Shown here one piece after another: positions 1 through 64,000 of a stretch of DNA of 64,000 nucleotides (the stretch's first letter is position 1; every line of letters starts with the position of its first letter). A model generated the notes under the pieces. That model did not search any database, was not told the DNA's origin, and saw only the letters and a program-made list of their open reading frames with translations. The DNA is taken from contig JACPHN010000228.1 of assembly GCA_016188575.1 (NCBI GenBank), positions 35,961 through 99,960 on the forward strand. The letters are read 5' to 3'. The stretch comes from Candidatus Schekmanbacteria bacterium (lineage in GTDB: Bacteria; CSSED10-310; JACPHN01). The translations under genes were made by a program, and so were the position numbers.

Positions 1-15
1 GACGGCGAGCGGCCG

Positions 16-1194
16 TCATTGCGCGATCGACTCGTACAGCCTCTCGAGCTCGGCAACGGATCGCTCCCAACTGTACCGCTCCTCGACCAGTAGCCGGGCC
101 GCCAGCGCCATGCGCTCCGCCGCGGATGGGTCCAGCAAGAGACGGCTGACCTGCTCCGCAAAATCCTCGGCGCTGTCGGCAACCAACAGATGCCGGCCAT
201 GCTCCGCGGCGACGCCGCTGCTCGCGACGCTCGTGGCCACGATGGGGGTTCCCGCGGCCATCGCCTCGAGCACCTTGAAAAGCTGCCCGGATCCGGCGCG
301 GATGGGAGCGACCGACACGGCGCAACGAGCCAGGAAGGGGCGAACATCCGGCACGAACGGGTGGAGCCGGATGCCGGGGTCCTGCCGTGGTAGACGGCGA
401 ACGGGCGCCGCCGGACGGGCTCCGACGATGGTGAGCTTGGTTTGTGGCACGCGCCGCCGGATCAGCGGCAGTACATTGCGGGCGAACCACACGATGCCGT
501 CGACGTTCGGAAAATAGCCGAGGTTACCGACGAATAGAAGCTCACGCCGGTCGCGGCCCGCCGTGCGGCCCGCAAACGCCTCCACGTCGACGCCGTTGGC
601 GTTGACCGTCAGGCCGGGTAGCTGCGCGCCGATCGCCTTGCGATCGACGTCGGAGACGACCGTAGCGCAATCCCACGTCTGGCATAGTCCGGCCTCGTAG
701 CTGCCGATCTGCCGGGCCTCGAGGCCGGCGATGAACCCCATGATGTGCGGATCGCAAGAGCTGCGGCGCAGCATGTTCAGGGCCATCGAGTCGATCAAAT
801 CGATGAGGCGCGGCACACCTGGTTGCCTGTCGAGGTACGGCGCCATGCGCGCCATCTGTGTATGCGTCACGTCCCATGTCCCTCCGTGCAACGCCTCGTC
901 CACCGCCGTCGTCATCCGCGGCAGGAGATGCACCGAGACCTGCCAGGGCAGACCGTATAGAGAGCCGCGAAATAGACCGGTGACCATGTCGGCGCGGCGC
1001 ACCGGAATCGCGACGATTCGGTTGCAATAGCGCGCTACTTCGCTCGCGCCATGCAGGGGTTGGCCCGACCCGGAAAGGCACAGGAGGGTGATACGATGCT
1101 TCCGCGACAGCAGGCGGAGCTGATGGTAGGCGCGCAGGCGATGCCCGGAGTAGAGCGGGTTGGGGAAGCGCGGAGCGATAAAGAGGATCTTCAT
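16..1194 (-). CDS. Glycosyltransferase family 4 (Glycos_transf_1-type), ~392 aa
   Basis: Motif-level GT4 features are present, including the C-terminal EAMAAGTPIVAT...E region. I placed the start at MKILFIAPRF (ATG read at 1192-1194) rather than at the upstream extension of the 562-aa ORF. The gene is divergent from the giant surface-protein gene. Confidence 0.8.
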   Translation of the reverse strand: MKILFIAPRFPNPLYSGHRLRAYHQLRLLSRKHRITLLCLSGSGQPLHGASEVARYCNRIVAIPVRRADMVTGLFRGSLYGLPWQVSVHLLPRMTTAVDEALHGGTWDVTHTQMARMAPYLDRQPGVPRLIDLIDSMALNMLRRSSCDPHIMGFIAGLEARQIGSYEAGLCQTWDCATVVSDVDRKAIGAQLPGLTVNANGVDVEAFAGRTAGRDRRELLFVGNLGYFPNVDGIVWFARNVLPLIRRRVPQTKLTIVGARPAAPVRRLPRQDPGIRLHPFVPDVRPFLARCAVSVAPIRAGSGQLFKVLEAMAAGTPIVATSVASSGVAAEHGRHLLVADSAEDFAEQVSRLLLDPSAAERMALAARLLVEERYSWERSVAELERLYESIAQ

Positions 1195-1447
1195 GTTGGC
1201 TGTGGAGCTTGAGGCGCTCCCACTATACCGCATTGTGCGGCGATTCACCACCGCGCGGCGGACCGTAAAGAGACTCCCTCGAGCAGGCACGCGCGAAACC
1301 GGTGCCGGCGAATGCCGATAATTAGACTTGGAGGCTGGCCTACGCGACATGGAGGCTCCGAAGGCGGCACGCCGTCGCCTCCGAACGAATGGGTGGGCCG
1401 GCCAGATGGGCCTGATTGGGGGCGGGATGTCGAAAGGAGAAGCCGTC

Positions 1448-4400
1448 ATGACCGGTCGCGCTCGAGCTCGATTGGCAGTGTGTCTTGTAACCGTCGTCGC
1501 GCTGTTCCCGAGGCCGTCAGAGCTCGAAGCTGCGATCTCGTTCGTCGAGGCGATCGCGACACCGCTCACGTTTCCCGACGGCAATGGCGCGACGGGCGTC
1601 GCTACCGCCGATCTCAACGGCGACGGTCTCGCCGACTTGGCGGCGACGGTCAATCTCCGGGGACATGGCTTCGTGGCGGTTTTGCTTGGCGGCGGGGACG
1701 GCACGTTTCGCGGCCCGATGACGTTCGCGGTGCCGCGGCAGGAAAGCGGTGCCGCAGCCTTTGGTTACGGTATCCTGGCGCGAGACTTCGACGGCGATGG
1801 CAAGGCCGATATTCTGGTGGCCTGCTCGGAGCGGCGCGAGCTGCTCTTTTACCGCGGGGATGGCGATGGGACTCTGGCCGATCCGGTCGCGACAGCGGCC
1901 ACCTGCCGCCCGGAGCAAATCCAGGCGACGGACCTCGATGGCGACGGCAAGCTAGACGCTGTCGCCGCGTGCGCGCAAGACGACGGTGTATCGGTTTTCC
2001 TGGGCGCCGGCAGCGGCACGTTCCGGTCCCCTGCAGACTACGCCGTGGGTGACAACCCCCAAGATCTGGCACTCGCCAATGTCGACGGCGCAGGTGGGAT
2101 CGACATCGTTCTTGGAAGCTACGGCGCACAAGCAGTGGAGGTGCTCGTTGGCGACGGCAGCGGGGGCTTCGGGGCACCGATCCGCTCCGGCGCCCGCATG
2201 CAGGTCCTCGGGCTGTACGTCGCCGACTTCACCGGGAACGGCGATCTCGACGCTGTGGTGGCAGGCGAGGGGAGCCGGATGGCGTTACTGCCCGGAAGCG
2301 GGGACGGGACCTTCACGACGCCCGCTGACGGCGACCTGGTGCCGATCGAGTCCTCGCCGCGCCGGCGCTTCAGCGAGAATGCAGCGCCGGACCTCGATGG
2401 GAACGGTGTCCCCGACGTCGTTTTTGGCCACAGCGCCAACTTCCTGACGATCGGCCTGGGAGCGAGCGGCGGAGGCATGACGCGGTCGACCTGGATTCCG
2501 TCTCCTGGCTCGGGCCTTGCCGGCGCGGCATATCGCGACGGCACGTCCACGGAGTCGCTCGTCTTCTCGGATTTCAACGGCGATGGTGCCACCGATGTGG
2601 CGGTGGCGTCGCCGTCGACAAATAGCCGGCGCGGCGGCCTGGCGGTGGTGTTGGGGCTGCCAGCGGCCAAAGGGACGTTTCGGGCGCCGCGCAGCTTCGC
2701 GACGAGTCGCGCCTGGAGCACCAACAACCGCGGCGCCGCACTTGCCGACGCCGATAGCGACGGTCAGCTCGATCTGCTCGCCATCACCGACCCTCTCGAT
2801 TTCCTGCGAAGCAATGGTGACGGCACGCTGGCGGCCGCCACCGAGGCGATCCCCCGCATTTCTGGCGCCGGCGAGCTCTACAATTCGCTGCGGGTCACGG
2901 ACTTTGACGACGACGGCAAGCTCGATGCCGTCTGGCTCGGCGCCGGTGGCGTGCAGGGCGGGCCCGCGCCGCGCGACCTCGTCGCCTACGGCAACGCGGA
3001 CGGCACCTTCGGCAACGTCCAGGCCTACGTTCCATCCAGCCCCGACGACGCTGGTGCCAACGTTGTCGCCATTCCAATCGACGGCGCCGATGCTGCCCCG
3101 GACCTCGCGATCTGGACCCGGAATGGGATCGAGACCTGGCTTTACGGAACGGCAGGTGACCGATCGTTCGGGCTCAGTGGCAGCCCGCTTCCTCTGGGGC
3201 AATTCCCACCCTATCCAGCCTCCGGCTTCACCGCCGCCGACTTTGACGGTGACGGTCGGCCCGACATTGTCGCCCGTTCCTGGGGTGAACCGGACGGGCT
3301 CGTCTTTTGGAAGGGCAAGGGCGATGGCGGCTACGAGACCGGCCAGCTTGTCACGCCTGGCTCAGCCGTTCCGGAGCTTCAGGACCTCGTTGCCGTGGAC
3401 ATCGACGCGGACGGCGCGCTCGACCTCGCGGGGAGTGCGGGCGACGGCCTGTACGTGTTGCTCGGCGCGGGCGATGGCACCTTCGCCGCCCCCCAGACCC
3501 TTACGAGCGGTGTGGCGTCGTCCGGGTTGGTTGCGGCGGACTTCGACTTGGATGGCAAGGCGGATATCGCGGTTGCGCACGCTGCCACCACGGCATCCAA
3601 TGGCTTTTCAGTGCTGGCAGGCAACGGCGATGGCACGTTCGACCCGTGGCGTGGTTACGCGGTTGGCAGCAACAGCGCGCCGTGGGCGGGTGCCGGAGAC
3701 CTCGACGGAAACGAAAAACCCGACGTCGTGGTCGGGCACACGGGTACGAGCTACGATCACTTTACTGTCCTCCTCAACGACTCGGCCCCGCGTGCGGACC
3801 TAGCCGCCGCCGTCGCCGCCAGTCCCGATCCCGTCCAGCTCGGCCAGCGCGTGACCTATACGATCACGATCGGCAACGCCGGTCCCGACGCGGCGACGGC
3901 AGTGGTCCTGACGGACTCCTGGAGTCTCGACGCGCCCTACTGGGCAGCCACCCCGTCGCAGGGCTCATGCACGCCCCCCGCGCGCGGTGCCGGACGGGAA
4001 TGGGGAGGCGGGCCCCTCACCTGCGCTCTCGGCGACCTCGCCGCTGGCGCCCAGGCAAGTGTCATCGTCGAGCTGACCAGCGCGAGGATCCTGGGGACCA
4101 TCTGGAACACGGCTGCCGTGAAGAGCGCGGTGGGTGACCCGAACCTCGCGGACAACGGTGCCGCCGCCAGCGCCACGGCGCAGACCTACGGCGTTCGCAT
4201 TTTCGGCCCGACCATCACCATGGTCGGCGACAACCCCACCTACGTGCTCCGCTACTCGAATTTGTTGGGACAGACGATCGCGTCGGCCGTGCTCGTGTTT
4301 CGCTTGCCGCCGACGCTCGAATACGACACCAGCTCGAGTGGCGGCACCTACCACCGAGCCCGCCACGAGGTTTTCTGGAATCTCGGCGATCTGGCCGCCC

Positions 4401-7225
4401 TCGACAGCGGCGAGGTAGCCGTTCGCGGGAAGGTTCCCTGGGGAATCCCGCCACACACCAAGCAAAGTCTAGGGGCGGCACTGGGCTGGTCGGGCAGCCC
4501 CGCCGGCTCACCTCTCGATGTCGCCCCCTACCTGACGTATGAGGCCCGTACGGAGGTCGCCCGCGCCACGCTTACCAGCGCCGAGGTCGATGCTCTGCTC
4601 GCCGCCGATTCCCGCGCCCAGGCGCTCTTCGCTCACGCTCAGACCCAGGGCTACGAATACTACGATATCGCGACCAGGACGACGGCAAACGACGGCTCGG
4701 AGGTCACCCACCTCTGGCTATTCGACCCCGCCACCCGGATGCCGGCCGCGGTTACCGTGCGGACGGGCCCTGGCCTCACCGGCGCGTCGAGCATCCTCGA
4801 GACATTCGGGACCTCCACCTTCGCCCTGGCCGACACGGGCGGAGCCATGGCGCTCGACATGAACCGCAACAGCTTCCTCGGCCCAACAGGCACATGGGCG
4901 ATGGCGAACAGCCCAAGCTACGGGCAGTGCCTCGGCACCTGTATCGGCAAGCAAGTGCCAATCTGGGTAATCGGCCGCGTGTTCAAGGCCGTGGGCGCGG
5001 CGATGAATAGTTGGACCTGCGCCAAATGCGCTACCGGTGACAAGGGGTCGTGCGCCGGGTGCTTGACGCTCCTCTCCGAGAATGTTCCGTTCCTCGGGGA
5101 AGGAGTCGATATTTCCATGTGCGTGAACGACTGCCTCGAGTGCGTGACGGGAAACCCGGACAAGTGCCACCTCTGCGACAAAGATAAGCGTGGCTGTCGT
5201 CCGGCCAACCTGGTTGAGAAGTACATCATGGGCCAGGACGTGGTCATGTACGGCTACGACTGCATCAACGGCGTCTACGCCTATGGGGAAGAAGTCCAGT
5301 TCTGTCCGCTGTGCACGCACGGCCAGACGTGCAAGGCGGAGGAGTGCAGCGACGTGGCGAGCTGCTGCGACTGCCAGAAAGAGAACTGCGCGCGGCCGCG
5401 GGAGGCGCGGCCTTGTGGCCGTAACGCGGCGGCCCGAGCGCCGGCAGAGCAGTGCGATATCAACCAGGACGAGGTAGACGGCGAGGTCCAGACCGCCCAC
5501 GACCCGAACGCGAAGTCTGGGCCGTCCGGTGACGTGGTGCGCGGGCAGACGCTCAGTTATGTCATCGATTATGAGAACACCGGCTCGGGAACGGCGCAGG
5601 GCGTGTTCGTCAGCGACCAGCTCAGCGCCTATCTCGACGAGAGCTCGCTTGTCATCGAGGGCGGAGGCAGCTACGTGCCGGGGACGCGAAATATCTTCTG
5701 GAACGTCGGCGATCTCGCTCCCGGTGCTGCCGGGCAAGTGCGCTACTCGGTCCAGGTGCGCGACGATGCGGCCATCGGCGGCGTGATCGTCAATGTCGGA
5801 CGGGTGTTCTTCCCAAGCGTTCCCGAGGAGACGACCACGAACGCAGTGGTGTCGACAGTGCGGACGGTCGTGGCGGAACCGCAGCAGGTGCAGGTGGTCG
5901 AAAATACCGCTGTACCGATTACCCTCAGCGGCCGCGATCCGGCCGGCCGGGTGCTGACCTACGCGATCGTCAAGCAGCCAAGCAGCGGCAGCCTGACCGG
6001 CACACCTCCAGACGTGATCTACACGCCGGGAATCGACTACGATGGGCCGGATAGCTTCAGCTTCACTGCCGGCAACGGGCTGACGACAAGTGAGGCCGCG
6101 GCCGTCGCGATCGTTGTGACCCCGTCTTTCTCGGATCAGACGCCGCCGCACGTCGTGCGCGTCGAGCCTGCCGACGGGAGCCAGGGCGTCGCGATCACCG
6201 CCGACGCCCGCGCTGAGGTCGCACGCGTCTGCTTCGACGAGCCGCTTGACCCGCTGACCGTCACGGTCGCCAACGTCCGCCTGAGCTCCAGGGGCGAAAG
6301 CGTCGTCGTGGAGCTCGTTCACGATCAGGTGCAGAGCTGTATCGGATTGGTGCCGGCGGTGGCGCTCGCGAATGACACGACGTACGTTGCGGCTGCCGGA
6401 AAGGACCTGAAGGACACCTCCGGCAACGCCATTGAAAGCGACCGCACCTGGAGCTTCCAAACGGCTGGGCAGGGCAGCGCGAACCCGGAACCGGCGACCG
6501 TTGACTTTTGCCTGGCGGCAGTGGGGACTACTTCGGCGGCGCAGAGCGTAACCATTTCGAACGTCGGCGCCACCGACCTGGCGTTTTCGAGCGCGGCGCT
6601 GGACGGAACGGGGGCCGGGGACTTCGCAATCGTATCCGACGGCTGCAGCTCAGGGCGACTGGTGCCCGGCGGAAACTGCGCCGTCGACATTCAGTTTGCG
6701 CCGCTGTCAGCGGGCGCAAAGTCCGCGACGCTGGAGCTTCTGGCGCCGGATGCTACTGTCCACGCGGCGCTCACCGGCGTCGCAGGCCAGACCGCGTTGC
6801 GCCTTGTTGCCGACTCATACACGGTCAGCGAGGCCGGCGGGAACGTCACGCTGGAGGTCCAGCGCCTGGGAAGCACGAGCGCCGAGCTTTCGGCAAGCTA
6901 CGCAACCGCCGATGAGAGTGCCGTGGCGGGTCAGGACTACGTCGCTGCCGCTGGCACGGTGACGGTGCCGGCCGGTCAGTCGACCGGAACGATGACCGTG
7001 ACACTGCTCGACGACGCTGCCCGCGAGGCGGAAGAAGTCTTCCGTGTGGCTCTTTCCGGTGCCGAGGTTTGCGGCGGGACGGCGACCGCGGCGCGTGTCG
7101 TGATCACGGACGACCTGCCCTTGGTCCGGGTAGGAACCCTCGCCGGGTTGCTAGTCGGCCTCGGCGCCGCGGCACTCGTAGCCGCGGCCGCGCGCCGGCG
7201 GCGGTCCCAACACCGCACGCTCTGA
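1448..7225 (+). CDS. Giant secreted surface/adhesin-like protein (~1,926 aa): signal peptide, FG-GAP/VCBS repeats, two DUF11-like conserved-repeat domains, a Cys-rich insert, Ig-like region, Calx-beta domain and a C-terminal hydrophobic helix plus RRRR tail
   Basis: ATG at 1448 is preceded by an AAGGAG ribosome-binding site, and [20 protein letters not shown] is signal-peptide-like. The N-terminal half has many DxDGDG FG-GAP motifs ([32 protein letters not shown] and others). The Calx-beta-like segment is [20 protein letters not shown]...[31 protein letters not shown]. The last 35 aa are [34 protein letters not shown]. The upstream TTG at 1328 given by the ORF track is rejected as an over-extension. 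Confidence 0.8.
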
Positions 7226-7310
7226 AGTCTTGCGGCGTCGGCTGAATGTCGGGTGATGCGCATTGCGCTCGCCATGGCGTGAAGCACATTTGGCCGACGC
7301 CAGCTCTACG

Positions 7311-7347
7311 GGGGCGGACCCCGATTTCGCCCGTCCGCCCCTTTTCC
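7311..7347 (+). terminator. Putative intrinsic terminator: stem GGGGCGGAC, loop cccgatttcgccc, stem GTCCGCCCC, then TTTTCC
   Basis: A 9-bp perfect inverted repeat followed by a T-run lies about 85 nt downstream of the giant gene stop, in the convergent gap before the SnoaL-like gene. Confidence 0.5.
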
Positions 7348-7361
7348 GCTCGGCCAGACGC

Positions 7362-7754
7362 TTACCCGGCCATGAGCGAGCTCAGAACGGCGCGATCGAA
7401 ATACACCTCGTTGCGCTGAATGCGGCCATCCCTGACCCGCACGAAATCCATGCCGTCAGCCTCGGCTGTAGTGCTTCCCCCTGGTTTCCGAAACGTCGCG
7501 TGCCACAACACGGCGCAGCCTTCTCCCCCCTCGAACAAGTGTGCCTCGCGCAACGACCAGTGCATTGTCCAGCCTGCGAAAAGCTTGGTCAGGTATTTTC
7601 GCAGGGCGTCCGCACCCCGCACCGCTCCACGCGTGTTCGGGTCGACATACTCCACGTCGCTCGTATAGATTGACAGCACGCGCTCCACTTCCTGGCTGTT
7701 CCAGGCCGCCATGAACTGCTCCGCCAACCGCAACATTTCGTCCCGTTCCATCAT
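7362..7754 (-). CDS. SnoaL-like / NTF2-fold (ketosteroid-isomerase-like) small protein, ~130 aa
   Basis: Size and pattern are typical of SnoaL_2/NTF2-like proteins (LAEQFMAAWNSQ...VEYVDP...GAD). ATG at 7754 has an AAGGAG ribosome-binding site 5 nt upstream. It lies 10 nt downstream of the TetR gene stop, so the two are probably co-transcribed. Confidence 0.65.
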   Translation of the reverse strand: MMERDEMLRLAEQFMAAWNSQEVERVLSIYTSDVEYVDPNTRGAVRGADALRKYLTKLFAGWTMHWSLREAHLFEGGEGCAVLWHATFRKPGGSTTAEADGMDFVRVRDGRIQRNEVYFDRAVLSSLMAG

Positions 7755-7764
7755 TGCTCTCCTT

Positions 7765-8376
7765 TCATGAACCAAAATGCCGCTGCCATATTCTGCGCAG
7801 TGCGAATGCGCACGTTTCGAGGAGCATCGCTTCCAGCTCCGGCTCCGGCGTCATGCCGGCCTCGACGTCTCGCCTCAGCGCCGCCGTAGGGAGATCGATC
7901 AGGGCGAGCTGAATGCCCCGTACCGCAGCGCCATGCGATGCCCCCGCGAGCCGCACCGCGAACCCGTTGATCGCCTGCGCTGCGGCTTCCGTGAGCGCCG
8001 CCGCGCGCTCTCGGTAGCTCGCCGGCCAGCCGTCCGCGGCAAAATCCTCGCGGCTGTGAAGCAGCAGCAGGCGAGCTTCCCTGGGATGACCCCGGACCCA
8101 TTGACACGTGAATCGGACCGCACCCAGACCCGCCGCCACCGGGTCCTCCGCCGAGAGCTCCTGGAGAAACTGGGCTTGAAACTCCTCCACGAGGCAGAGC
8201 CACACTGCCGCCAGGATCTCGTTGCGCGAAGCATAACGGTGGTAAATGGAACCTGTCGATGCCCCTGCGCTCGCGGCGAGGGCGGCGATGGTCAGATTTT
8301 GGGGCCCGACCTCGGACGAGATCCGGGTCGCGCTCTGCAGAAGCGCTGCCTTGTCAATAAGTGCGTTGCGTCCCAT
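7765..8376 (-). CDS. TetR/AcrR family transcriptional regulator, 203 aa
   Basis: An N-terminal HTH is present (LTIAALAASAGASTGSIYHRYASRNEILAAVW) and the length is typical of TetR. I placed the start at MGRNALIDKA (cat read at 8374-8376); the 453-aa ORF-track extension is rejected. Confidence 0.85.
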   Translation of the reverse strand: MGRNALIDKAALLQSATRISSEVGPQNLTIAALAASAGASTGSIYHRYASRNEILAAVWLCLVEEFQAQFLQELSAEDPVAAGLGAVRFTCQWVRGHPREARLLLLHSREDFAADGWPASYRERAAALTEAAAQAINGFAVRLAGASHGAAVRGIQLALIDLPTAALRRDVEAGMTPEPELEAMLLETCAFALRRIWQRHFGS

Positions 8377-8393
8377 GGCGTCAATTAATTTAG

Positions 8394-8407
8394 CCGTTCT
8401 AGAATGG
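8394..8407. promoter_or_regulatory. Near-perfect 14-bp palindrome CCGTTCTAGAATGG (plus adjacent AATTAATT) in the divergent TetR / fusion-gene intergenic region; candidate TetR operator
   Basis: I read this directly in the 148-bp divergent intergenic region 8377-8524. It is AT-rich relative to the flanking sequence. Confidence 0.35.
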
Positions 8408-8524
8408 TCCGTCAAGATCGCCAGGCGCGGCGATTGCGCCCGCCGCGCCGGGCGATCGGATTGCCGGCCGCGGTCCTGGCGCGCGCTGACTCCAGCGCGC
8501 GATTCCTGGCTTTGGAGGTGCTGA

Positions 8525-10405
8525 ATGGTCGCCCCTGACCACGAACAATGCTGGCTGCGCGCCGACCCCGCGATCGTGGCAGCGCAGCTTGTTCCGGGCC
8601 ACACCCGGATCGTGTTCGCCGGCGATATCGGCACCGGAAAGACCACGCTGCTTACCGGTGTTGCGGATGCCCTGGTTGCCGAGCGAGTTCCCGTTGAGGC
8701 GATCTGCGCCGACCCCGGGCAGCCCGCATTCGGAGTCCCCGGCTGCGTGTCCATCGCCAGGCGCTGCGGCCGCTGCTGGCACGTACTCGGCATGGTCGGT
8801 CTCGGGTCGCTCGACGCGCTCCGGTTTCGTCTGCCGCTGGTGGCGGCAGTGCGTCGCTTGCCCCGCGCGCCAGAGTGCGTGCTGCTCGTGGATACGCCGG
8901 GAGCGGTGCGGGGAATGGCAGCAGCGGAGCTGCTCGCGGCGCTGGTGGCAACGGTGGAGGCCACCGCGGCGGTGGTTGTGGAGCGAAAAGACGAAGCACA
9001 GTCGGTTCTCGACGACCTCGCGGTGGCCGGCGCCACGGTGGTGCGGGTGCGTGCCGCGGCCGCAGCGCGGGGGCGGAGCAGTCGCCAGCGGCGAGCAGAC
9101 CGGACGAGTCGGTGGGAGGAGCACATCGCCGGTGCGCAGGTGCATGAGCTGCCCGTGGCGGGTCTTGCCGTTGGGGGTGCACCGCCTCCGGTCTCCGCCG
9201 CGGCGGCTTGGAGCGGTCGCCAGGCCGTGCTGGTTGGAGAAAACCGCGAGACGTTGGCGATGGGAGAGCTTTTGGGGGTGGACTCAGGCGTCGTCCGCGT
9301 GCTGGCCCCTCGCTTTGAGGTAGCTGCAGCGCGGGCGTTGATCGTCCGCGACGCTATTCGGCGCGATGGTGTACTGACGACCGCCCGTCCCCATTGCGAA
9401 GGTGGTAGGTTAGCCGCGTCCGCGCCCGCGGCGGCGGCGCGGCTCGCGGACTGGGGTGCGGGCTCCCGCCGCTCGGCCGGCCGCGCCTTCGTGGCGGAGC
9501 TGCTCGGCGGACCGTTCGATGATCCGATTCTTCATCTTCGCTGTGCGCGAAAACGGCGCAGTATCCTCTTCGATATCGGCGCGACCGACCGCCTGCCGGC
9601 GCGTGTGGCGCACCAGATCACGGATGCCTTCGTGACCCACGCGCACATCGATCACATCGCCGGACTCTTGTGGCTGATCCGGTGCCGCATTGGCTATCCG
9701 TGCTGCTGTCGGCTCTTCGGGCCGCCGGGTTTCGCCTCACACGTCGCGAATCTGGTAGCCTCGGTGCGCTGGGATCGCATCGGTGACGCTGGCCCACGCT
9801 TCGAGATCACAGAGGTCGGCGAGGAGTTGCTGTCCTGCTGGGAGCTCGTGGTCGGCAAGCAAGAGCTCGCTCTCCGCACAGATGGGGTGCGCCACGAGGG
9901 CACGCTGCTGGAGGAGCCGGGTTTTCGCGTGCGCGCGATCACGCTCGACCACGGCATCCCCGTTCTCGCCTTTGCGGCCGAGGAGAAACCTGATTTGGCA
10001 AGGAGACCACCTGGCCGGACGACCACGGACGACGACCGCGCTGGCACCGGCCGTGTCGTCTACGCCACGGACCTGGCCGATTCGCCCAGCAACCGGAGTC
10101 GGCTGATCGCGTTTGCGCGAGCGGCCCGCACCTTGTACTGTGAGGCTGCTTTTCGCGTCGCCGATGCTGCTCTTGCCCACGCCACGGGGCATCTGACCAC
10201 GCGCGCTTGTGGCGAGATCGCCAGCGCTGCCAACGTCCGTTGCCTGGTGCCCTTTCACTTCTCACGGCGCTACGAGCGAATACCGGCAGAGATCTATGCT
10301 GAGGTCCTTTCGCAATTCCCCGACACCGCCGTGCCGCAGGGCCTGGAGAGCGCGCGCGGTGCTTGCTCGCCGGCGCGTTCAGGCGCTGCCCGGCCGCATG
10401 ATTGA
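8525..10405 (+). CDS. Two-domain fusion protein (626 aa): N-terminal Clp1/Grc3-like P-loop polynucleotide-kinase-like domain and C-terminal RNase Z / RNase BN-like metallo-beta-lactamase nuclease domain
   Basis: ATG at 8525 has a GGAGG site 5 nt upstream. The N-terminal domain has Walker A FAGDIGTGKTTLL, then ICADPGQPAF (DxGQ) and LLVDTPG; this order matches Clp1-family kinases. The C-terminal domain has LFDIGATDRL...FVTHAHIDHIAGL (HxHxDH), DHGIPVLAFAAEE, VVYATDLADS and VPFHFSRRY, which matches the RNase Z HFSxRY signature. Confidence 0.75.
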   Translation: MVAPDHEQCWLRADPAIVAAQLVPGHTRIVFAGDIGTGKTTLLTGVADALVAERVPVEAICADPGQPAFGVPGCVSIARRCGRCWHVLGMVGLGSLDALRFRLPLVAAVRRLPRAPECVLLVDTPGAVRGMAAAELLAALVATVEATAAVVVERKDEAQSVLDDLAVAGATVVRVRAAAAARGRSSRQRRADRTSRWEEHIAGAQVHELPVAGLAVGGAPPPVSAAAAWSGRQAVLVGENRETLAMGELLGVDSGVVRVLAPRFEVAAARALIVRDAIRRDGVLTTARPHCEGGRLAASAPAAAARLADWGAGSRRSAGRAFVAELLGGPFDDPILHLRCARKRRSILFDIGATDRLPARVAHQITDAFVTHAHIDHIAGLLWLIRCRIGYPCCCRLFGPPGFASHVANLVASVRWDRIGDAGPRFEITEVGEELLSCWELVVGKQELALRTDGVRHEGTLLEEPGFRVRAITLDHGIPVLAFAAEEKPDLARRPPGRTTTDDDRAGTGRVVYATDLADSPSNRSRLIAFARAARTLYCEAAFRVADAALAHATGHLTTRACGEIASAANVRCLVPFHFSRRYERIPAEIYAEVLSQFPDTAVPQGLESARGACSPARSGAARPHD

Positions 10406-10435
10406 CCAATACTTTGACCATCGGGAGACGACATC

Positions 10436-12400
10436 ATGGTAGCTCTTGCGCGCACCAACATTCCCGCCGGCGCCGAGGCACCCGCGCCGACTTCCCCGTC
10501 GCCCGGCGCCCACTCCTTCGACTTGGTGCCGCTCATTCCGCGTACGGTGCTTTTCGGTAACCCCACACAATTCCAGGCCCGCCTCGCCCCGGACGCTAGC
10601 CGCTTTTCCTTCCTCGCACCTTCGCCCGCCGGGGTGCTCAACGTCTGGTTACAGACGCTCGGCGCAGCGGATGCGGTCATGATCACCAACGATACTCACC
10701 GGGGCATCCTTCAGCACCTCTGGACGTACGACAGCCAGCACATTGTCTACTTGCAGGATGAGCTAGGCGAGGAAAACGACCACCTCTTTGTCGTGCATCT
10801 GGCCACCGGGATGGTGCGCGACTTGACGCCTTTTCCGGGAGTGCGGGCACAAAACGTCATGCTCGATCGCAAGCATCCTGGCGACCTGCTCGTGGGTCTG
10901 AACTTGCGCGACCGGCGGGTCTTTGACATGTATCGAGTCGACGTGAAGGCCGGGACTGCCGTGCTGGATACTGAAAACCCGGGCGACGTGCTCGGATGGA
11001 TGACGGATCCTGCCTTCGAGATTCGCGCCGCGCTTGCCTCCGGCTCCACCGACGGCAGTACTACGCTGCGCGTGCGCGACAACCGCGACCAACCTTGGCG
11101 CGACCTGGTGACCTGGCCGTTTGGCGAGAATGGTAACGTAGAGGATTTTGCGGCCGATGGCAGGAGCCTGTTCGTCGAGACGACCACAGACTCGGACACG
11201 GCGCGGCTGGTCGAGATCGACGCTCAAACCGGCGAGGAGCTGCGAACGCTGGCGGAAAACCCGAAAGCGGACGTTGGACGCGTGCTGGTCAATCCTGATA
11301 CGCACGTGCTCGAGGCAGTGTCGTTCGACTTTGAGAAAGAAGACTGGACGGTACTCGATGATTCCGTGCGAGCTGATTTCGCGGCGCTGTCAAAGCTCGC
11401 TCCCGACAATCTGTCGATCGTCAGCCGCGACTTGGCGGACCGGATCTGGATTGTGGCGTTCGAGCGCGACCGAGGATCGCTTCGTTACGTTCTGTATGAC
11501 CGCGACGCGAGGTCGAGCAGCGAGCTCCTGGTGAGCCAGCCGGAGCTGGAGGAGTATGCCCTCGCGCCGGTCGAGCCCGTGATCATCAAATCGCGAGACG
11601 GCCTCGATCTGGTGAGCTACTTGACCTTGCCGCCAGGCGTAGAGCCGGTACGCTTGCCGTTCGTGCTTAATCCGCATGGAGGGCCACAGTCCCGAAACAC
11701 CTGGGGCTATCGTCCCAATGTGCAGTGGCTTGCCAATCGCGGGTATGCCGTGCTGCAGGTGAACTTCCGCGGCTCGACCGGATACGGCAAATCCTTCCTC
11801 AACGCGGGGAACGGCGAATGGGGCCAGAAGATGCAGAACGACCTGACGGATGCGGTGCTGTGGGCCGTGGAGCGCGGCATCGCCGACCCGGCGCGGGTGG
11901 CAATCTTGGGTGGCTCCTACGGAGGGTATGCGGTGCTCGCCGGTCTCGCCTTTACGCCCGAGCTGTATGCTTGCGGCGTCGATATGTTCGGCCCCTCGAA
12001 CCTCCGCACGCTGCTGGCTTCGGCTCCGCCATACTGGGAGCTGGCCAAGAAAGAGTCGATGCTCCGCATCGGCGACGTGGAGCACGATGAGGCGCTGAAC
12101 CGGCGTCTGTCCCCGCTGTTTCACGTGGATGCGATCCGCGCGCCGTTGCTCATCGGCCAGGGTGCCAACGACGTGCGCGTAAAGATACACGAATCGGACC
12201 AGATCGCGGCTGCTGTGCGCCAGAAAGGCGTTGCGGTCGAGTACGTGGTCTACACCGACGAGGGACACAGTTTCGTGCGGCCGGAGAACCGATTTGATTT
12301 CTTTGGTCGCGCCGAGCGGTTTCTGGCCCAGCATCTCGGCGGTCGCTGTGAACCGTGGAGCGAGGTCCCGGGGGCGAGCGTGGAGGTGCGGCGGCTCTGA
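10436..12400 (+). CDS. S9 family serine peptidase (prolyl oligopeptidase / acylaminoacyl-peptidase-like): beta-propeller plus alpha/beta-hydrolase domain
   Basis: It shows GGSYGGY around the catalytic Ser, a C-terminal DEGHSF catalytic His region, and a long N-terminal propeller-like region. It starts 31 nt after the fusion gene. Confidence 0.85.
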   Translation: MVALARTNIPAGAEAPAPTSPSPGAHSFDLVPLIPRTVLFGNPTQFQARLAPDASRFSFLAPSPAGVLNVWLQTLGAADAVMITNDTHRGILQHLWTYDSQHIVYLQDELGEENDHLFVVHLATGMVRDLTPFPGVRAQNVMLDRKHPGDLLVGLNLRDRRVFDMYRVDVKAGTAVLDTENPGDVLGWMTDPAFEIRAALASGSTDGSTTLRVRDNRDQPWRDLVTWPFGENGNVEDFAADGRSLFVETTTDSDTARLVEIDAQTGEELRTLAENPKADVGRVLVNPDTHVLEAVSFDFEKEDWTVLDDSVRADFAALSKLAPDNLSIVSRDLADRIWIVAFERDRGSLRYVLYDRDARSSSELLVSQPELEEYALAPVEPVIIKSRDGLDLVSYLTLPPGVEPVRLPFVLNPHGGPQSRNTWGYRPNVQWLANRGYAVLQVNFRGSTGYGKSFLNAGNGEWGQKMQNDLTDAVLWAVERGIADPARVAILGGSYGGYAVLAGLAFTPELYACGVDMFGPSNLRTLLASAPPYWELAKKESMLRIGDVEHDEALNRRLSPLFHVDAIRAPLLIGQGANDVRVKIHESDQIAAAVRQKGVAVEYVVYTDEGHSFVRPENRFDFFGRAERFLAQHLGGRCEPWSEVPGASVEVRRL

Positions 12401-12508
12401 CGCGTTGCCACTCCAGGGCGAAGCGAAGCTCTTGTTCTGGTCAAGAATCCGTCGTACCCTGGAAGGTATCGCCGCGGCCCTGGGCGACGCGGCTCCTCTC
12501 AGGATTCC

Positions 12509-12919
12509 ATGGTGAAGATCAAGAAACGCACGAGCCGTCCCGGCAAAATCAAGGGTGCGATCCGGGCACTGAAGGCCGCCCGCCTCGATCGGGACACCGT
12601 GCGGGTAGGGTTGCACATCCTCGGTGAGAGCTCAGCCACGCCCGGGACGCAGGATGGCGTCGCGCGCGGTCGATCGACAGTGGAGGCGATCGCAGCGGCG
12701 ACCGAGCTGACAGTGGAAAAGGTGGCGAAGAGCTTGCTCGCGCTCCAGAAGATCGGGCTCATCGCGATGCCCGGGAATTCAGGGGGGGCCGCCGCGCCGC
12801 CCGAAGCCGTGGCCTTCGATCTCCCCACGAGCTCTCCTGACGACCAGGATGGCGAAGGTCCCGAACCTCGCGCGGACACTGGCGCGACGCCGCCCTCCAA
12901 TGGAGCACAATCGGCATGA
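12509..12919 (+). CDS. Hypothetical small protein (136 aa), basic N-terminus, possible HTH-like segment
   Basis: Its stop overlaps the start of the next gene as ATGA (12916-12919). The segment STVEAIAAATELTVEKVAKSLLALQKIGL is helix-turn-helix-like. I found no recognisable family. Confidence 0.45.
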   Translation: MVKIKKRTSRPGKIKGAIRALKAARLDRDTVRVGLHILGESSATPGTQDGVARGRSTVEAIAAATELTVEKVAKSLLALQKIGLIAMPGNSGGAAAPPEAVAFDLPTSSPDDQDGEGPEPRADTGATPPSNGAQSA

Positions 12920-13452
12920 GCATACCGTTTCGTCTCGCTCGCCTGATGAAAATGTATGGAAACGCCGCTCTCGACAAGGTCCGCGAGCTCGACCTCGGAG
13001 ACTGGGAGCATGTGCTCGATGATTGGCGTGATCCGGGGCGCAAGGATTCGTCCACGGTTCCGGATCGGGAGGCGTTTGAGGATGCTCTTGACGAGCTCGA
13101 GGCGGAGCTCGCCGAGGCGCGATCGCGTCGCCAGACCTCCAAGGAACGGGAAGAGCCGCGGCGCGCCCGGCCCACAGCGGAGCCAGGAAGCGGCCCCGGC
13201 CACGAGTCGTCGGGGAGGGCAGGCGCTGCCGGCAGACCCAAGAATGACCTGCGCCGTCACTACGCCGAGCTCAATGTCTCACCGGACGCGGACATGAAAA
13301 CCGTCAAGGCCGCCTACAGGCGACTCATTCGCCAGCACCATCCCGACATCCACTCGGGCGATCCGATCAAGGAAAAGACGGCCACCGAGCGGTCTCAACG
13401 ACTCACAGAAGCCTACCGCACAATCGAAAAGTCCCGGCGCGAGGGAAGCTGA
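12916..13452 (+). CDS. J-domain (DnaJ-like) protein with a C-terminal J domain
   Basis: DLRRHYAELNVSPDADMKTVKAAYRRLIRQHHPDIHSGD contains the HPD motif and J-domain helices. The charged N-terminal region has no known domain. Confidence 0.75.
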   Translation: MSIPFRLARLMKMYGNAALDKVRELDLGDWEHVLDDWRDPGRKDSSTVPDREAFEDALDELEAELAEARSRRQTSKEREEPRRARPTAEPGSGPGHESSGRAGAAGRPKNDLRRHYAELNVSPDADMKTVKAAYRRLIRQHHPDIHSGDPIKEKTATERSQRLTEAYRTIEKSRREGS

Positions 13453-13475
13453 AATCCGGCACTGCGCGCCCATTT

Positions 13476-13503
13476 GGCCGAGCCCATGGCGTCGGGCTCG
13501 GCC
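13476..13503. terminator. 10-bp perfect inverted repeat GGCCGAGCCC, loop atggcgtc, GGGCTCGGCC between convergent genes; possible bidirectional terminator hairpin
   Basis: Read directly from the sequence. It sits between the J-domain gene stop (13452) and the convergent ATP-grasp-like gene stop (13529). There is no clear U-tract. Confidence 0.4.
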
Positions 13504-13528
13504 TCAGGCGCGGCGCGCAACCCAGAAG

Positions 13529-14620
13529 CTACAGCGGGGAGCGATACCGCGGCTGAGCCGGGTTATCCATCATCTCGTGCATTTCTTCCAGATACGCTTT
13601 CATCAGTTGATCGACGCCTTCGAAGTCGCCCTGCTGGTGCCAGTTGATGTTGAATCCAACCTGGTCGTTCAGCTCGGTGAGAAACCAGCGGCCACTGATG
13701 TCGCGCATTACGTCCACAGAAAAAACCCCATACGGAAAGAGCTCTCCGATCCGGTGCGCGACGGGATCGACCACGGCCCACGCGCCCGCCGGGTAGCTGT
13801 CGGGGTGGACATAGATCATGCCATGGTCTACGGTTTTTACGTAGGTCTGGATGAAAGAGACCCGGCCATGGTCCTTGATGGCAAACACGAAGCGAGCGTC
13901 GTGGCGTAGCCCGGCCAGCCCGATTTCCGGTATTCCTTCGTAGGTGTGCACCAGCGTCTGGATCACGTAGGGAAGGCGCGCAAGTTGCCCGAGGATGTGG
14001 CGAACAAATCCTGGGTCGTCGATCCGCTGGCCCCACCAATGGCGAAGCTCCAACCCTCGCGGCTGCCGGGTCACCATGAAAATTCCGCGGCTTTCCCAGC
14101 CGTGATCCGGCTTCAGCAGAGCCGCTTCGTGATGCTCGGCATAGGTTTCGTCCATGAGGTCAAAGAATGCCGAGACCTGCTCTTCAACCGGGCCTGACGC
14201 GGGATCAATGCGCCGGGTCAACGCGTGATAGCGCCGGAACGCCTCGTAAGACTTCCATTTCGAACCCACGAGCCGGCTCAAGCCGACGTGACCGAAGATT
14301 GGCAGCCCCAGCTCGATGATTCTGTCGATGACGGCGCGAAAATGCGGCTCACCCTCGTCGAGCTTGTCAAAAACGAAGGTGGCCTCGATGGGCTCTGCCA
14401 CCGGCGCCCAACGCCAGTTGCGCGGGACCCAATAGCCGCTCACCGTGCCGTCTCCTGCGAAGTCGTACGAAGAGCAAAACGCCATGCTTCGTCCCCCGGC
14501 ATTCGCCAGGCTGTGGAAATGCCCGTACGCGCGATTCAGATCGTCGTTGTCACCGTATGGCATGATCCCGGAGCGAATGCTGGGCAGGTCGGAATTGAGC
14601 ATGATCGGGCACTTGCGCAT
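13529..14620 (-). CDS. ATP-grasp-fold enzyme-like protein (TTL/RimK-style), ~363 aa (tentative)
   Basis: ATP-grasp-like features are present: RGIFMV, YVIQTLVHTY...HDARFVFAI, and a C-terminal WFLTELNDQVGFN that resembles the hhhEhN...P motif. I chose MRKCPIM as the start because a GGAGG site sits 6 nt upstream; the ORF-track start at 14692 is an alternative. Confidence 0.55.
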   Translation of the reverse strand: MRKCPIMLNSDLPSIRSGIMPYGDNDDLNRAYGHFHSLANAGGRSMAFCSSYDFAGDGTVSGYWVPRNWRWAPVAEPIEATFVFDKLDEGEPHFRAVIDRIIELGLPIFGHVGLSRLVGSKWKSYEAFRRYHALTRRIDPASGPVEEQVSAFFDLMDETYAEHHEAALLKPDHGWESRGIFMVTRQPRGLELRHWWGQRIDDPGFVRHILGQLARLPYVIQTLVHTYEGIPEIGLAGLRHDARFVFAIKDHGRVSFIQTYVKTVDHGMIYVHPDSYPAGAWAVVDPVAHRIGELFPYGVFSVDVMRDISGRWFLTELNDQVGFNINWHQQGDFEGVDQLMKAYLEEMHEMMDNPAQPRYRSPL

Positions 14621-14927
14621 GAGCCCCTCCAAGCGGCAATGGGATTGAGGCGCGGCGATGAGCGGGAACTGGTTCAGCGCCGCTGGCGTCAAACCCGTGC
14701 GGTTATATCATGGCTGAGGCGGTTTGTGCGAGCACCTCGGAGCCCCGTCGCGAATCTCGTGACACCCCGGGATCACCGCCTGTTCGACGATTCCTGAGTG
14801 AAACGCGGGAAGTAGCGGGCGGATTCATGGGAGGTTGGATTTGTGCCTCTCGCTGCACCGGGAATGAGGGAAGATGCCGCCGGCAACGGCAGCGAGACCA
14901 CGACGGCCCCTGGAGCGACAAGGACTT

Positions 14928-15932
14928 TCATTGTTTTCTTCCCCGTCGCGGGATCACCCGGCTTAGCACCAGCAGCAACAAGGCCAGCCCGCCAGGCGAC
15001 ACCCCAGGCACGGGTCGGAGGAATCCCTGCACCACCGCGATCTGGTTACCGCCGCCAAACGTGGAAAAGAGAAAATCTCCCGTCACGGGATCGATCGTCG
15101 CGCCTTCCGCCCCCGTGAGATCGCTCATGAATGTGCGTCGCGTATTCACCAGGGGGTTGCCGTTGCCGTCGACTTCGTAGGCCCCCACTGCCCCAGCCGT
15201 GTACTCGGAGATGAGCATGCTATTGACGGCGAAGAGCGCGTTTCCGGCGCGGATGTAGACAAACCCCTCCGGTCCTCCGGAAACAGCCTGGTTCCCGGCG
15301 ACCGTCGGATCCAGATCGACCATGGTGTAGGGACCGATGTTGAACGTACCGCTGCCGTCAGGGCTGAACGTCGCAGCGTACCACTGACCGGCCTCCCAGC
15401 ACATAACCTTCACCCGACCGGCGCCACCAAAGCCGGAGGGCACGAAGTTGACCGAGCTTACCGAGCTCGCGGCGCCTTCCGGACCAGCCGCGAGTTGGTC
15501 CTCATCGTCTGTGGTCCCGGGCTTTACCTGTCCGATCTCGTTCTTCGGCCACCGCCCCAGAAACAGGACACCGCCGGGGCCAAACGCCACACCTCCGTCG
15601 TTGTAGTCTCCGATCCCCGAGGCCGCGCCGCCATACTGCAACGCCGTACCGGAAAAGCCAGTGATGTGGCTGTCCGTTCCGCGCACCACAGCGATCGTGT
15701 AGAGCCTACCGGAAGAAGAGTTTGCGTGTCCTCCGATGAGAATCGTATTCTCATCGAGAAACGTCAGTCCGCCGTACTGGGTAGGGAGTCCTGGCACTGA
15801 TCCGATGCTCGTCACGCTGTAGTAGTTGGCGTAGTACGGGTCAATCGTGAGCGCCGGCGCCGCCGGTGCATGGAAGAGGAAGGCAACTGTTGACAACCCT
15901 GCGAAACTTCTCAGATACGCTCGACACTTCAT
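14928..15932 (-). CDS. Secreted protein with a PEP-CTERM-like C-terminal sorting tail (~334 aa)
   Basis: MKCRAYLRSFAGLSTVAFLFHAPAAPA looks like a signal peptide, with a GGGAG site 7 nt upstream. The C-terminus PVPGVSPGGLALLLLVLSRVIPRRGRKQ has a hydrophobic helix followed by a basic tail. Confidence 0.65.
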   Translation of the reverse strand: MKCRAYLRSFAGLSTVAFLFHAPAAPALTIDPYYANYYSVTSIGSVPGLPTQYGGLTFLDENTILIGGHANSSSGRLYTIAVVRGTDSHITGFSGTALQYGGAASGIGDYNDGGVAFGPGGVLFLGRWPKNEIGQVKPGTTDDEDQLAAGPEGAASSVSSVNFVPSGFGGAGRVKVMCWEAGQWYAATFSPDGSGTFNIGPYTMVDLDPTVAGNQAVSGGPEGFVYIRAGNALFAVNSMLISEYTAGAVGAYEVDGNGNPLVNTRRTFMSDLTGAEGATIDPVTGDFLFSTFGGGNQIAVVQGFLRPVPGVSPGGLALLLLVLSRVIPRRGRKQ

Positions 15933-15950
15933 GTTCGTGCTCCCGATGCT

Positions 15951-15964
15951 GTCTATAGATCTAT
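15951..15964. promoter_or_regulatory. Perfect 14-bp AT-rich palindrome CTATAGATCTATAG just upstream of the start codon of the PEP-CTERM-like gene
   Basis: Read directly from the sequence. It lies about 19-32 nt upstream of the ATG and is unusual in a ~70% GC context. Confidence 0.3.
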
Positions 15965-16164
15965 AGGAGGTTGCCGCCGAAGTCAACTTATCGGTTTCAC
16001 TCCGTCCTCCAAGCCAGACTTCGCCGATTTTCGCCGCCGCACAGCGACCGGACCGGCCTCCTGAACAGGACACGACCCATAGCACGGCGGAGGCTTTTCT
16101 TGAGAGCCCAGACGATGTCCAGATCTCCGCGCGTGAAGAAAAGGTCACAAAATTCACGCTCCAT

Positions 16165-17823
16165 TCATTCTTGCTGCCACTGCCGCGACAGCGCCACGAT
16201 TTCCTGGTACGTCAGGATCTCGCGGGTCTTGCGCTCGTCGCACCAACCGAGCAAGCTTGCCATCCGGGAAGCCACCTTGTCGACGGCCGCCAGGCCCTGA
16301 TCCTTGTCACGAAGGAAAAGCTGCGTGCGCCGTTCCATGACGTCCCGAACGGTCTGCGCCAGCTCCAGCTTCACCGCCCAGTCGACCAGGCCGAGCACCT
16401 CGGGCCTTCCCGGCACCAGCGGCTCTCGCAGGCTATCGTCGCTAGCGAGCAGGCGCGCGATTTCCACCCCCCGCATCCCGTAGCGTTCGATGAGATGGCG
16501 GGCGACCGAGCGTGGGACGGTGCCCATGGAGGCTTCTACCGCCTGCGCGGCAATGGTGTCAAAATCGTCGTCGTCCGGCCAACCCACGGCCCCCGGCAGA
16601 GGCCGGCGGCCGGTGTTGGCGTCCTTGACGTCCTCGGGCATCTTCCCGAGAATGGCCATCATTTCGAGCGCTCGGGTGACCAGCTCGGCGGCCATGCGCC
16701 GGTAGGTCGTCAGCTTGCCGCCGGCGATCGTGATGAGGCCATCCGGGTCGACGGTGATCTCGTGCTCGCGCGACACGGACGACGCGGAAACGCCGTCGGC
16801 TCCGATGAGCGGGCGGACACCGCTCCACGTCGCAATCACGTCGCCGGGCGCCAGCTTCGAGTCGGGGAAGTAGGCGTTCATCGCATTCAGAAGGTAGTCC
16901 ACGTCGGCTCGGGTCGCCGAGACCTTGCCAGGGTCGCCCGAGAAGTCGGTATCCGTGGTGCCGACGATGGTTCGATCGCCCCACGGAATCGCGAACAGGA
17001 CTCGGTCGTCGTGCGGGTGGTTGCAGACGATGGCATGGCGGACCGGCAAGCGCTCTGCCTCAAGCACCAGATGGACGCCCTTGGTAGGCCGCAGCAGCGC
17101 CTCACCCCCGAGCCCCAGTGCCCGCGTCCGATCGACCCACGGTCCCGTGGCGTTGATGACCACCGTGGCATTGACGTCGACCTCGTCGTCCCCGAGCACG
17201 TCGCGCACGCGCGCGCCGACGACTCGACCCACACTGTCGCGCAACAGACCCGTCACCCGCGCATAGGTCGCCACGGCGGCACCCTGTGAACGGGCATCGA
17301 GAACGGTCTCGAGCGTCAGCCGCGCATCATCGGTCTGGCAGTCGTAGTAGAGGGGAGCTCCCTTCAGCTCGGTGCGGCCAAGCGGCGGGACTTCCTTTGC
17401 CACCTCGTCCGGGGTGAGGATCCGGTGTCGTTTGGGAGACCGAAACAGAGACAGCCCATCGTACAACCACAGACCGGCCTGCAGGACCCGCATGCCGAAC
17501 CGCGAATGTGCGTACACCGGGAAGATGAATCCGAGCGGGCGCACCAGATGCGGCGCGATATTCATGAGCGTGCGCCGCTCGCTCACGGCCTCGAACACGA
17601 GCGAGAATTCGCGTTGCTCGAGGTACCGCAGGCCGCCGTGCACCAGCTTCGAGCTGCGCGACGACGTGCCGTAGGCGATGTCTTGCGCCTCGACGAGCGC
17701 GACTTTCAGACCGCGCCGCGCCGCATCCCGCGCCGCGCCACACCCCGTGATCCCACCGCCGATGACGAGCAGGTCGTACCGGTCTCCCGCGAACTGTGAC
17801 AATCGCCCCGCTGCTAAACCCAT
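16165..17823 (-). CDS. glpD: FAD-dependent glycerol-3-phosphate dehydrogenase
   Basis: The N-terminal FAD-binding motif is DLLVIGGGITGCGAARDAARRGLKVALVE. Its 552-aa length and conserved blocks are typical of GlpD/GlpA. Confidence 0.85.
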   Translation of the reverse strand: MGLAAGRLSQFAGDRYDLLVIGGGITGCGAARDAARRGLKVALVEAQDIAYGTSSRSSKLVHGGLRYLEQREFSLVFEAVSERRTLMNIAPHLVRPLGFIFPVYAHSRFGMRVLQAGLWLYDGLSLFRSPKRHRILTPDEVAKEVPPLGRTELKGAPLYYDCQTDDARLTLETVLDARSQGAAVATYARVTGLLRDSVGRVVGARVRDVLGDDEVDVNATVVINATGPWVDRTRALGLGGEALLRPTKGVHLVLEAERLPVRHAIVCNHPHDDRVLFAIPWGDRTIVGTTDTDFSGDPGKVSATRADVDYLLNAMNAYFPDSKLAPGDVIATWSGVRPLIGADGVSASSVSREHEITVDPDGLITIAGGKLTTYRRMAAELVTRALEMMAILGKMPEDVKDANTGRRPLPGAVGWPDDDDFDTIAAQAVEASMGTVPRSVARHLIERYGMRGVEIARLLASDDSLREPLVPGRPEVLGLVDWAVKLELAQTVRDVMERRTQLFLRDKDQGLAAVDKVASRMASLLGWCDERKTREILTYQEIVALSRQWQQE

Positions 17824-18311
17824 CCTTGGATAGTCCTTCCTGCAGATACCGTGATGCGCTGTTGCCGCTCGTGTACACCCTATTCGAGACCGCCGTCGCC
17901 GCTTTCGCGCAATCGTCGTCTACCACAATGCAACGCGGGGTTCTCTCGGGAGCTTCTCAAAGACGAAACTGTACCGCGCCCGCCGTTCTCGCTGCAACCC
18001 GCAGCTCCCGGCGCCTCCGAGCGCGCTTCAGAACAGGCGCGCCAGGAGCTCCCGCACCTGTCCCCGCCGGAGCAACGCGATGGCCACCCGGATTCTCCTT
18101 CCGGTACTGGCGACGCCCCGGGCAACTGCCAGAATCCCGGGCGCCGCATGGCGAATCCACGCCCCGCACAGCTCGCCAATCCATGGCGGCCCATCGCCAT
18201 CGCGGTCAGACCTTTCCACCCGCGCCAGCCGGCGCACCAGGACGATGAGCGCCAGATCTCTTGCCGTGCAGGAGCCGAGATCTTCCGTCGAGCGGTGTCG
18301 CTTCCGCACGC

Positions 18312-20387
18312 TCACCGCCGCCTCACCAGATCAACAAGGCGCAGCAACGCCTGCAGCGGCACTCCGCCATACTTGCTCAGTGCCCCATACCGCCAGTGCG
18401 CGCCGCGAACGTGGCGAAGCACCTCGCGCAAGTGCCATATCGGCGGGCCATGAGGCACGGTCGCCAGATCCATCAGATCGCTGCTTCCGAAGTCCTCGCA
18501 GTGGTTGAGGCGCGTGAGCATGGCGACTTCTTCCCGGCGAGGATAGGCGATCGCCCGTTCGAGCATGGCGACAACGAACGGTTTGAGATCCGCGAACCCG
18601 TACCCCGTCAGCAGGCAGGCACGAGCGAAAACCGGGACAAAGGCGAGCACGCCCTGTTGAATCGCACCGATCATGGCGTTGCTCAGGCGCTCGCTACCAC
18701 GCTCGGGAGCGTCCTCGGCTTTCAAGATCGGCACTACCCCGCCCCCGTTGTCGGCGCGGCGATATCCAATTGTCGTGGCCTCCGGTGAGCGCGCGCTCTC
18801 TTCGAACAGCTCTTCGTAGTGCACGCAAACTCTCTCCACCGGCTCCCCGCGCCGAGCGTCGAATAGCAGACCTTCGACCTCGTTGCCGCTGCCGAACCGA
18901 TAGGGAATACCACCTGAGAAGGCGAGATAATACCCCTGGAGGCGTGGGCAGTCGGCGCGCTGCCGAAACGTTCGCCAGAGCGCCTGCTGAATCGTTCCGT
19001 TCCAACCGATGTCCACCAGAGCGACTGCGGACTGACCGAAGAATCCCTCTTGCCCGAGATACTCGGCCAGAAGCTCCCGCGGCGCTGCCGCCTGCTGCTG
19101 CACCCGTCTCTGCACCCGATCATCGCGAAGAAAGGCGTCAAATCTGACATCTCTGGGATCATCGAGTGGCACCGTCAGGTCGGCCATGCCGTGCTCGGCG
19201 GCCAGCCCGGCGAGCAGCGCGTCGGGGAGCCCAAACGCCTTGAACACGCTTTGCAGGCCCCGTTGCCGCGGATTGTTGAAAGGCACGATCGCATCCTCAT
19301 AGGACAGGCCGAACGCGGCCAGGGCTGTGCTCGCGGTCTGCCGAGACACGTACAGGTAGGAGGTCTCCGGTGGTGCACTGGCCGCGAGCTTCGGCCAGAG
19401 CTCCGTGAAAACCCGATAGGGGAGATACCCATCCCGCGATGGGAAAAACAGCTTCGCGACGGGGGCGCGCTGCAGTCGCTCGATCACGCCAAGGGTGAAG
19501 GCGCAATACACGGGTCCGAGCACCTCCCAACCATAGCGCGCGTAGGCATTGTCCGGGCGGGCGCCGTCCGGCTCGTTCTCGGCGATCGACAGACACACCT
19601 CCAGCAGATGCCGCCCGCGCCAGAATCGGCGAGGCCGCCCGAGCTCGCCATAGAAGGCCAGGCGATCTCGCCGGCGAATGTCCGGAGGGTCGCGGAAAAG
19701 GTGCGCGCGGATCCCGAGTCGAGCTGGAGCGCGGGCGTCCGCCTCCGGATTGTCGCCGACGTGCGCGATCTCGCTCGGCGCCACGCCCAGGTCCGCAACG
19801 ATTCTCCAGAACAGCCGCCCCGAATACTTGCCTGCTCCGTGGTCGCCGGAAACATAGAAGTGATCAAACAGGTGCTCGATTCCCTTGTCACGGAAGATCG
19901 CGCGCAGGAGAGCTTCGCCGAGATACATGTCGGAGGTGGCGATGATCGTCTTGCCCCGTTCGCGAAGCCGCTCGATCACGGACCGTATTCCTGGGCGGAC
20001 CGCGCACACTGCGAGCTCCAGGCTCAGCTCGGTCCGTTGGATCAGCTCTTCAACGGGCCGGTGGCCTGCGGTGACGAGTTGCCGAGCCCACACGTAGGCA
20101 AGCTCGTCGAGGCGGAACTCCGGATCTCGTCCGGCGTTCTTGGCCAGCTCGCGCAAGGAGCGCTCGAGCACGTCGCGCCTGGCTGCCTGCTCGGCGCCTT
20201 TGGCCGCGCCCCCAACCGCGGCGGTCACGACCTCGGCGACGCGGCGCTTGACGGCGGCCGGGGGCTCCACGTGGCGGATGAGCACGGTATCGAAGATGTC
20301 AAAGGAGATGACCCGCACGGACCGCGGCAGTCGCGATCCGAACCGCGCGACCGCGGCGACGCCAGAAGCTCGAAGTGAGAGCGCCAT
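18312..20387 (-). CDS. HAD-like hydrolase-fold N-terminal domain protein with a large C-terminal domain of unknown function (691 aa)
   Basis: VISFDIFDTVLIRH is motif-I-like, and ...KTIIATSD... and VGDNPEADARAP are further HAD-like motifs. It is the last gene of a four-gene minus-strand operon, with a 31-nt gap after the SDR gene. Confidence 0.65.
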   Translation of the reverse strand: MALSLRASGVAAVARFGSRLPRSVRVISFDIFDTVLIRHVEPPAAVKRRVAEVVTAAVGGAAKGAEQAARRDVLERSLRELAKNAGRDPEFRLDELAYVWARQLVTAGHRPVEELIQRTELSLELAVCAVRPGIRSVIERLRERGKTIIATSDMYLGEALLRAIFRDKGIEHLFDHFYVSGDHGAGKYSGRLFWRIVADLGVAPSEIAHVGDNPEADARAPARLGIRAHLFRDPPDIRRRDRLAFYGELGRPRRFWRGRHLLEVCLSIAENEPDGARPDNAYARYGWEVLGPVYCAFTLGVIERLQRAPVAKLFFPSRDGYLPYRVFTELWPKLAASAPPETSYLYVSRQTASTALAAFGLSYEDAIVPFNNPRQRGLQSVFKAFGLPDALLAGLAAEHGMADLTVPLDDPRDVRFDAFLRDDRVQRRVQQQAAAPRELLAEYLGQEGFFGQSAVALVDIGWNGTIQQALWRTFRQRADCPRLQGYYLAFSGGIPYRFGSGNEVEGLLFDARRGEPVERVCVHYEELFEESARSPEATTIGYRRADNGGGVVPILKAEDAPERGSERLSNAMIGAIQQGVLAFVPVFARACLLTGYGFADLKPFVVAMLERAIAYPRREEVAMLTRLNHCEDFGSSDLMDLATVPHGPPIWHLREVLRHVRGAHWRYGALSKYGGVPLQALLRLVDLVRRR

Positions 20388-20418
20388 CGGCTCGGTATCC
20401 CCGGGCGCGGCCGGCCGC

Positions 20419-21477
20419 CTACGGCTGAATGCCGCGCTCGCGCATCCATGCGAGGCTTCGGCGCATGCCCTCCGCGAGCGACACTTTCGGCTCGTAGCCG
20501 AGCTCCCGCCGCGCTCGCTCCACGGAGCAGGCGATGTTCTTGTTCATCTCGGACAGCACGTGGAGCTCCGGCGAGTAAAAGCCAGCGTTTTGAAGGATCT
20601 TGTCCGCGAGGTACGCTGCGGCGCTGGCGGCGCCCGGCAGGCGCACGCGGCGATGCTTGCACTGAATCCCGAAATCATGTTCCATGACGCCCTCGATCGT
20701 GTCCACGATTTCGTTCATCGTGTAGGGGTTGCGGTCAGCAATCCAGTAGGTTCGGCCGGACGCCTTCTCGACACGCTCGCCCAGCAATAATCCCTGGCAA
20801 ATGTTGTCCACGTACGCCATGGAGCGGCGGTTTTCTCCATCGCCGACGATGGGCACCCGGCCCGTCTTGATCATCGTGAAGAAGCGCGTCTGCCGGGCCG
20901 GCTGGTGTGGGCCGTAGAACCATGGCGGCCGGATGATGACCGCTTCGAGCTCACCCGAGGCACCGGCGCGGTTCACAATGTCTTCAGCGCGCCGCTTGCT
21001 GAGCCCGTAACCCATGTAAGGGTTGTAGGGAGAACCTTCGTCGAAGACGTGCCGGTTAGAGGCGTTGGTGCCGATGGGTGAGTTCGAGGACACGTGGACA
21101 AGACGCCGCACGCCTGCGCGCGCGGCAGCAGTTACCACGTTTTCTGTCCCTCGGACATTGACCTCGAAAAGCTCTTGGGTGCGGCGGCGCGGGTGAATCA
21201 CGCCGGCCGTATGAAACAGGGTCCCGCCCGCTGCCGCGGCGAAAAAATCGCGCAACGACGAGGGATTCCTGACGTCACCTGGGTGGATGTGCACGGCTCC
21301 ACCGAGTTGCTCGAGCTCGGACGTGTCGGAGGAAGGCAGGACCAGGCAGCGGACCGTGCGCGGTGGCTGCGGAGCCGGAAAGCGCGCGTCGTCTGCAAGT
21401 CCGCTCACCAGCGCGCGCACCAGACGAATGCCCAGCCAGCCGTTTGCGCCGGTCACCAAGGCTACGGGCTCGGTCAT
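20419..21477 (-). CDS. NAD-dependent epimerase/dehydratase (extended SDR)
   Basis: VALVTGANGWLGIRL is the Rossmann motif and YGLSK is the catalytic YxxxK. The start MTEPV has a GGAGG site 6 nt upstream, and its ATG overlaps the GMC gene stop as ATGA. Confidence 0.85.
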   Translation of the reverse strand: MTEPVALVTGANGWLGIRLVRALVSGLADDARFPAPQPPRTVRCLVLPSSDTSELEQLGGAVHIHPGDVRNPSSLRDFFAAAAGGTLFHTAGVIHPRRRTQELFEVNVRGTENVVTAAARAGVRRLVHVSSNSPIGTNASNRHVFDEGSPYNPYMGYGLSKRRAEDIVNRAGASGELEAVIIRPPWFYGPHQPARQTRFFTMIKTGRVPIVGDGENRRSMAYVDNICQGLLLGERVEKASGRTYWIADRNPYTMNEIVDTIEGVMEHDFGIQCKHRRVRLPGAASAAAYLADKILQNAGFYSPELHVLSEMNKNIACSVERARRELGYEPKVSLAEGMRRSLAWMRERGIQP

Positions 21478-22934
21478 GGGTTTTCCTCCAAGAAGCGAAC
21501 GACGTTGCGTCTGGCGAGTGCCATCACGGCTCCCTGTGGGTTCACACCCGGTGAGTCCGGCAGCATGCTCGCGTCGTTGATGTACAGATTCTCGAACCCG
21601 CGCACCTTGCCGAAGGAATTCGCCGCGCAGCGGTCCTCGCGCTCGCCGATGGGGCAAGAGGAAAACGCGTGCACCGTTCCGAGGCTCAGACTCGCGGGCA
21701 CAAGCCGCTCATCCAACCACCGCACGGCCTCGACCTCCGAGCGGATCGCCGGCAGGCCCTGCACGCAAGGGAGCACCTCGATCGCGCCCGCGGCGAGAAG
21801 CACCTCGGACAGCCGCGCCAACCCGCGCGACAGGTGGAGGATGTCGATGTCGGAAAGGTCATAGCGCAAATTTGCGCCATCCGGGTCAACTCGAGAAGGT
21901 CGCACCATTCCCGCCCCAGTTCCTTTCACCGCCACATAATAGCTGGCCATGCAATCCGCATGGCGCATGAGGTCGCGGTTCGCGAGCCAGTTGTCGCTGA
22001 GCAGCATGGCCAGGTGACCAGTGGAGAAGAAGGCGCCGCCGAGCGAGATTTCGGGCCAGAACTCCTTGATTTGAATGAGCGGCACGGGCGACACGCGCCC
22101 CCCGACCGGCTCCGGAAAGCGGGCAGCCACTTTGAGCATTGGATGCACCCGCAGCGTGTCGCCGATGTGGAGCTTGACGCCGCTGCGGCGCAGCAGTGCG
22201 GGTGTTTCTGTAGGGCCGCAGCACACAAATACGTGCTCGCCGAGGATGCGCACGAGCTCCACGACTCCGTCAGCGCGGCTAAATCGCGCGAGAACTCCGT
22301 CGACCCGTGCGCCGCGGCGCAGGAGATGGGTCACGCGGCAGTTGGAGATGAGCCTCGCGCCAGCCGCCCGGGCGCGCGCCAGGACTGTCGAGCGCACGCC
22401 GGCGGTCGGACCGCTCGCATCCCCCTGCGCCGGGTCCCGCGGGTCCGGTCGCGTCAGCGGAGCGCGCGGCACCTCCTGGTAGGACCACCCCATTGCGGCG
22501 ATCCCCCGCGCCAGCGCCGCGGTGCTGCCGGGCCACGGGCGCTTGCTGAGGCCGACGCCGAGCGCTGCTTCCGCCCACTCGTAATGCGGCTCGAGCTCCT
22601 GCGGGCTGGCACCGTCGAGCTCGTAGCGCCCCTTCCAGCTCAACAGGACTTCCCTCGGGACGCGATGCCAAAAGCCGCTGTTGATTTCAGAGCTGCCCCC
22701 GACGCAGCAGCCTTCCACGTAGCCGATTGGAACGCGCCCCACAATCGGGGTCATGCCTCGCCGCCGGTACATGGCACCCATCATCTTGGGGCCATGCTGA
22801 TCAAAGGCTCCCGCGTCCAGGTCGTCTCCTTCTTCGACGACGACCACGTCGCGGCCGCTCGCAGCGAGCTCATGAGCCGTAATCGCTCCGCCGGCCCCCG
22901 ACCCGACGATCACCGCGAAAGGAATTGGCGTCAC
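21474..22934 (-). CDS. GMC-family FAD-dependent oxidoreductase
   Basis: FAVIVGSGAGGAITAHELA is an FAD Rossmann motif and NLYINDASMLP is the C-terminal GMC signature. The likely GTG start overlaps the upstream gene stop as GTGA. Confidence 0.8.
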   Translation of the reverse strand: MTPIPFAVIVGSGAGGAITAHELAASGRDVVVVEEGDDLDAGAFDQHGPKMMGAMYRRRGMTPIVGRVPIGYVEGCCVGGSSEINSGFWHRVPREVLLSWKGRYELDGASPQELEPHYEWAEAALGVGLSKRPWPGSTAALARGIAAMGWSYQEVPRAPLTRPDPRDPAQGDASGPTAGVRSTVLARARAAGARLISNCRVTHLLRRGARVDGVLARFSRADGVVELVRILGEHVFVCCGPTETPALLRRSGVKLHIGDTLRVHPMLKVAARFPEPVGGRVSPVPLIQIKEFWPEISLGGAFFSTGHLAMLLSDNWLANRDLMRHADCMASYYVAVKGTGAGMVRPSRVDPDGANLRYDLSDIDILHLSRGLARLSEVLLAAGAIEVLPCVQGLPAIRSEVEAVRWLDERLVPASLSLGTVHAFSSCPIGEREDRCAANSFGKVRGFENLYINDASMLPDSPGVNPQGAVMALARRNVVRFLEENP

Positions 22935-24433
22935 GACACGGCCCCCGTCACCACCGCGGTCCCCCGAGCGGTCGCCGGTGACGTGCCGTCGGCCAGCCGC
23001 CGCTGCACCTCGGGGTGATCATAGTAGGCCAGATACGCCACCGAGCGGATCGGTCTAAAGAGCTGTCTGGCAAGGCCAACGGGGCCAAACGCCCAAAGCT
23101 CGACTATGTCGCGCCGCACCCCGCTCGAAAGCTGCGCGAAGGGGGCGCGGGCGTGCACATAGGACACCGCGCAAAAGCACCAAATACCACCGCGAAACGC
23201 TACCCGCAGCCGCATTGGCAAGGCCTGTATCTGGCTTGCGCTGAATTCGAAAACGTCGGCGAGAATCTGCTCTCGCGCTTCGCTACCAACGCCGAGCTCC
23301 GCCGGATCGACGAGCGCCTCGATGATCGCGCGCAGGACTACATCTGCTCGTCGCGTCGAGAGGCGTCGGCGGGCGCTGCCGAGGACTTTCATGGGCGATT
23401 CCGGCTCGACCTCGATCGTTGGCGCTCGGCGACCCCCGTACGCGGCGACCAGGGTCGCGCCGACGCCGATTCCGTACCACACCATGACGAGCACACCCCA
23501 GATCGTAATCGGAATATAGAAGGTAAGATGGATGATGACCGCGCAGCCGAACGCCTTGGCCTGCTCCACGCCAAACAGCATCAGCGCCTGCATGGCAATA
23601 TAATGAAAAGTTCCGAAAAAGCCGGGGCTGGCAGGAATCAGAATACCCAAGTTGGTGACGGACATGACGAGCAGCGCCCACGCGGGGTGCGCGCCAAAGC
23701 CGAACGAGACCATTACAAAATAGAACATCGCGACTTCGAGTAGCCACACCGCGGTGCTCAGCACCCAGATTCGCCAGATGTTGTGCAGGCTGCGCAAGTA
23801 TGCCACGCCCTGAACCGCGGCAGTGGTGAACGACACGAAGCGATCTCGCCACTCGGGCTGCAGCCGCTGCGAGATGCCGAGCGCTTTCCCGAGCACATAC
23901 TGCGGAGCAACCACCGCCAGCGCTACGAACGCCGTCGCTACCCCGAACAGCACCGAGACCACCCAGATCGAGACATGCACCCAGGTTTGCTCCGGTGCAT
24001 ACGTGGCCGAGATGAGGAAAAACAGCAGAATCACCAGGCCGTCCAGGAGCCGTTCGACGAAGGTGATCGCAAGGGCGGTCGCCAGCGGCATGCCAGTTCT
24101 TTCGGTGAGCATGCTGGCGCGCACGAGCTCGCCGAGACGTGCCGGTAAAACGTTGTTGCCGGCGTAGCCGATGACGACGATGTTTGTGGCGGTACTGTTG
24201 GTGACTTGTGCCTGGCGACTTACCAGCAGGCGGCATCGCATGCCCCGCACGACGTATCCTGCCAGGCATGCGAGCGCTGCCAGCTCCAGCCACGGATGCG
24301 CGTTGACGTGCGAAAAAGCCTCGGCGACCTTGCTCAGGTCGAGACGGCGCGCTGCCAGGAAAAGGAAAAAGAAACTCAGGCCAATGCCGCCGAAAACAAG
24401 CGCAGCGTTGGCTCTCTGGATGGGTCTGGACAT
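22931..24433 (-). CDS. Polytopic inner-membrane protein (at least 8 predicted TM helices), possibly of the flippase-like / lysylphosphatidylglycerol-synthase-TM family, with a ~170-aa soluble C-terminal extension
   Basis: Hydrophobicity pattern read by eye. I placed the start at MSRPIQRANAALVFGGIGLSFFF (cat read at 24431-24433). It is the first gene of a four-gene operon. The family assignment is tentative. Confidence 0.6.
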   Translation of the reverse strand: MSRPIQRANAALVFGGIGLSFFFLFLAARRLDLSKVAEAFSHVNAHPWLELAALACLAGYVVRGMRCRLLVSRQAQVTNSTATNIVVIGYAGNNVLPARLGELVRASMLTERTGMPLATALAITFVERLLDGLVILLFFLISATYAPEQTWVHVSIWVVSVLFGVATAFVALAVVAPQYVLGKALGISQRLQPEWRDRFVSFTTAAVQGVAYLRSLHNIWRIWVLSTAVWLLEVAMFYFVMVSFGFGAHPAWALLVMSVTNLGILIPASPGFFGTFHYIAMQALMLFGVEQAKAFGCAVIIHLTFYIPITIWGVLVMVWYGIGVGATLVAAYGGRRAPTIEVEPESPMKVLGSARRRLSTRRADVVLRAIIEALVDPAELGVGSEAREQILADVFEFSASQIQALPMRLRVAFRGGIWCFCAVSYVHARAPFAQLSSGVRRDIVELWAFGPVGLARQLFRPIRSVAYLAYYDHPEVQRRLADGTSPATARGTAVVTGAVS

Positions 24434-24616
24434 TACTGGGGGATTCCTGTGCGAAAGTGAGGAGAACGGTAGCAAGGCGCTGGATCCGTGTCAAGTCGGG
24501 CGCGCCGCGCGCGCTCACAGGAGGCTCTTGAAAGCGTCGAGACGGGCCGCTAGACTCCGCGCGGCGCACCCGCGCTCTACCACTATCTGCTCTTCGGATT
24601 TTCTGGAGATGGGCTC

Positions 24617-25645
24617 GTGCACCACCTGATCACCGGCGGCTCCGGCTTCCTTGGAAACCTCATCGCCCGGCGCCTCCATGAGCGCGGCGAGCAGGTCCGT
24701 ATTCTGGACATCTGGGAGGACAAGTCTCGCCCAGCCGGCATCGAGCTCGTTCGCTGCGATATCCGCAATCGCGAGGGCGTGGCCAAGGCGATGCGGGGCA
24801 TCGATATCGTCCACCATAATGTGGCCCTCGTGCCGCTTACAAAATCAGGCTCTTCATTCTGGGATGTAAACGTCGAGGGCAGCCGCATTGCTGCCGAAGA
24901 GGCAGTGAAAGCTGGCGTCAAGAGCTTCGTGCAGATGAGCTCAAGCGCCCTCTTCGGCTGCCCGGAGCACTGCCCCATCACCAATGAGACCGCACCCAAA
25001 CCGGTAGAAATTTACGGGCGCGCGAAGCTTGCCGGCGAGCTCGCTGTGCGCGAGGTCTGCGAGCGAGCAGCACTGCCGCTGGTCGTGATCCGCCCGCGAA
25101 CGATCCTCGGCGAGGGGCGCTTCGGCATTTTTCAGATTCTCTTCGAGTGGATCCGCGAGGGAAGAGACGTTTACGTTATTGGCAATGGCGATATTCTTTT
25201 CCAGTTCGTGCATGCGCACGACCTGATGGACGCCTACATGCTTGCCCTCGACGCTGGACGATCGGGTATCTACAACGTCGGAACGGATCGCTTCGGCACC
25301 TTGCGTGAGGGGCTCGCGCACCTGATCGAGCACGCGGGCACCACGTCGCGGGTGCGCGGCCTTCCAGAGTCTCTGACAATAAACACCCTCAGAGTGCTTG
25401 ACTGGTTGCGGCTCAGCCCCCTTGCGCCCTGGCACTACCTGACGTATCACAAAGCGTTTTACTTTGACGTTTCCCCGCTGCTTGGTCTTGGATGGAAACC
25501 CCGGTACTCCAACGACGAGATGTTTCGGGAGTGTTACGACTGGTATCTGAAGAACAGCGACTTGGCCCGCGCTCCGAAGGATGCCTCGGCCCATCGTAGT
25601 CTTGTAAAGCAGCGTGTTCTGAAAATCGTGAAGTGGTTTTCGTGA
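24617..25645 (+). CDS. NAD-dependent epimerase/dehydratase (SDR), second copy, divergent from the membrane-protein operon
   Basis: HHLITGGSGFLGNLIARRL is the N-terminal motif and YGRAK is the YxxxK. The start is GTG, with GGAG 8 nt upstream. Confidence 0.8.
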   Translation: MHHLITGGSGFLGNLIARRLHERGEQVRILDIWEDKSRPAGIELVRCDIRNREGVAKAMRGIDIVHHNVALVPLTKSGSSFWDVNVEGSRIAAEEAVKAGVKSFVQMSSSALFGCPEHCPITNETAPKPVEIYGRAKLAGELAVREVCERAALPLVVIRPRTILGEGRFGIFQILFEWIREGRDVYVIGNGDILFQFVHAHDLMDAYMLALDAGRSGIYNVGTDRFGTLREGLAHLIEHAGTTSRVRGLPESLTINTLRVLDWLRLSPLAPWHYLTYHKAFYFDVSPLLGLGWKPRYSNDEMFRECYDWYLKNSDLARAPKDASAHRSLVKQRVLKIVKWFS

Positions 25646-25720
25646 TCTGGCGTATGCCTTCGTCAAGATGAGCTACCGAAAACGCTTCGTTTCATCGTCT
25701 GTCAGCCGCAGACTCAGAGC

Positions 25721-26293
25721 TTAGTTCTTCTTCTTGTTCTTCTTCTTCTTGTTCGATTTCTGCTCCTTTTTTTCTTTTCCCTTTTTGTTCCCCTTGTCTC
25801 GCGGTTCCTTTTTTTTCTTTGTCTTGTTCTTCTTTCCTGGAGCCATCGCCTTTTCCTCCTGTTGAATCGACGCAATGCGCTGGGGTGCAGGTGCGGCGCT
25901 GACCTCGGTAGTTATCGGCACCGGCTGCGCCGGCAGATGCTGCTCGGCCGGTGGCGAGGGGGGGATAGGCACAACCGCGCTCACCGGCTCGGTAATGCCC
26001 GATGCCGCGAGAGCCGCATCCCTGAGCTGAGACATCCGCGCAAAACCGACGCCCGGGACTCCCCGCAGGTCATCGTCGGCGGCATTGGCCAAGTCCTGAA
26101 TGGTCATGATCCCCCGCTCGCTCAACACCGCGGCGGTCTTTGCTCCAATGCCCTTTATGGCGGTCAGCGCCGGTGGTTCAATCGTCACGCTGAAGCTCCT
26201 TGTCTGGCGGTTGCCGATAGTCCGGAGACGGTCTTGCTCACCACTGGGTTTGGCCGTGAGGTCGCCAACCCTTGCTGCGACGGGCAAAAGCAT
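25721..26293 (-). CDS. Helix-hairpin-helix DNA-binding domain protein with a Pro/Ala-rich linker and a histone-H1-like poly-lysine C-terminal tail (~190 aa)
   Basis: Two HhH motifs are LTAIKGIGAKTAAVL and LRGVPGVGFARMSQL. The tail is APGKKNKTKKKKEPRDKGNKKGKEKKEQKSNKKKKNKKKN. The coding DNA at 25721-25850 is conspicuously AT-rich (AAG/AAA codons). The start is probably MLLPVAAR, but that is uncertain. Confidence 0.6.
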   Translation of the reverse strand: MLLPVAARVGDLTAKPSGEQDRLRTIGNRQTRSFSVTIEPPALTAIKGIGAKTAAVLSERGIMTIQDLANAADDDLRGVPGVGFARMSQLRDAALAASGITEPVSAVVPIPPSPPAEQHLPAQPVPITTEVSAAPAPQRIASIQQEEKAMAPGKKNKTKKKKEPRDKGNKKGKEKKEQKSNKKKKNKKKN

Positions 26294-26465
26294 ACTTCTT
26301 TTGTCGGCATGCGTAAAGACCGGCCCCGTCTTTGGGGCGCATTTGGTCTCGCTGGAGACTTCGCCCGAGCGTGCCAGGCACCTCTCAACGCTGCTGCAAG
26401 CGCTGTGGTAGTACTGTCGAAATAGTGTTGAAGCTGGCCGCGAAACGCATCGGGAGGTCTTGACC

Positions 26466-27221
26466 ATGACGAGGGCGAGCTGTGTGTTGGGGCGAGCTCT
26501 GTTTCTACTCGCGGTTACCATCGGCGCGGCTTCCGCGGAGAGCGAGCGCGTTCGGGTTCATCTGGTAGACGGGACGGAGAATCTCTGCCACTTGTTGGCA
26601 ATCACGCCCCACGCAATCTCTCTGCTTGAGGCGGGGACGGAGCGGCAGTTCGCGTTGGCCAGCGTGGAGTGGATCGACTTTGGCAATCACGCCGCTGAAA
26701 TGGAGCTGAGCGACAAGGCGAGGGGCGCAGATCCGCACGCCGTGGTGATGACCTCAGGGGCAGCCTACAATGGGGCGATCGTCGGTCTGTCCGACGAGAA
26801 CGTGGAGCTGCGGACGGCGGGCGGCCAAAGAAAGCTGATTTCGGTAGCCCGTGTGGCGCGACTCTATTTTCAGCGACCCGAGTGGTATCCCGAGACAAGT
26901 CGGCTGCACGTGGCGCTGAGTCGGCTGCTGGACGCGCTTCACGAGCTGCGCCGCGCGCTCGATAGTAGCCAGGGAGGCCCCGCGCTCGCGCACACCGCGC
27001 GGGAGTTGCTCGACGCCGCCGAGGCGTTGCAAGCCCAAGCTCACGAGGGGGCTTCGGTGCATGACCTCCGAGCCGGTCTCACCACGCTTGCGGATCGATA
27101 CGACGCGCTACAAGAGGATTTCGAGGCATCCGCGGCGCTCCGGCCGCAGGGCGCCGTGGCGCGGAGCTGGCACCGCCTCGACGCCGCCATGGCCGAGACG
27201 CGTCGGGCCGTGCCGCGCTAG
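26466..27221 (+). CDS. Secreted hypothetical protein (~251 aa) with a signal peptide
   Basis: MTRASCVLGRALFLLAVTIGAASAESE is signal-peptide-like, and a GGGAGG site sits 8 nt upstream of the ATG. I recognised no domain. Confidence 0.55.
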   Translation: MTRASCVLGRALFLLAVTIGAASAESERVRVHLVDGTENLCHLLAITPHAISLLEAGTERQFALASVEWIDFGNHAAEMELSDKARGADPHAVVMTSGAAYNGAIVGLSDENVELRTAGGQRKLISVARVARLYFQRPEWYPETSRLHVALSRLLDALHELRRALDSSQGGPALAHTARELLDAAEALQAQAHEGASVHDLRAGLTTLADRYDALQEDFEASAALRPQGAVARSWHRLDAAMAETRRAVPR

Positions 27222-27270
27222 AGCTCTGAAAATAGCGAAGACAACGGGAACGTGCCGGCATGACGATGTT

Positions 27271-27293
27271 GGCGTCGGCATTCGGCCGACGCC
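27271..27293 (+). terminator. Hairpin GGCGTCGGC, loop attcg, GCCGACGCC, 50 nt after the stop of the secreted hypothetical gene
   Basis: A 9-bp perfect inverted repeat read directly from the sequence. There is no U-tract. Confidence 0.3.
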
Positions 27294-27407
27294 CAATGTT
27301 GGCAGTGGACCGCGGCACTCCTCCGCGCTTGCACCGCCCTGGGAGCCATGCTATTGCGAGGGCGACGCATTGGCGATCCAGGAGTCGACGCATCGGAGGG
27401 TAAGCGT

Positions 27408-28526
27408 ATGGTGAAATGCTCGGCATGTGGTCGGGAGATTCTACCCGAGGCGCGTTTTTGCTCGTGGTGCGGTAGACGCCAATGGATAGACTGCCCCACG
27501 TGCAACCGCGAAGTCCGCGCCGATGCCCGCTACTGTGACGGCTGCGGCCACCCTGTGGGCATGCCACAAGCAGCTACGAGGCTTTCCACTCCGGTCGCCG
27601 CCCACGCCGTCGGCACCAGTCTCGTAGAAAAGGCGGCGGAGCACTGGCAGAACGCAGAGCTGGACGCGGCGCTTGGGCTGTTCGAGCAAGCACTTTCTTT
27701 GTACCGGACAGCGGGCAGCCCGCGGGCCGAAGCGATAACTCTCGCTAACCTCGGGACCATCCACGCTGTTCAGGGGCGCCTCGCGGACGCCGAACGGTGC
27801 TTCCGGGAAGCGCAGCGGAAACACCAAGAGGTGGGAAACATTCCCGCGAGCGCGCTGGCGACGGCGAATCTCGCCGCGATTCTGGGTCTGACAAGACGGT
27901 ACGCCGAGGGGATCGAGTGCTGTCGTGCTGCTGCCGACGCAGTGGGCCTCTCCGGAAACGCGATTGCCAGGGGAACGGTCGCGCACGTGCTCGCGGGGCT
28001 CTTGCGGGACACCGGAGAGCTCGAGGACGCGCGCGCACGGTTTGAAGAGGCGCTGGCGCTGCAACAATCGGCCGACAATGGGCGCAGTGTGGCGCAGGTC
28101 CTGGTGAGCTGGGCGGCGCTCGAGCGGCTCGGCTTCGACGACGCGGTTGAGGCCGAAAACCTCGCAATGGAAGCCGAAGAAACCCTGCGGGACATTGGCG
28201 ACGACATCTACCTGACGCTGTGCTTGTGCGAGCGCGGCCATGTCGCGTTGGCCCTCGGGCTCGAGGCGAGGGAGCTCCTGGAGGAGGCGTACGAGCTTGC
28301 TGAGCCGTTTGCCGCTGGTCCCGACAGCGAGATGGGCCGTGCCCTGGCCCGGCTTGAAGGGGCGCTCGGGGCTCTCGAGAGCGGCGGTGATTTGGTGCGC
28401 GGGGATTGTCCGGACTGGCTTCCAGCAGGGCTCCGGTCCCGGTTGGCAGGTCAGTGCGGCGCCAGCCAGGAGGGCGCAGCGGTGCACGGAAAAACAATGA
28501 CTGGCCGGTCGGAAGCAGGGGGATAA
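27408..28526 (+). CDS. Double zinc-ribbon plus TPR-repeat protein (~372 aa)
   Basis: CSACGREILPEARFCSWCG...CPTCNREVRADARYCDGCG contains two CxxC...CxxC ribbons, followed by TPR-like repeats (AITLANLGTIHAVQGRLADAERCFREA and further copies). The start MVKCSACG has a GGAGG site 8 nt upstream. Confidence 0.7.
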   Translation: MVKCSACGREILPEARFCSWCGRRQWIDCPTCNREVRADARYCDGCGHPVGMPQAATRLSTPVAAHAVGTSLVEKAAEHWQNAELDAALGLFEQALSLYRTAGSPRAEAITLANLGTIHAVQGRLADAERCFREAQRKHQEVGNIPASALATANLAAILGLTRRYAEGIECCRAAADAVGLSGNAIARGTVAHVLAGLLRDTGELEDARARFEEALALQQSADNGRSVAQVLVSWAALERLGFDDAVEAENLAMEAEETLRDIGDDIYLTLCLCERGHVALALGLEARELLEEAYELAEPFAAGPDSEMGRALARLEGALGALESGGDLVRGDCPDWLPAGLRSRLAGQCGASQEGAAVHGKTMTGRSEAGG

Positions 28527-28667
28527 CTGCCCGCGCGGAGTCGTCCGAACCTGTTGCTGTGCCGCCCTGATCTAGCTACCAATTGACATTCAGCGACGTG
28601 GAGCATAGCCTCAGGGCCGCGTCCCCCTTTACATGGACCCCTCACAGCAAGCGTGACAGCGCGCGAC

Positions 28668-29399
28668 ATGGCCGACGAAATCGGTGATAAAGGCGACCGC
28701 TATCGGATCCGCGCCCATCCGGATCTGGCGGCGCCAGACCCGGCTGCCGTGCCGCTCGAACCTGGTTCTGAGGCATCCGATGCGCATGCCCCGGAGCTCG
28801 ATGGTTTTTCCGCGACCGACGCGGCCAGTCGAACGCAGTTTCAGCGCATCATGGGGCGCGCCTCCTCGACCGCGCGATTCAGCTCCGCCGTGGCGGGTGC
28901 GCTCAGCAGCCCGCGGCAGGCCGAGGAGAAGGACCCGCCGGATGTATCCGAGAGCATCTGCCGCCCAAAGAGGAAGAAGTCATCGCGGCCGCCGCGTCGC
29001 ACCGGTCCTGGTGAGCTGAGCTTGGGGGCGATTGCCCTCTATGCGCGTGCGCGCGCCCGCAGGCACGGCGTCCACAGCTCGTCAAGCCTGGGCTGGTTGG
29101 ACGCCGCAGTGCGGTCGTCTGGGGGGGGAGCCGGCGCGGCGGAGATCTGGAAGGTCGCCGTACCTCCTGCCGGCGCCGAGGGGGGAAATCCCTTCTGGCA
29201 GTGGGCCGTTGGCCGGATTCGGCGCATCGCCTCCGCCACCGAGCTCAGCCGGCTCTTGCGGGCGGCGTTGGTAGAGGTCTTGCTGCAGTTCGCGAGTGAA
29301 ACACGACCCGGCGGTGACGGCGAACGCGTGCGGGCATGCATAGAACACGAAGTTAGCGCCCTGCGCGGGGAAGTCTCAACCCGCAAGGCACACCCCTAA
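28668..29399 (+). CDS. Hypothetical protein (low confidence)
   Basis: A long open frame in a GC-rich region with no recognisable motifs. The competing antisense ORFs are shorter. Confidence 0.3.
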   Translation: MADEIGDKGDRYRIRAHPDLAAPDPAAVPLEPGSEASDAHAPELDGFSATDAASRTQFQRIMGRASSTARFSSAVAGALSSPRQAEEKDPPDVSESICRPKRKKSSRPPRRTGPGELSLGAIALYARARARRHGVHSSSSLGWLDAAVRSSGGGAGAAEIWKVAVPPAGAEGGNPFWQWAVGRIRRIASATELSRLLRAALVEVLLQFASETRPGGDGERVRACIEHEVSALRGEVSTRKAHP

Positions 29400-29452
29400 C
29401 CGCCGCGGCTTGCGATCACCGCCTCCACACCGATCCCGGCAGCGGCCCGAGA

Positions 29453-29800
29453 TCAGGCAAAAATATCGATCAGCGTTCCGAGCATCCGGTCGGACGACTT
29501 CACGACGGCCGCGTTGGCTTTGAAGCTATTCGCGGCGTCGGAGCGCTCGACGGACTCCTCTGCGATGTCCGTGTTTGACAGCGTCTTGACCGAGCCGTCC
29601 TTGAAGGCCATGCGGGCCGTAGCATCAGCGTCTTCGACGCGGCCACGCACGCCCCCTCCAGCTCGCTCCTCCGCCCTGACTCGGCTCGCCCTGAATCCTT
29701 CGGTCTGCAGGTTGGCGACGTTGTTCGCCGATACCCCGACGCGTGACGCCTGTAACGACATGCCGGAAATCGCCGCCGACTGGGTAGAAATTGGGTTCAT
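29453..29800 (-). CDS. Flagellar basal-body rod protein FlgB/FlgC-family-like small protein (~115 aa), orphan
   Basis: The N-terminal block AISGMSLQASRVGVSANNVANLQTEGFRASRV is like the rod-protein block ...ANNLANANTPGYK. The C-terminal block VERSDAANSFKANAAVVKSSDRMLGTLIDI is like ...ERANFADNSLKYQ...VL...MLxxLIDI. No other flagellar genes are in the window. Confidence 0.5.
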   Translation of the reverse strand: MNPISTQSAAISGMSLQASRVGVSANNVANLQTEGFRASRVRAEERAGGGVRGRVEDADATARMAFKDGSVKTLSNTDIAEESVERSDAANSFKANAAVVKSSDRMLGTLIDIFA

Positions 29801-29978
29801 ATCAGAGACTATACGTCGCAGCTCGGACCGAATCAAGTGCATGTCCTATGCCCGCCGCTCGCGTCCGGAGGGAACAATACTTCACGCCGATCTGCACGCT
29901 CCTTCATAGCCAGGCGAAGGCGGCAGCCGGCGAACGCGGCACCGAGCGATTCCTTGTTCCTGGCATCCGCGCAGATTG

Positions 29979-29995
29979 TGGCGCGTTTCTTGCAT
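29979..29995 (+). promoter_or_regulatory. Sigma-54 (-24/-12) promoter TGGCGCgtttcTTGCAT upstream of the lipoprotein gene
   Basis: GG and GC are at the canonical 12-bp spacing (consensus TGGCAC-N5-TTGCW). It lies 53 nt upstream of the 30048 start codon, and an NtrC-family activator gene lies immediately downstream. Confidence 0.55.
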
Positions 29996-30047
29996 ATTGG
30001 CTCCAGCCAGGCTGGGACCGCCACTCAAACCGTAGGGAAAGGCACCA

Positions 30048-32363
30048 ATGATGCGCGGACGCATTCTCACAACATTTCTCGCACTATCTCTCATCGCGGC
30101 AGGGTGTACCAATGTGAAAATCGATTCACCCAAGAACGGTGGGCTCTATCCCGATGCTCCGGATTTCAAAGTAAGCTACAACAGTGAGCCGTCAGGCCTC
30201 ACCCTCAAGCTCAACGGCACGGATGTTACCAGTTTCTTCGCCGTGGGCTCCGCCGCCGCGACCGCGTCCGGCGACGCACTGGCCGCCTATGTCCTTCCCG
30301 GCGACAACCAGTTCGAGGTTACCCGGCCGTCTTTCGTGAGCCCCGTCCAGTTTCACTTCGATGTCGTCGGCCCTACCGTCAAGGTGACATCCGTTGACGA
30401 GGCCTCACCTCTCGTCGTTCACGGACGCGTCGAGGACCCGGCCGGTGTGGCGCGCTTGAGCTGCAATGGTGCCGCGGTCACCGTTTCCGGAGGCAGTTTC
30501 ACGGCCACCGTAGCCAACGCCGCCTTCGTCGGCTTCGAGGCGGAAGACGGCTTCGGACACGTCTCCACCACCACCTTTGCGCGGCCCGGCACTGCCCTCG
30601 GCTCCAGCATGGGCGCCCGCCTGAACAAGAGTGGCATCGCCTTCCTGGTGGCGGAAATCTCGAATCTCCTGGGCAAGCTCGACTTCGGCGAGCTGATCAA
30701 GGAGCTCAACCCGCTCTTCGACAAGAGCATCGGTGTGGCGTCCGCTCGCGTGGACGCAACGGATGTCGAGATCTCCGCACCCAAGGTCAGCCTGGCCGTC
30801 TCGCCATCCAACGATGGGACCTTCGATGTCGGAGTTGACATCTCGGACCTCGTCGTCTACGTCCACGCTACCGGAACCGTCATTGGCATTCCGTGGGAAA
30901 CCGACGGAGTCGTCTGGGCGGACCTGGTCAGCTTTGACGGTAAGGCGAAGGTCACCGTCACCAACCAGAAAATCGGTGTGGCGCTGAGCAATCTGTCGCT
31001 GGTTCTGAATGGGTTTGGATTCGACATCAGCGGCTTCCCCGATGTTCTGGAAGGTCTCTTCTTCGACCTGGTCGGCGATCTGCTTGAAGGCTTCATCAGG
31101 GACGAGCTCGCTACACGGATTCCCCCGTATATCGAAGAGTTTCTCAAGAATATCCCCTCTGACTTCCAGATCGATCTTGACGGCCACGCCTTCAGGATCG
31201 CGGCACTGCCCCAGGCGCTGACAACCAAGGACGAAGGCATGTCGGTCCACCTCGCCGCCTCCGTCAGCACCCTTACCCCAGTCGATGTGCCACCAGCCCT
31301 GGGGTCGCTCTACGTTGCTGGCGCGACGCCTGATCTGGGGACCAAGACGCCCGGAGGCAAGGCCTTCGACGCCGGCGCTGTCGTCTCGGGAAACCTGATC
31401 AATCAGGCACTCCTCGAGGGATACCGCGCCGGCCTTACACATGTCGGGCTTGACGAGCAGACCAATCCGCGAATTTCCCCGGCAGGTCTGCGCGGGATCG
31501 GCATGGAGATCCAGGGACTCTTTGATGGAGATGACGTGCGCTTCAACGTGCTGCCATCGAGCCCGCCGTATGCCGGCATTCGCGGCACCCAGACCGCGCT
31601 CGCTGCTCTGGCGATGGACGAGTTTACCTTCGAGCTCGAGCTGCGCAAGCAGGGTACCGACGACTGGCTGCTGGTCTTCGGGGCCGTTCTCGATATGAAC
31701 GTCCCCTTCCTCATCGGCGTCAGCGACAACAACACGGTCAAGGTCACGTTTGAAGAGGTGCCGACCGTGAAGATCCGCGACATCGACGACAGGGGCGTCA
31801 TTGACCTCGACGAGAAGCTCGTGCAAGCGATCATTGATTGGCTCTTGCCGCTCGCCCTGCCGTACCTCGCTGACATCGTCGAGGAAATCAAGATCCCGAG
31901 TTACGAAGGCTATGGCGTCTGGTTGCACGACTTGTTTGCCACCGGCTCCTCGACAGACTACATCGCTTTTGCCGGTAATCTGGTCAAGGATTCGACCCGA
32001 ACCCGCGCCGCGCGTCCGGAAACGTATGTGCTCGTGGAGGATGTTGCGTACACCTCGCGGTCCTTCGCGACCGAGGTCGCACCGGATTCCGCGCTGGATG
32101 GCAAGCTGGTGACCGTGTATGTCGCCGGCGATGTCCCCGGTGCCTCGGTGCTGCAGTACTCGTATCGGCTTGACAGCGGAGAGTGGTCGGTCTGGCGCGA
32201 GCGAACCGAGATCCACCTGCGTCATTTGCTCGCCGGCGATCACGTCTTGGAAGTGCGCAGCCGCACCCCGCAACTTGCGGTCGACCCCACGCCCGCACGG
32301 GTCGTGTTCCGGACTGGACCCGAGTCGTACAGGTTGACGTTGGGGCGACCTTTCGCCCGGTAG
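30048..32363 (+). CDS. Large lipoprotein (771 aa) with a lipobox signal peptide and a C-terminal Y_Y_Y-like domain
   Basis: MMRGRILTTFLALSLIAAGC is a signal peptide ending in the lipobox LIAAGC. The C-terminus VLQYSYRLDSGEWSVWRERTEIHLRHLLAGDHVLEVRSR resembles the two-component-regulator Y_Y_Y domain. The gene is preceded by a sigma-54 promoter. Confidence 0.8.
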   Translation: MMRGRILTTFLALSLIAAGCTNVKIDSPKNGGLYPDAPDFKVSYNSEPSGLTLKLNGTDVTSFFAVGSAAATASGDALAAYVLPGDNQFEVTRPSFVSPVQFHFDVVGPTVKVTSVDEASPLVVHGRVEDPAGVARLSCNGAAVTVSGGSFTATVANAAFVGFEAEDGFGHVSTTTFARPGTALGSSMGARLNKSGIAFLVAEISNLLGKLDFGELIKELNPLFDKSIGVASARVDATDVEISAPKVSLAVSPSNDGTFDVGVDISDLVVYVHATGTVIGIPWETDGVVWADLVSFDGKAKVTVTNQKIGVALSNLSLVLNGFGFDISGFPDVLEGLFFDLVGDLLEGFIRDELATRIPPYIEEFLKNIPSDFQIDLDGHAFRIAALPQALTTKDEGMSVHLAASVSTLTPVDVPPALGSLYVAGATPDLGTKTPGGKAFDAGAVVSGNLINQALLEGYRAGLTHVGLDEQTNPRISPAGLRGIGMEIQGLFDGDDVRFNVLPSSPPYAGIRGTQTALAALAMDEFTFELELRKQGTDDWLLVFGAVLDMNVPFLIGVSDNNTVKVTFEEVPTVKIRDIDDRGVIDLDEKLVQAIIDWLLPLALPYLADIVEEIKIPSYEGYGVWLHDLFATGSSTDYIAFAGNLVKDSTRTRAARPETYVLVEDVAYTSRSFATEVAPDSALDGKLVTVYVAGDVPGASVLQYSYRLDSGEWSVWRERTEIHLRHLLAGDHVLEVRSRTPQLAVDPTPARVVFRTGPESYRLTLGRPFAR

Positions 32364-32481
32364 CCGTAACCCCGATGACCGGTCCGGTTCTGCCGCCGGA
32401 CCGGCAAATAGCCGCCCTCCCTGCGCAACAGGGAGGGCTTTTTCTTGACAGCGCCCGCGTCTTGGCCTAGCCTGCTGGATC

Positions 32482-33873
32482 ATGAGCGAATCCGCCACCA
32501 TCGTCGTCGTGGATGACGAGCCACTCATGCTGAAGTTCTTGGTCAAGAGTCTTCGCAATGAAGGCCATGACGTTTTCGCGGCGACGAACGGGGAAGAGGC
32601 CCTCGCGCTCGTCGATAGCCACAACCCTGACGCGCTCATCGCCGATCTCAAGATGCCGGGAATGACCGGCATCGAGCTTCTGGAGAAGGCGAAGTCCCGG
32701 CGGGCCGGGCTGGATGTCATTGTCATGACCGGCTTCGCGACCGTCGACAGTGCCGTCGAAGCGATGAAAAAAGGCGCGGCAGACTATATTACCAAGCCGT
32801 TTTCGCCTGATGCCATCAAGCTCGCAGTGGCGAAGCTACTTGCTCACCGGCGCGTGCTGCGCGAGAACGACGCTCTCAAAGACCAGCTCGCCGAGCGGTT
32901 CGGCTTTGACAAGCTCATAGGCCAAAGCCGAAAAATGCAGGACGTTTACCGGATGGTGCAGACCGTTGCAGGCGCGACCGTGGTCGTGCTCATCGAGGGC
33001 GAAAGCGGGACGGGAAAAGAGTTGGTGGCGCGGGCAATCCATGCCAACTCGGCGCGCTCCGGTGGCCCCTTTGTCGCGGTCAACTGCAGCGCCCTGGTGC
33101 AGGGCTTGTTCGAGAGTGAGATGTTCGGGCATGAACGCGGCGCATTTACCGGCGCCGTGCAAACCAGACTTGGCCGCTTCGAGCTGGCGAACGGCGGCAC
33201 GATTTTTCTCGATGAGGTCAGCGAGCTGGCACAGGCAGCGCAAGTCAAGCTGCTGCGAGTCCTCCAGGAACGCCAGGTCGAGCGCGTGGGTGGCGCTCGG
33301 CTTCGTGACGTCGACGTCCGGGTAATCTCCGCCAGTAACCGGAACGTGCGCAAGTGCGTGGAGTCCGGGTCGTTTCGGGAGGATCTCTATTATCGTCTCA
33401 ATGTTGTCCGCATCGAGCTTCCACCCTTGCGGGAACGTCTGGACGATCTCCCGATTCTTGTCGAGCACTTCCTCGCGTCCGAAGCGCGTCGCCGCGGCGC
33501 CACGCCGAAGAGGCTCAGCTCGCGGGCTCTCGAAGCGCTGCTGCGCCACTCCTGGCCGGGGAACGTGCGCGAGCTGCAAAACATCATCGCCGGGGCCGTC
33601 GCGTTGTCGCCGTCCGCCGTGATCGTCCCCGAGCATTTTCCCCCGGGCGCGCTGCGCCCCGATGCCGATCCCGTCGGGGCGGACGCCCTACCTCTGCCCG
33701 GACAAATCTCCGGGACGCTCGTGGACGCTCTGGACGCCATCGAAAAGAGGCTGATCGCGCGGGCACTGGAACGTTGCCACTGGGTGCAAGTAGCGGCCGC
33801 CAAGGAGCTCGGAATCAAACGCGCAACGCTGCAGTACAAGATGGCCAAGTATGGCCTGCTTGGCAAGGCGTAA
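32482..33873 (+). CDS. Sigma-54-dependent response regulator (NtrC family): receiver, AAA+ sigma-54 activator and HTH domains
   Basis: IVVVDDEPLMLKFL...D54 region is the receiver domain. GESGTGKELVARAIH is Walker A and GAFTGA is the sigma-54 contact motif. A C-terminal Fis-type HTH is present. Confidence 0.9.
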   Translation: MSESATIVVVDDEPLMLKFLVKSLRNEGHDVFAATNGEEALALVDSHNPDALIADLKMPGMTGIELLEKAKSRRAGLDVIVMTGFATVDSAVEAMKKGAADYITKPFSPDAIKLAVAKLLAHRRVLRENDALKDQLAERFGFDKLIGQSRKMQDVYRMVQTVAGATVVVLIEGESGTGKELVARAIHANSARSGGPFVAVNCSALVQGLFESEMFGHERGAFTGAVQTRLGRFELANGGTIFLDEVSELAQAAQVKLLRVLQERQVERVGGARLRDVDVRVISASNRNVRKCVESGSFREDLYYRLNVVRIELPPLRERLDDLPILVEHFLASEARRRGATPKRLSSRALEALLRHSWPGNVRELQNIIAGAVALSPSAVIVPEHFPPGALRPDADPVGADALPLPGQISGTLVDALDAIEKRLIARALERCHWVQVAAAKELGIKRATLQYKMAKYGLLGKA

Positions 33874-34073
33874 CGACCCGTAACGAAATAACTGTGTCAA
33901 GCACCGAGGCCGAGCGAGAAGGCCGCTGGCGAGGAACGACGACGAAGCGTATCAATGGAGCGATACGGTGAGGAGGAGAGACGAAGCCAGCGGCCTTCGC
34001 AGCCGGCCGAATGCAACAGTTATCTCGTTACGGGTCCGAACTGCGCTGCGCGGTGGCCGTGATGTCGCGTCCA

Positions 34074-35930
34074 TTATCGAGCTTCTTGTGACCTCTCCTC
34101 CTGCTCGGGGGCCACAGGCAGCACAACGCGGAAGGTGGCGCCGAGCCCCGGGCTGCTCTCCACCTCCAGATGACCGCCAAGCTGATCGGCGATCTGGTGA
34201 CAGACAAATAGACCTAGCCCGGTCCCCTCTCCGGGCGGCTTTGTCGTGAAGAAGGGGTCGAACACAATCGGCAGTTGCGCAGCGGGAATCCCCGGCCCCG
34301 TGTCGGTGAAACTGATTGAAACACTGCCCGCGCGATCGGACATGGCGGGCTCGGAGCCTTTGCTCACGGTGATCGTGAGAGCCCCCGTTCCGCCCATCGC
34401 CTGTCCCGCGTTCAAGATGATGTTGGTGAATATCTGATGAAGCTGAATAGCGTCTGCCAACACCTCCGGCCCCCGCTCGCCGCACGAGATGCTGACAGAA
34501 ACGTGGCGCAGGGCCTTGTCGGCCGTAGTCAATGCCAGTGCCTCCCGCAGCACCGCCCCGACGGCCACCGGGCGAATGTCAGGCTGCGTGCTTCGGGTGA
34601 ACGCGAGCAGTTTCCGCACGGTGGCGGCAATACGGGTCAGGCCGCCGATGATCAGCTCCATGTCGTCGCGTTCCATCGACTCGTCAGCAGCCACCAGCTC
34701 CTGGAGATACCCGAGAATGCCGCCGAGCGGGCTATTGATTTCGTGGGCGATCCCTGCCGCGAGTCGGCCCACCGAGGCGAGCTTCTCGGTCCGCACGAGC
34801 ACGGCGTTGGTCTGCCGTAGCCGCTGATTGGCCGAGCGCAGCTCGGACGCCGTCCGGTCGAGTCCTTCGATCTTCTCCCCGAGCTCCCGTGCCATGTCGT
34901 TGAACGCCTTGGTGAGAATAAAGAACTCATCCCGCCTGTCCACGGCGATGCGATGCTCCAGGTGCCCCGCGCGGAGCCGCTCGGCGGCGACCACGAGGCG
35001 ATCGAGCGGTCGCAGCAGGTGCTTGGCCGTCAGAAAAGAGGCCAGCGTGACCAGGATTCCGAGGGCGGCGCCAACCAATACCAAGGTGCGGCGCGTCCGG
35101 GTGCGGATTGCTTCGGCTGGCTCACGCGAGATGGCGACACCCAGTATCGCGGACGGGTGCGGCAGGGAATGTGGAAGCGCCGCCGCGCTGACTGCATGAG
35201 AGATCCCCTCGATGTGTACTTCCGCGACACGTGTCAGGGAAGCGGCGTCTGGCGCTTCGCTCTGTACCAGCAGAGCCTCCGCGAGCTCCTCGACCCCACC
35301 TGGAATCGTGGAGATCGGGGCAATGTCCTTGCCAAGCACAAAAAGCTCCCCGCCAAGGAGCTTTTTCATCTCCGCGACAAATGTCGCGTCAATAACGCGG
35401 CTGGCGACTACCGTCGCGTAGGGGCTGGTGTCGCCGACCGCCACGCCGGCCTTCTGGATGAGCAACCCGCCTTTTGTCCGCAGCGCGAACCTGGTGCCTT
35501 TCCGCGCCAGTGAGCTGGGGATGATCTCGTCTTGCGCATCGGTCCTGGCTGCCGGTTGCGACGGGAAGGACCTCTTGAGCAGCACGCCGGAAGGGTCGAA
35601 CACCTCCAGGCAGTCCAGACCCAGGTCAGCCCGGTAGCGCGCGAGCAACCTGTCGAGCAATGCCTCATTATGGTCGAGAATCGCCACGCGCAACTCGTGC
35701 ACGCCGGCAAGAAGCGTCACGGCCGTTCCCAGCCGCTCGTCGCCCTGCGCAAAAAGCCGGACAGCCGCTGCTTGGAGCTGCTGGCGCCGAACATCGATCT
35801 CTTCGTCCAGCCTCCCCGACACGACGCTGATCGCTGCGGTCGTGGTAAACAGAATGGCGACAACGACCACTGCTTCGGTCAGGAGCAGCAGCTTGGTCCA
35901 GATGCGAAGATCAGGTTTGGTAAGGTGCAT
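34074..35930 (-). CDS. Sensor histidine kinase (N-terminal TM helix, periplasmic sensor, second TM helix/HAMP, HisKA, HATPase_c)
   Basis: AAGIAHEINSPLGGILGYLQ is the H-box and GTGLGLFVCHQIADQLGG is the G2 box. It is convergent with the response-regulator gene. Confidence 0.9.
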   Translation of the reverse strand: MHLTKPDLRIWTKLLLLTEAVVVVAILFTTTAAISVVSGRLDEEIDVRRQQLQAAAVRLFAQGDERLGTAVTLLAGVHELRVAILDHNEALLDRLLARYRADLGLDCLEVFDPSGVLLKRSFPSQPAARTDAQDEIIPSSLARKGTRFALRTKGGLLIQKAGVAVGDTSPYATVVASRVIDATFVAEMKKLLGGELFVLGKDIAPISTIPGGVEELAEALLVQSEAPDAASLTRVAEVHIEGISHAVSAAALPHSLPHPSAILGVAISREPAEAIRTRTRRTLVLVGAALGILVTLASFLTAKHLLRPLDRLVVAAERLRAGHLEHRIAVDRRDEFFILTKAFNDMARELGEKIEGLDRTASELRSANQRLRQTNAVLVRTEKLASVGRLAAGIAHEINSPLGGILGYLQELVAADESMERDDMELIIGGLTRIAATVRKLLAFTRSTQPDIRPVAVGAVLREALALTTADKALRHVSVSISCGERGPEVLADAIQLHQIFTNIILNAGQAMGGTGALTITVSKGSEPAMSDRAGSVSISFTDTGPGIPAAQLPIVFDPFFTTKPPGEGTGLGLFVCHQIADQLGGHLEVESSPGLGATFRVVLPVAPEQEERSQEAR

Positions 35931-35985
35931 GAGAGCTACTCAGGTCGCAGCGCTTGGGCCGTTAGACTGCGCGCGGCTGCTCACG

Positions 35986-37887
35986 TCAGCGGACGGTTAG
36001 AACCGAGTTTTGGCCGCCGAATGGGTCCGGTTTGAACCGATCCGCCTTGATGTCGGAGAGCCACATGACGTCATTGACGACAAACTTGTACTCATATTCA
36101 CCCGGGACCACGTGCAAGGTGATGCGCCACGATCCGTCGCTTGCCGGCCCGGCGAGCTGATGCGAGAGCCTGTTCCAGCCGTTCATGGACCCGGCCACTG
36201 CGACGCAGCGCAGCCGCGGCGGCCGAAAGCGAAACACGAGCGGACCGGATCCGCCCTCAGGAATCACGACGACGCTGCTTTTCCCGCGATCCACTTCAAC
36301 ATACTTCGCGGTCCCTAGCTCCACCCTCTCAAAGGCTGCGGACAGCGGGTCTGCGAACCAATTTGTTTCGTCCACCAGGAAATTATAACGATATCGCCCC
36401 GGAGGAACATCGATGGAGACCGTCCAGACGCCGTCGCCGTCGAGGTCCTCCAGTAGATGAGATACCTTGTTCCAGTGGTTGAAGTCTCCGACGAGCGCAA
36501 TCGTGGACGGGCGGTAGACGACAAACCCGCCATCGGCGTCAGCTTCGAAGTAGTCCGCGGGTTGAAAGCGCAGCTCCACGGGAGTCCGGGGAACCGATCG
36601 CCCGACGAAGATGACCCCGTTGTGACCGCCAAAACCGTCGTTGACGTAGGCATCCGCCTCGGGGTCGGCCATCCACACGTGACCATCGAGAACAAACTTG
36701 TAGGGGTAGTCACCCGCTGGAAGGTCGATGGTGAGGATCCACAGCCCGTCTGCACCGCCGTCCTTGAGCAAATAGGCTTCATCCTGCTTGAAGGCGCCGT
36801 GCTCGGTGTTCGCCCAGCCGTTGAAGCTCCCCGCAAGCTGCACGGATTGGGTCCCTGCAGGGGGGCGGAACCGAAAGGTGACCGGGATCCTGGCGGATTC
36901 CCGTGGTGCGTCCTCGTCGCCAGGGGCCAGATCCTTTTCTATCCGAGCGAGTAGCGTCTGCAGGTGCGCAAAAAGGGGATCGGTCGGAAACGTTGCAAAG
37001 GAGAATAGGCGCCACCGCGCCTTCGATCCGCTGATGCGCAGGACCGAGGCGCGCCCTCCGAGGAGGATCTCATCCTCGGCGGCGCTGGGGTCGGAAAACC
37101 AGTCGTTCCCATTGACGAGGAACTTGTAGTGATATGTGCCAGGTTCAAGGTGAAGCCGTGTGGTCCAGACTCCGTCATTATCTCGGTCTTCCATCGCATT
37201 TGCCGTGCGATCCCACTCGCCCTTGTGCCCAAGTGAAAAGCTCCCGACGAGAAAGACGCTGCGAATGGGGCAGAGAGAAATGGCGCGCGTCAACGTTGCG
37301 CGTGCGGCAAGGGGATCGTTTAGGTGTAGCTGCGCGCTGGCGAGGCGCTCGTAGACGTTCAGCCAGGAAGGGCGGTCGAGCAACAAGGAAGCAAACGCTG
37401 CTGCCGCCTCCTGCCATCGCCCGCTCGCGAGAGCGGCATCTGCCGTCTCGAAGCGATCGAGGTCGGCGGCCAGACGATCGACATCGTCGGCTGCGGGCTC
37501 GAGAGCGCGGGCGTTGGCGCAGGCATGACGCGCTGCCTGGACATTTCCGCGGGCCGCCTCGAGCTCGGCCAGTAGCTTCGTGGCGCTGCTGCGGTCGACG
37601 GCAGCGCCGCGCGGAATCAGCCGCATCGCCCGCGTAACCGCGTCGATGGCGCGGTTCAGGAGGTGGGCGTCGCCGTAGATACGGGCGAGCAGAAGCGCTG
37701 GGTAATGCCAGTTCGGCGCAGTGCGGATGGCGGCGTTGAGCTCTTCTGCGGCTTCACCATAGCGCCTTGCCTGATGCAGAACGATGGCACGCTCGACGCT
37801 CCGCTCCGCGTCGTCATGGGGGCGGGCGCCGATCAGTAGCGCAGTGCAGAAAATCAGAACGCGAAGCGAACGCTGCGAGCGCGTCAT
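35986..37887 (-). CDS. Secreted TPR-repeat protein with four tandem CBM48 / AMPK-beta glycogen-binding-like (E-set) domains (~633 aa)
   Basis: MTRSQRSLRVLIFCTALLIGA is signal-peptide-like. An N-terminal TPR region is followed by four units such as VFLVGSFSLGHKGEWDRTANAMEDRDNDGVWTTRLHLEPGTYHYKFLVNGNDWFSDP. Confidence 0.75.
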   Translation of the reverse strand: MTRSQRSLRVLIFCTALLIGARPHDDAERSVERAIVLHQARRYGEAAEELNAAIRTAPNWHYPALLLARIYGDAHLLNRAIDAVTRAMRLIPRGAAVDRSSATKLLAELEAARGNVQAARHACANARALEPAADDVDRLAADLDRFETADAALASGRWQEAAAAFASLLLDRPSWLNVYERLASAQLHLNDPLAARATLTRAISLCPIRSVFLVGSFSLGHKGEWDRTANAMEDRDNDGVWTTRLHLEPGTYHYKFLVNGNDWFSDPSAAEDEILLGGRASVLRISGSKARWRLFSFATFPTDPLFAHLQTLLARIEKDLAPGDEDAPRESARIPVTFRFRPPAGTQSVQLAGSFNGWANTEHGAFKQDEAYLLKDGGADGLWILTIDLPAGDYPYKFVLDGHVWMADPEADAYVNDGFGGHNGVIFVGRSVPRTPVELRFQPADYFEADADGGFVVYRPSTIALVGDFNHWNKVSHLLEDLDGDGVWTVSIDVPPGRYRYNFLVDETNWFADPLSAAFERVELGTAKYVEVDRGKSSVVVIPEGGSGPLVFRFRPPRLRCVAVAGSMNGWNRLSHQLAGPASDGSWRITLHVVPGEYEYKFVVNDVMWLSDIKADRFKPDPFGGQNSVLTVR

Positions 37888-38461
37888 GCTGCCGGATGCA
37901 ACTGGCGCACCAAATAGGTAGCGCGGCATCTCTTGCCCTCGAGCACAGGTGTACATTCTCGACATCGCGCCCACGCAGGTTTCTGGTGCAACGGCGGCGC
38001 GGTCAGCTTGTACCGACGAGCAAAAGGCTTTCCTCCGTCGCTTCCGTCATACCCACCCTCTATCACTCGTGCGCCGAGCTGACAAGTCCGCAGCGCCTAT
38101 CCCATTTTATCCCGTGCCCAAACGATTCCAGTCGCCGGGCCCGTGGGCGCGCAAACAAGATCATGGTATTCCCCCCTCGGGTATCCCGTGGCCGACTGAC
38201 TGTGGGCCGCGCGCGCTCTGCCAGGTTTTCGGCAGCGCGTGTCCCGCGCGACGCGGCCTGAAGAACCCGACGTTGTCCACATCGGCTGACGTTCCTGGCA
38301 CAGCGCGTGACTTCTCGTGCACAATTCTATTTGTCCGTCGTGCGGGCTCCTGGGGAAGAAGCGCTTATTGCCGCGTTCGCGCGCGATCAGAATGGATGGC
38401 GCGATTTTTGCTAGATGCAAGGTGCCACGCCTGACCACCGTCCTCTGCGTTGGAGTATACC

Positions 38462-40894
38462 ATGTCCCGCACCGCTCGCTACCTCAGCAGCATCGCCTGT
38501 GCGCCAGTCCTCCCCATCGTCGCCATCGCGGCCGCACTGCTGGTGTCCTCGCCGCCCCTGCTGCATGCCGCTGCGGCCGACAACAACGTTGAGTGGGACG
38601 GACTCTTCAGCGATCAGTCTGCGAACTTCATGACCCCAACCGAACCCAGCGCGAGTGACAACATAACGGTTCGGCTCCGGGCGTTTCGCAACGACCTGAC
38701 CGCGGCTGCGGTCCGCTACTGGGACGGTGCCGAGCGCTTTGTGAGCATGACAAAGACGTCAACGGACACCGTCTACGACTACTACAGTGGCGTGATCCCG
38801 GCGCACAGCGAGACGATCTGGTACCGGTTCCGTATTACGGACGGTAGCAAGAGCGCCTGGTACAATCCGCTCGGCCCCTCGGATGCCGAGCCGTCGTCGC
38901 GCGATTTCCAAATCATCCCGGGCCTCAGCACTCCCGACTGGCTCAAGAATGGCGTGATCTATCAGATCTTCGTAGACCGTTTCTTCGACGGCGACTCCGG
39001 CAATAATGTCGGGGCGAACGAGTATTCGCTCGGTGTTCACTGGGACGGCGACCACCAGGGAGATCCGGCGCGGGCGTACACGCACTCGAGCTGGTCTCAC
39101 CAGCCGGATAATGCCCTGAAGCACCTGGCAAATGCCGGCACAGATCCCGGCGCACCGCAGGACGAAGGTCTCGGCCGCATGACCTATGCCGCCAATGTCG
39201 ACTTCTTCGGCGGCGACCTCGCCGGCGTCGCGGCGAAGCTCGACTATCTGCAGGACCTCGGCGTCACCGTGCTGTACCTCAATCCGATTTTTGCCTCGCC
39301 CAGCAATCACAAGTACGACACCATGGATTTCCGCATCGTCGATCCCCACTTTGGAGGCAACGCCGCGCTCCACGACCTGATCGACGCAGCGCATGGACGT
39401 GGCATGAAAGTCGTCATCGACGGCGTCTTCAACCACACCGGGCACTGGCACCGCTGGCTGAATCGGCGTGATGGCGATGAGGCGCTCGCCACGGGCGACT
39501 ATGCCCCCTACGCGGAGGACGGTGCCTTCCAGGCGGTCGAGACTGGGCAGTTTTCCGTCAGCAGTGACGGCGTCGCCGCTTCCACGGTCAATGCCGCCGT
39601 GGACCGCTATACCTTCCGGGACATGGAGACCTATACCGCGGCCTGTCAGAGCCCGCTACCCAAGAATGGCGTCATCGAGGCTGACGAATACTTCTCGTGG
39701 TGGGGATTTTCGTCACTTCCCAAGATCAACTATGACGCAGACTCAAACGGCGATGGCATGGAGGAGCTCCGATACTGGCTCTACGGCGGTCCGAATGGCA
39801 TCGGCAACCTTGGCGAATCTGCCTCCGGAACCGTGATCGCGGGGAGCATCGCCGAGGAAGTCGGCACCACCAAGCCGATTGCGCGGCTATGGATCGAGGA
39901 CTTCGGCGTCGACGGTTGGCGGCTCGACGTTCCGAACGACGCGGGCGGGCGCAGCGCGGGGTACCCCACGTCGAACGACCACGCGATTTGGAAAGGCTTC
40001 CGCAAGGCAGTCAGGAACGCGCGCCTGGACACGTACATCTTTGGCGAGCTGTGGACAGAAAGCGATGTCGCTCCCTACCTCGACAACGGTGACGAGTTCG
40101 ACGCCGTCATGAACTACCACGGCTTCGCCGATCCCGTATCGCTGTGGGTCAATGGTCAAAACACGGCAGCCGAAAAGACCACTACCGACCTCGGCCAGGC
40201 GGACATCATGACTGTCGACCAGTTGGACTCGTGGCTTTCAGGAACGCGGGCGAGCTTCGCAGGTCCAATCGTCTATGCGATGGACAATCTGCTCGATAGC
40301 CACGATTCTCCGCGGTTCCTGCGCCGGACCAAGGCGCACAAGATTCTCAAGGGATGGAAAGAGGGCTCATGCGGATTCTATTCCAACCCCGACTTCTATG
40401 ATGGCAGTGGAGAAGACGTGTGGAAGCTGAAGCTGGCACTGTTCCTACAAATGAGCTACGTTGGCGCGCCTTCGCTGTTCTATGGCGATGAAGTCGGGCT
40501 TTCCGGAGCCGACGATCCCTCGTGCCGGCAGCCCTTCAACTGGAACTATGGCCAGCAAAGCTGGCGCGTGGAGCTTCGCGATCTGGTCAAGAAGCTTATT
40601 GCCGCTCGCAAGCAATATTCGGCGCTGCGAACGGGCTCGATGATGACCTTGTATCGGCACAACGACAATCAGATATACGCGTTCGGCCGCTGGGACAGCG
40701 GTGCTCGCATCACGGTTGTGCTGAATAACTCGAGCTACGCGCAAGACGTGTCGGTTCCGGTGTGGAAACTCGCCATTCCCGACGGCAACAACGTGCTGGA
40801 AGATGCGCTAACGGGGGCGCGGCTGACGGTCGCCTCCGGACATGCTACGGTGCATGTCGATGGCCACTTTGGAGCGCTGCTGGTAAACCGCTGA
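38462..40894 (+). CDS. GH13 alpha-amylase-family glycoside hydrolase (neopullulanase/cyclomaltodextrinase-like) with an N-terminal accessory domain
   Basis: The conserved GH13 regions are present: DGVFNH (I), GWRLDVPND (II), FGELW (III) and LLDSHD (IV). The start MSRTARYL has a GGAG site upstream. Confidence 0.9.
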   Translation: MSRTARYLSSIACAPVLPIVAIAAALLVSSPPLLHAAAADNNVEWDGLFSDQSANFMTPTEPSASDNITVRLRAFRNDLTAAAVRYWDGAERFVSMTKTSTDTVYDYYSGVIPAHSETIWYRFRITDGSKSAWYNPLGPSDAEPSSRDFQIIPGLSTPDWLKNGVIYQIFVDRFFDGDSGNNVGANEYSLGVHWDGDHQGDPARAYTHSSWSHQPDNALKHLANAGTDPGAPQDEGLGRMTYAANVDFFGGDLAGVAAKLDYLQDLGVTVLYLNPIFASPSNHKYDTMDFRIVDPHFGGNAALHDLIDAAHGRGMKVVIDGVFNHTGHWHRWLNRRDGDEALATGDYAPYAEDGAFQAVETGQFSVSSDGVAASTVNAAVDRYTFRDMETYTAACQSPLPKNGVIEADEYFSWWGFSSLPKINYDADSNGDGMEELRYWLYGGPNGIGNLGESASGTVIAGSIAEEVGTTKPIARLWIEDFGVDGWRLDVPNDAGGRSAGYPTSNDHAIWKGFRKAVRNARLDTYIFGELWTESDVAPYLDNGDEFDAVMNYHGFADPVSLWVNGQNTAAEKTTTDLGQADIMTVDQLDSWLSGTRASFAGPIVYAMDNLLDSHDSPRFLRRTKAHKILKGWKEGSCGFYSNPDFYDGSGEDVWKLKLALFLQMSYVGAPSLFYGDEVGLSGADDPSCRQPFNWNYGQQSWRVELRDLVKKLIAARKQYSALRTGSMMTLYRHNDNQIYAFGRWDSGARITVVLNNSSYAQDVSVPVWKLAIPDGNNVLEDALTGARLTVASGHATVHVDGHFGALLVNR

Positions 40895-41163
40895 GAAGCG
40901 GGCAGCGAGACTGGGGCGAGCGCCTCAGTACCGGACGGACGGGTTCGCGCAGGTCTCGCCGCCACCTCAGTGGCGGCCGAGGTCGAAGAACACGCGCGCG
41001 CCGGCGGCGAGAAAGAGCGAGAACCTCACCGCGGCGAGCAACGTGAGCAATGCGGAAGGTCGCGGTCTCCGGTGCGCACTTGACCGCGGCGCGCTCGCCG
41101 TCGCCGCCAGCGGCACTACTGGCAGCGGCGAGCGGCATCGCCAGAGCCGGCCCGCGTACTAGC

Positions 41164-41616
41164 TCAACCGACCTGCTCGGCTTCGTCAAACGCCGGGAAC
41201 GATGAGGCATAGCGGTCTATCCACTCCCGCGCTGCTTCCTCCGTGCTCAGCTCCCGGCCCTCGGTGATGCTCATCTCAGCCTTGTAGTGCATGATGTGGC
41301 AAAGTTGCTCGAGCAAGCGGACGCGAAAAAGATCCTGCTCCTCAACAAAGGCGACGCCGATGTGGCACGTGCCTTCCCGCTCGCGGCACCAGGCGATCTT
41401 TCCCCGAGCCTGGAAGCGAGGCGAAACGATCGGGAACCGGACTTTCACACAGGTTCCGGGCGCGACGGCGTTCGCCGACATATAGCACAGTCCCCCCAGA
41501 CTGATGTTTTGGAGTCGCTCTCGCCGTGTTCCCGTTTCGCTTTCCGCGGAAACGTCGATGGGAACATCAGATGGATGGCGAATGAACTTCCTCATGTCCT
41601 CTACTTTTCGCCACAT
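41164..41616 (-). CDS. PilZ-domain protein (c-di-GMP receptor-like), ~143-150 aa
   Basis: RRERLQNISLGGLCY matches the PilZ RxxxR...(D/N)xSxGG pattern. The start is either 41616 or the MRKF at 41595. Confidence 0.6.
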   Translation of the reverse strand: MWRKVEDMRKFIRHPSDVPIDVSAESETGTRRERLQNISLGGLCYMSANAVAPGTCVKVRFPIVSPRFQARGKIAWCREREGTCHIGVAFVEEQDLFRVRLLEQLCHIMHYKAEMSITEGRELSTEEAAREWIDRYASSFPAFDEAEQVG

Positions 41617-41649
41617 GGTTTGTTATCGGCTCGGTTGTATTCCGCCGAC

Positions 41650-42606
41650 CTAATTCTTTCCTTCAATGTGACTCAAGAATTCTCCTTGCGTCGACATGAG
41701 CAGATACGTGTTTTCGTCGATAGTCTGTTGATAAGTCTCCATAGTCTTGTAGAAAGAGAAAAATTCGGGATCGGCGCTATAGGCGTCCGCGTAGATTTTC
41801 GCGGCCTCAGCGTCAGCCTTGCCCTTGACCTCCTGAGCCTGTGCGTAGGCCTCCGAGGTAATTCGCTTTAGCTCCCGGTCCCGGTCGCCGTTGATCTTCG
41901 CAGACTCGCCGGCGCCTTCGGAGCGGAACTGTTCAGCGATCCGCTTGCGCTCCGAGATCATGCGGGCGTACACCTCGGCGCGCACATCCTCCACGTAGTT
42001 GATGCGCTTGAATTTGAAGTCCAGGACTTCAATCCCGAGGTCCGATTCTTTGATGCGCGCGCCAGCCTTCTCCAGAACGAGAGCCGCCAGTCGATCGCGT
42101 CCCACCTGCACGCGCTCAGCGGCGGCGTCGGGTTCGGCCTGTGCACCACCGACGTGTTGATCCTCGGAGATGGCAAACTCGCGGTTCGAGCTGCGGACGA
42201 CCTCGATGAGGTCATGTCCGGCGATCACATTGCGCGTTTCACCGTCGAGAATGTCATCCAGTCGTGAGCGCGCCCCGGACTCGTCCCTGAGTCGGGTGAA
42301 GAACTGGAAGGCGTCGGATATCCGCCAGCGCGCATACGTATCGACGTACACGAAGCGCTTGTCCCGCGTGGGGACCTGATTGCGCTCCCCATCCCACTCC
42401 AGAAACCGTTTTTCGAAGCGATGAACGACCTGTATCACGGGGATCTTGAAATACAGACCCGGCTTCGTGGTCACCGTGTCACCGACGCGCTCGCCGAATT
42501 GAGTAACAAAGACCTGGTCGGCCTCGGTGACAATGTAGGCGCTGGCGCTGAAGCCCAGGATGGCAATTACCGCGCAGATCGCGACGACGATCAGAGTGTT
42601 TTTCAT
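41650..42606 (-). CDS. hflC: SPFH/band-7 membrane protease modulator HflC
   Basis: An N-terminal TM helix is followed by an SPFH domain. Its start overlaps the hflK stop as ATGA. The local GC content is lower than the window average. Confidence 0.85.
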   Translation of the reverse strand: MKNTLIVVAICAVIAILGFSASAYIVTEADQVFVTQFGERVGDTVTTKPGLYFKIPVIQVVHRFEKRFLEWDGERNQVPTRDKRFVYVDTYARWRISDAFQFFTRLRDESGARSRLDDILDGETRNVIAGHDLIEVVRSSNREFAISEDQHVGGAQAEPDAAAERVQVGRDRLAALVLEKAGARIKESDLGIEVLDFKFKRINYVEDVRAEVYARMISERKRIAEQFRSEGAGESAKINGDRDRELKRITSEAYAQAQEVKGKADAEAAKIYADAYSADPEFFSFYKTMETYQQTIDENTYLLMSTQGEFLSHIEGKN

Positions 42607-43586
42607 GGCTTGACTCCCTCCAAGTTCAGGAGCGGGAGCACACTTTTGATGTCATCATCGACGATGATCTTGTGCTTGACTCGTGGGAAGATCTCCGCCA
42701 TCGTCTCGAGGTAGATCCGCTTGCGCGTGACGTCAGGGGCGGAGCGGTATTCCTGCCAGAGGGCGCGGAAACGGTCGGCATCACCTCGCGCTCGATTTAC
42801 CCGGTCCAGTGCGTATCCCTGAGACTGGGCGATCGTTTCCTGAGCTTGCCCCTTGGCCTTGGGGATAATGCGGTTGAACTCTGCCTTGGCTTCGTTTATC
42901 ATCCGCTCCCGCTCCTGTTGGGCCTGGTTGACTTCGTTGAATGACGGCTTTACTTTATCCGGAGGCGTAACGTTCTGCAATACTATTTGTTCTACATGGA
43001 GCCCATTCTGGTACTGATCACAGAGGTTTTGTAGTTTTTTTGCTACCTCGTCGGAAATCTGCTGTCTCCCCACTGTTAGTACTTCATTGACACTGTGATC
43101 ACCGATGACTTGACGCATTACGGCCTCGTTCATGTCACGGAACGTAGAAACAGCATTACGTACCTTGAATAGGTATGCGCGCTCATCACTGATTCTGTAC
43201 TGCGTAATCCACTCAACAACAGCGACATTGAGATCTCCTGTAAGCAAGAGCGATTCGTCGCTGAAGTCCTTGTTGGAATAGACAGTGCGTCCTCCCGCAG
43301 CCTGTAGTGTGCGAAAGCCGAACTCCTCCTTGAGCTGGCGCTGAACGGGGACTTTTCGGACCGTCTCGATTGGAATGGGCAACTTGAAGTGGAGACCCGG
43401 CTGCAGAGTGCGGTGGTAGCGCCCAAACTGCAGGATCACGGCGACTTCTTCAGGTTCGACCGTAAACCAGATGCTCGTCGACAGCGATAGTACGAAGAGC
43501 GCCACCGCGACCTTGAGATACAGCGAAAGCCGCTTTCTCGCGTTTGGCTTGGGGAGCGCGCTGAGCTTGAAGTCACTGGGATTCAC
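42603..43586 (-). CDS. hflK: SPFH/band-7 membrane protease modulator HflK
   Basis: A TM helix is followed by an SPFH domain (VAVILQFGRYHRTLQPGLHFKLPIPIE). The start is GTG, with a GGGGAGGG ribosome-binding site. Confidence 0.85.
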   Translation of the reverse strand: MNPSDFKLSALPKPNARKRLSLYLKVAVALFVLSLSTSIWFTVEPEEVAVILQFGRYHRTLQPGLHFKLPIPIETVRKVPVQRQLKEEFGFRTLQAAGGRTVYSNKDFSDESLLLTGDLNVAVVEWITQYRISDERAYLFKVRNAVSTFRDMNEAVMRQVIGDHSVNEVLTVGRQQISDEVAKKLQNLCDQYQNGLHVEQIVLQNVTPPDKVKPSFNEVNQAQQERERMINEAKAEFNRIIPKAKGQAQETIAQSQGYALDRVNRARGDADRFRALWQEYRSAPDVTRKRIYLETMAEIFPRVKHKIIVDDDIKSVLPLLNLEGVKP

Positions 43587-43703
43587 GATGTCCCTCCCCG
43601 AATAGGTTCGCCCCGCGGATGTTTCGCGGTGTCCATGGCAAGTCTAGCAGCGCCACGCTCGTGGCGTCAAATGCGATGCGACTTGACCGTAAGCAGTGCG
43701 ACA

Positions 43704-55000: not shown

Positions 55001-56098
55001 GCGCTGTATGAGCGCGCGATCGCCATTTGCAGGGAGTGCGAGGATCACCTGGGAGAAGCGATACGCCTCAACAACCTGGCGCGGCTTCACTACCTGCAAG
55101 GCGCCTACAACAAGGCGCTGCAGCTATTTCGCGCCGCCATGGCCATCTTCAAGAGCTCCGGAGAACGACCCTCGGAGATGGCGGCCCTCAACAATGTCGC
55201 CCTGCTGTACCATGTCGGTGGTCGCCTGGAGGAAGCGCTGGAGATGTATCTGCAGGCGCTCGCCTTTGCGCGTGCGATCGGCGCCGGCGCGCAAATCTAC
55301 TCGACACTCTGCAACATCGCGGATGTCGAGCGTGCCAAAGGGCTGCTAGGTGCCGCTTTCGAGCACGCTCGCGAGGCGCTTGCCCGGTGCCGCGACGTGG
55401 GCAGCCCGCAAGATGAGGCGGCGGTGCTCATCTTGCTCGGCCGCCTGCATCTGCATGCAGGACAGCTCGACGAGAGCGAGGTCATGCTCGTGGCGGCGAG
55501 CGAGAATGCGGCGCGGAGCGGCTCCGTGGCGCTTGAGGCGGAGGCGCGCTACTTCCGAGTCTCGCTTTTGGTTATCCTGGGTCACTTGCAGGAGGCCCGA
55601 GCCGAGGTGCAGGTAGTGGCAGAGCTTGCGCAGCGCTCCGGGGTCGCGGAGCTGGCGCTAGCCGCGCGGGCGGCAGTGGCGCGCCTGGCGGATGCGCTCC
55701 CAGGAGAGGACGAGCTTGCGGCGCTCAGCGAGCGGGCCAGCGGCACCTGGGTGGCCGGGCCGCTTGCGGTCGATGTCGCTGAGGCGCTTCGGCTGCGCGC
55801 CCGGACCGCGGAAGCGGTGCGCCTGTTGTCGCGGCTTATTCCCGGGATCAGCGATCGCACCTATCGATTCCGCCTCCTCCATCTGCGATCGATGTCGCAT
55901 CTCGAGCGCGGGTCACTTCGGCTCGCGGCGGCAGATCGCCGAAGCGCCGGGGATGACGTGGCGGAGCTGCTGGCAGGAGTCCCCGCGGAGCTGCGTGCCA
56001 CGCTGGCCGCGCACCCGTGGGTGCGGGAGGTGCTCGGCGACGGCCAGGTGTCGCCGGCACCCCCCGCCATGCCTCCCCCCGCAAGCGGGGGGAGGTGA
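52085..56098 (+). CDS. Multidomain Ser/Thr protein kinase with a central AAA/STAND-like NTPase and C-terminal TPR repeats (~1,330 aa)
   Basis: Kinase blocks are LGRGGIGVVYRA, HRDLKPANIL and DFGL. The P-loop is FIGGASGSGKTRL. Numerous TPR-like repeats follow. The ORF-track start at 51545 overlaps the divergent activator gene and is rejected; the start is 52085 or 52124. Confidence 0.8.
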   Translation: MVPAAPRKSASTPMSTPNRPVQTVGPFELEEELGRGGIGVVYRARHRATGQAVALKTVRVPDLPMVASIRREIRALARVDHPGVVRIVADGVAAGIPWYAMEIVAGQRLDEYCRRFWLPRAAVVTAAAPVGSAASRTWVITTEAIEVPAAGLAAAASTPPAGAAPPPARQQPTDLGELLGVIIRVCQTLAYIHGESIVHRDLKPANILVKTDGSPVLLDFGLTVRSVGRSSREVLDAEAFQSVGTISYMSPEQIRGELVDARADLYSLGCILYELLTGKLPYAGSTPREILLGHLSSTPIPPAQLAAGIPSELDHLLLWLLAKEPRKRPGYATDVISALIRCGAFQAGMASAPVPRDYLYRPPFVGRTAAVQTLTGCLAELRRGRGSIVFIGGASGSGKTRLMVELTRLARQMVRALALVGESPMPVSPGAPEHWGCTSPLGALREPLRAIGDRCRQDGAAMTARLLGDHARLLAAYEESLAELPGVSALPSPAELPSDAAVVRLFAALLEAFAALADEQPLLLILDDLHWADDLTLQFLSFLCRGDYIKARPWLLVGTYRTEEAGRDLRLLADHSGVHHLQLEPLSEKEVGVLVREMLGLADEPTQFVDFLHSQCEGNPLFVSEYLRTAISQQLLRRTEGTGWHVVDAENAVGGPLYETLRLPRSLADLINRYLDSLGGPAREVLQAAAVIGRETDADLLVQTAGVAEPTTVEATVELLSRKVLEELQGGQLRFTHSKLREVAYGRIAPSRRQQLHGAAAAALSGRADAAAELAGTVARHYESAAMPELAAPYYVLAAERSLARYANREAGDFARRALDLGAASALDAAHHCRALLCLGAVRERAGDWVAACAAFEEAIGIAESARGKLYRQALLAYARLLTRAGDPARAVALSQRCLLLAEAAADLSLQARAHTLQGIAHGMKGEVAAATAFFEQALALGEASGDRDVISQALDHLADMHLQGGCAAEAEALYERAIAICRECEDHLGEAIRLNNLARLHYLQGAYNKALQLFRAAMAIFKSSGERPSEMAALNNVALLYHVGGRLEEALEMYLQALAFARAIGAGAQIYSTLCNIADVERAKGLLGAAFEHAREALARCRDVGSPQDEAAVLILLGRLHLHAGQLDESEVMLVAASENAARSGSVALEAEARYFRVSLLVILGHLQEARAEVQVVAELAQRSGVAELALAARAAVARLADALPGEDELAALSERASGTWVAGPLAVDVAEALRLRARTAEAVRLLSRLIPGISDRTYRFRLLHLRSMSHLERGSLRLAAADRRSAGDDVAELLAGVPAELRATLAAHPWVREVLGDGQVSPAPPAMPPPASGGR

Positions 56099-56153
56099 GC
56101 AGGGGAGCCGCATGCCACGCGGATTGAGCGAGCATGCGCCGCACGGCTCTCGA

Positions 56154-58649
56154 TCAGATCTCGCCGTCGAACGACCCGTTGGTCTGCACCCAGCTCTCCG
56201 TCGCGCCGGACGATACGTCCCACTTGCGCCCGTTTACGCGCAAGATGTCCGTGACCCGGTCGTCGTCGAACAAGCCCAGGTGAAGCTCATCCAGATCTGC
56301 ATCCGAGCTCGCGAAAGTCCGCTGCGTGCCGTCGGCATCGGTCCAGGACGTCGCCCAGCTCGCGGTTGCGCCGAACGAGACCACCCACTGGCCGCCATCC
56401 GCGATGCGCCAGACGTCCGCAATCCCATCGCCATCGAAATCGCCGAATCGCAGCTCGGCAAGAGGTGTGGACGATGATGCGAACGCGTGGCTGACGCCGG
56501 ATGCGTCCGTCCAGCTTCGTGTCCAGCTCCCGGTACCACCGAACGAGACCTCCCAGGTGCCATCGTCCTTGCGGTGAAAGATGTCGATGATGCGATCGCC
56601 ATTGAAATCGGCGAAGGCAAATGTGGAAAGCCCGTAGCCCGAGGATTTGAATGTCCTTGTGGTGCCCGTGCCATCTACCCACGAAGTTTGCCACGCGGTG
56701 GAGCCGCCGAACGACACTTGCCACTGGCCACCTGAGGCAACGTGAAAGACGTCGGTTTTGCCATCACCGTTGAAGTCGCCGAACCGCAGGTCGCTCAGGG
56801 GAATGCTCGAGGTGTTCAGAGGTTGGCCAGCGGTGCCGCTTTCGTCGCCCCATTCCGAGGTGCCGCCGAGCGACAGATACCAGTAGCCGTCATGAGCGCG
56901 AAACAAGTCGGCTTTTTCGTCGCCATCGAAATCGGCGCAGGCCAGCTCGGCGAGTAGCGCATCGCTTGCGTTGAGATGAGCCCAAACGACCTGTGCACCC
57001 GCGGAGATGAACCAACTGCGGCCTGCCGGGAGCAGGACGTCAGTGACGGCGTCTCCGGACAGATCGCAGAAGGCCAGCTCGCTGGAGTGATCTTCATCAT
57101 TCTTGTTGCCAGACATGGTCATGTTTTCGAAGCCGAAGCATTCATCGTTGTCACAGTTCTCGATGGCATAGGGAAACGTATCGGCCTCGATCTCAATGTC
57201 AGTTGCCATGTACTGGTGAACGAAAGTGTTATCTTCTACGATGGCCTCCTCCCTTGGAGTATTTCGGATTCGCACGCCTGCCGGCCCCTCATAGAGAATG
57301 ACATTATGATGTATGTACATCCATTCTCCGGCAGGACCTTTATCTCCATCATCTCCGTGCATATCAATGCTATGTTCGTAGTTTTCGTTCTGATCTAGGA
57401 TGAGATTGTAGCGGGCTTCATAACCGGAGCCTGCATTGCCGCTTCCGGCAATAGCGTGCCGGTTATCATCAAAAACGTTCTTCTCGATCAGTGCGTATCC
57501 GCCGTACACGACAACGCCGTAGCCGAGACCGTCACGCCGGTTGTGGTGAATGTAGTTGTCATGGATGTGCACGTCGGCGCGATGATCCTTGTCCGGGCCG
57601 CTCTCAGCTCGGATCGCGGCTCGGGACCAACCATAGAGCTCACAGTTGAACACTTCCATCTGGGTCGTGTCGATGCGAATGCCCTCCGAGTTGGGGGTGC
57701 CGTACCTGCAATCGGAGCTGTCTCGGCAGACCTCGGTGTCGGGGCCGTCGAGTCTCAACCCAGAGATGACGATATTATCTGAAGTCAAGGACAGCATTCC
57801 GTTCTCGGCGTCGAGATTGTCTGTTTTTATGATGCCGCCGAGCGAGCCATTTTCTCCTCGATCACCGCGTATTGTGATCGCCTTTGATATCTGCACTGGT
57901 GTAATACCGGTAAGGTCTATTGTCTTGTCTGAAGGAATAAAGATAGTGTCTCCATCGACAGACGTGTCAACTAGCTCAATGAAATCATCGGCATTATTAG
58001 CTACCGCTTCCTCAGACGAGTACACTTTTACATTATCGAGCGAGATTCCGTCAGTAGATATCGAATAGTTGTCATACTGCTGGAACGATATTACAGAAGT
58101 GCTCGTTGGATATATTGCTGCCTGTCTAAGACGAGAGGTAACATTTATGCGGTACGATTTCCATACATCATTTGTTTCTTCCTCAGGAACAATGTCGAAT
58201 AGCTTTATGAATGTTCCACCTCCGTTATTTGAGAAATAAATGCCGTCATCGGCGTTATTCTCATCTCCGAAGTCCTTCATCATGAACTCGAGGTATACAT
58301 ACTTGTCCGTATTCAGATTCAGGAACAGGTAGGCCGCATTGCGCGCATACGTTCCTTTTTGGTCGCTGTCGAAGGTAAGGTGGTACGTGCCTTCGTAGGG
58401 ACTGTTTGCCGATGTCACAAGCAGCCGACTCGCGGGGTCGAATTCATGCAGCTCCCAAAAGCCCAGGCGACTGCTTTCGAAGCCCGTCGAATAGGGTAGC
58501 GAGGCGTACGGACGACTTCTCGCCGCGTTGTTTGTGCTCGCCCGCCACGCATGTGCGGAGGCGAGGGAGAGCGCATGGCATACGGCGAGCGCCGGCAGGA
58601 GGGTGATCAAGGTGACCAGGAAGCGTGTTCTGAGCGACGTGTATGGCAT
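56154..58649 (-). CDS. Secreted protein (~831 aa): N-terminal domain, right-handed parallel beta-helix (pectate-lyase-fold) domain and C-terminal FG-GAP/VCBS repeats
   Basis: MPYTSLRTRFLVTLITLLPALAVCHALSLASAHA is a signal peptide (GGGAG site 8 nt upstream). Beta-helix-like repeats include NVFDDNRHAIAGSG. C-terminal DFNGDGKTDV and DFDGDGIADV motifs are FG-GAP-like. Confidence 0.7.
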   Translation of the reverse strand: MPYTSLRTRFLVTLITLLPALAVCHALSLASAHAWRASTNNAARSRPYASLPYSTGFESSRLGFWELHEFDPASRLLVTSANSPYEGTYHLTFDSDQKGTYARNAAYLFLNLNTDKYVYLEFMMKDFGDENNADDGIYFSNNGGGTFIKLFDIVPEEETNDVWKSYRINVTSRLRQAAIYPTSTSVISFQQYDNYSISTDGISLDNVKVYSSEEAVANNADDFIELVDTSVDGDTIFIPSDKTIDLTGITPVQISKAITIRGDRGENGSLGGIIKTDNLDAENGMLSLTSDNIVISGLRLDGPDTEVCRDSSDCRYGTPNSEGIRIDTTQMEVFNCELYGWSRAAIRAESGPDKDHRADVHIHDNYIHHNRRDGLGYGVVVYGGYALIEKNVFDDNRHAIAGSGNAGSGYEARYNLILDQNENYEHSIDMHGDDGDKGPAGEWMYIHHNVILYEGPAGVRIRNTPREEAIVEDNTFVHQYMATDIEIEADTFPYAIENCDNDECFGFENMTMSGNKNDEDHSSELAFCDLSGDAVTDVLLPAGRSWFISAGAQVVWAHLNASDALLAELACADFDGDEKADLFRAHDGYWYLSLGGTSEWGDESGTAGQPLNTSSIPLSDLRFGDFNGDGKTDVFHVASGGQWQVSFGGSTAWQTSWVDGTGTTRTFKSSGYGLSTFAFADFNGDRIIDIFHRKDDGTWEVSFGGTGSWTRSWTDASGVSHAFASSSTPLAELRFGDFDGDGIADVWRIADGGQWVVSFGATASWATSWTDADGTQRTFASSDADLDELHLGLFDDDRVTDILRVNGRKWDVSSGATESWVQTNGSFDGEI

Positions 58650-58894
58650 TTTTGGGCTCCCGCGCAAGATACCAGGATGCGAAAGGTATTTTTGGCGGTC
58701 CACGCTGCATGAATCGTACCAGGTGCGGGGGGGCGCCCGCACTGCCGGCGGAAGCGCCACGCGGCGATATTCTGGCGCCTCCATGGCGGGCCTCCGAACG
58801 CCGAAAGAGAGAAACGCCTGCAAACTATCGCCAAGTTCTTGCGTTTCACCGGTGCCCGGCAGGCTAGTTTGCCGGCCCGTCTTGGCCGTGTAAA

Positions 58895-61060
58895 CTAGCG
58901 TTCACGCCTGCGTCTCTCAGTCCTGAGCCGCAGCGACGTGCCGAGCAGCGCCAGGGAAGCGAAGATCAAGCTCGTGTCCACCGGGACCTCGCTCCCCTTT
59001 CCGGACACGTACAGCCCGGCATTCGTCGCGAGCCAGATGTAGATCGCGATCGGCCGCTGTCCCTCGCCCCAGGTGCACGAGGCTTGCGGCTGGTTGCTCA
59101 GGGCCTGAATGACCATGCCGGCGGGGCCGGCGTAGCTCGGCGGTCCCGTCAGCTCGGTGGCCTCGAACCCGACGCCATAGACGCTCTCGTCGCAACCGAG
59201 ATACACTTCCCGGGTGGTCTCGTCCAGGCTCATGGCCAGACAATACGCTTCCGGTAGCTCGGCCGGCACCCGCACCCAGGTGTTGCCGGCGTCGGTGCTG
59301 CGAAAGAACGCGGACAACACGCTCCCTTCCTGGCGTCTGCCGCCGGCGGCGAAGACGAAGGTCGGCTCGGCCGTCGAACGCTCGATTGCGGTGATCACCC
59401 AGGACGCTACCGCCCCCTGCGCTTCCTCCCAGACCGGATCCGCGGCCGCGGGATCCAGGCGGCGAATCCCCAGGTATTGCTGTTCCTGCCAGGAGGTCGC
59501 GGTCGAGCCGAGGCCGGCAAGCAGCAAGCCGGCCACCGGATTCACGGGCGAGGGGCCCGCCGCCAGCGCGTTCACGGGCCAACCGGCCGTGTCCGAGTCC
59601 AGGGCCCAGGTTGCCGGCGGGGAATCGGATCGCCACACTCCCAGCGGTTCCGTGATCTCGCCCGTGACGCCCAAAAAGAGTGGCGCATCGCCGAAGGCTG
59701 CAAGCGTCCAAAAGCGGCTGTTCGAGCCCCCGAGGTGCAGTGGGCTCAGGTAGTCAAGGCTCGTGCCGCCGTCCGCGGTGTGCGCGATGGCGTCGCTGGC
59801 AGCGTAGAGGTCATCGGCGTTTTCCGGGTCGAGCCCCAAGGCGTGAACCATGGGCAGCCCGGTTGCAAACGCCGTCGTGGTCCAGGTGTCACCGCTGTTA
59901 TCCGTGCGATACACACCACCGTGGCCGCCGACGTAGGTGCGGCCGGCGCAGCCCGCGGAGCGAATGGCAAAGACCGTTTGCGCCTCCAAGCCCTGATCCG
60001 CGGCGATCCACGGATTCGCATCGTCGGCAGCGGCTCGCAGCGCGATGCCGCGTACCGTCGAGGACAGGTGCTGGAAGGTCGTCGCGCCGAGCTCATCGAC
60101 GCCCAGAAACGTGGTCGGCTTCGGCGTCTCGGAAGATACGGGGTAAACGAGCCACGTCGCGCCGCCGTCGGTCGAATAGCGGTCCCCCAGGAAAACGTGC
60201 CCCTGGGAATCCGCGAACACGCGCCCCCGGTAGCCAGAGAAGCTGGTGATCTCCGCGAAGGTCTGGCCGCCATCGGTGCTCGTGTGCAAGCTGTCGAGGT
60301 AGATGGTGTGGGCGCCGGTGTTGGCGCTCGTGGTCCCCACTGTCGGCGAGGCCGCGCTTGCGAATGCCGCCGCGGGCGCTCCCGTCAGGTGCTCCCACAC
60401 CAGAGGTCCGGTGCCGACCGCGGCAACGCCGCGAAACAGCAGGTGAGCCCCGGTGGCAGGAACGTGCACCACGGCGTACACCACCCGTCCACCGTCGTAC
60501 GCCTTGATGTCCTGGAATACAGACGCGGAAACGATCGAGAAATCAGCGAGGACGCAGCTCTTGGTCCAGACACCGTCGCTGCCGCGCCGCCACAGCGCGC
60601 TTGGGGCGCCAAGGAGCAGCCGTCCAGTCCGGTCGATGGCAAGAAACGAAGCTCCGGGCTCCGGCAACGTGTCCTGTTGCCAGGTGCCGCCGCCGTCCGT
60701 CGAGCCGAAAAGGCGCACAGCGCCATCCATCTCGGTCAGCTCGTGCACTGCTCCGTTCGTCTGGTCGACCACTACGTACCCCCGGTTTTCCGTGGCGATC
60801 GCGTGCGACTGAGCCCAGGTGACGGGTTCCTCCGCGGCCGGCGGATCCGCGCGCCACACCGCGAACGGACCTTCCACGGCGACGTACATCCGGCCGTGGT
60901 AAACGCCCCCCGAGCGGTCAACCGCGACGGACAGCGGTCGCCCACCGTACAGCCCCGCGCTCTCCACCCCATAGAGTGTTCCTGCTGCAGACCGGTCAAC
61001 CTTGGCGATCGCGGCAATACCGCCGATCGCGAGCACCGCAGGTAACCACCAGATCTTCAT
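58895..61060 (-). CDS. Secreted BNR/Asp-box repeat (sialidase-like / Ycf48-like beta-propeller) protein with a C-terminal hydrophobic plus Arg-rich tail (~721 aa)
   Basis: Asp-box motifs are STDGGGTW, STDGGQTF, STDGGATW, TDNSGDTW and STDAGNTW. MKIWWLPAVLAIGGIAAIA is a signal peptide (GGGAG site 8 nt upstream). The tail is SLIFASLALLGTSLRLRTERRRRER. Confidence 0.7.
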   Translation of the reverse strand: MKIWWLPAVLAIGGIAAIAKVDRSAAGTLYGVESAGLYGGRPLSVAVDRSGGVYHGRMYVAVEGPFAVWRADPPAAEEPVTWAQSHAIATENRGYVVVDQTNGAVHELTEMDGAVRLFGSTDGGGTWQQDTLPEPGASFLAIDRTGRLLLGAPSALWRRGSDGVWTKSCVLADFSIVSASVFQDIKAYDGGRVVYAVVHVPATGAHLLFRGVAAVGTGPLVWEHLTGAPAAAFASAASPTVGTTSANTGAHTIYLDSLHTSTDGGQTFAEITSFSGYRGRVFADSQGHVFLGDRYSTDGGATWLVYPVSSETPKPTTFLGVDELGATTFQHLSSTVRGIALRAAADDANPWIAADQGLEAQTVFAIRSAGCAGRTYVGGHGGVYRTDNSGDTWTTTAFATGLPMVHALGLDPENADDLYAASDAIAHTADGGTSLDYLSPLHLGGSNSRFWTLAAFGDAPLFLGVTGEITEPLGVWRSDSPPATWALDSDTAGWPVNALAAGPSPVNPVAGLLLAGLGSTATSWQEQQYLGIRRLDPAAADPVWEEAQGAVASWVITAIERSTAEPTFVFAAGGRRQEGSVLSAFFRSTDAGNTWVRVPAELPEAYCLAMSLDETTREVYLGCDESVYGVGFEATELTGPPSYAGPAGMVIQALSNQPQASCTWGEGQRPIAIYIWLATNAGLYVSGKGSEVPVDTSLIFASLALLGTSLRLRTERRRRER

Positions 61061-61437
61061 GAGATTTTTCTCCCTGTCCATCAGGCACGGCGCAGACCAT
61101 CCTATTTTCGCTCGCCAGCTTGCACAACGGCGGCGAACGGCCCTGCCGAGTCCCGCGATTACTGTTTTCCGGACCTTATTCACACCGCGTGCCAGCAGAC
61201 GGATTGACTGAGATTGCCACCGGTTGCACGTTCCATCTGGCGGTATCGTGTACCTTGCACACTCTGCCGAGGCGTGGGCGTTGCGTCGTGTCAATTGCAC
61301 GACAACCCGGCGCTCTGTGCCCGGTGGTGTGCAGCCTGACGCGGCTGCTTTCGTTGGCATGCTCGTTGCTTCCACGGCAACAAAACTCATTCACAGCGGC
61401 GGTACGCCGCAGCCTCGCCAAACAGGAGAAAACGATC

Positions 61438-64000: not shown

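Follow-up and report, generated by a model that had tools for sequence, protein, structure and literature searches.

Five proteins encoded by a MAG that NCBI labels Candidatus Schekmanbacteria, representing three independent families, end in the same kind of tail: a short segment carrying [VL]P, a hydrophobic core and a cluster of basic residues. Three of them, here called P1, P2 and P3, are encoded in the window (the whole 64-kb stretch of DNA that was analysed), and the other two are paralogues from the same MAG: P0270, related to P1, and P0122 (HYV63_10405), related to P3. The reading that we favour, at roughly even confidence, is that these tails are degenerate or variant PEP-CTERM-type tripartite sorting/anchoring domains, in which Pro-Glu-Pro would have decayed to [VL]-P. 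They represent a modest variation on a known theme and not a demonstrated new system, since the signature motif has been lost from all the tails and no processing enzyme was found in the DNA examined, which comprised the 64-kb window, part of a 113-kb source contig, and five further contigs from the organism.

The pattern is real and specific. A sequence-only reading of the window had noticed three proteins finishing with a short motif, a hydrophobic helix and an Arg cluster, and translation bears this out: the C-termini of P1, P2 and P3 translate exactly as quoted there. When 152 stop-to-stop segments, each 150 aa or longer, were passed through a tail filter, the three that matched were P1, P2 and P3; applied to 527 six-frame ORFs (at least 60 aa, taken from the window and the five other contigs), the filter returned these three tails, those of the two paralogues and a single spurious ORF. 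By inspection, P1, P2 and P3 all have plausible N-terminal signal peptides. Paralogues with 34% and 53% identity retain the tails, which rules out read-through of GC-rich DNA as their origin. The tails are not universal among the large secreted proteins here, as two FG-GAP proteins of 889 and 876 aa show: the first, an FG-GAP/beta-helix protein (56154..58823), has no tail, and the second (61438.., running off the window), considered as a carrier of a fourth tail, was discarded because its full-length copy ends without one.

A PEP-CTERM domain places some 14 hydrophobic residues and then about 5 basic ones at the very C-terminus, and the tails have this layout, with cores of 13–21 aa followed by a basic cluster (RRRR, RRGRK, RRRRER, RRGGRR or RRARR) 6–15 aa from the C-terminus. 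A helix of about 18–20 aa had been proposed for all three window proteins, which suits P1 (about 21 aa; 20–21 when P0270 is included) and does not suit P2 and P3, whose cores, like that of P0122, span 13–15 aa, that of P2 being broken by an Arg. The distance from the first Pro to the basic cluster is 17–24 residues, compared with a median of ~19 in canonical tails (n=108). [VL]P occurs in all five tails, and thus in three independent families, with a chance expectation of ~0.06 per tail, and it is retained between the paralogues at 34% and 53% identity; in 99 of the 108 canonical tails, V or I precedes PEP. Beyond [VL]P the five tails share no sequence motif: they are mutually dissimilar, the residues that follow differ in each, and the spacing from VP to the core varies from 2 to 6 residues. 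PEP itself is replaced by VPVD, VPAA, VPAV, LPLV or VSP, and the sequence-only reading was right that its three tails have no canonical PEP (0/5 with the paralogues). A coherent motif for the variant class that it suggested is not demonstrated, [VL]P being the one common element. Eight attributes have been proposed for a generic tripartite C-terminal sorting signal (Haft 2023 preprint, 10.1101/2023.06.07.544157), and seven of them (1, 2, 4, 5, 6, 7 and 8) are found here: C-terminal site, at least five copies per genome, hydrophobic core, Arg cluster, signal peptides (by inspection), unrelated carriers, and homologues that lack the signal or have another in its place. The one that the tails lack is a signature motif in which three or more residues are nearly invariant.

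The link to PEP-CTERM is seen in P2 (HYV63_30415; 14928..15932, minus strand), a 334-aa secreted six-bladed beta-propeller protein, identified as such from its homologues and from an AlphaFold2 model (pLDDT 79.5) whose Foldseek matches are PQQ-dehydrogenase, paraoxonase and NHL propellers. It begins with a predicted signal peptide, MKCRAYLRSFAGLSTVAFLFHAPAAPA.. (by inspection), and its tail (14931..15011, minus strand) reads VPGVSPGG-LALLLLVLSRVIP-RRGRKQ, with GG immediately before the hydrophobic core. The family is widespread (1401 homologues) and its usual end is PEP-CTERM: PEP stands at the position aligned to the P2 tail in 108 of the 119 top homologues (~90%), many homologues are annotated with PF07589 or as having a 'PEP-CTERM sorting domain', and one, P0019, is a VPLPA-CTERM protein (27.4 bits). 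By position, the canonical counterpart of the P2 tail is [VI]PEP[GSA][TS]-TM-RRR; in the alignment the VSP of P2 lies under PEP, the second Pro alone being retained. The P2 tail matches none of the NCBIfam and Pfam sorting-domain models. Judged from the alignment, it is demonstrably a degenerate PEP-CTERM domain, descended from a canonical one. P2 also shares ~70% identity with proteins of Burkholderiales and Rhodocyclaceae, and its GC content is 61.8% as against 67–68% in P1 and P3; Betaproteobacteria-like donors probably passed it on by HGT.

P1 (MBI2571334.1; 1448..7225, plus strand; start codon taken from the database copy, P0174) is a giant secreted adhesin-like protein of 1925 aa, as defined by its translation and by Pfam and NCBIfam matches, which reveal 12 FG-GAP/VCBS repeats, DUF11, a Cys-rich region, DUF7619, Big_9, Big_5, choice-of-anchor D (59 bits, cutoff 45) and Calx-beta. 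Its signal peptide is predicted, by inspection, at 1448..~1535 (plus strand), and its tail occupies 7115..7222 (plus strand), within the 7100..7225 that the sequence-only reading had marked: LPLVR (7115..7129), a 21-residue hydrophobic core (7130..7192) and a 10-residue basic cluster (7193..7222). The paralogue P0270, 53% identical, ends in DDDVPAV-ILLTPVGLAAAGGALLLL-RRARR.., and in other lineages the C-terminal module of P1 is followed by MYXO-CTERM, GlyGly-CTERM or T9SS-like ends. P3 (HYV63_30560; 58895..61060, minus strand) is a 721-aa secreted BNR/Sortilin-Vps10-like beta-propeller protein with a predicted signal peptide, MKIWWLPAVLAIGGIAAIA.. (by inspection), and the tail VPVDTS-LIFASLALLGTSL-RLRTERRRRER (58898..58987, minus strand). 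Its sole close relative is P0122, at 34% identity, and BLASTP pairs the P3 tail with the P0122 end, KVPAATG-FAVLSLIAGIAFAA-RRGGRR; the relatives of P3 are mostly devoid of a tail, and one has an LPXTG-like end.

Sorting-domain models, the check that had been recommended for these tails, do not recognise them. Scanned both as full proteins and as isolated tails, all five remain below the cutoffs of TIGR02595, TIGR03901 and all other sorting-domain models, whereas isolated control tails pass in the same scan (PEP-CTERM at 28.9–31 bits, for a curated TIGR02595 cutoff of 16 bits, and also VPLPA-, MYXO- and GlyGly-CTERM). P2, P3, P0122 and P0270 give no match to TIGR02595 at E <= 10, and on a custom HMM trained on 108 canonical PEP tails P2, P3 and P0122 score at or below their own shuffles. 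P1 comes out below cutoff on CoaP_CTERM (15.1 vs 35 bits), MYXO-CTERM (10.5 vs 20), PEP-CTERM (8.6 vs 16) and, alone among the tails, Pfam Gram_pos_anchor (15 vs 20); P0122 does so on IPTL_CTERM (13.7 vs 20.5 bits), and the P3 tail matches no sorting HMM. None of the five tails contains the Cys of MYXO-CTERM (TIGR03901/TIGR03382), for which authentic Cys-type tails, scanned alongside, scored 25.3 and 22.6 bits and passed; none matches GlyGly-CTERM (TIGR03501), for which a control tail passes (17.2 vs 15.5); and none carries an LPXTG motif (TIGR01167, PF00746). The view that the tails bear the hallmark of PEP-CTERM or MYXO-CTERM systems is partly supported: the tripartite layout, the homology of P2, the choice-of-anchor D domain of P1 and the other-lineage ends of its C-terminal module speak for it, and the HMM cutoffs, the enzyme search in the window and five other contigs, and the single shared [VL]P do not.

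How do the tails compare with established systems? The closest is PEP-CTERM/exosortase (EpsH, XrtA; TIGR02595, PF07589; Haft 2006, PMC1569441), whose domains likewise are C-terminal, occur with signal peptides and are borne by several unrelated proteins per genome. The likeness extends further: (i) the domain starts with [VI]P, has a short core (~14 aa in PEP-CTERM; PMC1569441) and places the Arg cluster about 17–19 residues from the first Pro; (ii) the P2 tail is a direct homologue of the canonical domains of its family; and (iii) a TIGR03087-like glycosyltransferase and a glycosyltransferase cluster adjoin P1. However, the near-invariant Glu-Pro is missing from all five tails, to which TIGR02595 and PF07589 give either sub-cutoff scores or none; the tails here are unlike one another, whereas the PEP-CTERM domains of one species are usually strongly alike (PMC1569441); and neither an exosortase in the DNA examined nor sigma-54 promoters upstream of the genes accompany them. 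VPLPA-CTERM/XrtD (TIGR03370, TIGR04152), VPDSG-CTERM/XrtC (TIGR03778, TIGR04151) and IPTL-CTERM (TIGR04174) keep V/I-P and change the later residues (for VPLPA- and VPDSG-CTERM, the VP is read from the model names), thus providing a precedent for exosortase signals without PEP. In those systems, however, the replacement motif is uniform across the substrates of a genome, while here the residues after VP vary and no model matched. MYXO-CTERM/myxosortase and GlyGly-CTERM/rhombosortase (10.1101/2023.06.07.544157; PMC3237569) share the tripartite design and occupy the same slot in relatives of the P1 module, but the tails described here have neither the invariant Cys nor the Gly-Gly signature, score below cutoff, and have no CPBP or rhomboid gene nearby.

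No gene for an exosortase, archaeosortase, rhombosortase, sortase or CPBP protein was found in the 64-kb window and ~25 kb of the five other contigs, using Pfam on ~38 window genes, a TM-segment scan of unannotated ORFs and six-frame phmmer; the phmmer queries, two genuine exosortases from other loci, had no match in the window or the five contigs, and the only polytopic protein in the TM-segment scan is an MprF-like flippase. Next to P1, and divergent from it, lies a GT4 glycosyltransferase gene (MBI2571333.1; 16..1194, minus strand), whose best NCBIfam match is TIGR03087 ('PEP-CTERM/XrtA system glycosyltransferase'), below cutoff at 259.5 bits vs 316.65 (E 5.8e-77). It opens a glycosyltransferase cluster that extends to the left of the window, where the next gene is also GT4-like. 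Among loci with distant GT4 relatives, 2 of 27 have an exosortase within 10 kb; co-location is therefore a weak lead, and the link between the GT4 gene and the tails is circumstantial. PEP-CTERM systems go with a diderm host, EPS genes and, in Proteobacteria, regulation through sigma-54 and PrsR-PrsK-PrsT. A sigma-54 response regulator scores below cutoff on PEP_resp_reg and is better matched by AtoC or NtrC; a link to PrsR/PrsK/PrsT was dismissed because the response-regulator and kinase matches are non-specific. Sigma-54 promoter-like sites occur at chance level, without enrichment, and none lies upstream of the P1, P2 and P3 genes. An S9 prolyl-oligopeptidase (10436..12400), considered as a Pro-specific processing enzyme, was rejected since it has no signal peptide. 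In the literature, we found no paper linking Schekmanbacteria with exosortase or PEP-CTERM.

A serious alternative, which we regard as tenable though falling short of an even chance, is that the tails do no more than stop transfer and anchor the proteins in the membrane, with no processing in common, the Arg cluster obeying the positive-inside rule. Periplasmic or surface domains would then be tethered to the cytoplasmic membrane, the P1 and P3 tails being independent anchors and that of P2 a decayed PEP-CTERM relic that went on serving as an anchor once horizontal transfer had brought it into a genome lacking the matching exosortase. This would account for the failure of every sorting HMM while controls pass, the shuffle-like scores of P2, P3 and P0122, the mutual dissimilarity of tails that have no motif of three or more residues in common, and the want of a sorting enzyme in the window and five other contigs; the identity and GC values that make P2 look horizontally acquired suit it too, and the 20–21-aa cores of P1 and P0270 are long enough to form a stable TM helix. 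Those of P2, P3 and P0122, on the other hand, have a length that is usual in PEP-CTERM and short for permanent anchoring, that of P2 being moreover interrupted by an Arg. Genuine cleavable sorting signals occupy the same slot in relatives of P2 and of the P1 module, a juxtamembrane [VL]P persists in 5/5 tails and across diverged paralogues, and giant FG-GAP/Calx-beta adhesin-like proteins would be functionally odd if kept in a diderm periplasm.

That the tails are substrates of another known system (MYXO-CTERM/myxosortase, GlyGly-CTERM/rhombosortase, LPXTG/sortase, VPLPA, VPDSG, IPTL, PVV or CoaP) appears very improbable, and the HMM results already go most of the way to refuting it. The weak sub-threshold matches (CoaP_CTERM, MYXO-CTERM and Gram_pos_anchor on P1, IPTL_CTERM on P0122) and the GG just ahead of the P2 core hint at it, yet all models stay below cutoff where genuine MYXO-, GlyGly- and VPLPA-type tails pass, the invariant Cys needed by MYXO-CTERM and related signals is absent, as is LPXTG, and the window contains no rhomboid, CPBP or sortase gene. 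Scarcely credible is chance or an artefact, with either mis-called stops or ORF ends that are rich in Ala, Leu and Arg simply because the DNA is GC-rich. The window is 64% GC and the codons for Arg, Ala and Leu are GC-rich, but the tail is confined to real high-GC3 genes with signal peptides (5 real and 1 spurious among the six-frame ORFs), and its architecture is kept in the paralogues and in the P2 family; conservation and the six-frame control together refute this explanation.

Under the preferred PEP-CTERM-type reading, the tails may still be processed. The proteins would be exported by Sec through their N-terminal signal peptides, by analogy with PEP-CTERM proteins (Haft 2006), and the C-terminal hydrophobic segment would act as a stop-transfer sequence that keeps them in the inner membrane; the Arg cluster would then be cytoplasmic and [VL]P would lie on the periplasmic side. 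Cleavage near [VL]P would follow, by a putative intramembrane enzyme of the exosortase family or of analogous function whose gene would lie elsewhere in the genome, and the protein would be handed to the cell surface or to the exopolysaccharide layer. A bolder and rather unlikely version is that the lineage has its own PEP-less, VP-only signal, read by a divergent exosortase-family or a non-homologous intramembrane enzyme of relaxed or different specificity, to which acquired substrates like P2 would have been re-tuned (VPEP to V-S-P).

C-terminal sorting tags predict display on the surface or in the biofilm matrix, and new pairs of signal and enzyme are still emerging lineage by lineage. If the tails are processed, HMM-based annotation overlooks the surface proteome of this candidate lineage, and P2 would exemplify how a substrate gained by horizontal transfer adjusts to a different sorting enzyme; should they be anchors only, P2 records the decay of a sorting signal after transfer. 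Were the VP-only version true, it would add a signal/enzyme pair outside all current HMMs. The advance is incremental either way, since the architecture and its logic are already well known. As to current names, PGAP calls the tail proteins 'hypothetical' or names them after their repeat domains.

Three proteins encoded in the window end in a hydrophobic helix followed by an Arg cluster: P1 (1448..7225, + strand, 1925 aa), P2 (14928..15932, - strand, 334 aa, ending VPGVSPGG-LALLLLVLSRVIP-RRGRKQ) and P3 (58895..61060, - strand, 721 aa, ending VPVDTS-LIFASLALLGTSL-RLRTERRRRER). The window (64% GC) lies on a 113,162-bp contig of a MAG which is, according to NCBI, Candidatus Schekmanbacteria bacterium (locus tags HYV63_30415 and HYV63_30560). 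The C-termini quoted in the sequence-only reading, that of P1 included, match the translations letter for letter, and by inspection all three proteins carry a plausible N-terminal Sec signal peptide. Of the six-frame stop-to-stop segments of the window that reach 150 aa (152 in all), only P1, P2 and P3 passed a filter for a hydrophobic 13-15-mer near the C-terminal end with 2-3 or more Arg/Lys behind it; applied to 527 ORFs of 60 aa or longer, from the window and five further contigs of the same organism, the filter returned these 3 tails, 2 paralogue tails and 1 spurious ORF. Since it picks so few ORFs, GC-rich ORF ends do not account for the tails. No tail is present on the 889-aa FG-GAP/beta-helix protein (56154..58823), a large secreted protein of the window, nor on a secreted 876-aa protein (61438..>64000, + strand; full length in the database copy P0328). 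The latter joins an N-terminal HEYGH (HExxH) metalloprotease-like region to at least six integrin-type FG-GAP repeats; the organism also encodes a paralogue of it, P0329, at 69% identity.

P1 is an adhesin-like giant with 12 FG-GAP/VCBS repeats, DUF11, a Cys-rich region, DUF7619, Big_9, Big_5, choice-of-anchor D (59 bits against a cutoff of 45) and Calx-beta domains. Among relatives of its C-terminal module, the ends are of the Cys-rich MYXO-CTERM type, of the GlyGly type or T9SS-like, the MYXO and GlyGly examples being confirmed by HMM. In the same MAG, P0270 (53% identical to P1, with matching architecture) ends in DDDVPAV-ILLTPVGLAAAGGALLLL-RRARR.., parallel to the TDDLPLV... of P1; a second P1-like gene is broken in two by an in-frame stop, and P0270 is the C-terminal half, so the tails of P1 and P0270 do not count as independent cases. 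P3 is, on weak matches, a BNR/Sortilin-like propeller protein; in a set of 5.8 billion proteins it has a single close relative, P0122 (HYV63_10405), a 34%-identical paralogue from the same MAG, and their alignment runs through the tail (EVPVDTS against KVPAATG). Counting P2, there are therefore five or more such tails in the genome, from three independent families. Two features of the P1-like genes may be added. The Cys-rich stretch of P1 (about 170 aa, window ~4800..5400, + strand), between the DUF11 region and DUF7619, has many CxxC-like spacings and is kept in P0270, without any Pfam family match; and the second gene (L030 2..4138, Logan SRR12113422_803812) is split by its stop (…CWGCY*GNP…) into a part of at least 634 aa and one of 740 aa (P0322/P0270), which pseudogene formation, recoding or a faulty assembly could explain.

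The ancestry of the P2 tail is clearer. P2 has no Pfam match and 1401 homologues; its AlphaFold2 model (pLDDT 79.5) predicts a six-bladed beta-propeller between the signal-peptide helix and a single C-terminal helix. This propeller body, to which no function is assigned, belongs to a widespread PEP-CTERM protein family. An exact PEP lies within the last 45 residues in 108 of the 119 best homologues, the other 11 having natural variants (VASP, VPAP, VAEP, VPLPA and others), and many homologues match PF07589 or bear the name 'PEP-CTERM sorting domain-containing protein'. In the full-length alignment G-V-S-P-G-G of P2 lies beneath [G]-V-P-E-P-[GSA]-[TS], the second Pro being the only PEP residue kept. 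The closest relatives, about 70% identical, come from Burkholderiales and Rhodocyclaceae, other Schekmanbacteria were not found among the homologues, and the GC content of P2 is 61.8%, whereas that of P1 and P3 is 67-68%. The identity to these proteins and the lower GC make it likely that P2 was gained horizontally as a canonical PEP-CTERM gene, whose motif changed afterwards.

The curated sorting-domain HMMs, the check proposed with the sequence-only reading, were all under cutoff on the five tails. The best matches of P1 were CoaP_CTERM (15.1 against 35 bits), MYXO-CTERM (10.5 against 20) and PEP-CTERM (8.6 against 16), and that of P0122 was IPTL-CTERM (13.7 against 20.5); P2, P3 and P0270 gave no match. 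This is not a short-sequence artefact, because isolated control tails in the same kind of scan did score: canonical PEP tails 29-31 bits and a VPAP variant 28.9 with TIGR02595 (cutoff 16; a VASP variant, at 14.7, fell slightly under it), a VPLPA variant 27.4 with TIGR03370 (25.35), a Cys-type tail 25.3 with MYXO-CTERM (20) and 22.6 with GC_trans_RRR (15.85), and a GlyGly-type tail 17.2 with TIGR03501 (15.5). With a custom HMM of the 108 canonical tails, P2 (1.8 bits), P3 (0.2) and P0122 (1.6) scored under their own shuffles, and P1 reached 9.2 against a shuffle maximum of 6.8.

What the tails share is [VL]P. It occupies 0.9% of positions in the window proteins and would fall by chance within the 7 residues before the core in about 6% of tails, and is present in five of five, which amount to three independent families. 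From its Pro to the basic cluster there are 17-24 residues. In the 108 canonical tails, which have V or I directly before PEP in 99 cases and [GSA][TS] after it, PEP is 17 residues from that cluster (interquartile range 16-17), or about 19 from the first Pro. The residues after [VL]P differ in every tail, and its spacing to the core varies. A signature motif is the attribute that implies a dedicated enzyme. The hydrophobic cores of P2, P3 and P0122 (13-15 aa) resemble the 14-aa core of PEP-CTERM (PMC1569441). PEP-CTERM domains are typically similar within a species (PMC1569441), unlike the P1, P2 and P3 tails, which are mutually dissimilar. Seven of the eight attributes listed by Haft for tripartite sorting signals (10.1101/2023.06.07.544157) are found here: the tails lie at the C-terminus, recur within the genome, have a hydrophobic core and a basic cluster, sit on mutually unrelated proteins with signal peptides, and correspond to a different signal or none in homologues. 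The eighth, a signature motif, is not, [VL]P being the only common element. The sequence-only reading was right about the kind of feature and its connection with PEP-CTERM; the dedicated variant class that it suggested is unproven.

The most likely reading, to which we give about an even chance, takes them for sorting or anchoring tails of the PEP-CTERM type, in which degeneration of the PEP signature has left [VL]P. P1, P2 and P3 would leave via Sec and be retained through the C-terminal helix, the Arg cluster lying within the cell, until an exosortase-family enzyme encoded elsewhere cleaved the tail and passed them outward. What the sequences show is the architecture of the tails, its specificity and conservation, and the ancestry of P2; the processing is inferred. 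The main competitor, somewhat less probable, sees the tails as stop-transfer anchors that undergo no processing, that of P2 being a decayed relic after horizontal transfer. Membership of another known system (MYXO-CTERM, GlyGly-CTERM, LPXTG or the named VP variants) is essentially excluded, since the HMM tests were negative and the tails contain no Cys; an artefact is excluded. At most, PEP-CTERM-type tails of this sort would add a variant to a kind of system that is well known.

A Pfam scan of about 38 window genes revealed no exosortase, archaeosortase, rhomboid, CPBP or sortase, the sole polytopic membrane protein being an MprF-like flippase, and two genuine exosortases from other loci, searched in six frames against the window and against five Logan contigs from this organism, gave nothing (best E 0.17). 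Divergent from P1 lies a GT4 gene (16..1194) whose best match is TIGR03087, 'PEP-CTERM/XrtA system glycosyltransferase' (259.5 bits, E 6e-77, under the cutoff of 316.65). As a further GT4-like gene follows it past the window edge, an EPS-type cluster extends leftwards; such clusters are the usual location of exosortase genes (PMC1569441). The lead is weak, because an exosortase lies within 10 kb in only 2 of the 27 loci where this GT4 has distant relatives. One of the closest relatives, 35% identical (L003 3871..6826, Candidatus Eiseniibacteriota, JBQTGV010000209.1), is immediately followed by an exosortase (TIGR02602 178 bits; XrtA-like 168 bits, under that model's cutoff); the ORF has an unexplained extra stretch of about 345 aa at its N-terminus. 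Sigma-54 promoter-like sites occur in the window at chance level (78 against 67 expected), none upstream of the P1, P2 or P3 genes, and the matches of the window sigma-54 regulator and histidine kinase are not specific to PrsR or PrsK. Two sigma-54 activators are encoded (32482..33873 and 50060..51898), and one-mismatch sites lie just upstream of a 771-aa lipoprotein gene without family match (site 29979..29993, +, TGGCGCGTTTCTTGC; gene 30048..32363) and of an alpha-amylase gene (site 38397..38411, +, TGGCGCGATTTTTGC; gene 38450..40894).

As to the source, named Schekmanbacteria genomes have 38-48% GC, going by their names, against 64% here, and the gene content looks Myxococcota- or deltaproteobacteria-like (a Ser/Thr kinase with AAA and TPR domains, sigma-54 activators, many FG-GAP proteins); the label may be loose. 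The ORFs 13529..14692 (-), 48173..49987 (+) and 26460..27221 (+) have coding-like GC3 and no Pfam or NCBIfam match, and those of 604 and 253 aa show apparent signal peptides. A 626-aa protein (8525..10405, +) fuses a Clp1-type polynucleotide-kinase P-loop to a metallo-beta-lactamase-fold domain, an unusual architecture; its gene is overlapped by a long antisense ORF (7765..9126, -), in which the part that looks real is limited to the C-terminal ~190 aa (a TetR-family regulator).

Follow-up and report, generated by a model that had tools for sequence, protein, structure and literature searches.

Kinases of the Clp1 family play a central part in tRNA splicing, rRNA processing and mRNA 3′-end formation in eukaryotes and archaea. 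The bacterial members are barely characterized. Clp1-family enzymes, including the bacterial Ts-Clp1 of Thermus scotoductus, are 5′-OH RNA kinases, and a single bacterial member of the family has been assayed in vitro (PMC6777427). In eukaryotes, the Grc3–Las1 ‘RNase PNK’ and the TSEN–CLP1 complex each bind a kinase of this family to an RNA endonuclease (PMC5900568), and RNA ends pass between the two sites. The Las1 (HEPN) and TSEN nucleases are metal-independent and leave a 5′-OH for the kinase. T4 Pnk and Pnkp(-Hen1) carry, within one polypeptide, a 5′-OH kinase and a metal-dependent 3′-end phosphoesterase. Short-form tRNase Z (RNase Z, RNase BN, ElaC, ELAC1), a metallo-β-lactamase (MBL) nuclease, is reported to strip the 2′,3′-cyclic phosphate off cleaved tRNA (10.1101/2021.08.05.455008; PMC11897441).

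The gene described here unites a Clp1-type kinase and an RNase Z-type nuclease in a single polypeptide. Grc3–Las1 and TSEN–CLP1 are its functional analogues, with the differences that they couple kinase and nuclease by complex formation rather than by gene fusion, and that the metallo-nuclease of the fusion is expected to leave a 5′-phosphate. The pairing of activities that we propose below is that of T4 Pnk and Pnkp, but the folds are unrelated: T4 Pnk combines an adenylate-kinase-like P-loop domain with a HAD phosphatase, and Pnkp a calcineurin-type phosphoesterase with a ligase domain. The fusion has neither a ligase domain nor a conserved Hen1-like partner.

The fusion gene and its local context

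The gene lies in a 64-kb stretch of DNA (the window). Its product is identical to HYV63_30390, an NCBI protein from a metagenome-assembled genome (MAG) of Candidatus Schekmanbacteria.

7765–8376, minus strand: TetR-family regulator, divergent (TetR_N, E 1.7e-9); local context only
8377–8524, no strand: divergent intergenic region, 148 bp; local context, outside the conserved features of the fusion family
8525–10405, plus strand: Clp1-like kinase/RNase Z-like MBL fusion gene (from the ORF list; 626 aa, stop codon counted in)
10436–12400, plus strand: S9 prolyl-oligopeptidase-family peptidase (Peptidase_S9, E 3.7e-45), 30 nt downstream of the fusion gene

A preliminary description, made from the sequence alone, had proposed this fusion. 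The ORF and all the motifs that it quoted are real, lie in the order given and are far beyond chance; the joining of a Clp1 kinase to an RNase Z-like nuclease is borne out by HMM, sequence and fold searches alike. It was also right about the divergent TetR gene across a palindrome-bearing region of 148 bp and about the S9 peptidase that follows, though the gap to the latter is 30 nt and not 31. The ATG of the fusion gene has GGAGG 7 nt upstream. The intergenic region holds one palindrome with 17-nt arms (8416–8432/8441–8457, 94% complementary) and a second with 9-nt arms, CGCGCGCTG-ACTC-CAGCGCGCG (8480–8501); both palindromes, and the region as a whole, are candidate TetR operators and promoters. 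No terminator-like site was found between the fusion gene and the S9 peptidase gene, and the two are probably co-transcribed in this genome.

The Clp1-like half

How much of the protein is Clp1-like? The preliminary description allotted about 170 residues to the kinase, but the Clp1-like part extends over about 290 and comprises a kinase domain and a β-rich domain.

8552–9124, plus strand: Clp1/Grc3-type P-loop polynucleotide kinase domain, aa ~10–200 (Pfam CLP1_P; Foldseek; Grc3 profile match)
8621–8644, plus strand: Walker A/P-loop GDIGTGKT, aa 33–40 (motif GxxxxGK[S/T]; Grc3 K252/S253)
8708–8722, plus strand: Walker B ADPGQ, aa 62–66 (HMM alignment to Grc3 LDLDPGQPEFSPPG, LDPGQ)
8882–8914, plus strand: clasp-equivalent motif LLVDTPGAVRG, aa 120–130 (aligned to Grc3 LVVNTPGWIQGT)
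9068–9115, plus strand: Lid-like helix with R189, R193 and W197, aa 182–197 (model helix 186–201)
9137–9394, plus strand: β-rich middle domain, aa ~205–290 (equivalent of the Clp1 C-terminal domain)
9398–9481, plus strand: Ala-rich interdomain linker, disordered, aa 292–319 (pLDDT <50; sequence EGGRLAASAPAAAARLADWGAGSRRSAG)

An unrelated P-loop family had been named as the outcome that would overturn the Clp1 assignment. CLP1_P (PF16575) is far ahead of any such family: it scores 60.3 bits against a gathering score of 26.6 (E 2.9e-16), and the next P-loop family, TsaE, has an E of 0.0022. Foldseek matched the kinase half of the structure model to human CLP1 (8hmy_E; E 9e-13, 284 columns, rmsd 3.3) and also to yeast and C. 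elegans Clp1 and Grc3 chains. When the full N-terminal profile was searched against the PDB it was drowned by unrelated P-loop proteins (midasin, ArsA, RecA). Removal of the P-loop from the profile solved this, and the sole significant matches were then Grc3 chains. The Foldseek alignments span 284–370 columns, longer than the kinase domain alone, and so reach into the middle domain, which is modelled as β-strands between residues 205 and 286 (AF2, pLDDT 85–96) and whose invariant residues in the homologue alignment are G218, PP, W229, Q233 and R275-D276. HMM, sequence and fold searches thus concur, and we conclude that residues ~10–290 are a Clp1/Grc3-type kinase with a Clp1 C-terminal-like β domain. 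The Ala-rich linker that follows had been recognized earlier; it is real and predicted to be disordered. The model resolves three modules at a mean pLDDT of 81, and the relative orientation of the kinase and MBL halves in it is of low confidence (pTM 0.51).

The fusion shares with Clp1, Grc3 and Nol9, and with Ts-Clp1, the P-loop GxxxxGK[ST], an xDTPG at the clasp position, a putative Arg-rich lid and a fold common to the kinase and C-terminal domains. The Asp-x-x-Gln context of Walker B is almost identical (ADPGQPAFGVPG in the window protein, DLDPGQPEFSPPG in Grc3). Grc3 cannot act as a kinase without its P-loop and Walker B residues (PMC5900568, which also sets out the roles of the motifs). 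By alignment, D63 corresponds to the catalytic base D283 of Grc3 and Q66 to Q286. G33, G38 and K39 of Walker A are conserved in 119 of 120 homologues, as is D63; the Walker B Gln is present in the window protein but in only 2 of the 120. D123 and G126 of the clasp-equivalent motif occur in all 120, within a conserved xDxPG. R193 and W197 of the Lid-like helix are likewise found in 120/120 and R189 in 118/120, in the expected order; this order and conservation suggest that the helix is equivalent to the Clp1/Grc3 Lid.

The fusion lacks the eukaryote-type N-terminal domain, and its kinase module is covalently joined to a nuclease. W364 of the Grc3 clasp stacks on the RNA, and W364A almost abolishes kinase activity (PMC5900568). 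The equivalent residue is Ala127 in the window protein and typically Val in the family (V, I, L or C in the other 119); Trp occurs in none of the 120.

The RNase Z-type half

9482–10354, plus strand: tRNase Z-clade MBL domain, aa ~320–610 (related to the PRK02126 subfamily)
9635–9655, plus strand: motif II THAHIDH, the HxHxDH metal ligands, aa 371–377 (H372, H374, D376 and H377 in 120/120)
9944–9955, plus strand: motif III LDHG, aa 474–477 (H476 in 120/120)
10061–10072, plus strand: motif IV YATD, aa 513–516 (D516; conserved 120/120)
10139–10201, plus strand: variant HEAT (CEAAF, E540) and HST (GHLTT, H556), Glu–His proton-relay pair (E540/H556 in 120/120)
10256–10273, plus strand: motif V HFSRRY, aa 578–583 (H578; conserved 120/120)

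Foldseek placed the MBL half closest to 1y44, 2fk6, 4gcw, 2cbn and 3zwf, with an E of 2e-15 for B. subtilis RNase Z (1y44). Pfam Lactamase_B_2 matches at 34 bits against a cutoff of 27, but the curated score of none of the RNase Z models was reached. The RNase Z equivalog TIGR02651 gives 75.9 bits against a cutoff of 292.95. The ‘ribonuclease Z’ subfamily NF002558 (PRK02126, NCBIfam) gives 210 bits against a curated 315 (E 4e-62), in two stretches divided at the arm deletion described below; arm-bearing fusions score 274–286 bits against the same model, and stand-alone relatives pass it at 380–450. We conclude that NF002558 is the nearest family to the MBL half, with the fusion clade as a sister group or a derivative of it.

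Motif I is LFDIGA (residues 348–353), with D350 as metal ligand. Motifs I–V and all the metal ligands are kept, and the alignment retains these ligands in 120/120. To this extent the RNase Z motif set claimed by the preliminary description stands, but it is not the ‘full’ set. The family shares its motifs I–V, metal ligands, Glu–His pair and fold with short-form tRNase Z, whereas its HEAT motif is CEAxF and its HST motif HLT (for the roles of these motifs in tRNase Z see PMC3161902), and a 320-residue Clp1 module precedes the domain. The PxKxRN motif, the CCA anti-determinant upstream of motif I, is absent from the window protein and from the whole fusion family; the equivalent segment reads LGGPFDDPILHLRC in the former and VNGVFGDPLLHLRL in the latter. 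Taking both halves together, the catalytic residues are intact in the window protein and nearly invariant in the 120 homologues.

Loss of the flexible arm

The window copy has also lost the flexible arm, the tRNA exosite with its GP motif, which is retained in 119 of the 120 homologues.

9992–10051, plus strand: remnant loop DLARRPPGRTTTDDDRAGTG at the site of the deleted ~40-aa flexible arm (gap in the homologue alignment)

The arm insert of the family aligns with the flexible arm of B. subtilis RNase Z, and against an HMM of the arm the window protein is the single miss among the 120. Motifs III and IV are 39 residues apart in the window protein, as against 79 in 85 of the measurable homologues. 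The remnant loop is disordered in the model (pLDDT <50 at 492–506), while the arm of a relative, P0107, is folded. The loss in the window protein is secondary. It does not stand alone: a divergent clade is also arm-less, with Walker A degenerate in five of its seven members and all MBL ligands retained. The fusion family seems to have lost the arm on more than one occasion.

What might take the place of the arm? Repeated loss suggests that the fused N-terminal module can substitute for it. tRNase ZL offers a precedent: its C-terminal half is catalytic, but the exosite is on the other half (PMC12663964). On the other hand, deletion of the exosite of E. coli RNase Z lowers its activity on another substrate (deAMPylation; PMC12663964), so the deletion may just have left the MBL domain of the window protein less active.

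The fusion family and its gene neighbourhoods

The Clp1–RNase Z fusion family, defined by kinase, middle domain, linker and MBL in one protein of ~600–700 aa, is chromosomal and numbers at least several hundred sequences, most of them from Gammaproteobacteria, cultured Halomonas among them. The best 120 matches all carry PF16575 and PF12706 in about 650 residues, and 118 representatives remain at 50% identity (E<=1e-30). The window protein is a divergent member (39–46% identity). Among the matches listed in a scan of genome contigs there are at least 7–8 fused loci, so that the taxonomic range given here is a minimum. All three domain HMMs match the window protein and the 11 complete fusion genes among the scanned loci. 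Both active sites are under strong purifying selection in the family.

No description or characterized protein of this architecture was met in the literature searched, where coverage of subscription journals was thin and absence is no proof; the survey of bacterial Clp1 proteins by Saito et al. (2019) nowhere mentions a lactamase/RNase Z fusion. The earlier impression that no such protein has been characterized in bacteria therefore holds for this literature, but the fusion is common and its halves bear automatic names, the only ones in the family, such as IMG's ‘ribonuclease BN / polynucleotide 5′-kinase involved in rRNA processing’. The concern that it might be a common and well-annotated family was half justified: it is common, yet poorly annotated. 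No split-gene version was seen, in that no Clp1-like gene lies within 8 kb of stand-alone PRK02126-like MBL genes. Matches of about 300 residues that looked like unfused N-terminal modules end in out-of-frame junk or within the linker and were set aside as fragments. One relative, P0059, has an extra HAD domain; as a sign of a Pnk-like 3′-phosphatase it was given no weight, since it occurs on a single contig and is a generic HAD.

The fusion is conserved but its gene neighbourhood is not. The TetR gene is absent from 17 other fusion neighbourhoods (L001–L010, L012, L042, L044, L046–L048, L050) and the S9 peptidase gene is not conserved beside homologues. This context is peculiar to the present genome and says nothing about function across the family. 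All-against-all BLAST of the neighbours in 12 fused loci disclosed no conserved partner gene and nothing common to more than three loci; the genes shared by up to three were antisense-ORF artefacts. Pfam assigned unrelated functions to genes flanking unannotated fused loci. No conserved RNA ligase partner was found in the fusion neighbourhoods; CheR is near the fusion in only two loci and KptA in one, and methyltransferases adjoin it in only 3 of 18 neighbourhoods examined.

At L047 a gene for RNA 2′-phosphotransferase (KptA/Tpt1) lies 38 nt upstream of the fusion, together with NAD-salvage genes. An Ap4A phosphorylase/ATP adenylyltransferase gene overlaps the start of the fusion at L050/L051, an HD-domain protein gene adjoins it at L046, and genes for RNase R, SpoU, archease and RtcB are nearby at L004. 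Such scattered neighbours hint at chemistry on RNA or nucleotide ends, each RNA-related one at a single genomic site. In Halomonas the fusion gene sits among housekeeping genes, e.g. dapB/carAB.

What does the fusion protein do?

The reading towards which we lean, with some reserve, is that of a bifunctional RNA-end enzyme in which a 5′-OH kinase and a 3′-end/cyclic-phosphate phosphodiesterase together accomplish two-ended healing or trimming. The N-terminal module would phosphorylate RNA 5′-OH ends at the expense of ATP, through Lys39/Thr40, with Asp63 as catalytic base and Arg189/Arg193 in the putative lid. The C-terminal module would hydrolyse phosphodiesters at or near the RNA 3′ end, whether by 3′ trimming or, by analogy with ELAC1 and rice TMS5 on damaged tRNA, by opening and removing a 2′,3′-cyclic phosphate. 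Acting together, they would convert 5′-OH and 2′,3′-cyclic-phosphate ends, the products of metal-independent RNases, into 5′-phosphate and 3′-OH ends; such end-healing, of the T4 Pnk or bacterial Pnkp type, would ready RNA for ligation or for 5′-phosphate-dependent decay. The substrate of the arm-bearing relatives is probably tRNA-shaped. In the arm-less window copy the tethered Clp1-like module would have to capture the substrate, a reliance like that of the exosite-less catalytic half of eukaryotic tRNase ZL on its other half. The preliminary description had envisaged coupled cleavage and end-healing. Chemically this does not fit: cleavage by an RNase Z-type MBL nuclease yields a 3′-OH and a 5′-phosphate, so the cut of its own nuclease is not one that the kinase heals. 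Counter to a bifunctional role stand the missing clasp Trp, the want of a conserved partner, the sub-cutoff RNase Z scores and the low-confidence orientation of the halves.

Might the Clp1-like module be no kinase at all, and instead an ATP-binding or structural module for substrate recognition or regulation in a protein with one catalytic activity? The clasp Trp needed by Grc3 is never present, the Walker B Gln is rare, and the degenerate Walker A of the second arm-less clade, whose MBL ligands are all kept, indicates that the module can persist without catalysis. Yeast Clp1 is not known to have kinase activity. Its ATP-binding site is reported to modulate the interaction with Pcf11 (PMC3273803). 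We nevertheless think this unlikely for the window protein: the P-loop Lys, the catalytic Asp and both Arg of the putative lid are invariant in it and in 119/120 close relatives, a degree of conservation difficult to account for in a scaffold, and kinase activity has been shown for a bacterial Clp1 homologue (PMC6777427). That the fusion is the cell's pre-tRNA 3′-processing RNase Z, or a second one, with an accessory kinase domain seems quite unlikely. In both sequence and fold the C-terminal half is closest to genuine tRNase Z enzymes, and 119/120 relatives bear a GP-motif arm aligned with the B. subtilis tRNA exosite; yet PxKxRN is missing family-wide, the scores are far from the cutoffs (76 vs 293 bits for TIGR02651, 210 vs 315 for NF002558), no tRNA gene or structured (Rfam) RNA was found within the 64-kb window, and canonical 3′-trailer removal needs no kinase. 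For the window copy in particular, the tRNA processing suggested earlier is improbable because the tRNA-binding exosite is deleted.

A non-RNA phosphodiester (protein-AMP, dinucleoside polyphosphates, cyclic nucleotides) as the substrate of the MBL domain, with a nucleotide or small molecule for the P-loop domain, is very unlikely in our judgement. RNase Z has deAMPylase activity as well (PMC12663964), loss of the exosite takes away the tRNA-specific element, weak resemblances to a cyclic-nucleotide phosphodiesterase model and an arylsulfatase were found, and the Ap4A phosphorylase and HD-domain neighbours occur at one genomic site each. But the N-terminal 290 residues specifically match polynucleotide kinases in motifs and fold, the Glu–His pair typical of tRNase Z is retained, and exosite deletion lowered, not raised, the deAMPylation activity of the E. 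coli enzyme (PMC12663964). Finally, kinase–nuclease and NTPase–nuclease fusions are common in defence systems, which lends some colour to a toxin, as the preliminary description had suggested, or an anti-phage nuclease. PADLOC returned P-loop noise only, the fusion protein had no match on 72,556 plasmids and 50,697 phages, the gene lies amid housekeeping genes in Halomonas, and no immunity-like or antitoxin-like partner was found in the neighbourhoods; this reading is close to refuted.

Significance

Arm loss in the window protein, the family-wide lack of PxKxRN and of the clasp Trp, and the lack of a conserved neighbour are points that go beyond the preliminary description. Do they belong to a larger scheme? 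We offer, as a doubtful but conceivable extension of the bifunctional reading, that the fusions form the core of an undescribed bacterial pathway of RNA (probably tRNA) end-repair or quality control, in which the tethered Clp1 module has repeatedly replaced the exosite in substrate capture. If so, one protein would both phosphorylate 5′-OH ends and clear 3′ ends that are damaged or bear a cyclic phosphate. The transition would be caught at two points, in the window protein, which has lost the arm but has an intact kinase, and in the second clade, where the arm is likewise gone and the P-loop is degenerate; the two halves of eukaryotic tRNase ZL divide their labour in a parallel way.

If both halves are active, the protein could serve as a one-step RNA end-repair reagent. 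The natural arm-less variants, with the kinase intact or degenerate, are a ready test of how substrate recognition by RNase Z can be re-engineered, and the fusion is genetically tractable since cultured Halomonas species carry it. RNA ends with a 5′-OH and a cyclic phosphate arise from toxins, stress RNases and ribosome rescue; a conserved bacterial fusion of kinase and tRNase Z would be an entry point into how such ends are handled.

The gene and its two halves

What kinds of enzyme are joined in the 626-residue window protein? On re-reading the sequence, the open reading frame and every motif quoted in the preliminary description were present, in the order given there, as were the neighbouring TetR gene, the palindrome-bearing intergenic region and the S9 peptidase gene; the gap to the last, put at 31 nt, is 30 nt.

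Window features around the fusion gene
8525–10405, +, fusion gene, 626 aa, ATG start, GGAGG 7 nt upstream
7765–8376, −, divergent TetR gene
148-bp TetR–fusion intergenic region, with a 17-nt-arm palindrome at 8416–8432/8441–8457
10436–12400, S9 peptidase gene, 30 nt downstream of the fusion gene

The product is identical to the NCBI MAG protein HYV63_30390, labelled only 'hypothetical protein' (Candidatus Schekmanbacteria bacterium). Its N-terminal part is CLP1_P by Pfam (60.3 bits, gathering score 26.6, E 2.9e-16), more than 13 orders of magnitude ahead of the P-loop family ranked second. When the P-loop was removed from the N-terminal profile, Grc3 was the sole significant PDB match, the Walker B aligning as 'lsaDPgsPafGvPGav' with 'LDLDPGQPEFSPPGVV' and the clasp as 'llvDaPGvvrG' with 'LVVNTPGWIQGT'. 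The Clp1/Grc3 identity first proposed therefore holds: no other P-loop family competes, and a profile devoid of its P-loop still finds Grc3 through both of the motifs originally flagged. The C-terminal part is Lactamase_B_2 by Pfam, and its top NCBIfam match is the 'ribonuclease Z' subfamily NF002558 (PRK02126; E 4e-62), the equivalog models for RNase Z ranking next.

An AlphaFold2 model of the protein, built from 21 sequences (mean pLDDT 81), predicts three folded modules: a P-loop domain (aa ~10–200), a beta-rich domain (~205–290) and a metallo-beta-lactamase (MBL) domain (~320–610), the last preceded by a putatively disordered Ala-rich linker (aa 292–319). Foldseek against the PDB returned two independent sets of best matches, one per half: human CLP1 (of the TSEN complex), yeast and C. 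elegans Clp1 and Grc3 for the N-terminal half (E down to 9e-13), and B. subtilis RNase Z, E. coli ZiPD and human ELAC1 for the C-terminal half (E down to 2e-15). Since the N-terminal alignments span 284–370 columns, the kinase and beta-rich domains correspond to the PNK and C-terminal domains of Clp1. We conclude that Pfam, NCBIfam and Foldseek agree on a Clp1-type kinase fused to an RNase Z-type MBL domain, the reading of the preliminary description.

A common fusion family

How rare is this architecture? The best 120 database matches (E <= 1e-124) all carry PF16575 and PF12706 in ~640–710 aa, and come from Halomonas species, Litchfieldella, Thiogranum, Acidiferrobacterales and many metagenomes. 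Among the matches listed, a genome scan adds Thiohalobacter, Thioalkalivibrio, Chromatiaceae, Halospina, Pseudomonadales, an Enterobacteriaceae MAG and a Desulfobulbaceae MAG. An HMM of the N-terminal module, run exhaustively against 1.84 billion representatives at 50% identity, gave 118 at E <= 1e-30, with lengths peaking at 600–700 aa above a tail of fragments. The fusion is thus a common, uncharacterised family rather than a solitary case. We found no description of a Clp1–RNase Z fusion in the literature searched, and the family's names are all automatic ('MBL fold metallo-hydrolase', 'Clp1/GlmU family protein', 'ribonuclease BN / polynucleotide 5'-kinase involved in rRNA processing'). A broad survey of bacterial Clp1 proteins, in which that of Thermus scotoductus proved an active RNA kinase, contains no mention of a fusion to a lactamase or RNase Z (PMC6777427).

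Unfused NF002558-like MBL proteins, the stand-alone relatives, have no Clp1-like gene nearby. They score 380–450 bits against NF002558 and pass its cutoff, the fusions with a flexible arm score 274–286 and the window protein 210; none of the three comes near the RNase Z equivalog cutoff. One homologue, P0059 (878 aa; L045:996–3632), has an extra C-terminal HAD-hydrolase domain (aa 678–847) beyond its MBL domain. As it lies on a single 4.8-kb contig, it may be either a genuine enzyme of three domains or an artefact of read-through or fusion.

Loss of the flexible arm

The preliminary description credited the C-terminal half with the full set of RNase Z motifs. Between motif III (LDHG) and motif IV (YATD), however, all 20 relatives aligned have some 40 residues that the window protein lacks. 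This insert aligns residue for residue, GP motif included, with the flexible arm (exosite) of B. subtilis RNase Z ('LaalglapGpWlgelkr...lPdGr' in the family profile against 'LKEMNIPPGPVYQKIKK...LEDGR'), the element that clamps the tRNA elbow (PMC12663964; PMC3161902). An HMM of the arm matched 119 of 120 proteins, missing only the window protein, and the motif III–IV spacing is 39 aa there against 79 aa in 85 of the homologues in which it was measurable. In models, the relative P0107 has a well-folded arm (aa ~483–539, pLDDT 83–93), in place of which the window protein is predicted to have a disordered 15-residue loop. As the arm occurs at each of the 12 other loci of the fusion family, one of which is truncated by a contig end, and also in most outgroup proteins of the stand-alone type, its absence from the window protein is a secondary loss. 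The sequence with this 40-codon in-frame deletion is known from one contig only. The PxKxRN motif, the CCA anti-determinant, is missing from the whole fusion family, so the motif set is incomplete.

Is the loss confined to the window protein? Among 58 full-length representatives, 8 or 9 divergent fusions, one from a Bradymonadales MAG, lack the arm at the same site. Seven of these are clean sequences and form the arm-less clade of alignment A6 (P0219, P0222, P0229, P0239, P0241, P0250 and P0263). Their MBL ligands are intact, and Walker A is degenerate in five (GPGLDRE, GLGRS, AQGRT and SWVAKV, for example); by sequence, the kinase module here looks to be decaying to a non-catalytic domain. 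Arm-less proteins occupy three places in an unbootstrapped NJ tree of the MBL domain, which suggests repeated loss of the arm. There the window protein has a long branch next to the main clade of arm-bearing proteins, and its combination of arm loss with an intact kinase was seen in no other of the 58 representatives.

Gene neighbourhoods

Do the neighbouring genes disclose a pathway? No partner gene is conserved across the 18 neighbourhoods examined, the window among them, and the TetR–S9 peptidase pairing occurs in the window only; the view that the operon context is informative thus lacks support. SAM methyltransferases adjoin the fusion gene in three of the 18, CheR twice and two class-I enzymes once.

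Methyltransferase genes adjoining fusion genes (L-handles denote loci around homologous genes)
L002:7014–7832, −, methyltransferase gene
L004:10206–11033, +, methyltransferase gene
L042:5128–5901, −, class-I methyltransferase gene
L042:7958–8533, +, class-I methyltransferase gene

The CheR-type genes are orphans in two unrelated arrangements, and the L042 genes flank or overlap the fusion gene; CheB and MCP genes also lie nearby in locus L046. These adjacencies may be coincidental, or may point to a weak link that is Hen1-like or regulatory.

Some scattered neighbours suggest a chemistry of RNA or nucleotide ends. At L047, an RNA 2'-phosphotransferase gene (Tpt1/KptA, PF01885; 5427–5963) precedes an arm-less fusion gene by 38 nt in the same orientation, and before it come genes for NAPRTase and PRPP synthase and an isochorismatase/nicotinamidase-like gene (2254–5406); at this one locus, the set is a coherent one of NAD salvage and NAD-consuming RNA repair. 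An Ap4A phosphorylase/ATP adenylyltransferase gene (PF19327, PF09830; L050:5195–6004 and L051:5195–6004) overlaps the fusion start by 4 nt, which suggests translational coupling; both contigs encode one and the same protein, P0214. An HD-domain protein is encoded upstream of the fusion gene at L046, and genes for RNase R, a SpoU methyltransferase, a YbaK-like tRNA-editing protein, a ribosome hibernation factor, archease and RtcB lie within 8 kb at L004 (587–2920 and 12967–16008).

In the window, a SnoaL-like (NTF2-fold) gene (7362–7775) follows the TetR gene with an 11-nt overlap, so the pair (7362–8376, −) is probably its own two-gene operon. A second, shorter and perfect palindrome (8480–8501, CGCGCGCTG-ACTC-CAGCGCGCG), read directly from the sequence and below the size settings of the repeat finder, lies 24 nt before the start codon of the fusion gene and is flanked by direct repeats of TCCTGG. 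The intergenic palindromes may control one or both divergent units. Just upstream of the TetR/SnoaL pair, a giant predicted surface protein (1965 aa; 1328–7225, +) carries FG-GAP/VCBS repeats, DUF11, Big_5/Big_9 and Calx-beta domains and a Cys-rich central region; a small protein encoded downstream of the S9 peptidase gene (12916–13452, +) combines a DnaJ (J) domain at its C-terminus with an N-terminal region that is acidic and rich in Arg.

Active sites and function

The protein joins a Clp1-type kinase to a tRNase Z-type binuclear phosphodiesterase, with the conserved catalytic residues of each, and has lost the tRNA exosite. How might such an enzyme act? The kinase module would phosphorylate RNA 5'-OH ends and the MBL domain would hydrolyse a phosphodiester at the RNA 3' end. 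The preliminary description had coupled cleavage to healing. tRNase Z chemistry leaves a 3'-OH and a 5'-phosphate; a scheme in which the enzyme cuts and then heals its own cut therefore fails, the nuclease product being expected to bear the 5'-phosphate already. Short tRNase Z enzymes also strip 2',3'-cyclic phosphate from damaged tRNA (10.1101/2021.08.05.455008; PMC11897441). Together, the two activities would turn the 5'-OH and cyclic-phosphate ends made by metal-independent RNases into 5'-P/3'-OH ends that can be ligated or degraded, a conversion like that of T4 Pnk and bacterial Pnkp, although the folds are unrelated. On balance we favour, by a modest degree, a bifunctional RNA-end enzyme with both activities; the specific end-healing scheme has roughly half that likelihood.

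Might the Clp1 module be non-catalytic? Across 120 homologues the P-loop Lys and the Walker B Asp are each kept in 119, and the Asp of xDxPG, the lid-like Arg193 and Trp197, all MBL metal ligands, the HEAT-Glu and the HST-His in every one. The window protein, 39–46% identical to its relatives (family mean 54%), keeps all the conserved catalytic positions of both halves; judged from this conservation, both active sites are under selection. The family does depart from canonical Clp1/Grc3 in two respects: the Walker B Gln is rare, though present in the window protein, and the clasp Trp is absent throughout (Val in most members, Ala in the window protein). In Grc3, loss of this Trp almost abolishes kinase activity (PMC5900568). 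With this and the degenerate arm-less clade set beside the conservation, an inactive kinase module seems doubtful.

A true pre-tRNA RNase Z would agree with the sequence and fold matches of the C-terminal half; canonical pre-tRNA 3' processing by the window protein, devoid of the arm, is unlikely, and the 64-kb window holds neither a tRNA gene nor an Rfam RNA. By analogy with tRNase ZL, whose catalytic half is without an exosite (PMC12663964), substrate capture probably relies on the tethered Clp1 module. A substrate other than RNA is quite unlikely. Plasmid and phage collections contain no member of the family, nor do the PADLOC models include it, and a toxin is highly improbable.

The window protein is two known kinds joined, a member of a common uncharacterised fusion family with an unusual secondary loss of the tRNA-binding arm: a variant, and not categorically new.

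Follow-up and report, generated by a model that had tools for sequence, protein, structure and literature searches.

Five genes lie together in the window, the 64-kb stretch of DNA that was analysed (Table 1), encoding a membrane protein (MP), a GMC-family FAD oxidoreductase (GMC), two extended SDRs (SDR1 and SDR2) and a ribofuranosyltransferase homologue. The protein lengths of MP and SDR1 are counted from ATG, the longest ORF of MP beginning with TTG at 24475 and that of SDR1 reaching 21657. As read from the sequence, the TGA stop of MP overlaps the GTG start of GMC by 4 nt (22931-22934, '...gtg tcG TGA cgc') and a second 4-nt overlap links the end of GMC with the ATG of SDR1 (21474-21477, '...ccA TGA cc'), and the TAG of SDR1 ends at 20419, leaving 31 nt (20388-20418) before the ATG of the ribofuranosyltransferase gene, a gap in which no terminator-like signal above chance was found. 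The divergent spacer between MP and SDR2 contains a single sigma-70-like match (plus strand, 24528-24556), not above chance expectation, and a 15-nt inverted repeat (arms 24497-24511 and 24558-24572); an Rfam search of it gave no match. All five genes, both overlaps, the gap and the 183-bp divergent region were found where an earlier note on this DNA had placed them, and the Pfam families that it had named (PF03706, PF00732/PF05199 and PF01370) were all recovered by HMM searches. An NCBI MAG protein labelled 'Candidatus Schekmanbacteria' matches MP at 100% identity.

Table 1. Genes, protein domains and other features of the locus, in window positions.
Feature	Position	Strand	Basis or remark
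MP, flippase-like polytopic domain plus cytoplasmic docking domain, 500 aa	22931-24433	minus	from ATG
MP residues 1-335, MprF-like (LPG_synthase_TM / UPF0104) TM domain	23429-24433	minus	Foldseek
MP residues ~361-487, all-helical C-terminal, divergent Gluconate_2-dh3 (PF13618)-like docking domain	22973-23353	minus	homologue Pfam matches, fusions
GMC-family FAD oxidoreductase, 486 aa	21474-22934	minus	GTG start
GMC residues ~158-182, Cys-motif replacement	22389-22463	minus	alignment and three-frame translation
SDR1, extended SDR (epimerase/reductase type), 352 aa	20419-21477	minus	from ATG
Ribofuranosyltransferase homologue (earlier 'HAD-like'), 691 aa	18312-20387	minus	ORF and 7shg homology
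Residues ~23-240, HAD-type phosphoribose phosphatase (PRP) domain	19668-20321	minus	PF00702, E 4e-17; 7shg 37-249
Residues ~290-640, glycan phosphoribosyltransferase (gPRT)-like domain	18468-19520	minus	aligned to 7shg 306-633
SDR2, extended SDR (GalE/HpnA-like), 342 aa	24617-25645	plus	ORF and PF01370
MP-SDR2 divergent spacer, 183 bp	24434-24616	none	read from sequence

Among 80 loci retrieved with MP alone (from Myxococcota, Melainabacteria and other phyla), 77 contain a GMC orthologue (identity of 40% or more), which in 74 follows MP directly in the same orientation; SDR1 is found in 70, on the same strand, and SDR2 in 57, while all four genes occur together in 56. This arrangement is far beyond chance and shows MP, GMC, SDR1 and SDR2 to be a conserved, widespread and uncharacterised unit, of which no earlier description was found in the literature. 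The synteny, whose lack the earlier note would have counted against its proposal, is thus strongly conserved, and the four-gene operon of that note is real as a structure, but the boundaries of the functional unit lie elsewhere: the 'divergent second SDR', although inverted in the window, is no outsider but a core member of the module, co-directional in 54 of the 57 other loci. Genes neighbouring the module include GT-C-like ones (PMT_2, TMEM260-like, GT87, DUF2079 and YfhO), an apparent recurrence, as well as MATE, GtrB-like GT2 and Wzy_C genes; in Obscuribacter, a PMT_2 gene immediately follows SDR1. One carrier of the module, Labilithrix luteola DSM 27648 (locus L019), is culturable.

MP matches PF03706 (Pfam, E 1e-46) and TIGR00374, and its AlphaFold model has a pLDDT of 87. 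The Foldseek matches of its TM domain at E<=1e-3 are all MprF cryo-EM structures (9j8s, 9goe, 6lvf, 7f47). This domain has about eight hydrophobic segments, and the N-terminus and post-TM linker are rich in Arg/Lys, both ends being predicted by the positive-inside rule to be cytoplasmic. Members of the PF03706 family are predicted to be lipid or lipid-linked-sugar flippases, and archaeal PF03706 genes adjoin GT2 and PMT/STT3-like GT-C genes (PMC5898192). The family assignment of the earlier note therefore stands, as opposed to an unrelated transporter family, but the protein has, beyond what that note describes, a cytoplasmic C-terminal domain of ~130 aa (model pLDDT 90). In the window this domain has no Pfam match and no fold match in the PDB; PF13618 is matched by 9 of 36 MP homologues, above the Pfam gathering cut-off in two (P0269, 30.9 bits; P0211, 28.3 bits), and the domain is joined in-frame with GMC in two independent fusions (P0339 and P0269). 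The most distant loci, L085 and L086, lack both this domain and GMC. These observations show that the MprF-type membrane domain of MP is followed by a small helical domain akin to the 'small subunit' found in FAD-dependent sugar dehydrogenase complexes, and that this helical domain is the docking partner of the adjoining, overlapping GMC flavoprotein. A literature search found no description of an MprF-like domain fused to a dehydrogenase-docking domain.

GMC matches PF00732 (Pfam, E 3e-26) and PF05199 (E 5e-16), has no signal peptide and is 55-62% identical to orthologues from module loci; GxGxxG, His422 and Asn465 are invariant in 24 orthologues, the window copy included. Of 62 orthologues, 60 have a C-x5-C-x3-C 3Fe-4S motif, and since the GMC profile positions align with residues 211-297 of the B. 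cepacia FAD-glucose dehydrogenase alpha subunit (BcGDH alpha), the three cysteines of the motif correspond to Cys212/218/222 of that protein (PMC6719666). Only in the window does GMC read 'APLTRPDPRDPAQGDASGPTAGVRS' where orthologues have C-x5-C-x3-C-P-x-G-A-K (the 3Fe-4S ligands), a replacement of unchanged length and free of any frameshift. Known members of the FAD-dependent dehydrogenase-complex class oxidise sugars and polyols; the PDB sequence similarity of GMC to these complexes is not above that to other GMC enzymes.

The Cys motif, together with a docking domain homologous to that of FAD-dependent dehydrogenase complexes (PMC6719666), would also fit a membrane-bound respiratory-type sugar/polyol dehydrogenase for catabolism, in which MP and GMC pass electrons to quinone and the SDRs process the keto-sugar, with neither a lipid-linked substrate nor flipping; a glycerol-3-phosphate dehydrogenase (GlpD-like) gene 0.5 kb downstream in the window agrees with this. 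Known complexes, however, are periplasmic: their small subunit bears a TAT signal, and they include a cytochrome c subunit. Here, by contrast, the small-subunit domain stands behind a polytopic domain with Arg-rich flanks, GMC is devoid of a signal peptide and no conserved cytochrome gene was found among the module neighbours, nor a conserved transporter, kinase or regulator of catabolic-operon type. Moreover, the Fe-S ligands required for such an electron path are lost in the window GMC and the GT-C neighbours would be left unexplained, so that we regard a catabolic dehydrogenase as distinctly improbable. The lack of a signal peptide on GMC, the NAD(P)-dependent SDRs and the Arg-rich MP termini point instead to the cytoplasmic face.

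Both SDRs match PF01370 (SDR1, E 6e-33; SDR2, E 2.5e-37) and PF01073 (3Beta_HSD). SDR1 keeps the glycine-rich motif, Ser130-133 and Tyr157-x3-Lys161 across 20 orthologues; in SDR2, which is 44-69% identical to the module's fourth gene in other loci, TGGxGxxG, Ser108-110 and Tyr133-x3-Lys137 are invariant. By these motifs, both enzymes are catalytically intact, and residue conservation finds intact catalytic motifs in all five window proteins. The PF01073 matches, the nearest NCBIfam similarities of the SDRs (OleD, HpnA and the sterol demethylase SdmB) and the cholesterol oxidases that give the best alignment of the GMC C-terminus would suit a module that modifies membrane lipids of non-sugar type, the candidates being polycyclic alcohols resembling hopanoids or sterols, hydroxy or keto long-chain lipids, and phospholipid head groups. 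GMC would then act like cholesterol oxidase, the SDRs like 3beta-hydroxysteroid dehydrogenase, OleD or HpnA, and the MprF-like domain would both bind the lipid and flip it, with the ribofuranosyltransferase either an unrelated neighbour or the enzyme glycosylating that lipid. Phospholipids are known MprF substrates (PMC5898192), hopanoid clusters pair HpnA-like SDRs with HpnL, a PF03706 protein (PMC12583986), and the module is self-contained, no conserved glycosyltransferase having been found. Nevertheless, the NCBIfam scores are all far under the family cut-offs, a PF13618 partner with a 3Fe-4S motif is characteristic of the sugar/polyol dehydrogenase-complex class (PMC6719666), the neighbouring genes that can be identified are of GT-C, Wzy_C, GT2 and MATE type, with no cyclase or lipid-synthesis family among the most frequent families listed, and the partner in the window is a glycosyltransferase. 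On this balance a non-sugar lipid seems to us a rather unlikely substrate.

That partner is the gene which the earlier note had called a 'HAD-like protein', a name that covers only the first domain of a two-domain enzyme and misses its main activity. The protein matches 7shg_A with a phmmer E of 2e-23, and its family profile matches 7shg_A with E 2.2e-85 (positions 23-637 against 33-639) and Bcs3 with E 5.6e-55; as judged from these alignments, it is homologous over its full length to the dual-domain PRPP-dependent ribofuranosyltransferases (phosphoribose phosphatase plus glycan phosphoribosyltransferase), whose chemistry has been described (PMC11127046). The PRP domain retains the invariants FDIFDT (Asp30, Asp33), Ser152/Asp153, Lys187 and Gly211-Asp212, and the gPRT-like domain, to which a Pfam search assigns no family, retains Arg318, Arg349, Asp459-x-Gly-Trp-x-Gly464 and Glu529. 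The nearest homologues are ~42% identical.

In the window, the module is thus co-oriented with a PRPP-dependent ribofuranosyltransferase having its own 5-phosphatase. The transferase was found in none of the 80 loci retrieved with MP, and the module in none of 80 retrieved with the transferase; against these 160 related loci, the two are joined only in the window. Elsewhere, the transferase homologues reside in ABC-transporter glycan loci, adjoining or fused with GT2. Given this lack of co-occurrence and this ordinary company, the juxtaposition could be incidental, the transferase (perhaps with the GlpD-like gene) serving a separate glycan pathway and the module acting on a substrate unrelated to ribose. 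A GlpD-like gene is likewise found within the glycan locus of a transferase homologue (L165) and a GlpD-like fragment close to another (L125), and the window lineage is already atypical in its inverted SDR2 and lost Fe-S motif. Against coincidence, SDR1 and the transferase share a strand across a 31-nt gap without a terminator-like signal above chance; neither the usual GT2 partner nor any other glycan gene was found in the 64-kb window, leaving the transferase with no other obvious nearby pathway partners; and ribosylation chemistry suits a step before oxidation/reduction epimerisation (PMC11127046). We consider mere coincidence to be improbable on the whole.

The explanation that we favour, tentatively and with slightly less than even confidence, is that the module, on the cytoplasmic side of the membrane, modifies a lipid-linked sugar by redox tailoring or epimerisation, following a logic like that of DprE1/DprE2 (though not their ancestry) and fed, in the window, by ribosylation. 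The ribofuranosyltransferase would transfer beta-ribofuranose-5-P from PRPP onto an acceptor bound to the membrane, either a lipid phosphate or a lipid-linked sugar, and remove the 5-phosphate; GMC, docked at the cytoplasmic membrane face, would oxidise one of the sugar's secondary hydroxyls, giving a ketone, while the electrons go to the quinone pool or to some other acceptor; SDR1 and/or SDR2 would use NAD(P)H to reduce the ketone back from the opposite face, yielding an epimer (of Araf or Xylf type from ribose, a different sugar in other lineages); and the MprF-like domain would bind the lipid-linked product and translocate it for GT-C-type glycosyltransferases. The DprE1/DprE2 logic, already suggested in the earlier note, gains circumstantial support because PRPP ribosylation and 5-phosphate removal are the two steps preceding DprE1/E2 in mycobacteria (PMC11127046), because GMC is of the sugar-dehydrogenase-complex type with its docking subunit fused to a flippase-like protein, and because GT-C glycosyltransferases recur beside the module; epimerisation of lipid-linked Ribf to Araf or Xylf has precedent (PMC11127046, PMC11294581). 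Counting against it, the 64-kb window contains no polyprenyl-phosphate glycosyltransferase, UbiA-type PPPRS or GT-C, the window GMC is devoid of the Fe-S cysteines, a single epimerisation requires one reductase where the module has two, the SDRs show similarity to enzymes acting on lipids as well (OleD, 3beta-HSD, SdmB), and the neighbour-family survey found no soluble family conserved across lineages. Since it joins a conserved membrane module to a PRPP-dependent ribose-adding enzyme, the operon may represent a new enzyme set converting lipid-linked sugars, comparable to that for mycobacterial arabinose.

The proposed logic is alike to that of DprE1/DprE2, the decaprenylphosphoryl-beta-D-ribose 2'-epimerase of the mycobacterial DPA pathway (also serving Araf in some Gram-negative glycans), where a flavoenzyme oxidises a hydroxyl of lipid-linked ribofuranose and the resulting ketone is reduced to the epimer by an SDR that uses NAD(P)H, with PRPP-derived ribosylation and 5-dephosphorylation upstream and flipping and GT-C transfer downstream (PMC11127046). 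The two sets are not homologous, DprE1 being of VAO/PCMH type and the window flavoenzyme of GMC fold. DprE2 is a classical SDR, whereas the window has two extended SDRs, and DprE1/E2 have no known MprF-like partner. For ribosyl transfer the DPA pathway relies on a membrane enzyme of UbiA type, its phosphatase being a protein of its own, where the window has the putative soluble gPRT-PRP enzyme. With FAD-dependent dehydrogenase complexes (B. cepacia glucose dehydrogenase gamma-alpha-beta, fructose dehydrogenase, gluconate 2-dehydrogenase) the module shares a GMC subunit bearing C-x5-C-x3-C in nearly all orthologues and a PF13618-type small 'hitch-hiker' subunit (PMC6719666), which here is fused to a polytopic MprF-like protein (or to GMC) and carries no TAT signal; the module is, moreover, predicted to be cytoplasmic, is coupled to two SDRs and has no cytochrome c subunit, and its window GMC has no motif cysteines. 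By sequence and fold, MP residues 1-335 belong with the MprF flippase domain and UPF0104 (PF03706) proteins, including the AglD C-terminal domain and HpnL, a family linked to lipid and dolichyl-P-sugar flipping and to GT2 and GT-C neighbours (PMC5898192), but a dehydrogenase-docking domain takes the place of their aminoacyl-PG synthase or GT2 domain. The dual-domain ribofuranosyltransferases (PRP plus gPRT; Thermobacillus composti 7SHG, Salmonella STM0726, Hib Bcs3 CriT/CrpP) share full-length homology, domain order, length and the HAD nucleophile motif with the window protein (PMC11294581, PMC11127046), identity to 7SHG being low and homology resting on the phmmer (E 2e-23) and profile (E 2e-85) matches; the window gene stands behind a GMC/SDR module rather than in the usual company of GT2, ABC-transporter and further glycan genes. 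Finally, relative to the three-component pentofuranose system of Citrobacter youngae ORF12-15 (PPPRS-PRP, MATE flippase, GT136 GT-C and SDR epimerase ORF13), the window has no UbiA-type synthase or GT-C, its flippase candidate is of PF03706 rather than MATE type and an FAD dehydrogenase is added; the PRP marker domain is common to both, and in Citrobacter an SDR epimerase alters the identity of the lipid-linked pentofuranose ahead of a flippase and GT-C, much as proposed for the module (PMC11127046).

A scan based on the polytopic membrane protein (MP), limited to one genome per species, yielded 80 loci in which orthologues of the neighboring genes were sought by tblastn with the window's proteins. 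MP homologues are numerous (~35–45% identity, nearly all ~490 aa), and their loci belong mainly to Melainabacteria/Obscuribacterales and to Myxococcota (Polyangiaceae and Labilithrix, of which L. luteola DSM 27648 is in culture), the remainder including single MAGs labelled Vicinamibacterales, Udaeobacter, Planctomycetota, Phycisphaerales, Binatia, and Eisenbacteria. Carriers include L. luteola, with its module near 10.318–10.324 Mb of NZ_CP012333.1, and a complete Melainabacteria genome (CP064963.1). An orthologue of the FAD-dependent GMC oxidoreductase (GMC) is present in 77 of the 80 loci (same strand and directly downstream in 74), of the first extended SDR (SDR1) in 70 (same strand in all), and of the second (SDR2) in 57 (same strand in 54, opposite in 3), with the complete set of four found together in 56. 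By reciprocal BLAST, SDR1 and SDR2 form separate orthologous groups, only ~25% identical to each other and 57–63% and 44–69% identical, respectively, to their counterparts. The three GMC-less loci comprise a 2-kb contig, which ends too early for the downstream gene to be visible, and two Chloroflexota loci in which the MP match ends at ~330 and which, therefore, lack the C-terminal domain. None of the 80 loci contained, by tblastn, the long HAD-containing protein (HAD-long), the GlpD-like gene, or the 409-aa protein of the window, and, in the reverse direction, neither MP nor GMC was found in 80 metagenomic loci (925 kb) retrieved with a profile of HAD-long, the ribofuranosyltransferase discussed below. 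The conserved unit is MP-GMC-SDR1-SDR2 (hereafter, the module). The recurrence of SDR2 makes what the earlier note called a divergent second SDR a core member of this module, while the absence of co-occurrence in both directions makes the ribofuranosyltransferase an addition found in this window only.

Four co-directional genes on the minus strand and a divergent fifth on the plus strand were recovered. Direct reading of the sequence confirmed both start/stop overlaps (GTGA and ATGA), the gap of 31 nt, and the divergent spacer of 183 bp, and Pfam upheld the family calls (PF03706; PF00732 and PF05199; PF01370 in both SDRs; PF00702). The four-gene operon proposed in the earlier note stands as a co-directional arrangement; as a unit it has to be redrawn, SDR2 belonging to the core and the ribofuranosyltransferase not. 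Promoter-like and terminator-like signals within the operon did not exceed shuffled expectation, and an Rfam search of the region matched no RNA element. The inverted repeat in the MP/SDR2 spacer (see table) may represent an operator or a structural element.

Coordinates of features in the window and in individual homologous loci (numbered within the sequence named in the first column)
Sequence	Feature	Position	Strand	Remarks
Window	SDR2	24617-25645	+	342 aa, divergent
Window	MP	22931-24433	-	500 aa
Window	GMC oxidoreductase	21474-22934	-	486 aa
Window	SDR1	20419-21477	-	352 aa
Window	HAD-long	18312-20387	-	691 aa
Window	Inverted repeat, MP/SDR2 intergenic region	24497-24511 / 24558-24572		15 nt, GC-rich, 93% complementary, copies 46 nt apart
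Window	Sigma-70-like match	24528-24556		Sole match in the MP/SDR2 spacer, flanked by the inverted repeat
Window	GlpD-like gene (glycerol-3-phosphate dehydrogenase type)	16165-17823	-	DAO and DAO_C; 488 bp downstream of HAD-long
Window	Tandem pair	17711-17744		17 nt (CCGCGCCGCGCCGCATC), 88% identical, within 5' end of GlpD-like coding region
Window	409-aa protein	14928-16157	-	7 nt after GlpD-like gene; no Pfam or NCBIfam family
Window	ORFs of 253, 387, 248, and 771 aa	12499-14692; 28653-29399; 30048-32363	-; +; +	Coding-like GC3; no Pfam or NCBIfam family
Window	Alpha-glucan-metabolism-related cluster	35986-40894; 44957-46672
Window	CLP1-type P-loop/metallo-beta-lactamase-fold fusion	8525-10405	+	626 aa
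Window	Very large ORF	1328-7225	+	1,965 aa
Window	Very large ORF	51545-56098	+	1,517 aa
Window	Very large ORF	61120-64000	+	>960 aa, running off the window
L165	GlpD-like gene	13039-14778		In a glycan locus
L002/L007	537-aa protein	11488-13101		Between MP and GMC
L089	Variant module	378-6047		Contig k141_4490593

The leading, though tentative, reading is that the module redox-edits a lipid-linked sugar at the cytoplasmic face of the membrane and is fed, in this window, by ribosylation. The GMC, tethered at that face, would oxidize a hydroxyl of the membrane-bound sugar; SDR1 and/or SDR2 would reduce the resulting ketone, giving an epimer or another redox-edited sugar; and the MprF-like domain of MP would present and translocate the lipid-linked product for GT-C enzymes. 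In the window only, PRPP-dependent ribosylation and dephosphorylation would provide the sugar, so that each step encoded by the operon would have its counterpart on the way from PRPP to decaprenyl-P-arabinose, carried out here by unrelated proteins.

The membrane domain of MP is, by profile similarity, a bona fide PF03706 member (160 bits over profile positions 3–302 of 302, cut-off 33.4; TIGR00374, 80 bits, cut-off 43.2), for which flipping activity is predicted. Its AlphaFold model (pLDDT 87) comprises a polytopic helical domain (1–335), a disordered linker, and a compact helical domain (365–481); MprF cryo-EM structures were the only Foldseek matches at E<=1e-3, and the next match (7duw, 1.3e-3) is also MprF. 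The C-terminal domain is well conserved among homologues. PF13618 (Gluconate_2-dh3), the small "hitch-hiker" subunit of FAD-dependent dehydrogenase complexes, is matched by 9 of 36 MP homologues (best E 1.2e-5), and two family members score above the gathering threshold of 23.4 bits (P0269, 30.9 bits; P0211, 28.3 bits). The window's own domain gave no PF13618 match at E<=0.05, and a fold comparison with small subunits of known structure, such as gamma in 6a2u, did not return the similarity looked for. A profile of this domain found 895 cluster representatives among 1.84 billion, and in two of these (P0339, P0269) it is joined in-frame to the N-terminus of a GMC orthologue. Adjacency, fusion, and family homology together identify the MP tail as the predicted docking site of the GMC. 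Both would be cytoplasmic, because the MP termini are Arg/Lys-rich, the GMC starts at its FAD-binding motif, and the SDRs are NAD(P)-dependent.

The module at the locus of the P0339 fusion (L089) is a variant that lacks PF03706. Here, the gene of an 11-TM protein that matches no Pfam family extends over the beginning of the fusion gene, and after the latter come SDR1 and SDR2, then three small proteins and a second 11-TM protein. This arrangement suggests that the docking domain can be combined with different membrane partners. Other departures from the common layout are seen in Obscuribacterales (L023, L028, L032, and other Melainabacteria loci), where SDR2 lies ~4–8 kb upstream of the MP gene, with lineage-specific genes in between (a 455-aa protein, a small lipoprotein-like protein, and a TPR protein) and a conserved 533-aa soluble protein of no Pfam family after SDR1. 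In a Deltaproteobacteria MAG (L002/L007), the protein inserted between MP and GMC has one hydrophobic segment and no Pfam family, and SDR1 and SDR2 are absent from the 20-kb locus.

The window GMC matches PF00732 (93 bits) and PF05199 (60 bits), and an alignment of 24 orthologues shows an invariant GxGxxG FAD motif (G11-S-G-x-G-G16), His422, and Asn465, the latter two being, by analogy, the putative catalytic pair. The same alignment contains a G-C-x5-C-x3-C-P-x-G-A-K motif in every orthologue except the window's, in which an unrelated segment of equal length (APLTRPDPRDPAQGDASGPTAGVRS) takes its place. The C-x5-C-x3-C cysteines occur in 60 of 62 GMC orthologues, the other exception being a Vicinamibacterales copy with a deletion; the P0339 fusion likewise lacks them. 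A frameshift or assembly error was considered and rejected, as the segment length is unchanged and neither alternative frame encodes the motif; no record of the exact window GMC sequence was found, and the other contig with an identical MP (3.8 kb) stops before this region. Profile positions 102–192 align to residues 211–297 of the alpha subunit of B. cepacia glucose dehydrogenase (BcGDH), which places the three family cysteines on Cys212, Cys218, and Cys222, the ligands of its 3Fe-4S cluster (PMC6719666). In overall PDB similarity, BcGDH-type enzymes do not rank above cellobiose dehydrogenase or cholesterol oxidase. Judged from these alignments, the family is of the dehydrogenase-complex type, the window's copy having lost its Fe-S ligands, a loss that counts against the sugar-editing reading. 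The kinship with respiratory complexes would also suit a catabolic respiratory dehydrogenase formed by MP and GMC, an explanation that we regard as very unlikely: no twin-arginine signal peptide is found, as the docking domain follows the polytopic part of MP or, in the fusions, precedes the GMC, and no multihaem cytochrome c subunit appears among the conserved neighbor families of 23 representative loci (judged by gene families).

Both SDRs retain intact catalytic motifs in sequence alignments. The best PDB matches of SDR1 are dTDP-glucose 4,6-dehydratases, but such an activity was dismissed, as the surroundings of its catalytic Ser read VSSNSP by eye and 4,6-dehydratases carry a T-D-E motif around that site. 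The similarities of the pair are lipid-enzyme flavored (OleD, HpnA, SdmB, 3beta-HSD), which is a weak point of the sugar-editing reading; another is that the module has two SDRs although a single one would be enough. Their nearest named relative is HpnA, and that of MP is HpnL, the function of both being unknown (PMC12583986). That the module acts on a non-sugar lipid instead would fit these resemblances; with GT-C-like proteins recurring beside the module, as described below, we consider it unlikely.

The editing of a lipid-linked sugar would be served in this window by HAD-long, of which the HAD domain covers only residues ~23–240, the remaining 450 residues matching no Pfam family (a C-terminal PIN match, E 0.1, was dismissed, the matter being settled by a PDB sequence search). 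That search matched residues 26–231 and 303–638 to 7shg_A, annotated "Ribofuranosyl transferase," and also found the Bcs3 capsule polymerase. A profile of 25 homologues extended the 7shg_A match to a single stretch (E 2.2e-85; 23–637 to 33–639) and matched Bcs3 at E 5.6e-55. Within these homologues, Asp30 and Asp33 of the FDIFDT loop-I motif are invariant and aligned to the same motif in 7shg and Bcs3, as are the other HAD motifs and a set of residues of the glycan phosphoribosyltransferase (gPRT) domain invariant. In this two-domain family, the N-terminal HAD phosphatase (phosphoribose phosphatase, PRP) strips the 5-phosphate, with the loop-I Asp as its nucleophile (PMC11127046, PMC11294581). 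By homology, HAD-long is a bona fide PRP-gPRT ribofuranosyltransferase with PRPP as predicted donor and a sugar as predicted acceptor, and the full-length match supersedes its description as merely HAD-like.

Its homologues are ~40% identical and ~690 aa long when alone; about one-third (P0126, P0127, P0139, and others) reach ~1,050–1,100 aa through fusion to a GT2 domain, which echoes the GT-A-fold partner STM0725 required by Salmonella STM0726 (PMC11294581). No GT2 partner for the window's enzyme was found within 64 kb. Homologues in Thiothrix lacustris and two metagenomic contigs reside in ordinary glycan loci with GT2 genes, two of these three loci also carrying Wzm/Wzt-type ABC-transporter genes. 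The GlpD-like gene downstream of HAD-long (PRK12266, 365 bits, cut-off 360) has a counterpart in L165, two genes from a ribofuranosyltransferase homologue, and a GlpD-like fragment lies near another (L125). The single co-occurrence of ribosyltransferase and module weighs against the sugar-editing reading and is what an incidental gene juxtaposition would produce; set beside the tight packing of the window's genes, we think the latter improbable.

The surroundings of the module bear on its connection to glycan assembly. Clustering of 1,111 neighbor ORFs revealed nothing conserved across phyla besides the four module genes; Pfam counts over 130 soluble neighbors from 23 non-redundant loci found no family common to lineages, and the Melainabacteria companions (TPR, 455-aa, and 533-aa proteins) are lineage-specific. 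Large polytopic proteins, many GT-C-like, do recur beside the module: the 27 scanned included PMT_2 (5), Wzy_C (2), and one each of TMEM260-like, GT87, and DUF2079, an enrichment that is only suggestive, having been counted without a control set. YfhO, TMEM260-like, and MATE proteins occur near the module in individual loci. Obscuribacter has a PMT_2 gene immediately after SDR1, and the L. luteola module is surrounded by a pair of GT2 genes whose products carry TM segments at the C-terminus, along with genes for a UDP-GlcNAc 2-epimerase, a 9-TM protein, and a MATE protein. In archaea, PF03706 proteins are predicted flippases and adjoin GT2 and PMT/STT3-like genes (PMC5898192). In the 64-kb window, MP is the only polytopic protein, and the annotated genes include no GT-C, GT2, or UbiA-type gene; that neither a lipid-sugar synthase nor a GT-C is present there counts against the sugar-editing reading. 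In the alpha-glucan cluster elsewhere in the window, a TPR protein of 662 aa bears multiple modules that bind glycogen or starch (AMPK1_CBM, CBM48, X25) and is accompanied by an 814-aa GH13 enzyme resembling maltodextrin glucosidase and by a phosphoglucomutase. The CLP1-type domain of the unusual 626-aa fusion is polynucleotide kinase-like.

Overall, a wider and more doubtful proposal is that the module represents a widespread, unrecognized, non-homologous counterpart of DprE1/DprE2: an FAD (usually 3Fe-4S) dehydrogenase docked on a built-in MprF-type flippase and combined with two SDRs, which would epimerize or otherwise redox-edit polyprenyl-phosphate-linked sugars on the cytoplasmic side, pass them through the membrane to GT-C enzymes, and be coupled here to a gPRT-type ribosyltransferase. 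So read, it would span Myxococcota, Melainabacteria, Acidobacteriota, Planctomycetota, and others. To our knowledge, very few systems epimerize a sugar while it is bound to a lipid: DprE1/E2, which is a leading target for drugs against tuberculosis, and the SDR ORF13, reportedly described in 2024. Were there a second solution unrelated to these, uncharacterized glycan loci in several poorly studied phyla would be read differently. If true, an arabino-, xylo-, or lyxofuranose-type donor would be made by an entirely new enzyme set, the docking subunit of a sugar-dehydrogenase-complex flavoprotein would have been grafted onto an MprF-like flippase, respiratory-type dehydrogenase parts would have been re-used for biosynthesis, and PF03706, a large orphan family to which HpnL and the AglD C-terminus belong, would gain a concrete, testable role. 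Should the sugar hypothesis prove wrong, the fusion with the docking domain still provides a clean, testable example of how a membrane protein recruits a soluble flavoenzyme, and a culturable carrier of the module exists (Labilithrix luteola DSM 27648).

Literature searches yielded no description of the module or of a PF03706–PF13618 fusion. Among known systems, FAD-dependent dehydrogenase complexes are related to the MP-GMC pair, which differs from them in lacking TAT export, a cytochrome subunit and, in the window, the Fe-S cysteines. In the three-component pentofuranose system, a single locus combines a flippase and a GT-C with a polyprenyl-phosphoribose synthase of the UbiA type, whereas the annotated genes of the window include neither UbiA nor GT-C. 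The proposed likeness to DprE1/DprE2 would be functional only, with neither family matched: DprE1 has a VAO-type FAD_binding_4 fold, whereas the window flavoprotein is a GMC oxidoreductase without an FAD_binding_4 match, and DprE2 is a classical SDR, whereas both window SDRs are of the extended PF01370 type.

Follow-up and report, generated by a model that had tools for sequence, protein, structure and literature searches.

A small (HhH)2 protein with a poly-lysine tail from Candidatus Schekmanbacteria: a divergent member of a widespread bacterial family and a candidate polyphosphate-granule tether

On the minus strand of a 64,000-nucleotide stretch of a 'Candidatus Schekmanbacteria' MAG, which we refer to as the window, lies a gene that ends in an AT-rich island and encodes helix-hairpin-helix (HhH) motifs followed by a run of lysines. 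This raises the questions of whether the gene is real, where it starts, and what a protein of this design would do. NCBI annotates it at 25721-26293 as a hypothetical protein of 190 aa (HYV63_30455) with an MLLP start at 26293, and the range given in a preliminary description of the locus is exactly this call. The open frame itself extends over 25721-26521 of the minus strand (266 codons). Within it, the GTG at 26188-26186 is likely the best-fitting start, giving a coding sequence at 25721..26188 (minus strand) of 155 codons plus a TAA stop and a predicted protein of 155 aa that begins MTIEPPALTAIKGIG. Three observations lead to this assignment: a Shine-Dalgarno-like AAGGAG, read from the sequence at 26196..26201 on the minus strand, precedes the GTG with a 7-nt spacer; in an alignment, 28 homologues begin 3-5 residues ahead of an LTxIxGIG motif, matching the GTG product; and the 35-111 codons upstream are covered by the self-match (P0001) only and by none of the homologues. 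GC3 upstream of the GTG is 0.67-0.68, below the 0.73 measured for the HhH domain and linker. The NCBI call probably begins 35 codons too early, and the starts considered in the preliminary description (MLLP, M19 and M1) are probably all wrong.

With the GTG start, positions 26189-26459 become a divergent intergenic region between this gene and the one that begins at 26460 on the plus strand. The upstream part of the open frame (26189..26521, minus strand), to which the 35 additional codons annotated by NCBI (26189-26293) belong, probably remains untranslated and is probably a divergent promoter region common to both genes. A promoter scan detected no sigma-70-like site in the vicinity of the gene, and the sole terminator-like site is on the plus strand, upstream of the start. 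The gene is monocistronic in the window and has its own Shine-Dalgarno sequence. Searches for structured RNAs across the 64 kb window returned no RNA family from Rfam and no tRNA from ARAGORN.

Downstream of the HhH domain the protein has two further parts. The first is a Pro/Ala/Gln-rich linker (25835..26002, minus strand; residues 63-118), which is predicted to be disordered and slightly acidic, with pLDDT of about 56-66 and no secondary structure in the AlphaFold2 model. Its 52-residue core (residues 67-118), equal to the median length of 52 aa among the relatives described below, has P 0.23, A 0.17 and a net charge of -3, in agreement with the Pro/Ala-rich linker noted previously. The second is the poly-lysine tail KKNKTKKKKEPRDKGNKKGKEKKEQKSNKKKKNKKKN (25724..25834, minus strand; residues 119-155), which had been described as 40 aa long; the tail is real, and its length is 37 aa. 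It contains 21 K and 5 N, carries a net charge of +18, and has a composition of K 0.57 (family mean 0.52), N 0.14, E 0.08, A 0.00 and P 0.03 (one Pro), with no repeat unit. No other stretch in any of the six frames of the 64 kb window reaches 10 K within 30 aa. The GC content drops to 0.38-0.42 at 25701-25860, compared with 0.64 for the window, which bears out the AT-rich island of the preliminary description. Its cause is simply the lysine and asparagine codons (AAR/AAY), since the third position keeps the genomic GC bias: GC1/GC2/GC3 are 0.30/0.23/0.65 in the tail, with a GC3 of 0.73 in the HhH and linker parts. The island is therefore a codon footprint within a GC-rich genome and not foreign DNA.

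The gene is real and encodes a small HhH plus poly-lysine protein. One uninterrupted frame covers the HhH region and the tail, and the tail is not a frameshift artefact, because about 100 homologues show this architecture too; a possible objection, that homologues might lack the tail, falls away as they retain it. We consider it extremely improbable that the frame is spurious or decaying and that its lysine tail is a by-product of an A-rich low-complexity insertion. Such an origin would be in keeping with the lack of any close homologue, identity to the nearest being about 40%, and with the error-prone nature of purine-rich runs, several MAG homologues having frameshifted, Arg-rich tails at such runs (L057, L081, L113, P0149, P0186). 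Against it stand the intact frame, the strong Shine-Dalgarno sequence, the GC3 kept in the tail, the conservation of the three-part architecture across phyla, and a confident domain model.

The N-terminal part is an (HhH)2 domain (26003..26170, minus strand; residues 7-62 of the 155 aa). Both of the HhH motifs recognized earlier are present in it, the first (IKGIGAKTAAVL) at 26123-26158 and the second (VPGVGFARMSQL) at 26024-26059 of the minus strand. Pfam HHH_5 (PF14520) matches with 42.9 bits and an E-value of 6.8e-11 against a gathering cutoff of 27, aligning residues 7-58 with profile positions 3-54 of 57. At E <= 1, the Pfam scan returned HhH-type families only. The suggested relation to DUF4332 (PF14229) did not hold up, with 14.5 bits against a gathering cutoff of 23.2 and 33 residues matched; the DUF4332, PhaH, L32e, RadA, UvrC, NusA and Pol IV models all stay far below their cutoffs and match the generic HhH region only. 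AlphaFold2, run with the family alignment, predicts four helices with pLDDT of 92-95 across residues 11-60, and residues 63-155 without secondary structure at pLDDT 53-66. Foldseek matches the predicted domain to NusA AR2 (TM 0.82, target-normalised) and to RAD51/RadA N-terminal domains, with rmsd of 1.0-2.5 A over 55-65 residues among the (HhH)2 matches. Weak sequence matches to NusA, the RNAP alpha-CTD, RadA and the haloarchaeal L32e N-terminus agree with Foldseek, and E-values of 0.02-0.9 to NusA, alpha-CTD and RadA point to a shared fold and not to orthology. In those proteins the same (HhH)2 fold sits within large enzymes or transcription factors, whereas here it stands alone with a poly-lysine tail. 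DNA binding by the domain, whose net charge is -1, is not assured, because NusA AR2 and the RNAP alpha-CTD are protein-interaction modules.

Sequence comparison places the window protein, as a divergent member, in an uncharacterised family that is widespread in bacteria and shares its architecture, namely an N-terminal (HhH)2, a disordered linker and a poly-K tail (HhH-K). When the 190-aa form was used as query, a word-indexed search returned the self-match only. An exhaustive HMMER search of 1.84 billion cluster representatives gave 139 matches, about 28 of which are 130-175 aa long and show the same three parts in a single end-to-end alignment. A profile search added 58 proteins, including one from a gammaproteobacterial MAG that NCBI names only 'helix-hairpin-helix domain-containing protein'. 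Family lengths are 99-252 aa, with a median of 150.

In order to survey the family at the DNA level, we used a degenerate DNA pattern encoding G-[IV]-G-x3-A-x6-G-x7-A-x10-P-G-[IFV]-x3-[RS]-A-x6-A, which in a trial on known loci gave 9 of 14 true matches and no false match in about 220 kb. Scanning one genome per GTDB species yielded at least 120 loci, and among the matches listed at least about 85 carry a small HhH plus K-tail gene, in at least six phyla or classes. The Gammaproteobacteria found include Chromatiaceae, Methylococcales, Lysobacterales and Thiosymbion, and the Alphaproteobacteria include cultured Leisingera, Phaeobacter, Pseudophaeobacter, Ruegeria, Histidinibacterium and Heliomarina together with Hyphomicrobiales and Rhodospirillales. 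Acidobacteriota, Verrucomicrobiota, Myxococcota, Acidimicrobiales and Desulfobacterota (including the complete genome of Desulfosarcina variabilis) are also represented. The pattern also matched ANME-1 proteins of about 700 aa and proteins of 400-450 aa with a C-terminal HhH, and the loci of both kinds served as controls.

Family membership was assigned by an (HhH)2 that starts within about 10 residues of the N-terminus in a protein of 100-250 aa in total, by a lysine content of at least 30% in the C-terminal 35-37 residues after a disordered linker, and by an HhH score inside the family range against a profile of the other members; the window protein shows all of these features. For the score, the profile was built from 32 phosphate-linked members only, with the window protein left out. 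The window protein scores 52.5 bits against it, compared with 44-89 bits (median 73) for the family and a median of 25.6 bits for other HhH proteins, and thus lies at the low end of the family, at the 7th percentile. It keeps G13, G15, L22, G26, A34, G46 and R51, and deviates at two conserved sites, with V47 in place of F/I in G-[FI]-G and M52 in place of the A that follows R. In its tail and linker statistics it resembles the rest of the family.

The large number of loci allowed us to examine the company that these genes keep. All-against-all clustering of neighbour ORFs across 96 loci recovered recurrent partners, which Pfam confirmed as CHAD (187-209 bits), PPK1 with all four domains, PPK2, a ParA-like ATPase (AAA_31/CbiA), Na_Pi_cotrans, PHO4 (PiT) and PhoU_div (DUF47). 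PPK1 and PPK2 make and use polyphosphate (polyP), and CNNM/CorC proteins are Mg2+ transporters. By tblastn over 95 family loci, among the matches listed, CHAD was found at 11, PPK1 at 11, PPK2 at 7, Na/Pi at 13, PiT at 6, PhoU_div at 5, ParA-like at 9 and CNNM at 15. Counted together, a polyP or phosphate neighbour is present at 42 of 99 family loci and at none of 35 controls (Fisher p = 2.5e-7, among the matches listed), where the sole 'control' loci with matches, L026, L057, L081 and L113, are counted as family, their tails being short, frameshifted or Arg-rich. After dereplication at 65% HhH-domain identity, 24 of 58 lineages are positive among the matches listed. If PPK1 were placed at random in a 4-Mb genome, its presence in 11 of 99 eight-kb loci, again among the matches listed, would have a binomial probability of ~2e-16.

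Several of these arrangements are tight. In Acidobacteriota, Myxococcota and Methylococcales the gene lies on the same strand as CHAD or PPK1 with gaps of 7-22 nt; HhH-K is followed by CHAD after 7-17 nt at L037, L072, L092 and L108, and by PPK1 after 7-22 nt at L025 and L064, the latter having CHAD, ParA, HhH-K and PPK1 on one strand. At L066, L112, L052 and L094 the order is HhH-K, PhoU_div and PiT, and one metagenomic locus has HhH-K between ppk1 and CHAD, followed by a ParA-like gene. In the particular case of a gammaproteobacterial clade known from long metagenomic contigs, the gene is invariably followed by two CNNM-CBS-CorC genes and an ATP-cone/Zeta-toxin-like gene, with Na/Pi-PhoU, PhoU, PstS-like or PhoX nearby and a variable upstream flank. 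Partners and orientations vary across phyla, which argues for functional coupling and not for inherited synteny. Such neighbours are frequent and not universal: over half of the family loci, among the matches listed, have no phosphate-gene neighbour. In Rhodobacteraceae, for instance, the gene lies between two genes that we take, by reading their sequences, to be seryl-tRNA-synthetase-like and desaturase-like.

The window locus is among those where an adjacent polyP or phosphate gene is absent. The gene faces an NAD-epimerase gene (24617-25645) in convergent orientation and diverges from the uncharacterised 253-aa gene at 26460 on the plus strand. Neither tblastn over the whole 64 kb window nor Pfam over most predicted genes at ~7.8-50.6 kb returned a polyP or phosphate gene. 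A weak tblastn match to PPK1 at 17733-18014 (E 8e-4) was set aside as chance, the overlapping ORF having no Pfam support. The neighbours in the window (LPG_synthase_TM, two epimerases, a GMC oxidoreductase, a HAD hydrolase, the 253-aa protein and a TPR/zinc-ribbon protein) were found at none of the other family loci. The function of the window gene consequently has to be read from divergent homology and shared architecture, which tempers our confidence in it.

One explanation, very unlikely in our estimate, is that the protein is a basic RNA- or ribosome-associated protein or has some other unrelated role, its tail binding RNA or anionic membrane lipids. A weak likeness to the haloarchaeal L32e N-terminal HhH (NCBIfam NF009401), a PDB match (9l94_Q, E = 0.02) that covers the HhH and a low-complexity stretch only, and one JGI cluster member labelled 'transcription termination factor NusA' could be read in this way. 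These matches are far below cutoffs, however, with L32e at 21.3 bits against 239, so that membership of L32e with an N-terminal HhH does not follow, and they reflect the generic HhH fold only; moreover, no ribosomal or RNA genes recur among the family neighbours. As for lipids, the window gene adjoins a lipid-modification-type operon that includes LPG_synthase_TM, and the weaker family member L010 also adjoins an LPG_synthase_TM gene, but the two LPG_synthase_TM proteins have no detectable similarity.

The best explanation of the window protein, which we hold tentatively and at somewhat less than an even chance, is that it tethers polyP granules to the nucleoid. The protein would be a two-module polyanion binder, in which a flexible Pro/Ala linker, about 55 aa long, connects a folded (HhH)2 to a disordered poly-lysine tail (+18). 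One module would bind polyP granules and the other the nucleoid or a granule protein, and the protein would tether or organise polyP granules on the chromosome. There are two possible assignments of the modules. First, the tail could bind polyP and the HhH domain DNA. Alternatively, the tail could bind DNA and the HhH domain a protein partner, an option suggested by the protein-interaction role of NusA AR2 and the alpha-CTD. We infer the binding of polyP and of DNA, the matching of each module to its partner, and the same job for the orphan copy in the window. The evidence for the putative association with polyP granules is the genomic context of the relatives, and our search of the literature available to us found no paper tying an HhH protein to polyP granules. 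CHAD domains bind polyP and decorate polyP granules (PMC6537752), which contain much Mg2+ (PMC11894788). Even spacing of these granules in P. aeruginosa depends on the K-rich tail of AlgP, which probably tethers them to the nucleoid (PMC9239181). PolyP is reported to interact with lysine-rich protein regions (PMC13511156, PMC13510580).

The preliminary description had instead suggested a nucleoid-associated protein that compacts DNA. In its general form, the HhH domain and tail would bridge or condense DNA non-specifically with no link to polyP, and we regard this as rather unlikely while still taking it seriously. HhH motifs are classic non-specific binders of the DNA backbone and HHH_5 is above its cutoff here, the tail carries a net charge of +18, and the K-rich tails of AlgP, PhaF and PhaM bind DNA (PMC9239181, PMC13052382); non-specific binding of polyanions or DNA is plausible. 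The window gene, alone with its own Shine-Dalgarno sequence and no functional neighbours, and the many family loci without phosphate-gene neighbours among the matches listed, would also fit such a role. What compaction leaves unexplained is why 24 of 58 lineages, among the matches listed, have the gene beside PPK1, PPK2, CHAD or phosphate transporters, a context that points to polyP and phosphate biology. The tail also lacks the K/A/P composition of H1-like tails. Compaction and a polyP role are not mutually exclusive, as AlgP is both DNA-binding and polyP-granule-bound.

The linker-histone resemblance seen in the tail by the preliminary description was not sustained. Bacterial H1-like proteins include Chlamydia Hc1 and Bordetella BpH1, and together with H1 they share with the window protein a strongly basic, disordered, lysine-rich region that could in principle condense DNA. 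The structured domain here is (HhH)2, however, with no winged-helix H1/H5 globular domain either in the Pfam scan or in the model, which shows only the four-helix (HhH)2. The tail contains no alanine and P at 0.03, in contrast to the K/A/P-rich H1-like tail of AlgP.

The contiguity of CHAD, ParA-like and HhH-K genes in 13 loci among the matches listed (L013, L037, L064, L068, L072, L090, L092, L104, L131, L026, L057, L081, L113), in taxa that include Acidobacteriota, Gammaproteobacteria, Desulfobacterota and Myxococcota, suggests more specific arrangements. The protein could be a cargo adaptor that sits on CHAD-coated polyP granules and stimulates, on the nucleoid, the ParA-like ATPase encoded next to it, much as McdB, the cargo-linking partner of McdA, stimulates ATP hydrolysis by McdA (PMC13081873); the window copy would then be an orphan or the partner of a distant ParA. 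A ppk-parA-CHAD cluster in Acidithiobacillus (PMC10892726) is in line with this, although it had been noted there without an HhH-K gene. Most family loci among the matches listed have no adjacent ParA, though, and there is none near the window gene; no ParA-stimulating N-terminal peptide is seen, and the charged region is C-terminal. Known ParA partners carry short basic peptides, and the charged region of HhH-K proteins is far longer. We consider the adaptor role improbable. A broader possibility, which we judge to be unlikely, is that the HhH-K family supplies a missing and widespread element in the organisation of bacterial polyP granules, and that with the CHAD phosin and a dedicated ParA-like ATPase, often by ppk1, it forms a nucleoid-based, McdAB-like system for positioning them. 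In such a system polyP would be contacted by the tail, possibly through coacervation, and DNA or the ATPase by the HhH domain; the window gene would be a stand-alone member in a candidate-phylum bacterium.

For the granule-nucleoid tether, the closest known analogue is provided by AlgP of P. aeruginosa (PMC9239181, PMC11894788), which likewise has a structured N-terminal module and a long, disordered, lysine-rich C-terminal tail. AlgP has been proposed as a polyP granule-nucleoid tether, and the HhH-K family is tied to polyP genes by genome context; the role of AlgP has been shown experimentally, whereas the HhH-K family is known from sequence. No sequence similarity was found between the two proteins; the N-terminal module of AlgP is a predicted coiled coil and not (HhH)2, and the AlgP tail consists of K/A/P-rich KPAA repeats (PMC9239181), whereas the window tail is K/N/E/G-rich and free of alanine. 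PhaF, PhaM and PhaH follow the same logic of a granule-binding module combined with a non-specific DNA-binding module, for which PhaF and PhaM use K-rich H1-like tails and the Caulobacter phasin PhaH uses an HhH domain (PMC13052382). Their cargo is PHB/PHA, whereas that of the HhH-K family is putatively polyP. PhaH carries its HhH domain at the C-terminal end, behind the phasin domain, while the window protein has an N-terminal HhH and no phasin domain; its score against NCBIfam PhasinPhaH (NF045508) is 13.6 bits, far from the cutoff of 250, over the HhH region only. McdB of carboxysomes (PMC13081873) is likewise small, and HhH-K stands beside a ParA-like gene and the cargo-binding CHAD in the 13 loci among the matches listed. 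There is, however, no homology between the two, and most family members among the matches listed, the window one included, have no adjacent ParA. Disorder and high charge are further traits of McdB. The window protein is thus an HHH_5 member outside the AlgP, PhaF and PhaM families, and we propose, by analogy, that it may be functionally like them.

These observations bear on annotation as well as on granule biology. AT-rich islands in GC-rich genomes can consist of lysine codons only, and purine-rich runs give frameshifted tails in MAGs. If the proposed role is correct, the recurring scheme in which a basic DNA-binding module is coupled to one that binds granules would extend to a new, non-homologous fold. 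The proteins that place polyP granules are unidentified in Caulobacter, E. coli and cyanobacteria, according to reviews and a 2026 study (PMC13052382, PMC13081873). The occurrence of the HhH-K family in several phyla and its repeated placement beside ppk1, ppk2, CHAD and the ParA-like ATPase make it a concrete, testable candidate for the placing and spacing of polyP granules outside Pseudomonas. Since Leisingera, Phaeobacter and Ruegeria, all cultured marine Rhodobacteraceae, and Desulfosarcina variabilis carry members, experiments on this family may be feasible.

Tight clusters of ppk1 (polyphosphate kinase), a gene for the polyphosphate (polyP)-binding CHAD domain, a ParA-like ATPase gene and the HhH/poly-K gene are found in MAGs of Methylococcales, Acidobacteriota, Thermodesulfobacteriota and Myxococcales. 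Such clusters lie at positions 2773-7685 of L064, 3761-8866 of L013, 3067-8000 of L037, 2276-7300 of L104 and 1203-3995 of L092, these being family loci, each in its own coordinates. The arrangement looks like a candidate module for positioning polyP granules. In one gammaproteobacterial clade (L001-L009 and L130), two CNNM-CBS-CorC genes always lie 3′ of the family gene, as at 6731-10952 of L001. Most of these loci carry next after the pair a conserved gene of approximately 406 aa, with faint matches to ATP-cone/Zeta_toxin/AAA.

In the window, the neighbourhood of the HhH/poly-K gene includes an apparent operon on the minus strand (18312-24475) with genes for a HAD hydrolase, an NAD-epimerase, a GMC oxidoreductase and an LPG_synthase_TM-family protein. 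Its gene content suggests lipid or glycolipid modification. A weaker family member, L010, also adjoins an LPG_synthase_TM gene, and comparison of the two LPG_synthase_TM proteins gave no detectable similarity. At 17733-18014 on the plus strand, tblastn weakly matched the central part of a PPK1 (29% over 94 aa, E 8e-4). The ORF that overlaps this segment (17851-18450) gave no Pfam hit, and the match is probably due to chance. Elsewhere in the window, a gene scan returned two very long plus-strand ORFs with coding-like GC3, of 1965 aa (1328-7225) and 1517 aa (51545-56098).

In the public annotation, the gene for the window protein (P0001, 190 aa) has probably been given 35 codons too many at its 5′ end, namely 26189-26293. 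The N-termini of homologues agree with a GTG start at 26188, with an AAGGAG SD ahead of it. Proteins of approximately 700 aa encoded in ANME-1/Methanophagales genomes (L016, L032, L035, L040, L042, L046, L048 and others) have at their end an (HhH)2 domain (VSIRGVGRVIARGL...VPGVGxKRAKK) that also fits the family DNA pattern; these are probably helicases, and were used as controls only.

Besides the poly-K tail region, the sole low-GC stretch of the window is 57880-58300 (GC 0.38-0.42). It lies inside an 889-aa minus-strand ORF (56154-58823), whose product is Asn/Asp/Ile-rich across the stretch and carries repeated ‘FGDFDGDG’-type motifs nearer its C-terminus.

Among MAG homologues, the Lys-rich tails of L057, L081, L113, P0149 and P0186 change to Arg-rich or nonsense sequence, a pattern that frameshift errors within the purine-rich runs coding for poly-K could explain. 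Family genes with frameshifted tails would escape composition filters.

Follow-up and report, generated by a model that had tools for sequence, protein, structure and literature searches.

A 115-residue FlgC-like axial protein encoded without flagellar neighbours in a Candidatus Schekmanbacteria genome belongs to a broad mini-FlgC family

The 64,000-nt stretch of Candidatus Schekmanbacteria DNA analysed in this work (hereafter the window) contains a gene for a FlgC-fold paralogue with FlgG/FlgE-like termini, for which we use the name mini-FlgC. The protein is a divergent yet intact member of a large family, and is distinct from FlgB and FlgC proper. The sequence-only reading of this DNA had treated the missing flagellar neighbours of the gene as an anomaly; the orphan state turned out to be a normal trait of the family, since another axial gene was found within ~10 kb in just one of the 87 family loci, leaving 86 that resemble the window in this respect.

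The open reading frame at 29453..29842 on the minus strand is intact and comprises 129 codons. It carries both of the blocks, SANNVANLQTEGFRA and SDRMLGTLIDIFA, that had been described as hallmarks of the rod-protein family. The product, however, is most likely a shorter form of 115 aa, because three predictions agree on the internal ATG at 29800 as the start codon: the NCBI gene call, the N-termini of homologues, which align with this ATG (MNPIS...), and the position of a putative promoter. The 115-aa form is identical to NCBI entry MBI2571354.1, annotated as "flagellar basal body rod protein" on a 113-kb contig of a Candidatus Schekmanbacteria MAG with the locus-tag prefix HYV63. An alternative TTG start at 29836 may still be used in the window gene and would give a protein of 127 aa, as in the Logan protein P0002 encoded on a 7.7-kb locus. 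The features of the gene are as follows:

29453..29800, minus strand: most likely coding sequence, for a 115-aa mini FlgC-like axial (rod-type) protein, MNPISTQS...TLIDIFA plus stop codon
29801..29842, minus strand: in-frame upstream extension MHLIRSELRRIVSD of the 129-aa ORF, probably untranslated; not present in homologues; holds the predicted -35 hexamer
29836..29808, minus strand: sigma70-like promoter TTGATT-17-TATAGT, whose end lies 7 nt upstream of the ATG (29800); a consensus match only
29690..29773, minus strand: Flg_bb_rod block, VGVSANNVANLQTEGFRASRV, residues 24–51 of the 129-aa ORF and positions 4–31 of the 31 of PF00460
29465..29578, minus strand: Flg_bbr_C block, SNTDIAEE...FKANAAVVKSSDRMLGTLIDI, residues 89–126 of the 129-aa ORF and positions 8–45 of the 46 of PF06429

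The TTGATT-17-TATAGT element was the sole sigma70-like promoter site in 29300..30100, where shuffled sequence gave a mean of 0.1, and mini-FlgC appears to be read from its own predicted sigma70-type promoter. The end of this element 7 nt before the ATG implies that the mRNA is probably leaderless or nearly so. The GC contents at the three codon positions of the ORF (0.59, 0.50 and 0.75) are coding-like, as in the neighbouring genes.

Both axial-protein models of Pfam matched the window protein above their gathering cutoffs, with 29.4 bits against 20.7 for PF00460, Flg_bb_rod (E=7.8e-7), and 25.0 bits against 23 for PF06429, Flg_bbr_C (E=1.3e-5), and hence the NCBI annotation as a rod-family protein is right at the level of the superfamily. 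The more specific models were all missed: FlgC TIGR01395 scored 28.7 against a cutoff of 102.1 bits, FlgC PRK12632 25.6 against 170 (the alignment was full length, E=1.2e-5), FlgB TIGR01396 20.8 against 59.05 bits, and the models for FlgG, FlgF and FlgE (TIGR02488, TIGR02490, TIGR03506 and others) 33–37 bits against cutoffs of 70–470. It is because every NCBIfam equivalog cutoff was missed that we do not regard the protein as FlgB or FlgC proper. Among the PDB axial proteins compared with the family profile, the terminal helices of Salmonella FlgG and those of FlgE are the nearest to mini-FlgC in sequence, FlgG scoring 73 bits over two terminal stretches and FlgE 62 bits, as against 52 bits for FlgC over one full-length stretch. 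FlgG and FlgE are, however, proteins of 260–400 aa with D1/D2 domains, which are absent from the 115-aa protein. Profile comparison by hhalign aligned the mini-FlgC family over its full length with the canonical FlgC of one carrier genome at 96.8% probability, with two insertions on the FlgC side; the corresponding value for a 146-aa ORF without a Pfam match, which occupies the flgB position in the same genome, at the L046 locus described below, was 1.8%.

An AlphaFold2 model of the 115-aa protein was built from an alignment of 102 sequences, and reached a pLDDT of 86.6 and a pTM of 0.73. It consists of a helix at residues 3–29, which coincides with the Flg_bb_rod block, four short strands within residues 39–74 and a second helix at residues 79–114, which coincides with the Flg_bbr_C block. 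In the model the N- and C-terminal helices make a D0-type helical hairpin as in axial proteins, and they are bridged by a four-stranded beta linker of ~45 residues. A Foldseek search of the PDB returned FlgC chains of the assembled proximal rod of Salmonella as top matches (7cg0; 7bin_V/W), with TM-scores of 0.84–0.88 (query-normalised), an rmsd of ~2 Å and 22–24% identity. The label "FlgB/FlgC-like" that had been given to the gene therefore holds at the level of the fold, for FlgC, and fails at the level of the equivalog models. The topology is the same as in FlgC (TIGR01395; Salmonella, 7cg0, 7bin), with D0 helices and a small beta domain between them, and the ANN[VIL]AN and GGV motifs are common to both. 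Unlike FlgC, mini-FlgC is ~20 residues shorter, lacks part of the hairpin insertions and falls in a separate clade, a neighbour-joining tree placing a long branch between the family and the one canonical FlgC that served as outgroup. The flgB-flgC-fliE cluster is the typical location of flgC, and the window gene does not lie in such an operon.

An initial search for relatives of the window protein gave only 12, and a profile made from these 12 retrieved more than 2,700 proteins, the top 120 of which are highly uniform and mostly exactly 117 aa in length. Their sources are Desulfobacteraceae (including Desulforapulum autotrophicum HRM2 "FlgG1"), Luminiphilus, Thermodesulfobacteriota, Desulfocurvus and many metagenomes; the annotations "FlgG1" or "FlgE" are attached to some family members. 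An exhaustive HMMER search with a profile of 102 family sequences against 1.84e9 representatives yielded at least 150 clusters (50% identity) at 107–205 bits, nearly all of 113–119 aa. The window protein scored 111 bits with the same profile (E=3e-27 for 1.8e9 proteins), which places it within the best 150 representatives, and its residues 4–114 match profile positions 2–116; its length also falls within the ~105–130 aa set as the range of the family. Genome matches to the family were confirmed in 286 cases from several phyla, and the taxa represented include Desulfobacterota, Proteobacteria, Holophagae, Hydrogenedentes and other groups. The conserved positions of the family are S12, V23, A25, N26, N27, A29, N30, R40, E45, V51, S75, D78, A80, E82, A95, N96, M106-L107-G108 and D112. 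Of the 26 positions conserved at ≥80%, 22 are unchanged in the window protein and four show conservative replacements; it stands at the 5th percentile of the family for conserved positions and shares at most 45% identity with any other member. Our literature search found no functional or experimental study of any family member.

The claim that no other flagellar gene lies in the 64 kb was upheld by two scans. A Pfam scan, which covered all large ORFs and, within the three longest gaps between them, the ORFs of at least ~110 aa, found no flagellar, chemotaxis or T3SS gene in the window; a search of all six-frame ORFs with the family HMM, taken together with the Pfam scan, detected no second axial protein, FlgB or FliE. 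A PilZ protein at 41164..41616 on the minus strand was the sole item in the window that is even loosely related to motility. Neither the Rfam scan nor the tRNA scan of the window gave a match.

The comparison of loci showed how ordinary this isolation is. We collected 99 loci, of which 87 carry a family member after removal of duplicates, and the only one with another axial gene within ~10 kb is the L046 locus. In Desulfobacula and Desulfobacter the order is rpoD-dnaG-hisA-hisB, a SprA-related gene, isochorismatase, mini-FlgC, a LEA_2 lipoprotein and NlpC/P60; in D. autotrophicum HRM2 (ACN16168.1) the gene is found between MTHFR genes and histidine kinases, and in another lineage it adjoins a gene for a GGDEF-EAL protein. 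P0003, which at 45% identity is the nearest relative of the window protein, is encoded between a fucose-isomerase-like gene and peroxiredoxins. Family genes are typically monocistronic and scattered, and thus flagellar neighbours are not expected in the window. Greedy ORF calling was unreliable in GC-rich loci (in the window it chose an antisense ORF of 773 aa), and therefore gene neighbourhoods of high GC content were used only where they were confirmed by Pfam or BLAST.

Divergent from mini-FlgC is a gene for a 771-aa lipoprotein (30048..32363), which the sequence-only reading had placed under sigma54 control. A matching promoter sequence is present:

29979..29994, plus strand: sigma54-like promoter TGGCGC-N5-TTGCA, preceding the lipoprotein gene

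The lipoprotein has no Pfam match, and only six homologues were found among 5.8e9 proteins. Its AlphaFold2 model (pLDDT 72) contains a central part of ~500 residues that matches BPI, LBP and CETP, flanked by Ig-like domains; against 1bp1 the E-value was 1.8e-17 and the TM-score 0.65 on the target. Because of this BPI/LBP/CETP-like fold, the model identifies the protein as a lipid-binding protein of the TULIP type and not as a component of a secretion or motility system. No mini-FlgC gene was found at the loci of three lipoprotein homologues. The suggestion that the rod-like protein had been recruited to another apparatus consequently found no support: the lipoprotein was considered as the tie to such an apparatus and rejected, given the absence of a Pfam match, the BPI-like fold and an adjacency to mini-FlgC that is not conserved. 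Next after the gene of one lipoprotein homologue comes an isolated gene with a FliH domain (PF02108, 37.3 bits versus a cutoff of 24.1), for which no counterpart was found in the window or near other family members.

After the lipoprotein gene comes a gene for an NtrC-type response regulator (32482..33873), with a HAMP histidine kinase on the other strand; this sigma54 response regulator is divergent from mini-FlgC at a distance of 2.7 kb. A second EBP is encoded in the window at 50060..51898, and with two EBPs in 64 kb, the proximity of one of them to mini-FlgC is unremarkable and expected by chance. The response regulator was also considered as an orthologue of FlrA/DVU2894, and this was rejected, its identity to the EBP of L046 being 45% as compared with 44–45% for generic EBPs. 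The window has a single GTCA-N6-TGAC sequence (32716), which falls within the coding region of the EBP and was treated as a chance occurrence. The adjacency of mini-FlgC to the sigma54 lipoprotein/response-regulator operon is probably lineage-specific and incidental.

Links to flagella are visible at the level of the family. The L046 locus is part of the complete chromosome of "Deltaproteobacteria bin80", on which mini-FlgC heads a same-strand cluster that continues with PilZ, a receiver-containing sigma54 EBP, two TPR proteins, a second sigma54 EBP, the 146-aa ORF without a Pfam match, FlgC and FliE. The FlgC of this cluster carries both Pfam axial domains, and mini-FlgC therefore coexists with canonical FlgC and FliE. 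In Halieaceae (Luminiphilus) the gene is found 6–9 kb from fliA, motAB, fliK and a flhB-like gene.

A conserved arrangement was seen at 12 loci, at which a sigma54 EBP of the DVU2894 type is encoded on the strand of mini-FlgC, 69–1915 nt downstream of it. These loci come from Desulfovibrio sp. DV, Solidesulfovibrio, Nitratidesulfovibrio sp. HK-II, several MAGs, a 700-kb contig (L001) and L046. In 11 of the 12, the EBP is a protein of ~345 aa without an N-terminal sensory domain, whereas that of L046 has 463 aa and a receiver domain. A gene for a TPR protein, ~1000 aa in most cases and 609 aa in L046, follows the EBP gene in at least nine of the 12 loci. All 12 have a predicted FlrA-type site, GTCA-N6-TGAC, immediately upstream of the EBP gene, and L046 holds a second copy before a TPR gene. 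Kazakov et al. (PMC4641369) predicted GTCA-N6-TGAC as the autoregulatory site of DVU2894, which they proposed as a FlrA/FleQ-like flagellar regulator, noting that it has no N-terminal domain and may need a partner protein. The locus number next to DVU2894 is that of DVU2893 of Nitratidesulfovibrio vulgaris Hildenborough, for which the annotation reads "flagellar basal-body rod protein" (PMC3114432; PMC4641369). Related Desulfovibrionaceae have mini-FlgC genes upstream of a DVU2894-type EBP and GTCA-N6-TGAC, and we infer that DVU2893 is a member of the mini-FlgC family; a stretch of ~1.7 kb that matched no Pfam model lies between mini-FlgC and the DVU2894-type EBP in L090, the closest genome available. 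The window, unlike the DVU2894 loci, has no EBP of this type.

Promoter sequences point in the same direction for part of the family. A strict sigma54 scan in which GG was required gave little upstream of family genes, and a signal was obtained once the first G was allowed to vary: NGCA[CT]-N5-TTGC occurs upstream of the gene in 28 of the 87 family loci, compared with 5 of 968 control genes from the same loci (Fisher p=9e-28), the 28 sites not being independent events since the loci are phylogenetically related. They are located 36–125 nt before the start codon, all but one within 70 nt. Most copies depart from the canonical GG in having A or T at its first position; two orthologous sites match the canonical form (TGGCAT-N5-TTGCT and AGGCAC-N5-TTGCT). 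A sigma28-like sequence, TAAA-N15-GCCGATAA (at least 10 of 12 matches), was found at 12 of the 87 family loci versus 43 of 959 controls, and one locus (L021) has a perfect match 17 nt upstream of mini-FlgC. For the Desulfovibrionaceae members, as for the window gene, the promoters are sigma70-like; no sigma54- or sigma28-like promoter was found on the strand of the window gene. Promoters of these two flagellar types are not universal in the family.

Taken together with the known behaviour of rod and hook subunits, these findings lead us to favour, with a confidence somewhat above even, the reading that mini-FlgC is a functional member of the axial superfamily, namely an export-dependent accessory rod-type protein. 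The canonical FlgB and FlgC of the organism would be encoded elsewhere, and mini-FlgC would be additional to them. In Salmonella rod and hook subunits the N- and C-terminal D0 segments carry export signals, and the gate-recognition motif of early subunits is located more than 30 residues from the N-terminus (PMC8983047; PMC10936197). Since the window protein has D0 segments and a GF motif at a compatible position (residue 36, F36, likewise more than 30 residues from the N-terminus), it is probably an early, rod/hook-type substrate of the flagellar type III export apparatus, by analogy with FlgB, FlgC, FlgF and FlgG. After export it would act at or in the proximal rod, either as an accessory subunit or as an assembly factor. 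The window itself offers counterpoints to a flagellar role, in that the gene has no flagellar neighbours in 64 kb, its promoter is sigma70-like and its product is a divergent member of the family.

Another reading is that of a relic or of an exapted gene, in which case a non-flagellated lineage would have kept a lone axial-type protein that is decaying or has taken on a new role. The absence of flagellar and chemotaxis genes from the 64 kb would fit, as would the outlying position of the protein in its family and the fact that no statement on flagella in Schekmanbacteria was found in the literature searched; the isolated FliH-domain gene beside the lipoprotein homologue of a relative hints that flagellar-family genes may be scattered in this lineage. 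We nevertheless think this explanation unlikely, and a remnant in particular is disfavoured by the intact ORF, the coding-like codon bias, the predicted promoter and the retention of 22 of 26 conserved positions. Desulforapulum autotrophicum HRM2, Luminiphilus and Nitratidesulfovibrio are motile or flagellated taxa, and isolation of the gene is the rule even in these. Nor is the adjacency of the lipoprotein and mini-rod genes conserved.

A different role within the flagellar system is suggested by the EBP loci. FlgM (anti-sigma28) and FliX (a regulator of FlbD) are small proteins that couple the state of flagellar assembly to a transcription factor, FlgM doing so by its export through the flagellar apparatus. 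By functional analogy, and from the gene neighbourhood in one clade only, as mini-FlgC has no likeness in sequence or fold to either protein, the mini-rod protein, rather than being a structural subunit, could be secreted, sense when the basal body or export gate is complete and control a sigma54 EBP. The family would then constitute a hitherto unrecognised assembly checkpoint, in which a domain-less sigma54 activator of the FlrA/FleQ type is informed of the state of the export gate or rod through the cytoplasmic level of an early-type substrate. What speaks for this is the position of mini-FlgC directly upstream of DVU2894-type EBPs in the 12 loci, 11 of them with EBPs that have no sensory domain, together with the place of the L046 gene, with PilZ and two EBPs, at the head of a flgBC-fliE cluster, the sigma28-type (late) promoters of some members, which would be unusual for a rod subunit, and the sigma54 response regulator 2.7 kb away in the window. 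To this may be added the remark of the authors of the DvH regulome study that a partner protein is probably required by EBPs of this kind (PMC4641369). We hold this reading to be improbable all the same. Synteny with the EBP is seen only in one clade (Desulfovibrionales-like) and in L046 and includes the unrelated folE2, and may thus reflect simple inherited gene order; most family members have no nearby EBP. The EBP of the window is no nearer to the FlrA type than are generic EBPs (45% versus 44% identity), chance proximity is to be expected with two EBPs in the 64 kb, and the full FlgC-like fold favours incorporation into an axial structure. If the checkpoint were real, it would be a sigma54 counterpart of FlgM/sigma28, and in Schekmanbacteria the factor may persist with a different partner, even without a flagellum.

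The accessory rod-type reading also fares better than one in which the window gene is the canonical FlgC or FlgB of the organism, displaced from its operon. The size of the protein is near that of FlgB and FlgC, its best fold matches are FlgC chains and the PRK12632 alignment covers the full length (E=1.2e-5). Displacement is very improbable, however, given the wide shortfall from the FlgC and FlgB cutoffs (28.7 versus 102.1 for TIGR01395, 20.8 versus 59.05 for TIGR01396), the clustering with the 117-aa family apart from FlgC, the coexistence of the L046 family member with a canonical FlgC/FliE pair, and the ~20 missing residues of the FlgC hairpin region. Finally, GC-rich DNA yields many long false ORFs, and the sequence-only reading had allowed for a false, antisense ORF; this can be dismissed in view of two Pfam domains above cutoff, thousands of homologues, a confidently predicted fold and a coding-type GC3.

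The window gene itself is thus an ordinary finding, with a correct rod-family annotation and an isolation that is normal for its subfamily. Of modest interest for flagellar biology is the family to which it belongs, a large, phylogenetically broad and uniform group of FlgC-fold proteins that coexists with canonical FlgB/FlgC, is almost never encoded in flagellar operons and often has promoters of the sigma54 or sigma28 type. In Desulfovibrionales the family flanks a predicted master regulator, and it is a candidate for an extra rod component or for a factor in assembly or regulation. Some carriers of mini-FlgC are tractable hosts for the study of the family.

A -24/-12-type motif is conserved 5' of the gene for the small FlgC-like rod-type protein (mini-FlgC) in many of the collected genomic loci (L009, L016, L022, L024, L026-L032, L035-L037, L039, L040, L043, L047, L048, L050, L051, L056, L060, L061, L063, L065, L075 and L076), at a distance of 36-125 nt, all but one of the sites being no more than 70 nt away. 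Examples are TTAGCA[CT]GATTATTGCA and TTGCACGTTTATTGCA. Its spacing is that of the sigma54 consensus, from which the sequence differs only in having A or T in place of the first G of the GG doublet; two orthologous sites carry the canonical sigma54 form. It may represent a lineage-specific variant of the sigma54 promoter in Desulfobacteraceae, or the palindromic site of a regulator. Directly 5' of the mini-FlgC gene and on the same strand, 26 Desulfobacteraceae loci encode an SprA-related protein (PF12118, 120.9 bits; for example L024 8501..9229).

A second type of site is associated with sigma54 enhancer-binding proteins (EBPs). The inverted repeat GTCA-N6-TGAC is the predicted binding site of DVU2894, an FlrA-like EBP (PMC4641369), and it was found just 5' of the EBP gene in all 12 loci listed (L001, L023, L034, L046, L052, L071, L072, L080, L087, L090, L092 and L093), as a single copy per scanned region except in L046. 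In L046, on the chromosome of Deltaproteobacteria bin80, the EBP contains a receiver domain, and the repeat is present once more, ahead of the TPR gene. The EBP is followed by a conserved TPR protein in at least nine of these 12 loci, with a length of approximately 1000 aa in most and 609 aa in L046. One perfect palindrome occurs in the window:

32716..32729: GTCA-N6-TGAC (GTCATTGTCATGAC), inside the stretch that encodes the receiver domain of the sigma54 response regulator

Chance alone would yield about 0.1 sites of this kind in the 7 kb that were scanned, and we treat this one as a coincidence.

Genes related to c-di-GMP adjoin the mini-FlgC gene in other loci, namely GGDEF-EAL genes in both L008 and L011, and GGDEF together with PilZ in L046. 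The window contains the following:

41164..41616, minus strand: small protein with a PilZ domain (44.6 bits), encoded in an interval that separates annotated genes
41650..43586: two SPFH/Band 7 genes adjoining the PilZ gene
43704..44933: response-regulator/cyclase-like gene nearby

The remainder of the window includes these features:

38397..38412, plus strand: second sigma54-like site, TGGCGC-N5-TTGCT, 38 nt 5' of the next gene
38450..40894: alpha-amylase-family gene, 814 aa
50060..51898, minus strand: second sigma54 activator, 612 aa, lacking a receiver domain and having a long unannotated N-terminus
51545..56098, plus strand: Ser/Thr kinase-AAA-TPR (MalT-like) protein, 1517 aa, adjoining the activator
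1328..7225 (plus), 56154..58823 (minus) and 61063..63999 (plus): three very large FG-GAP/VCBS-type repeat proteins
46813..48098: two TerD genes

The alpha-amylase-family gene is divergent from the gene for a TPR protein of 662 aa that carries several modules for glycogen binding (AMPK1_CBM, CBM48, X25), the pair spanning 35986..40894. Since the mechanical ORFs of the 612-aa activator and the kinase overlap by approximately 350 nt, one of the two start codons was probably miscalled. One of the repeat proteins is 1965 aa long and includes DUF11, Calx-beta and Big domains; together with the TerD genes, these proteins are typical of a large-genome environmental bacterium, and the locus-tag index suggests that the source genome has more than 6000 genes.

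A lipoprotein gene adjoins the mini-FlgC gene in the window:

29979..29994: sigma54-like, promoter-like site of the lipoprotein gene
30048..32363, plus strand: lipoprotein, 771 aa, lipobox LIAAGC

The protein had no Pfam match, and only six homologues were found among 5.8e9 proteins. In its AF2 model (pLDDT 72), a central region of ~500 residues, flanked by Ig-like domains, matched human BPI, LBP and CETP (Foldseek E=1.8e-17, TM 0.65 on target). The lipoprotein is apparently a bacterial representative, and a rare one, of the two-barrel BPI/LBP-type (TULIP) proteins, with a sigma54-like promoter in front of its gene. A comparable promoter-like site, CGGTAC-N5-TTGCT, accompanies the homologue in L096. 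Directly 3' of a homologue 51% identical to the 771-aa protein lies another flagellar-family gene, which has no counterpart in the window:

L096 12585..13244 and L097 2779..3546: isolated FliH-domain protein (PF02108, 37.3 bits versus a cutoff of 24.1)

No other flagellar genes were found within 10 kb of it; hence, in a related organism, a second "orphan" flagellar-family gene adjoins the same rare lipoprotein.
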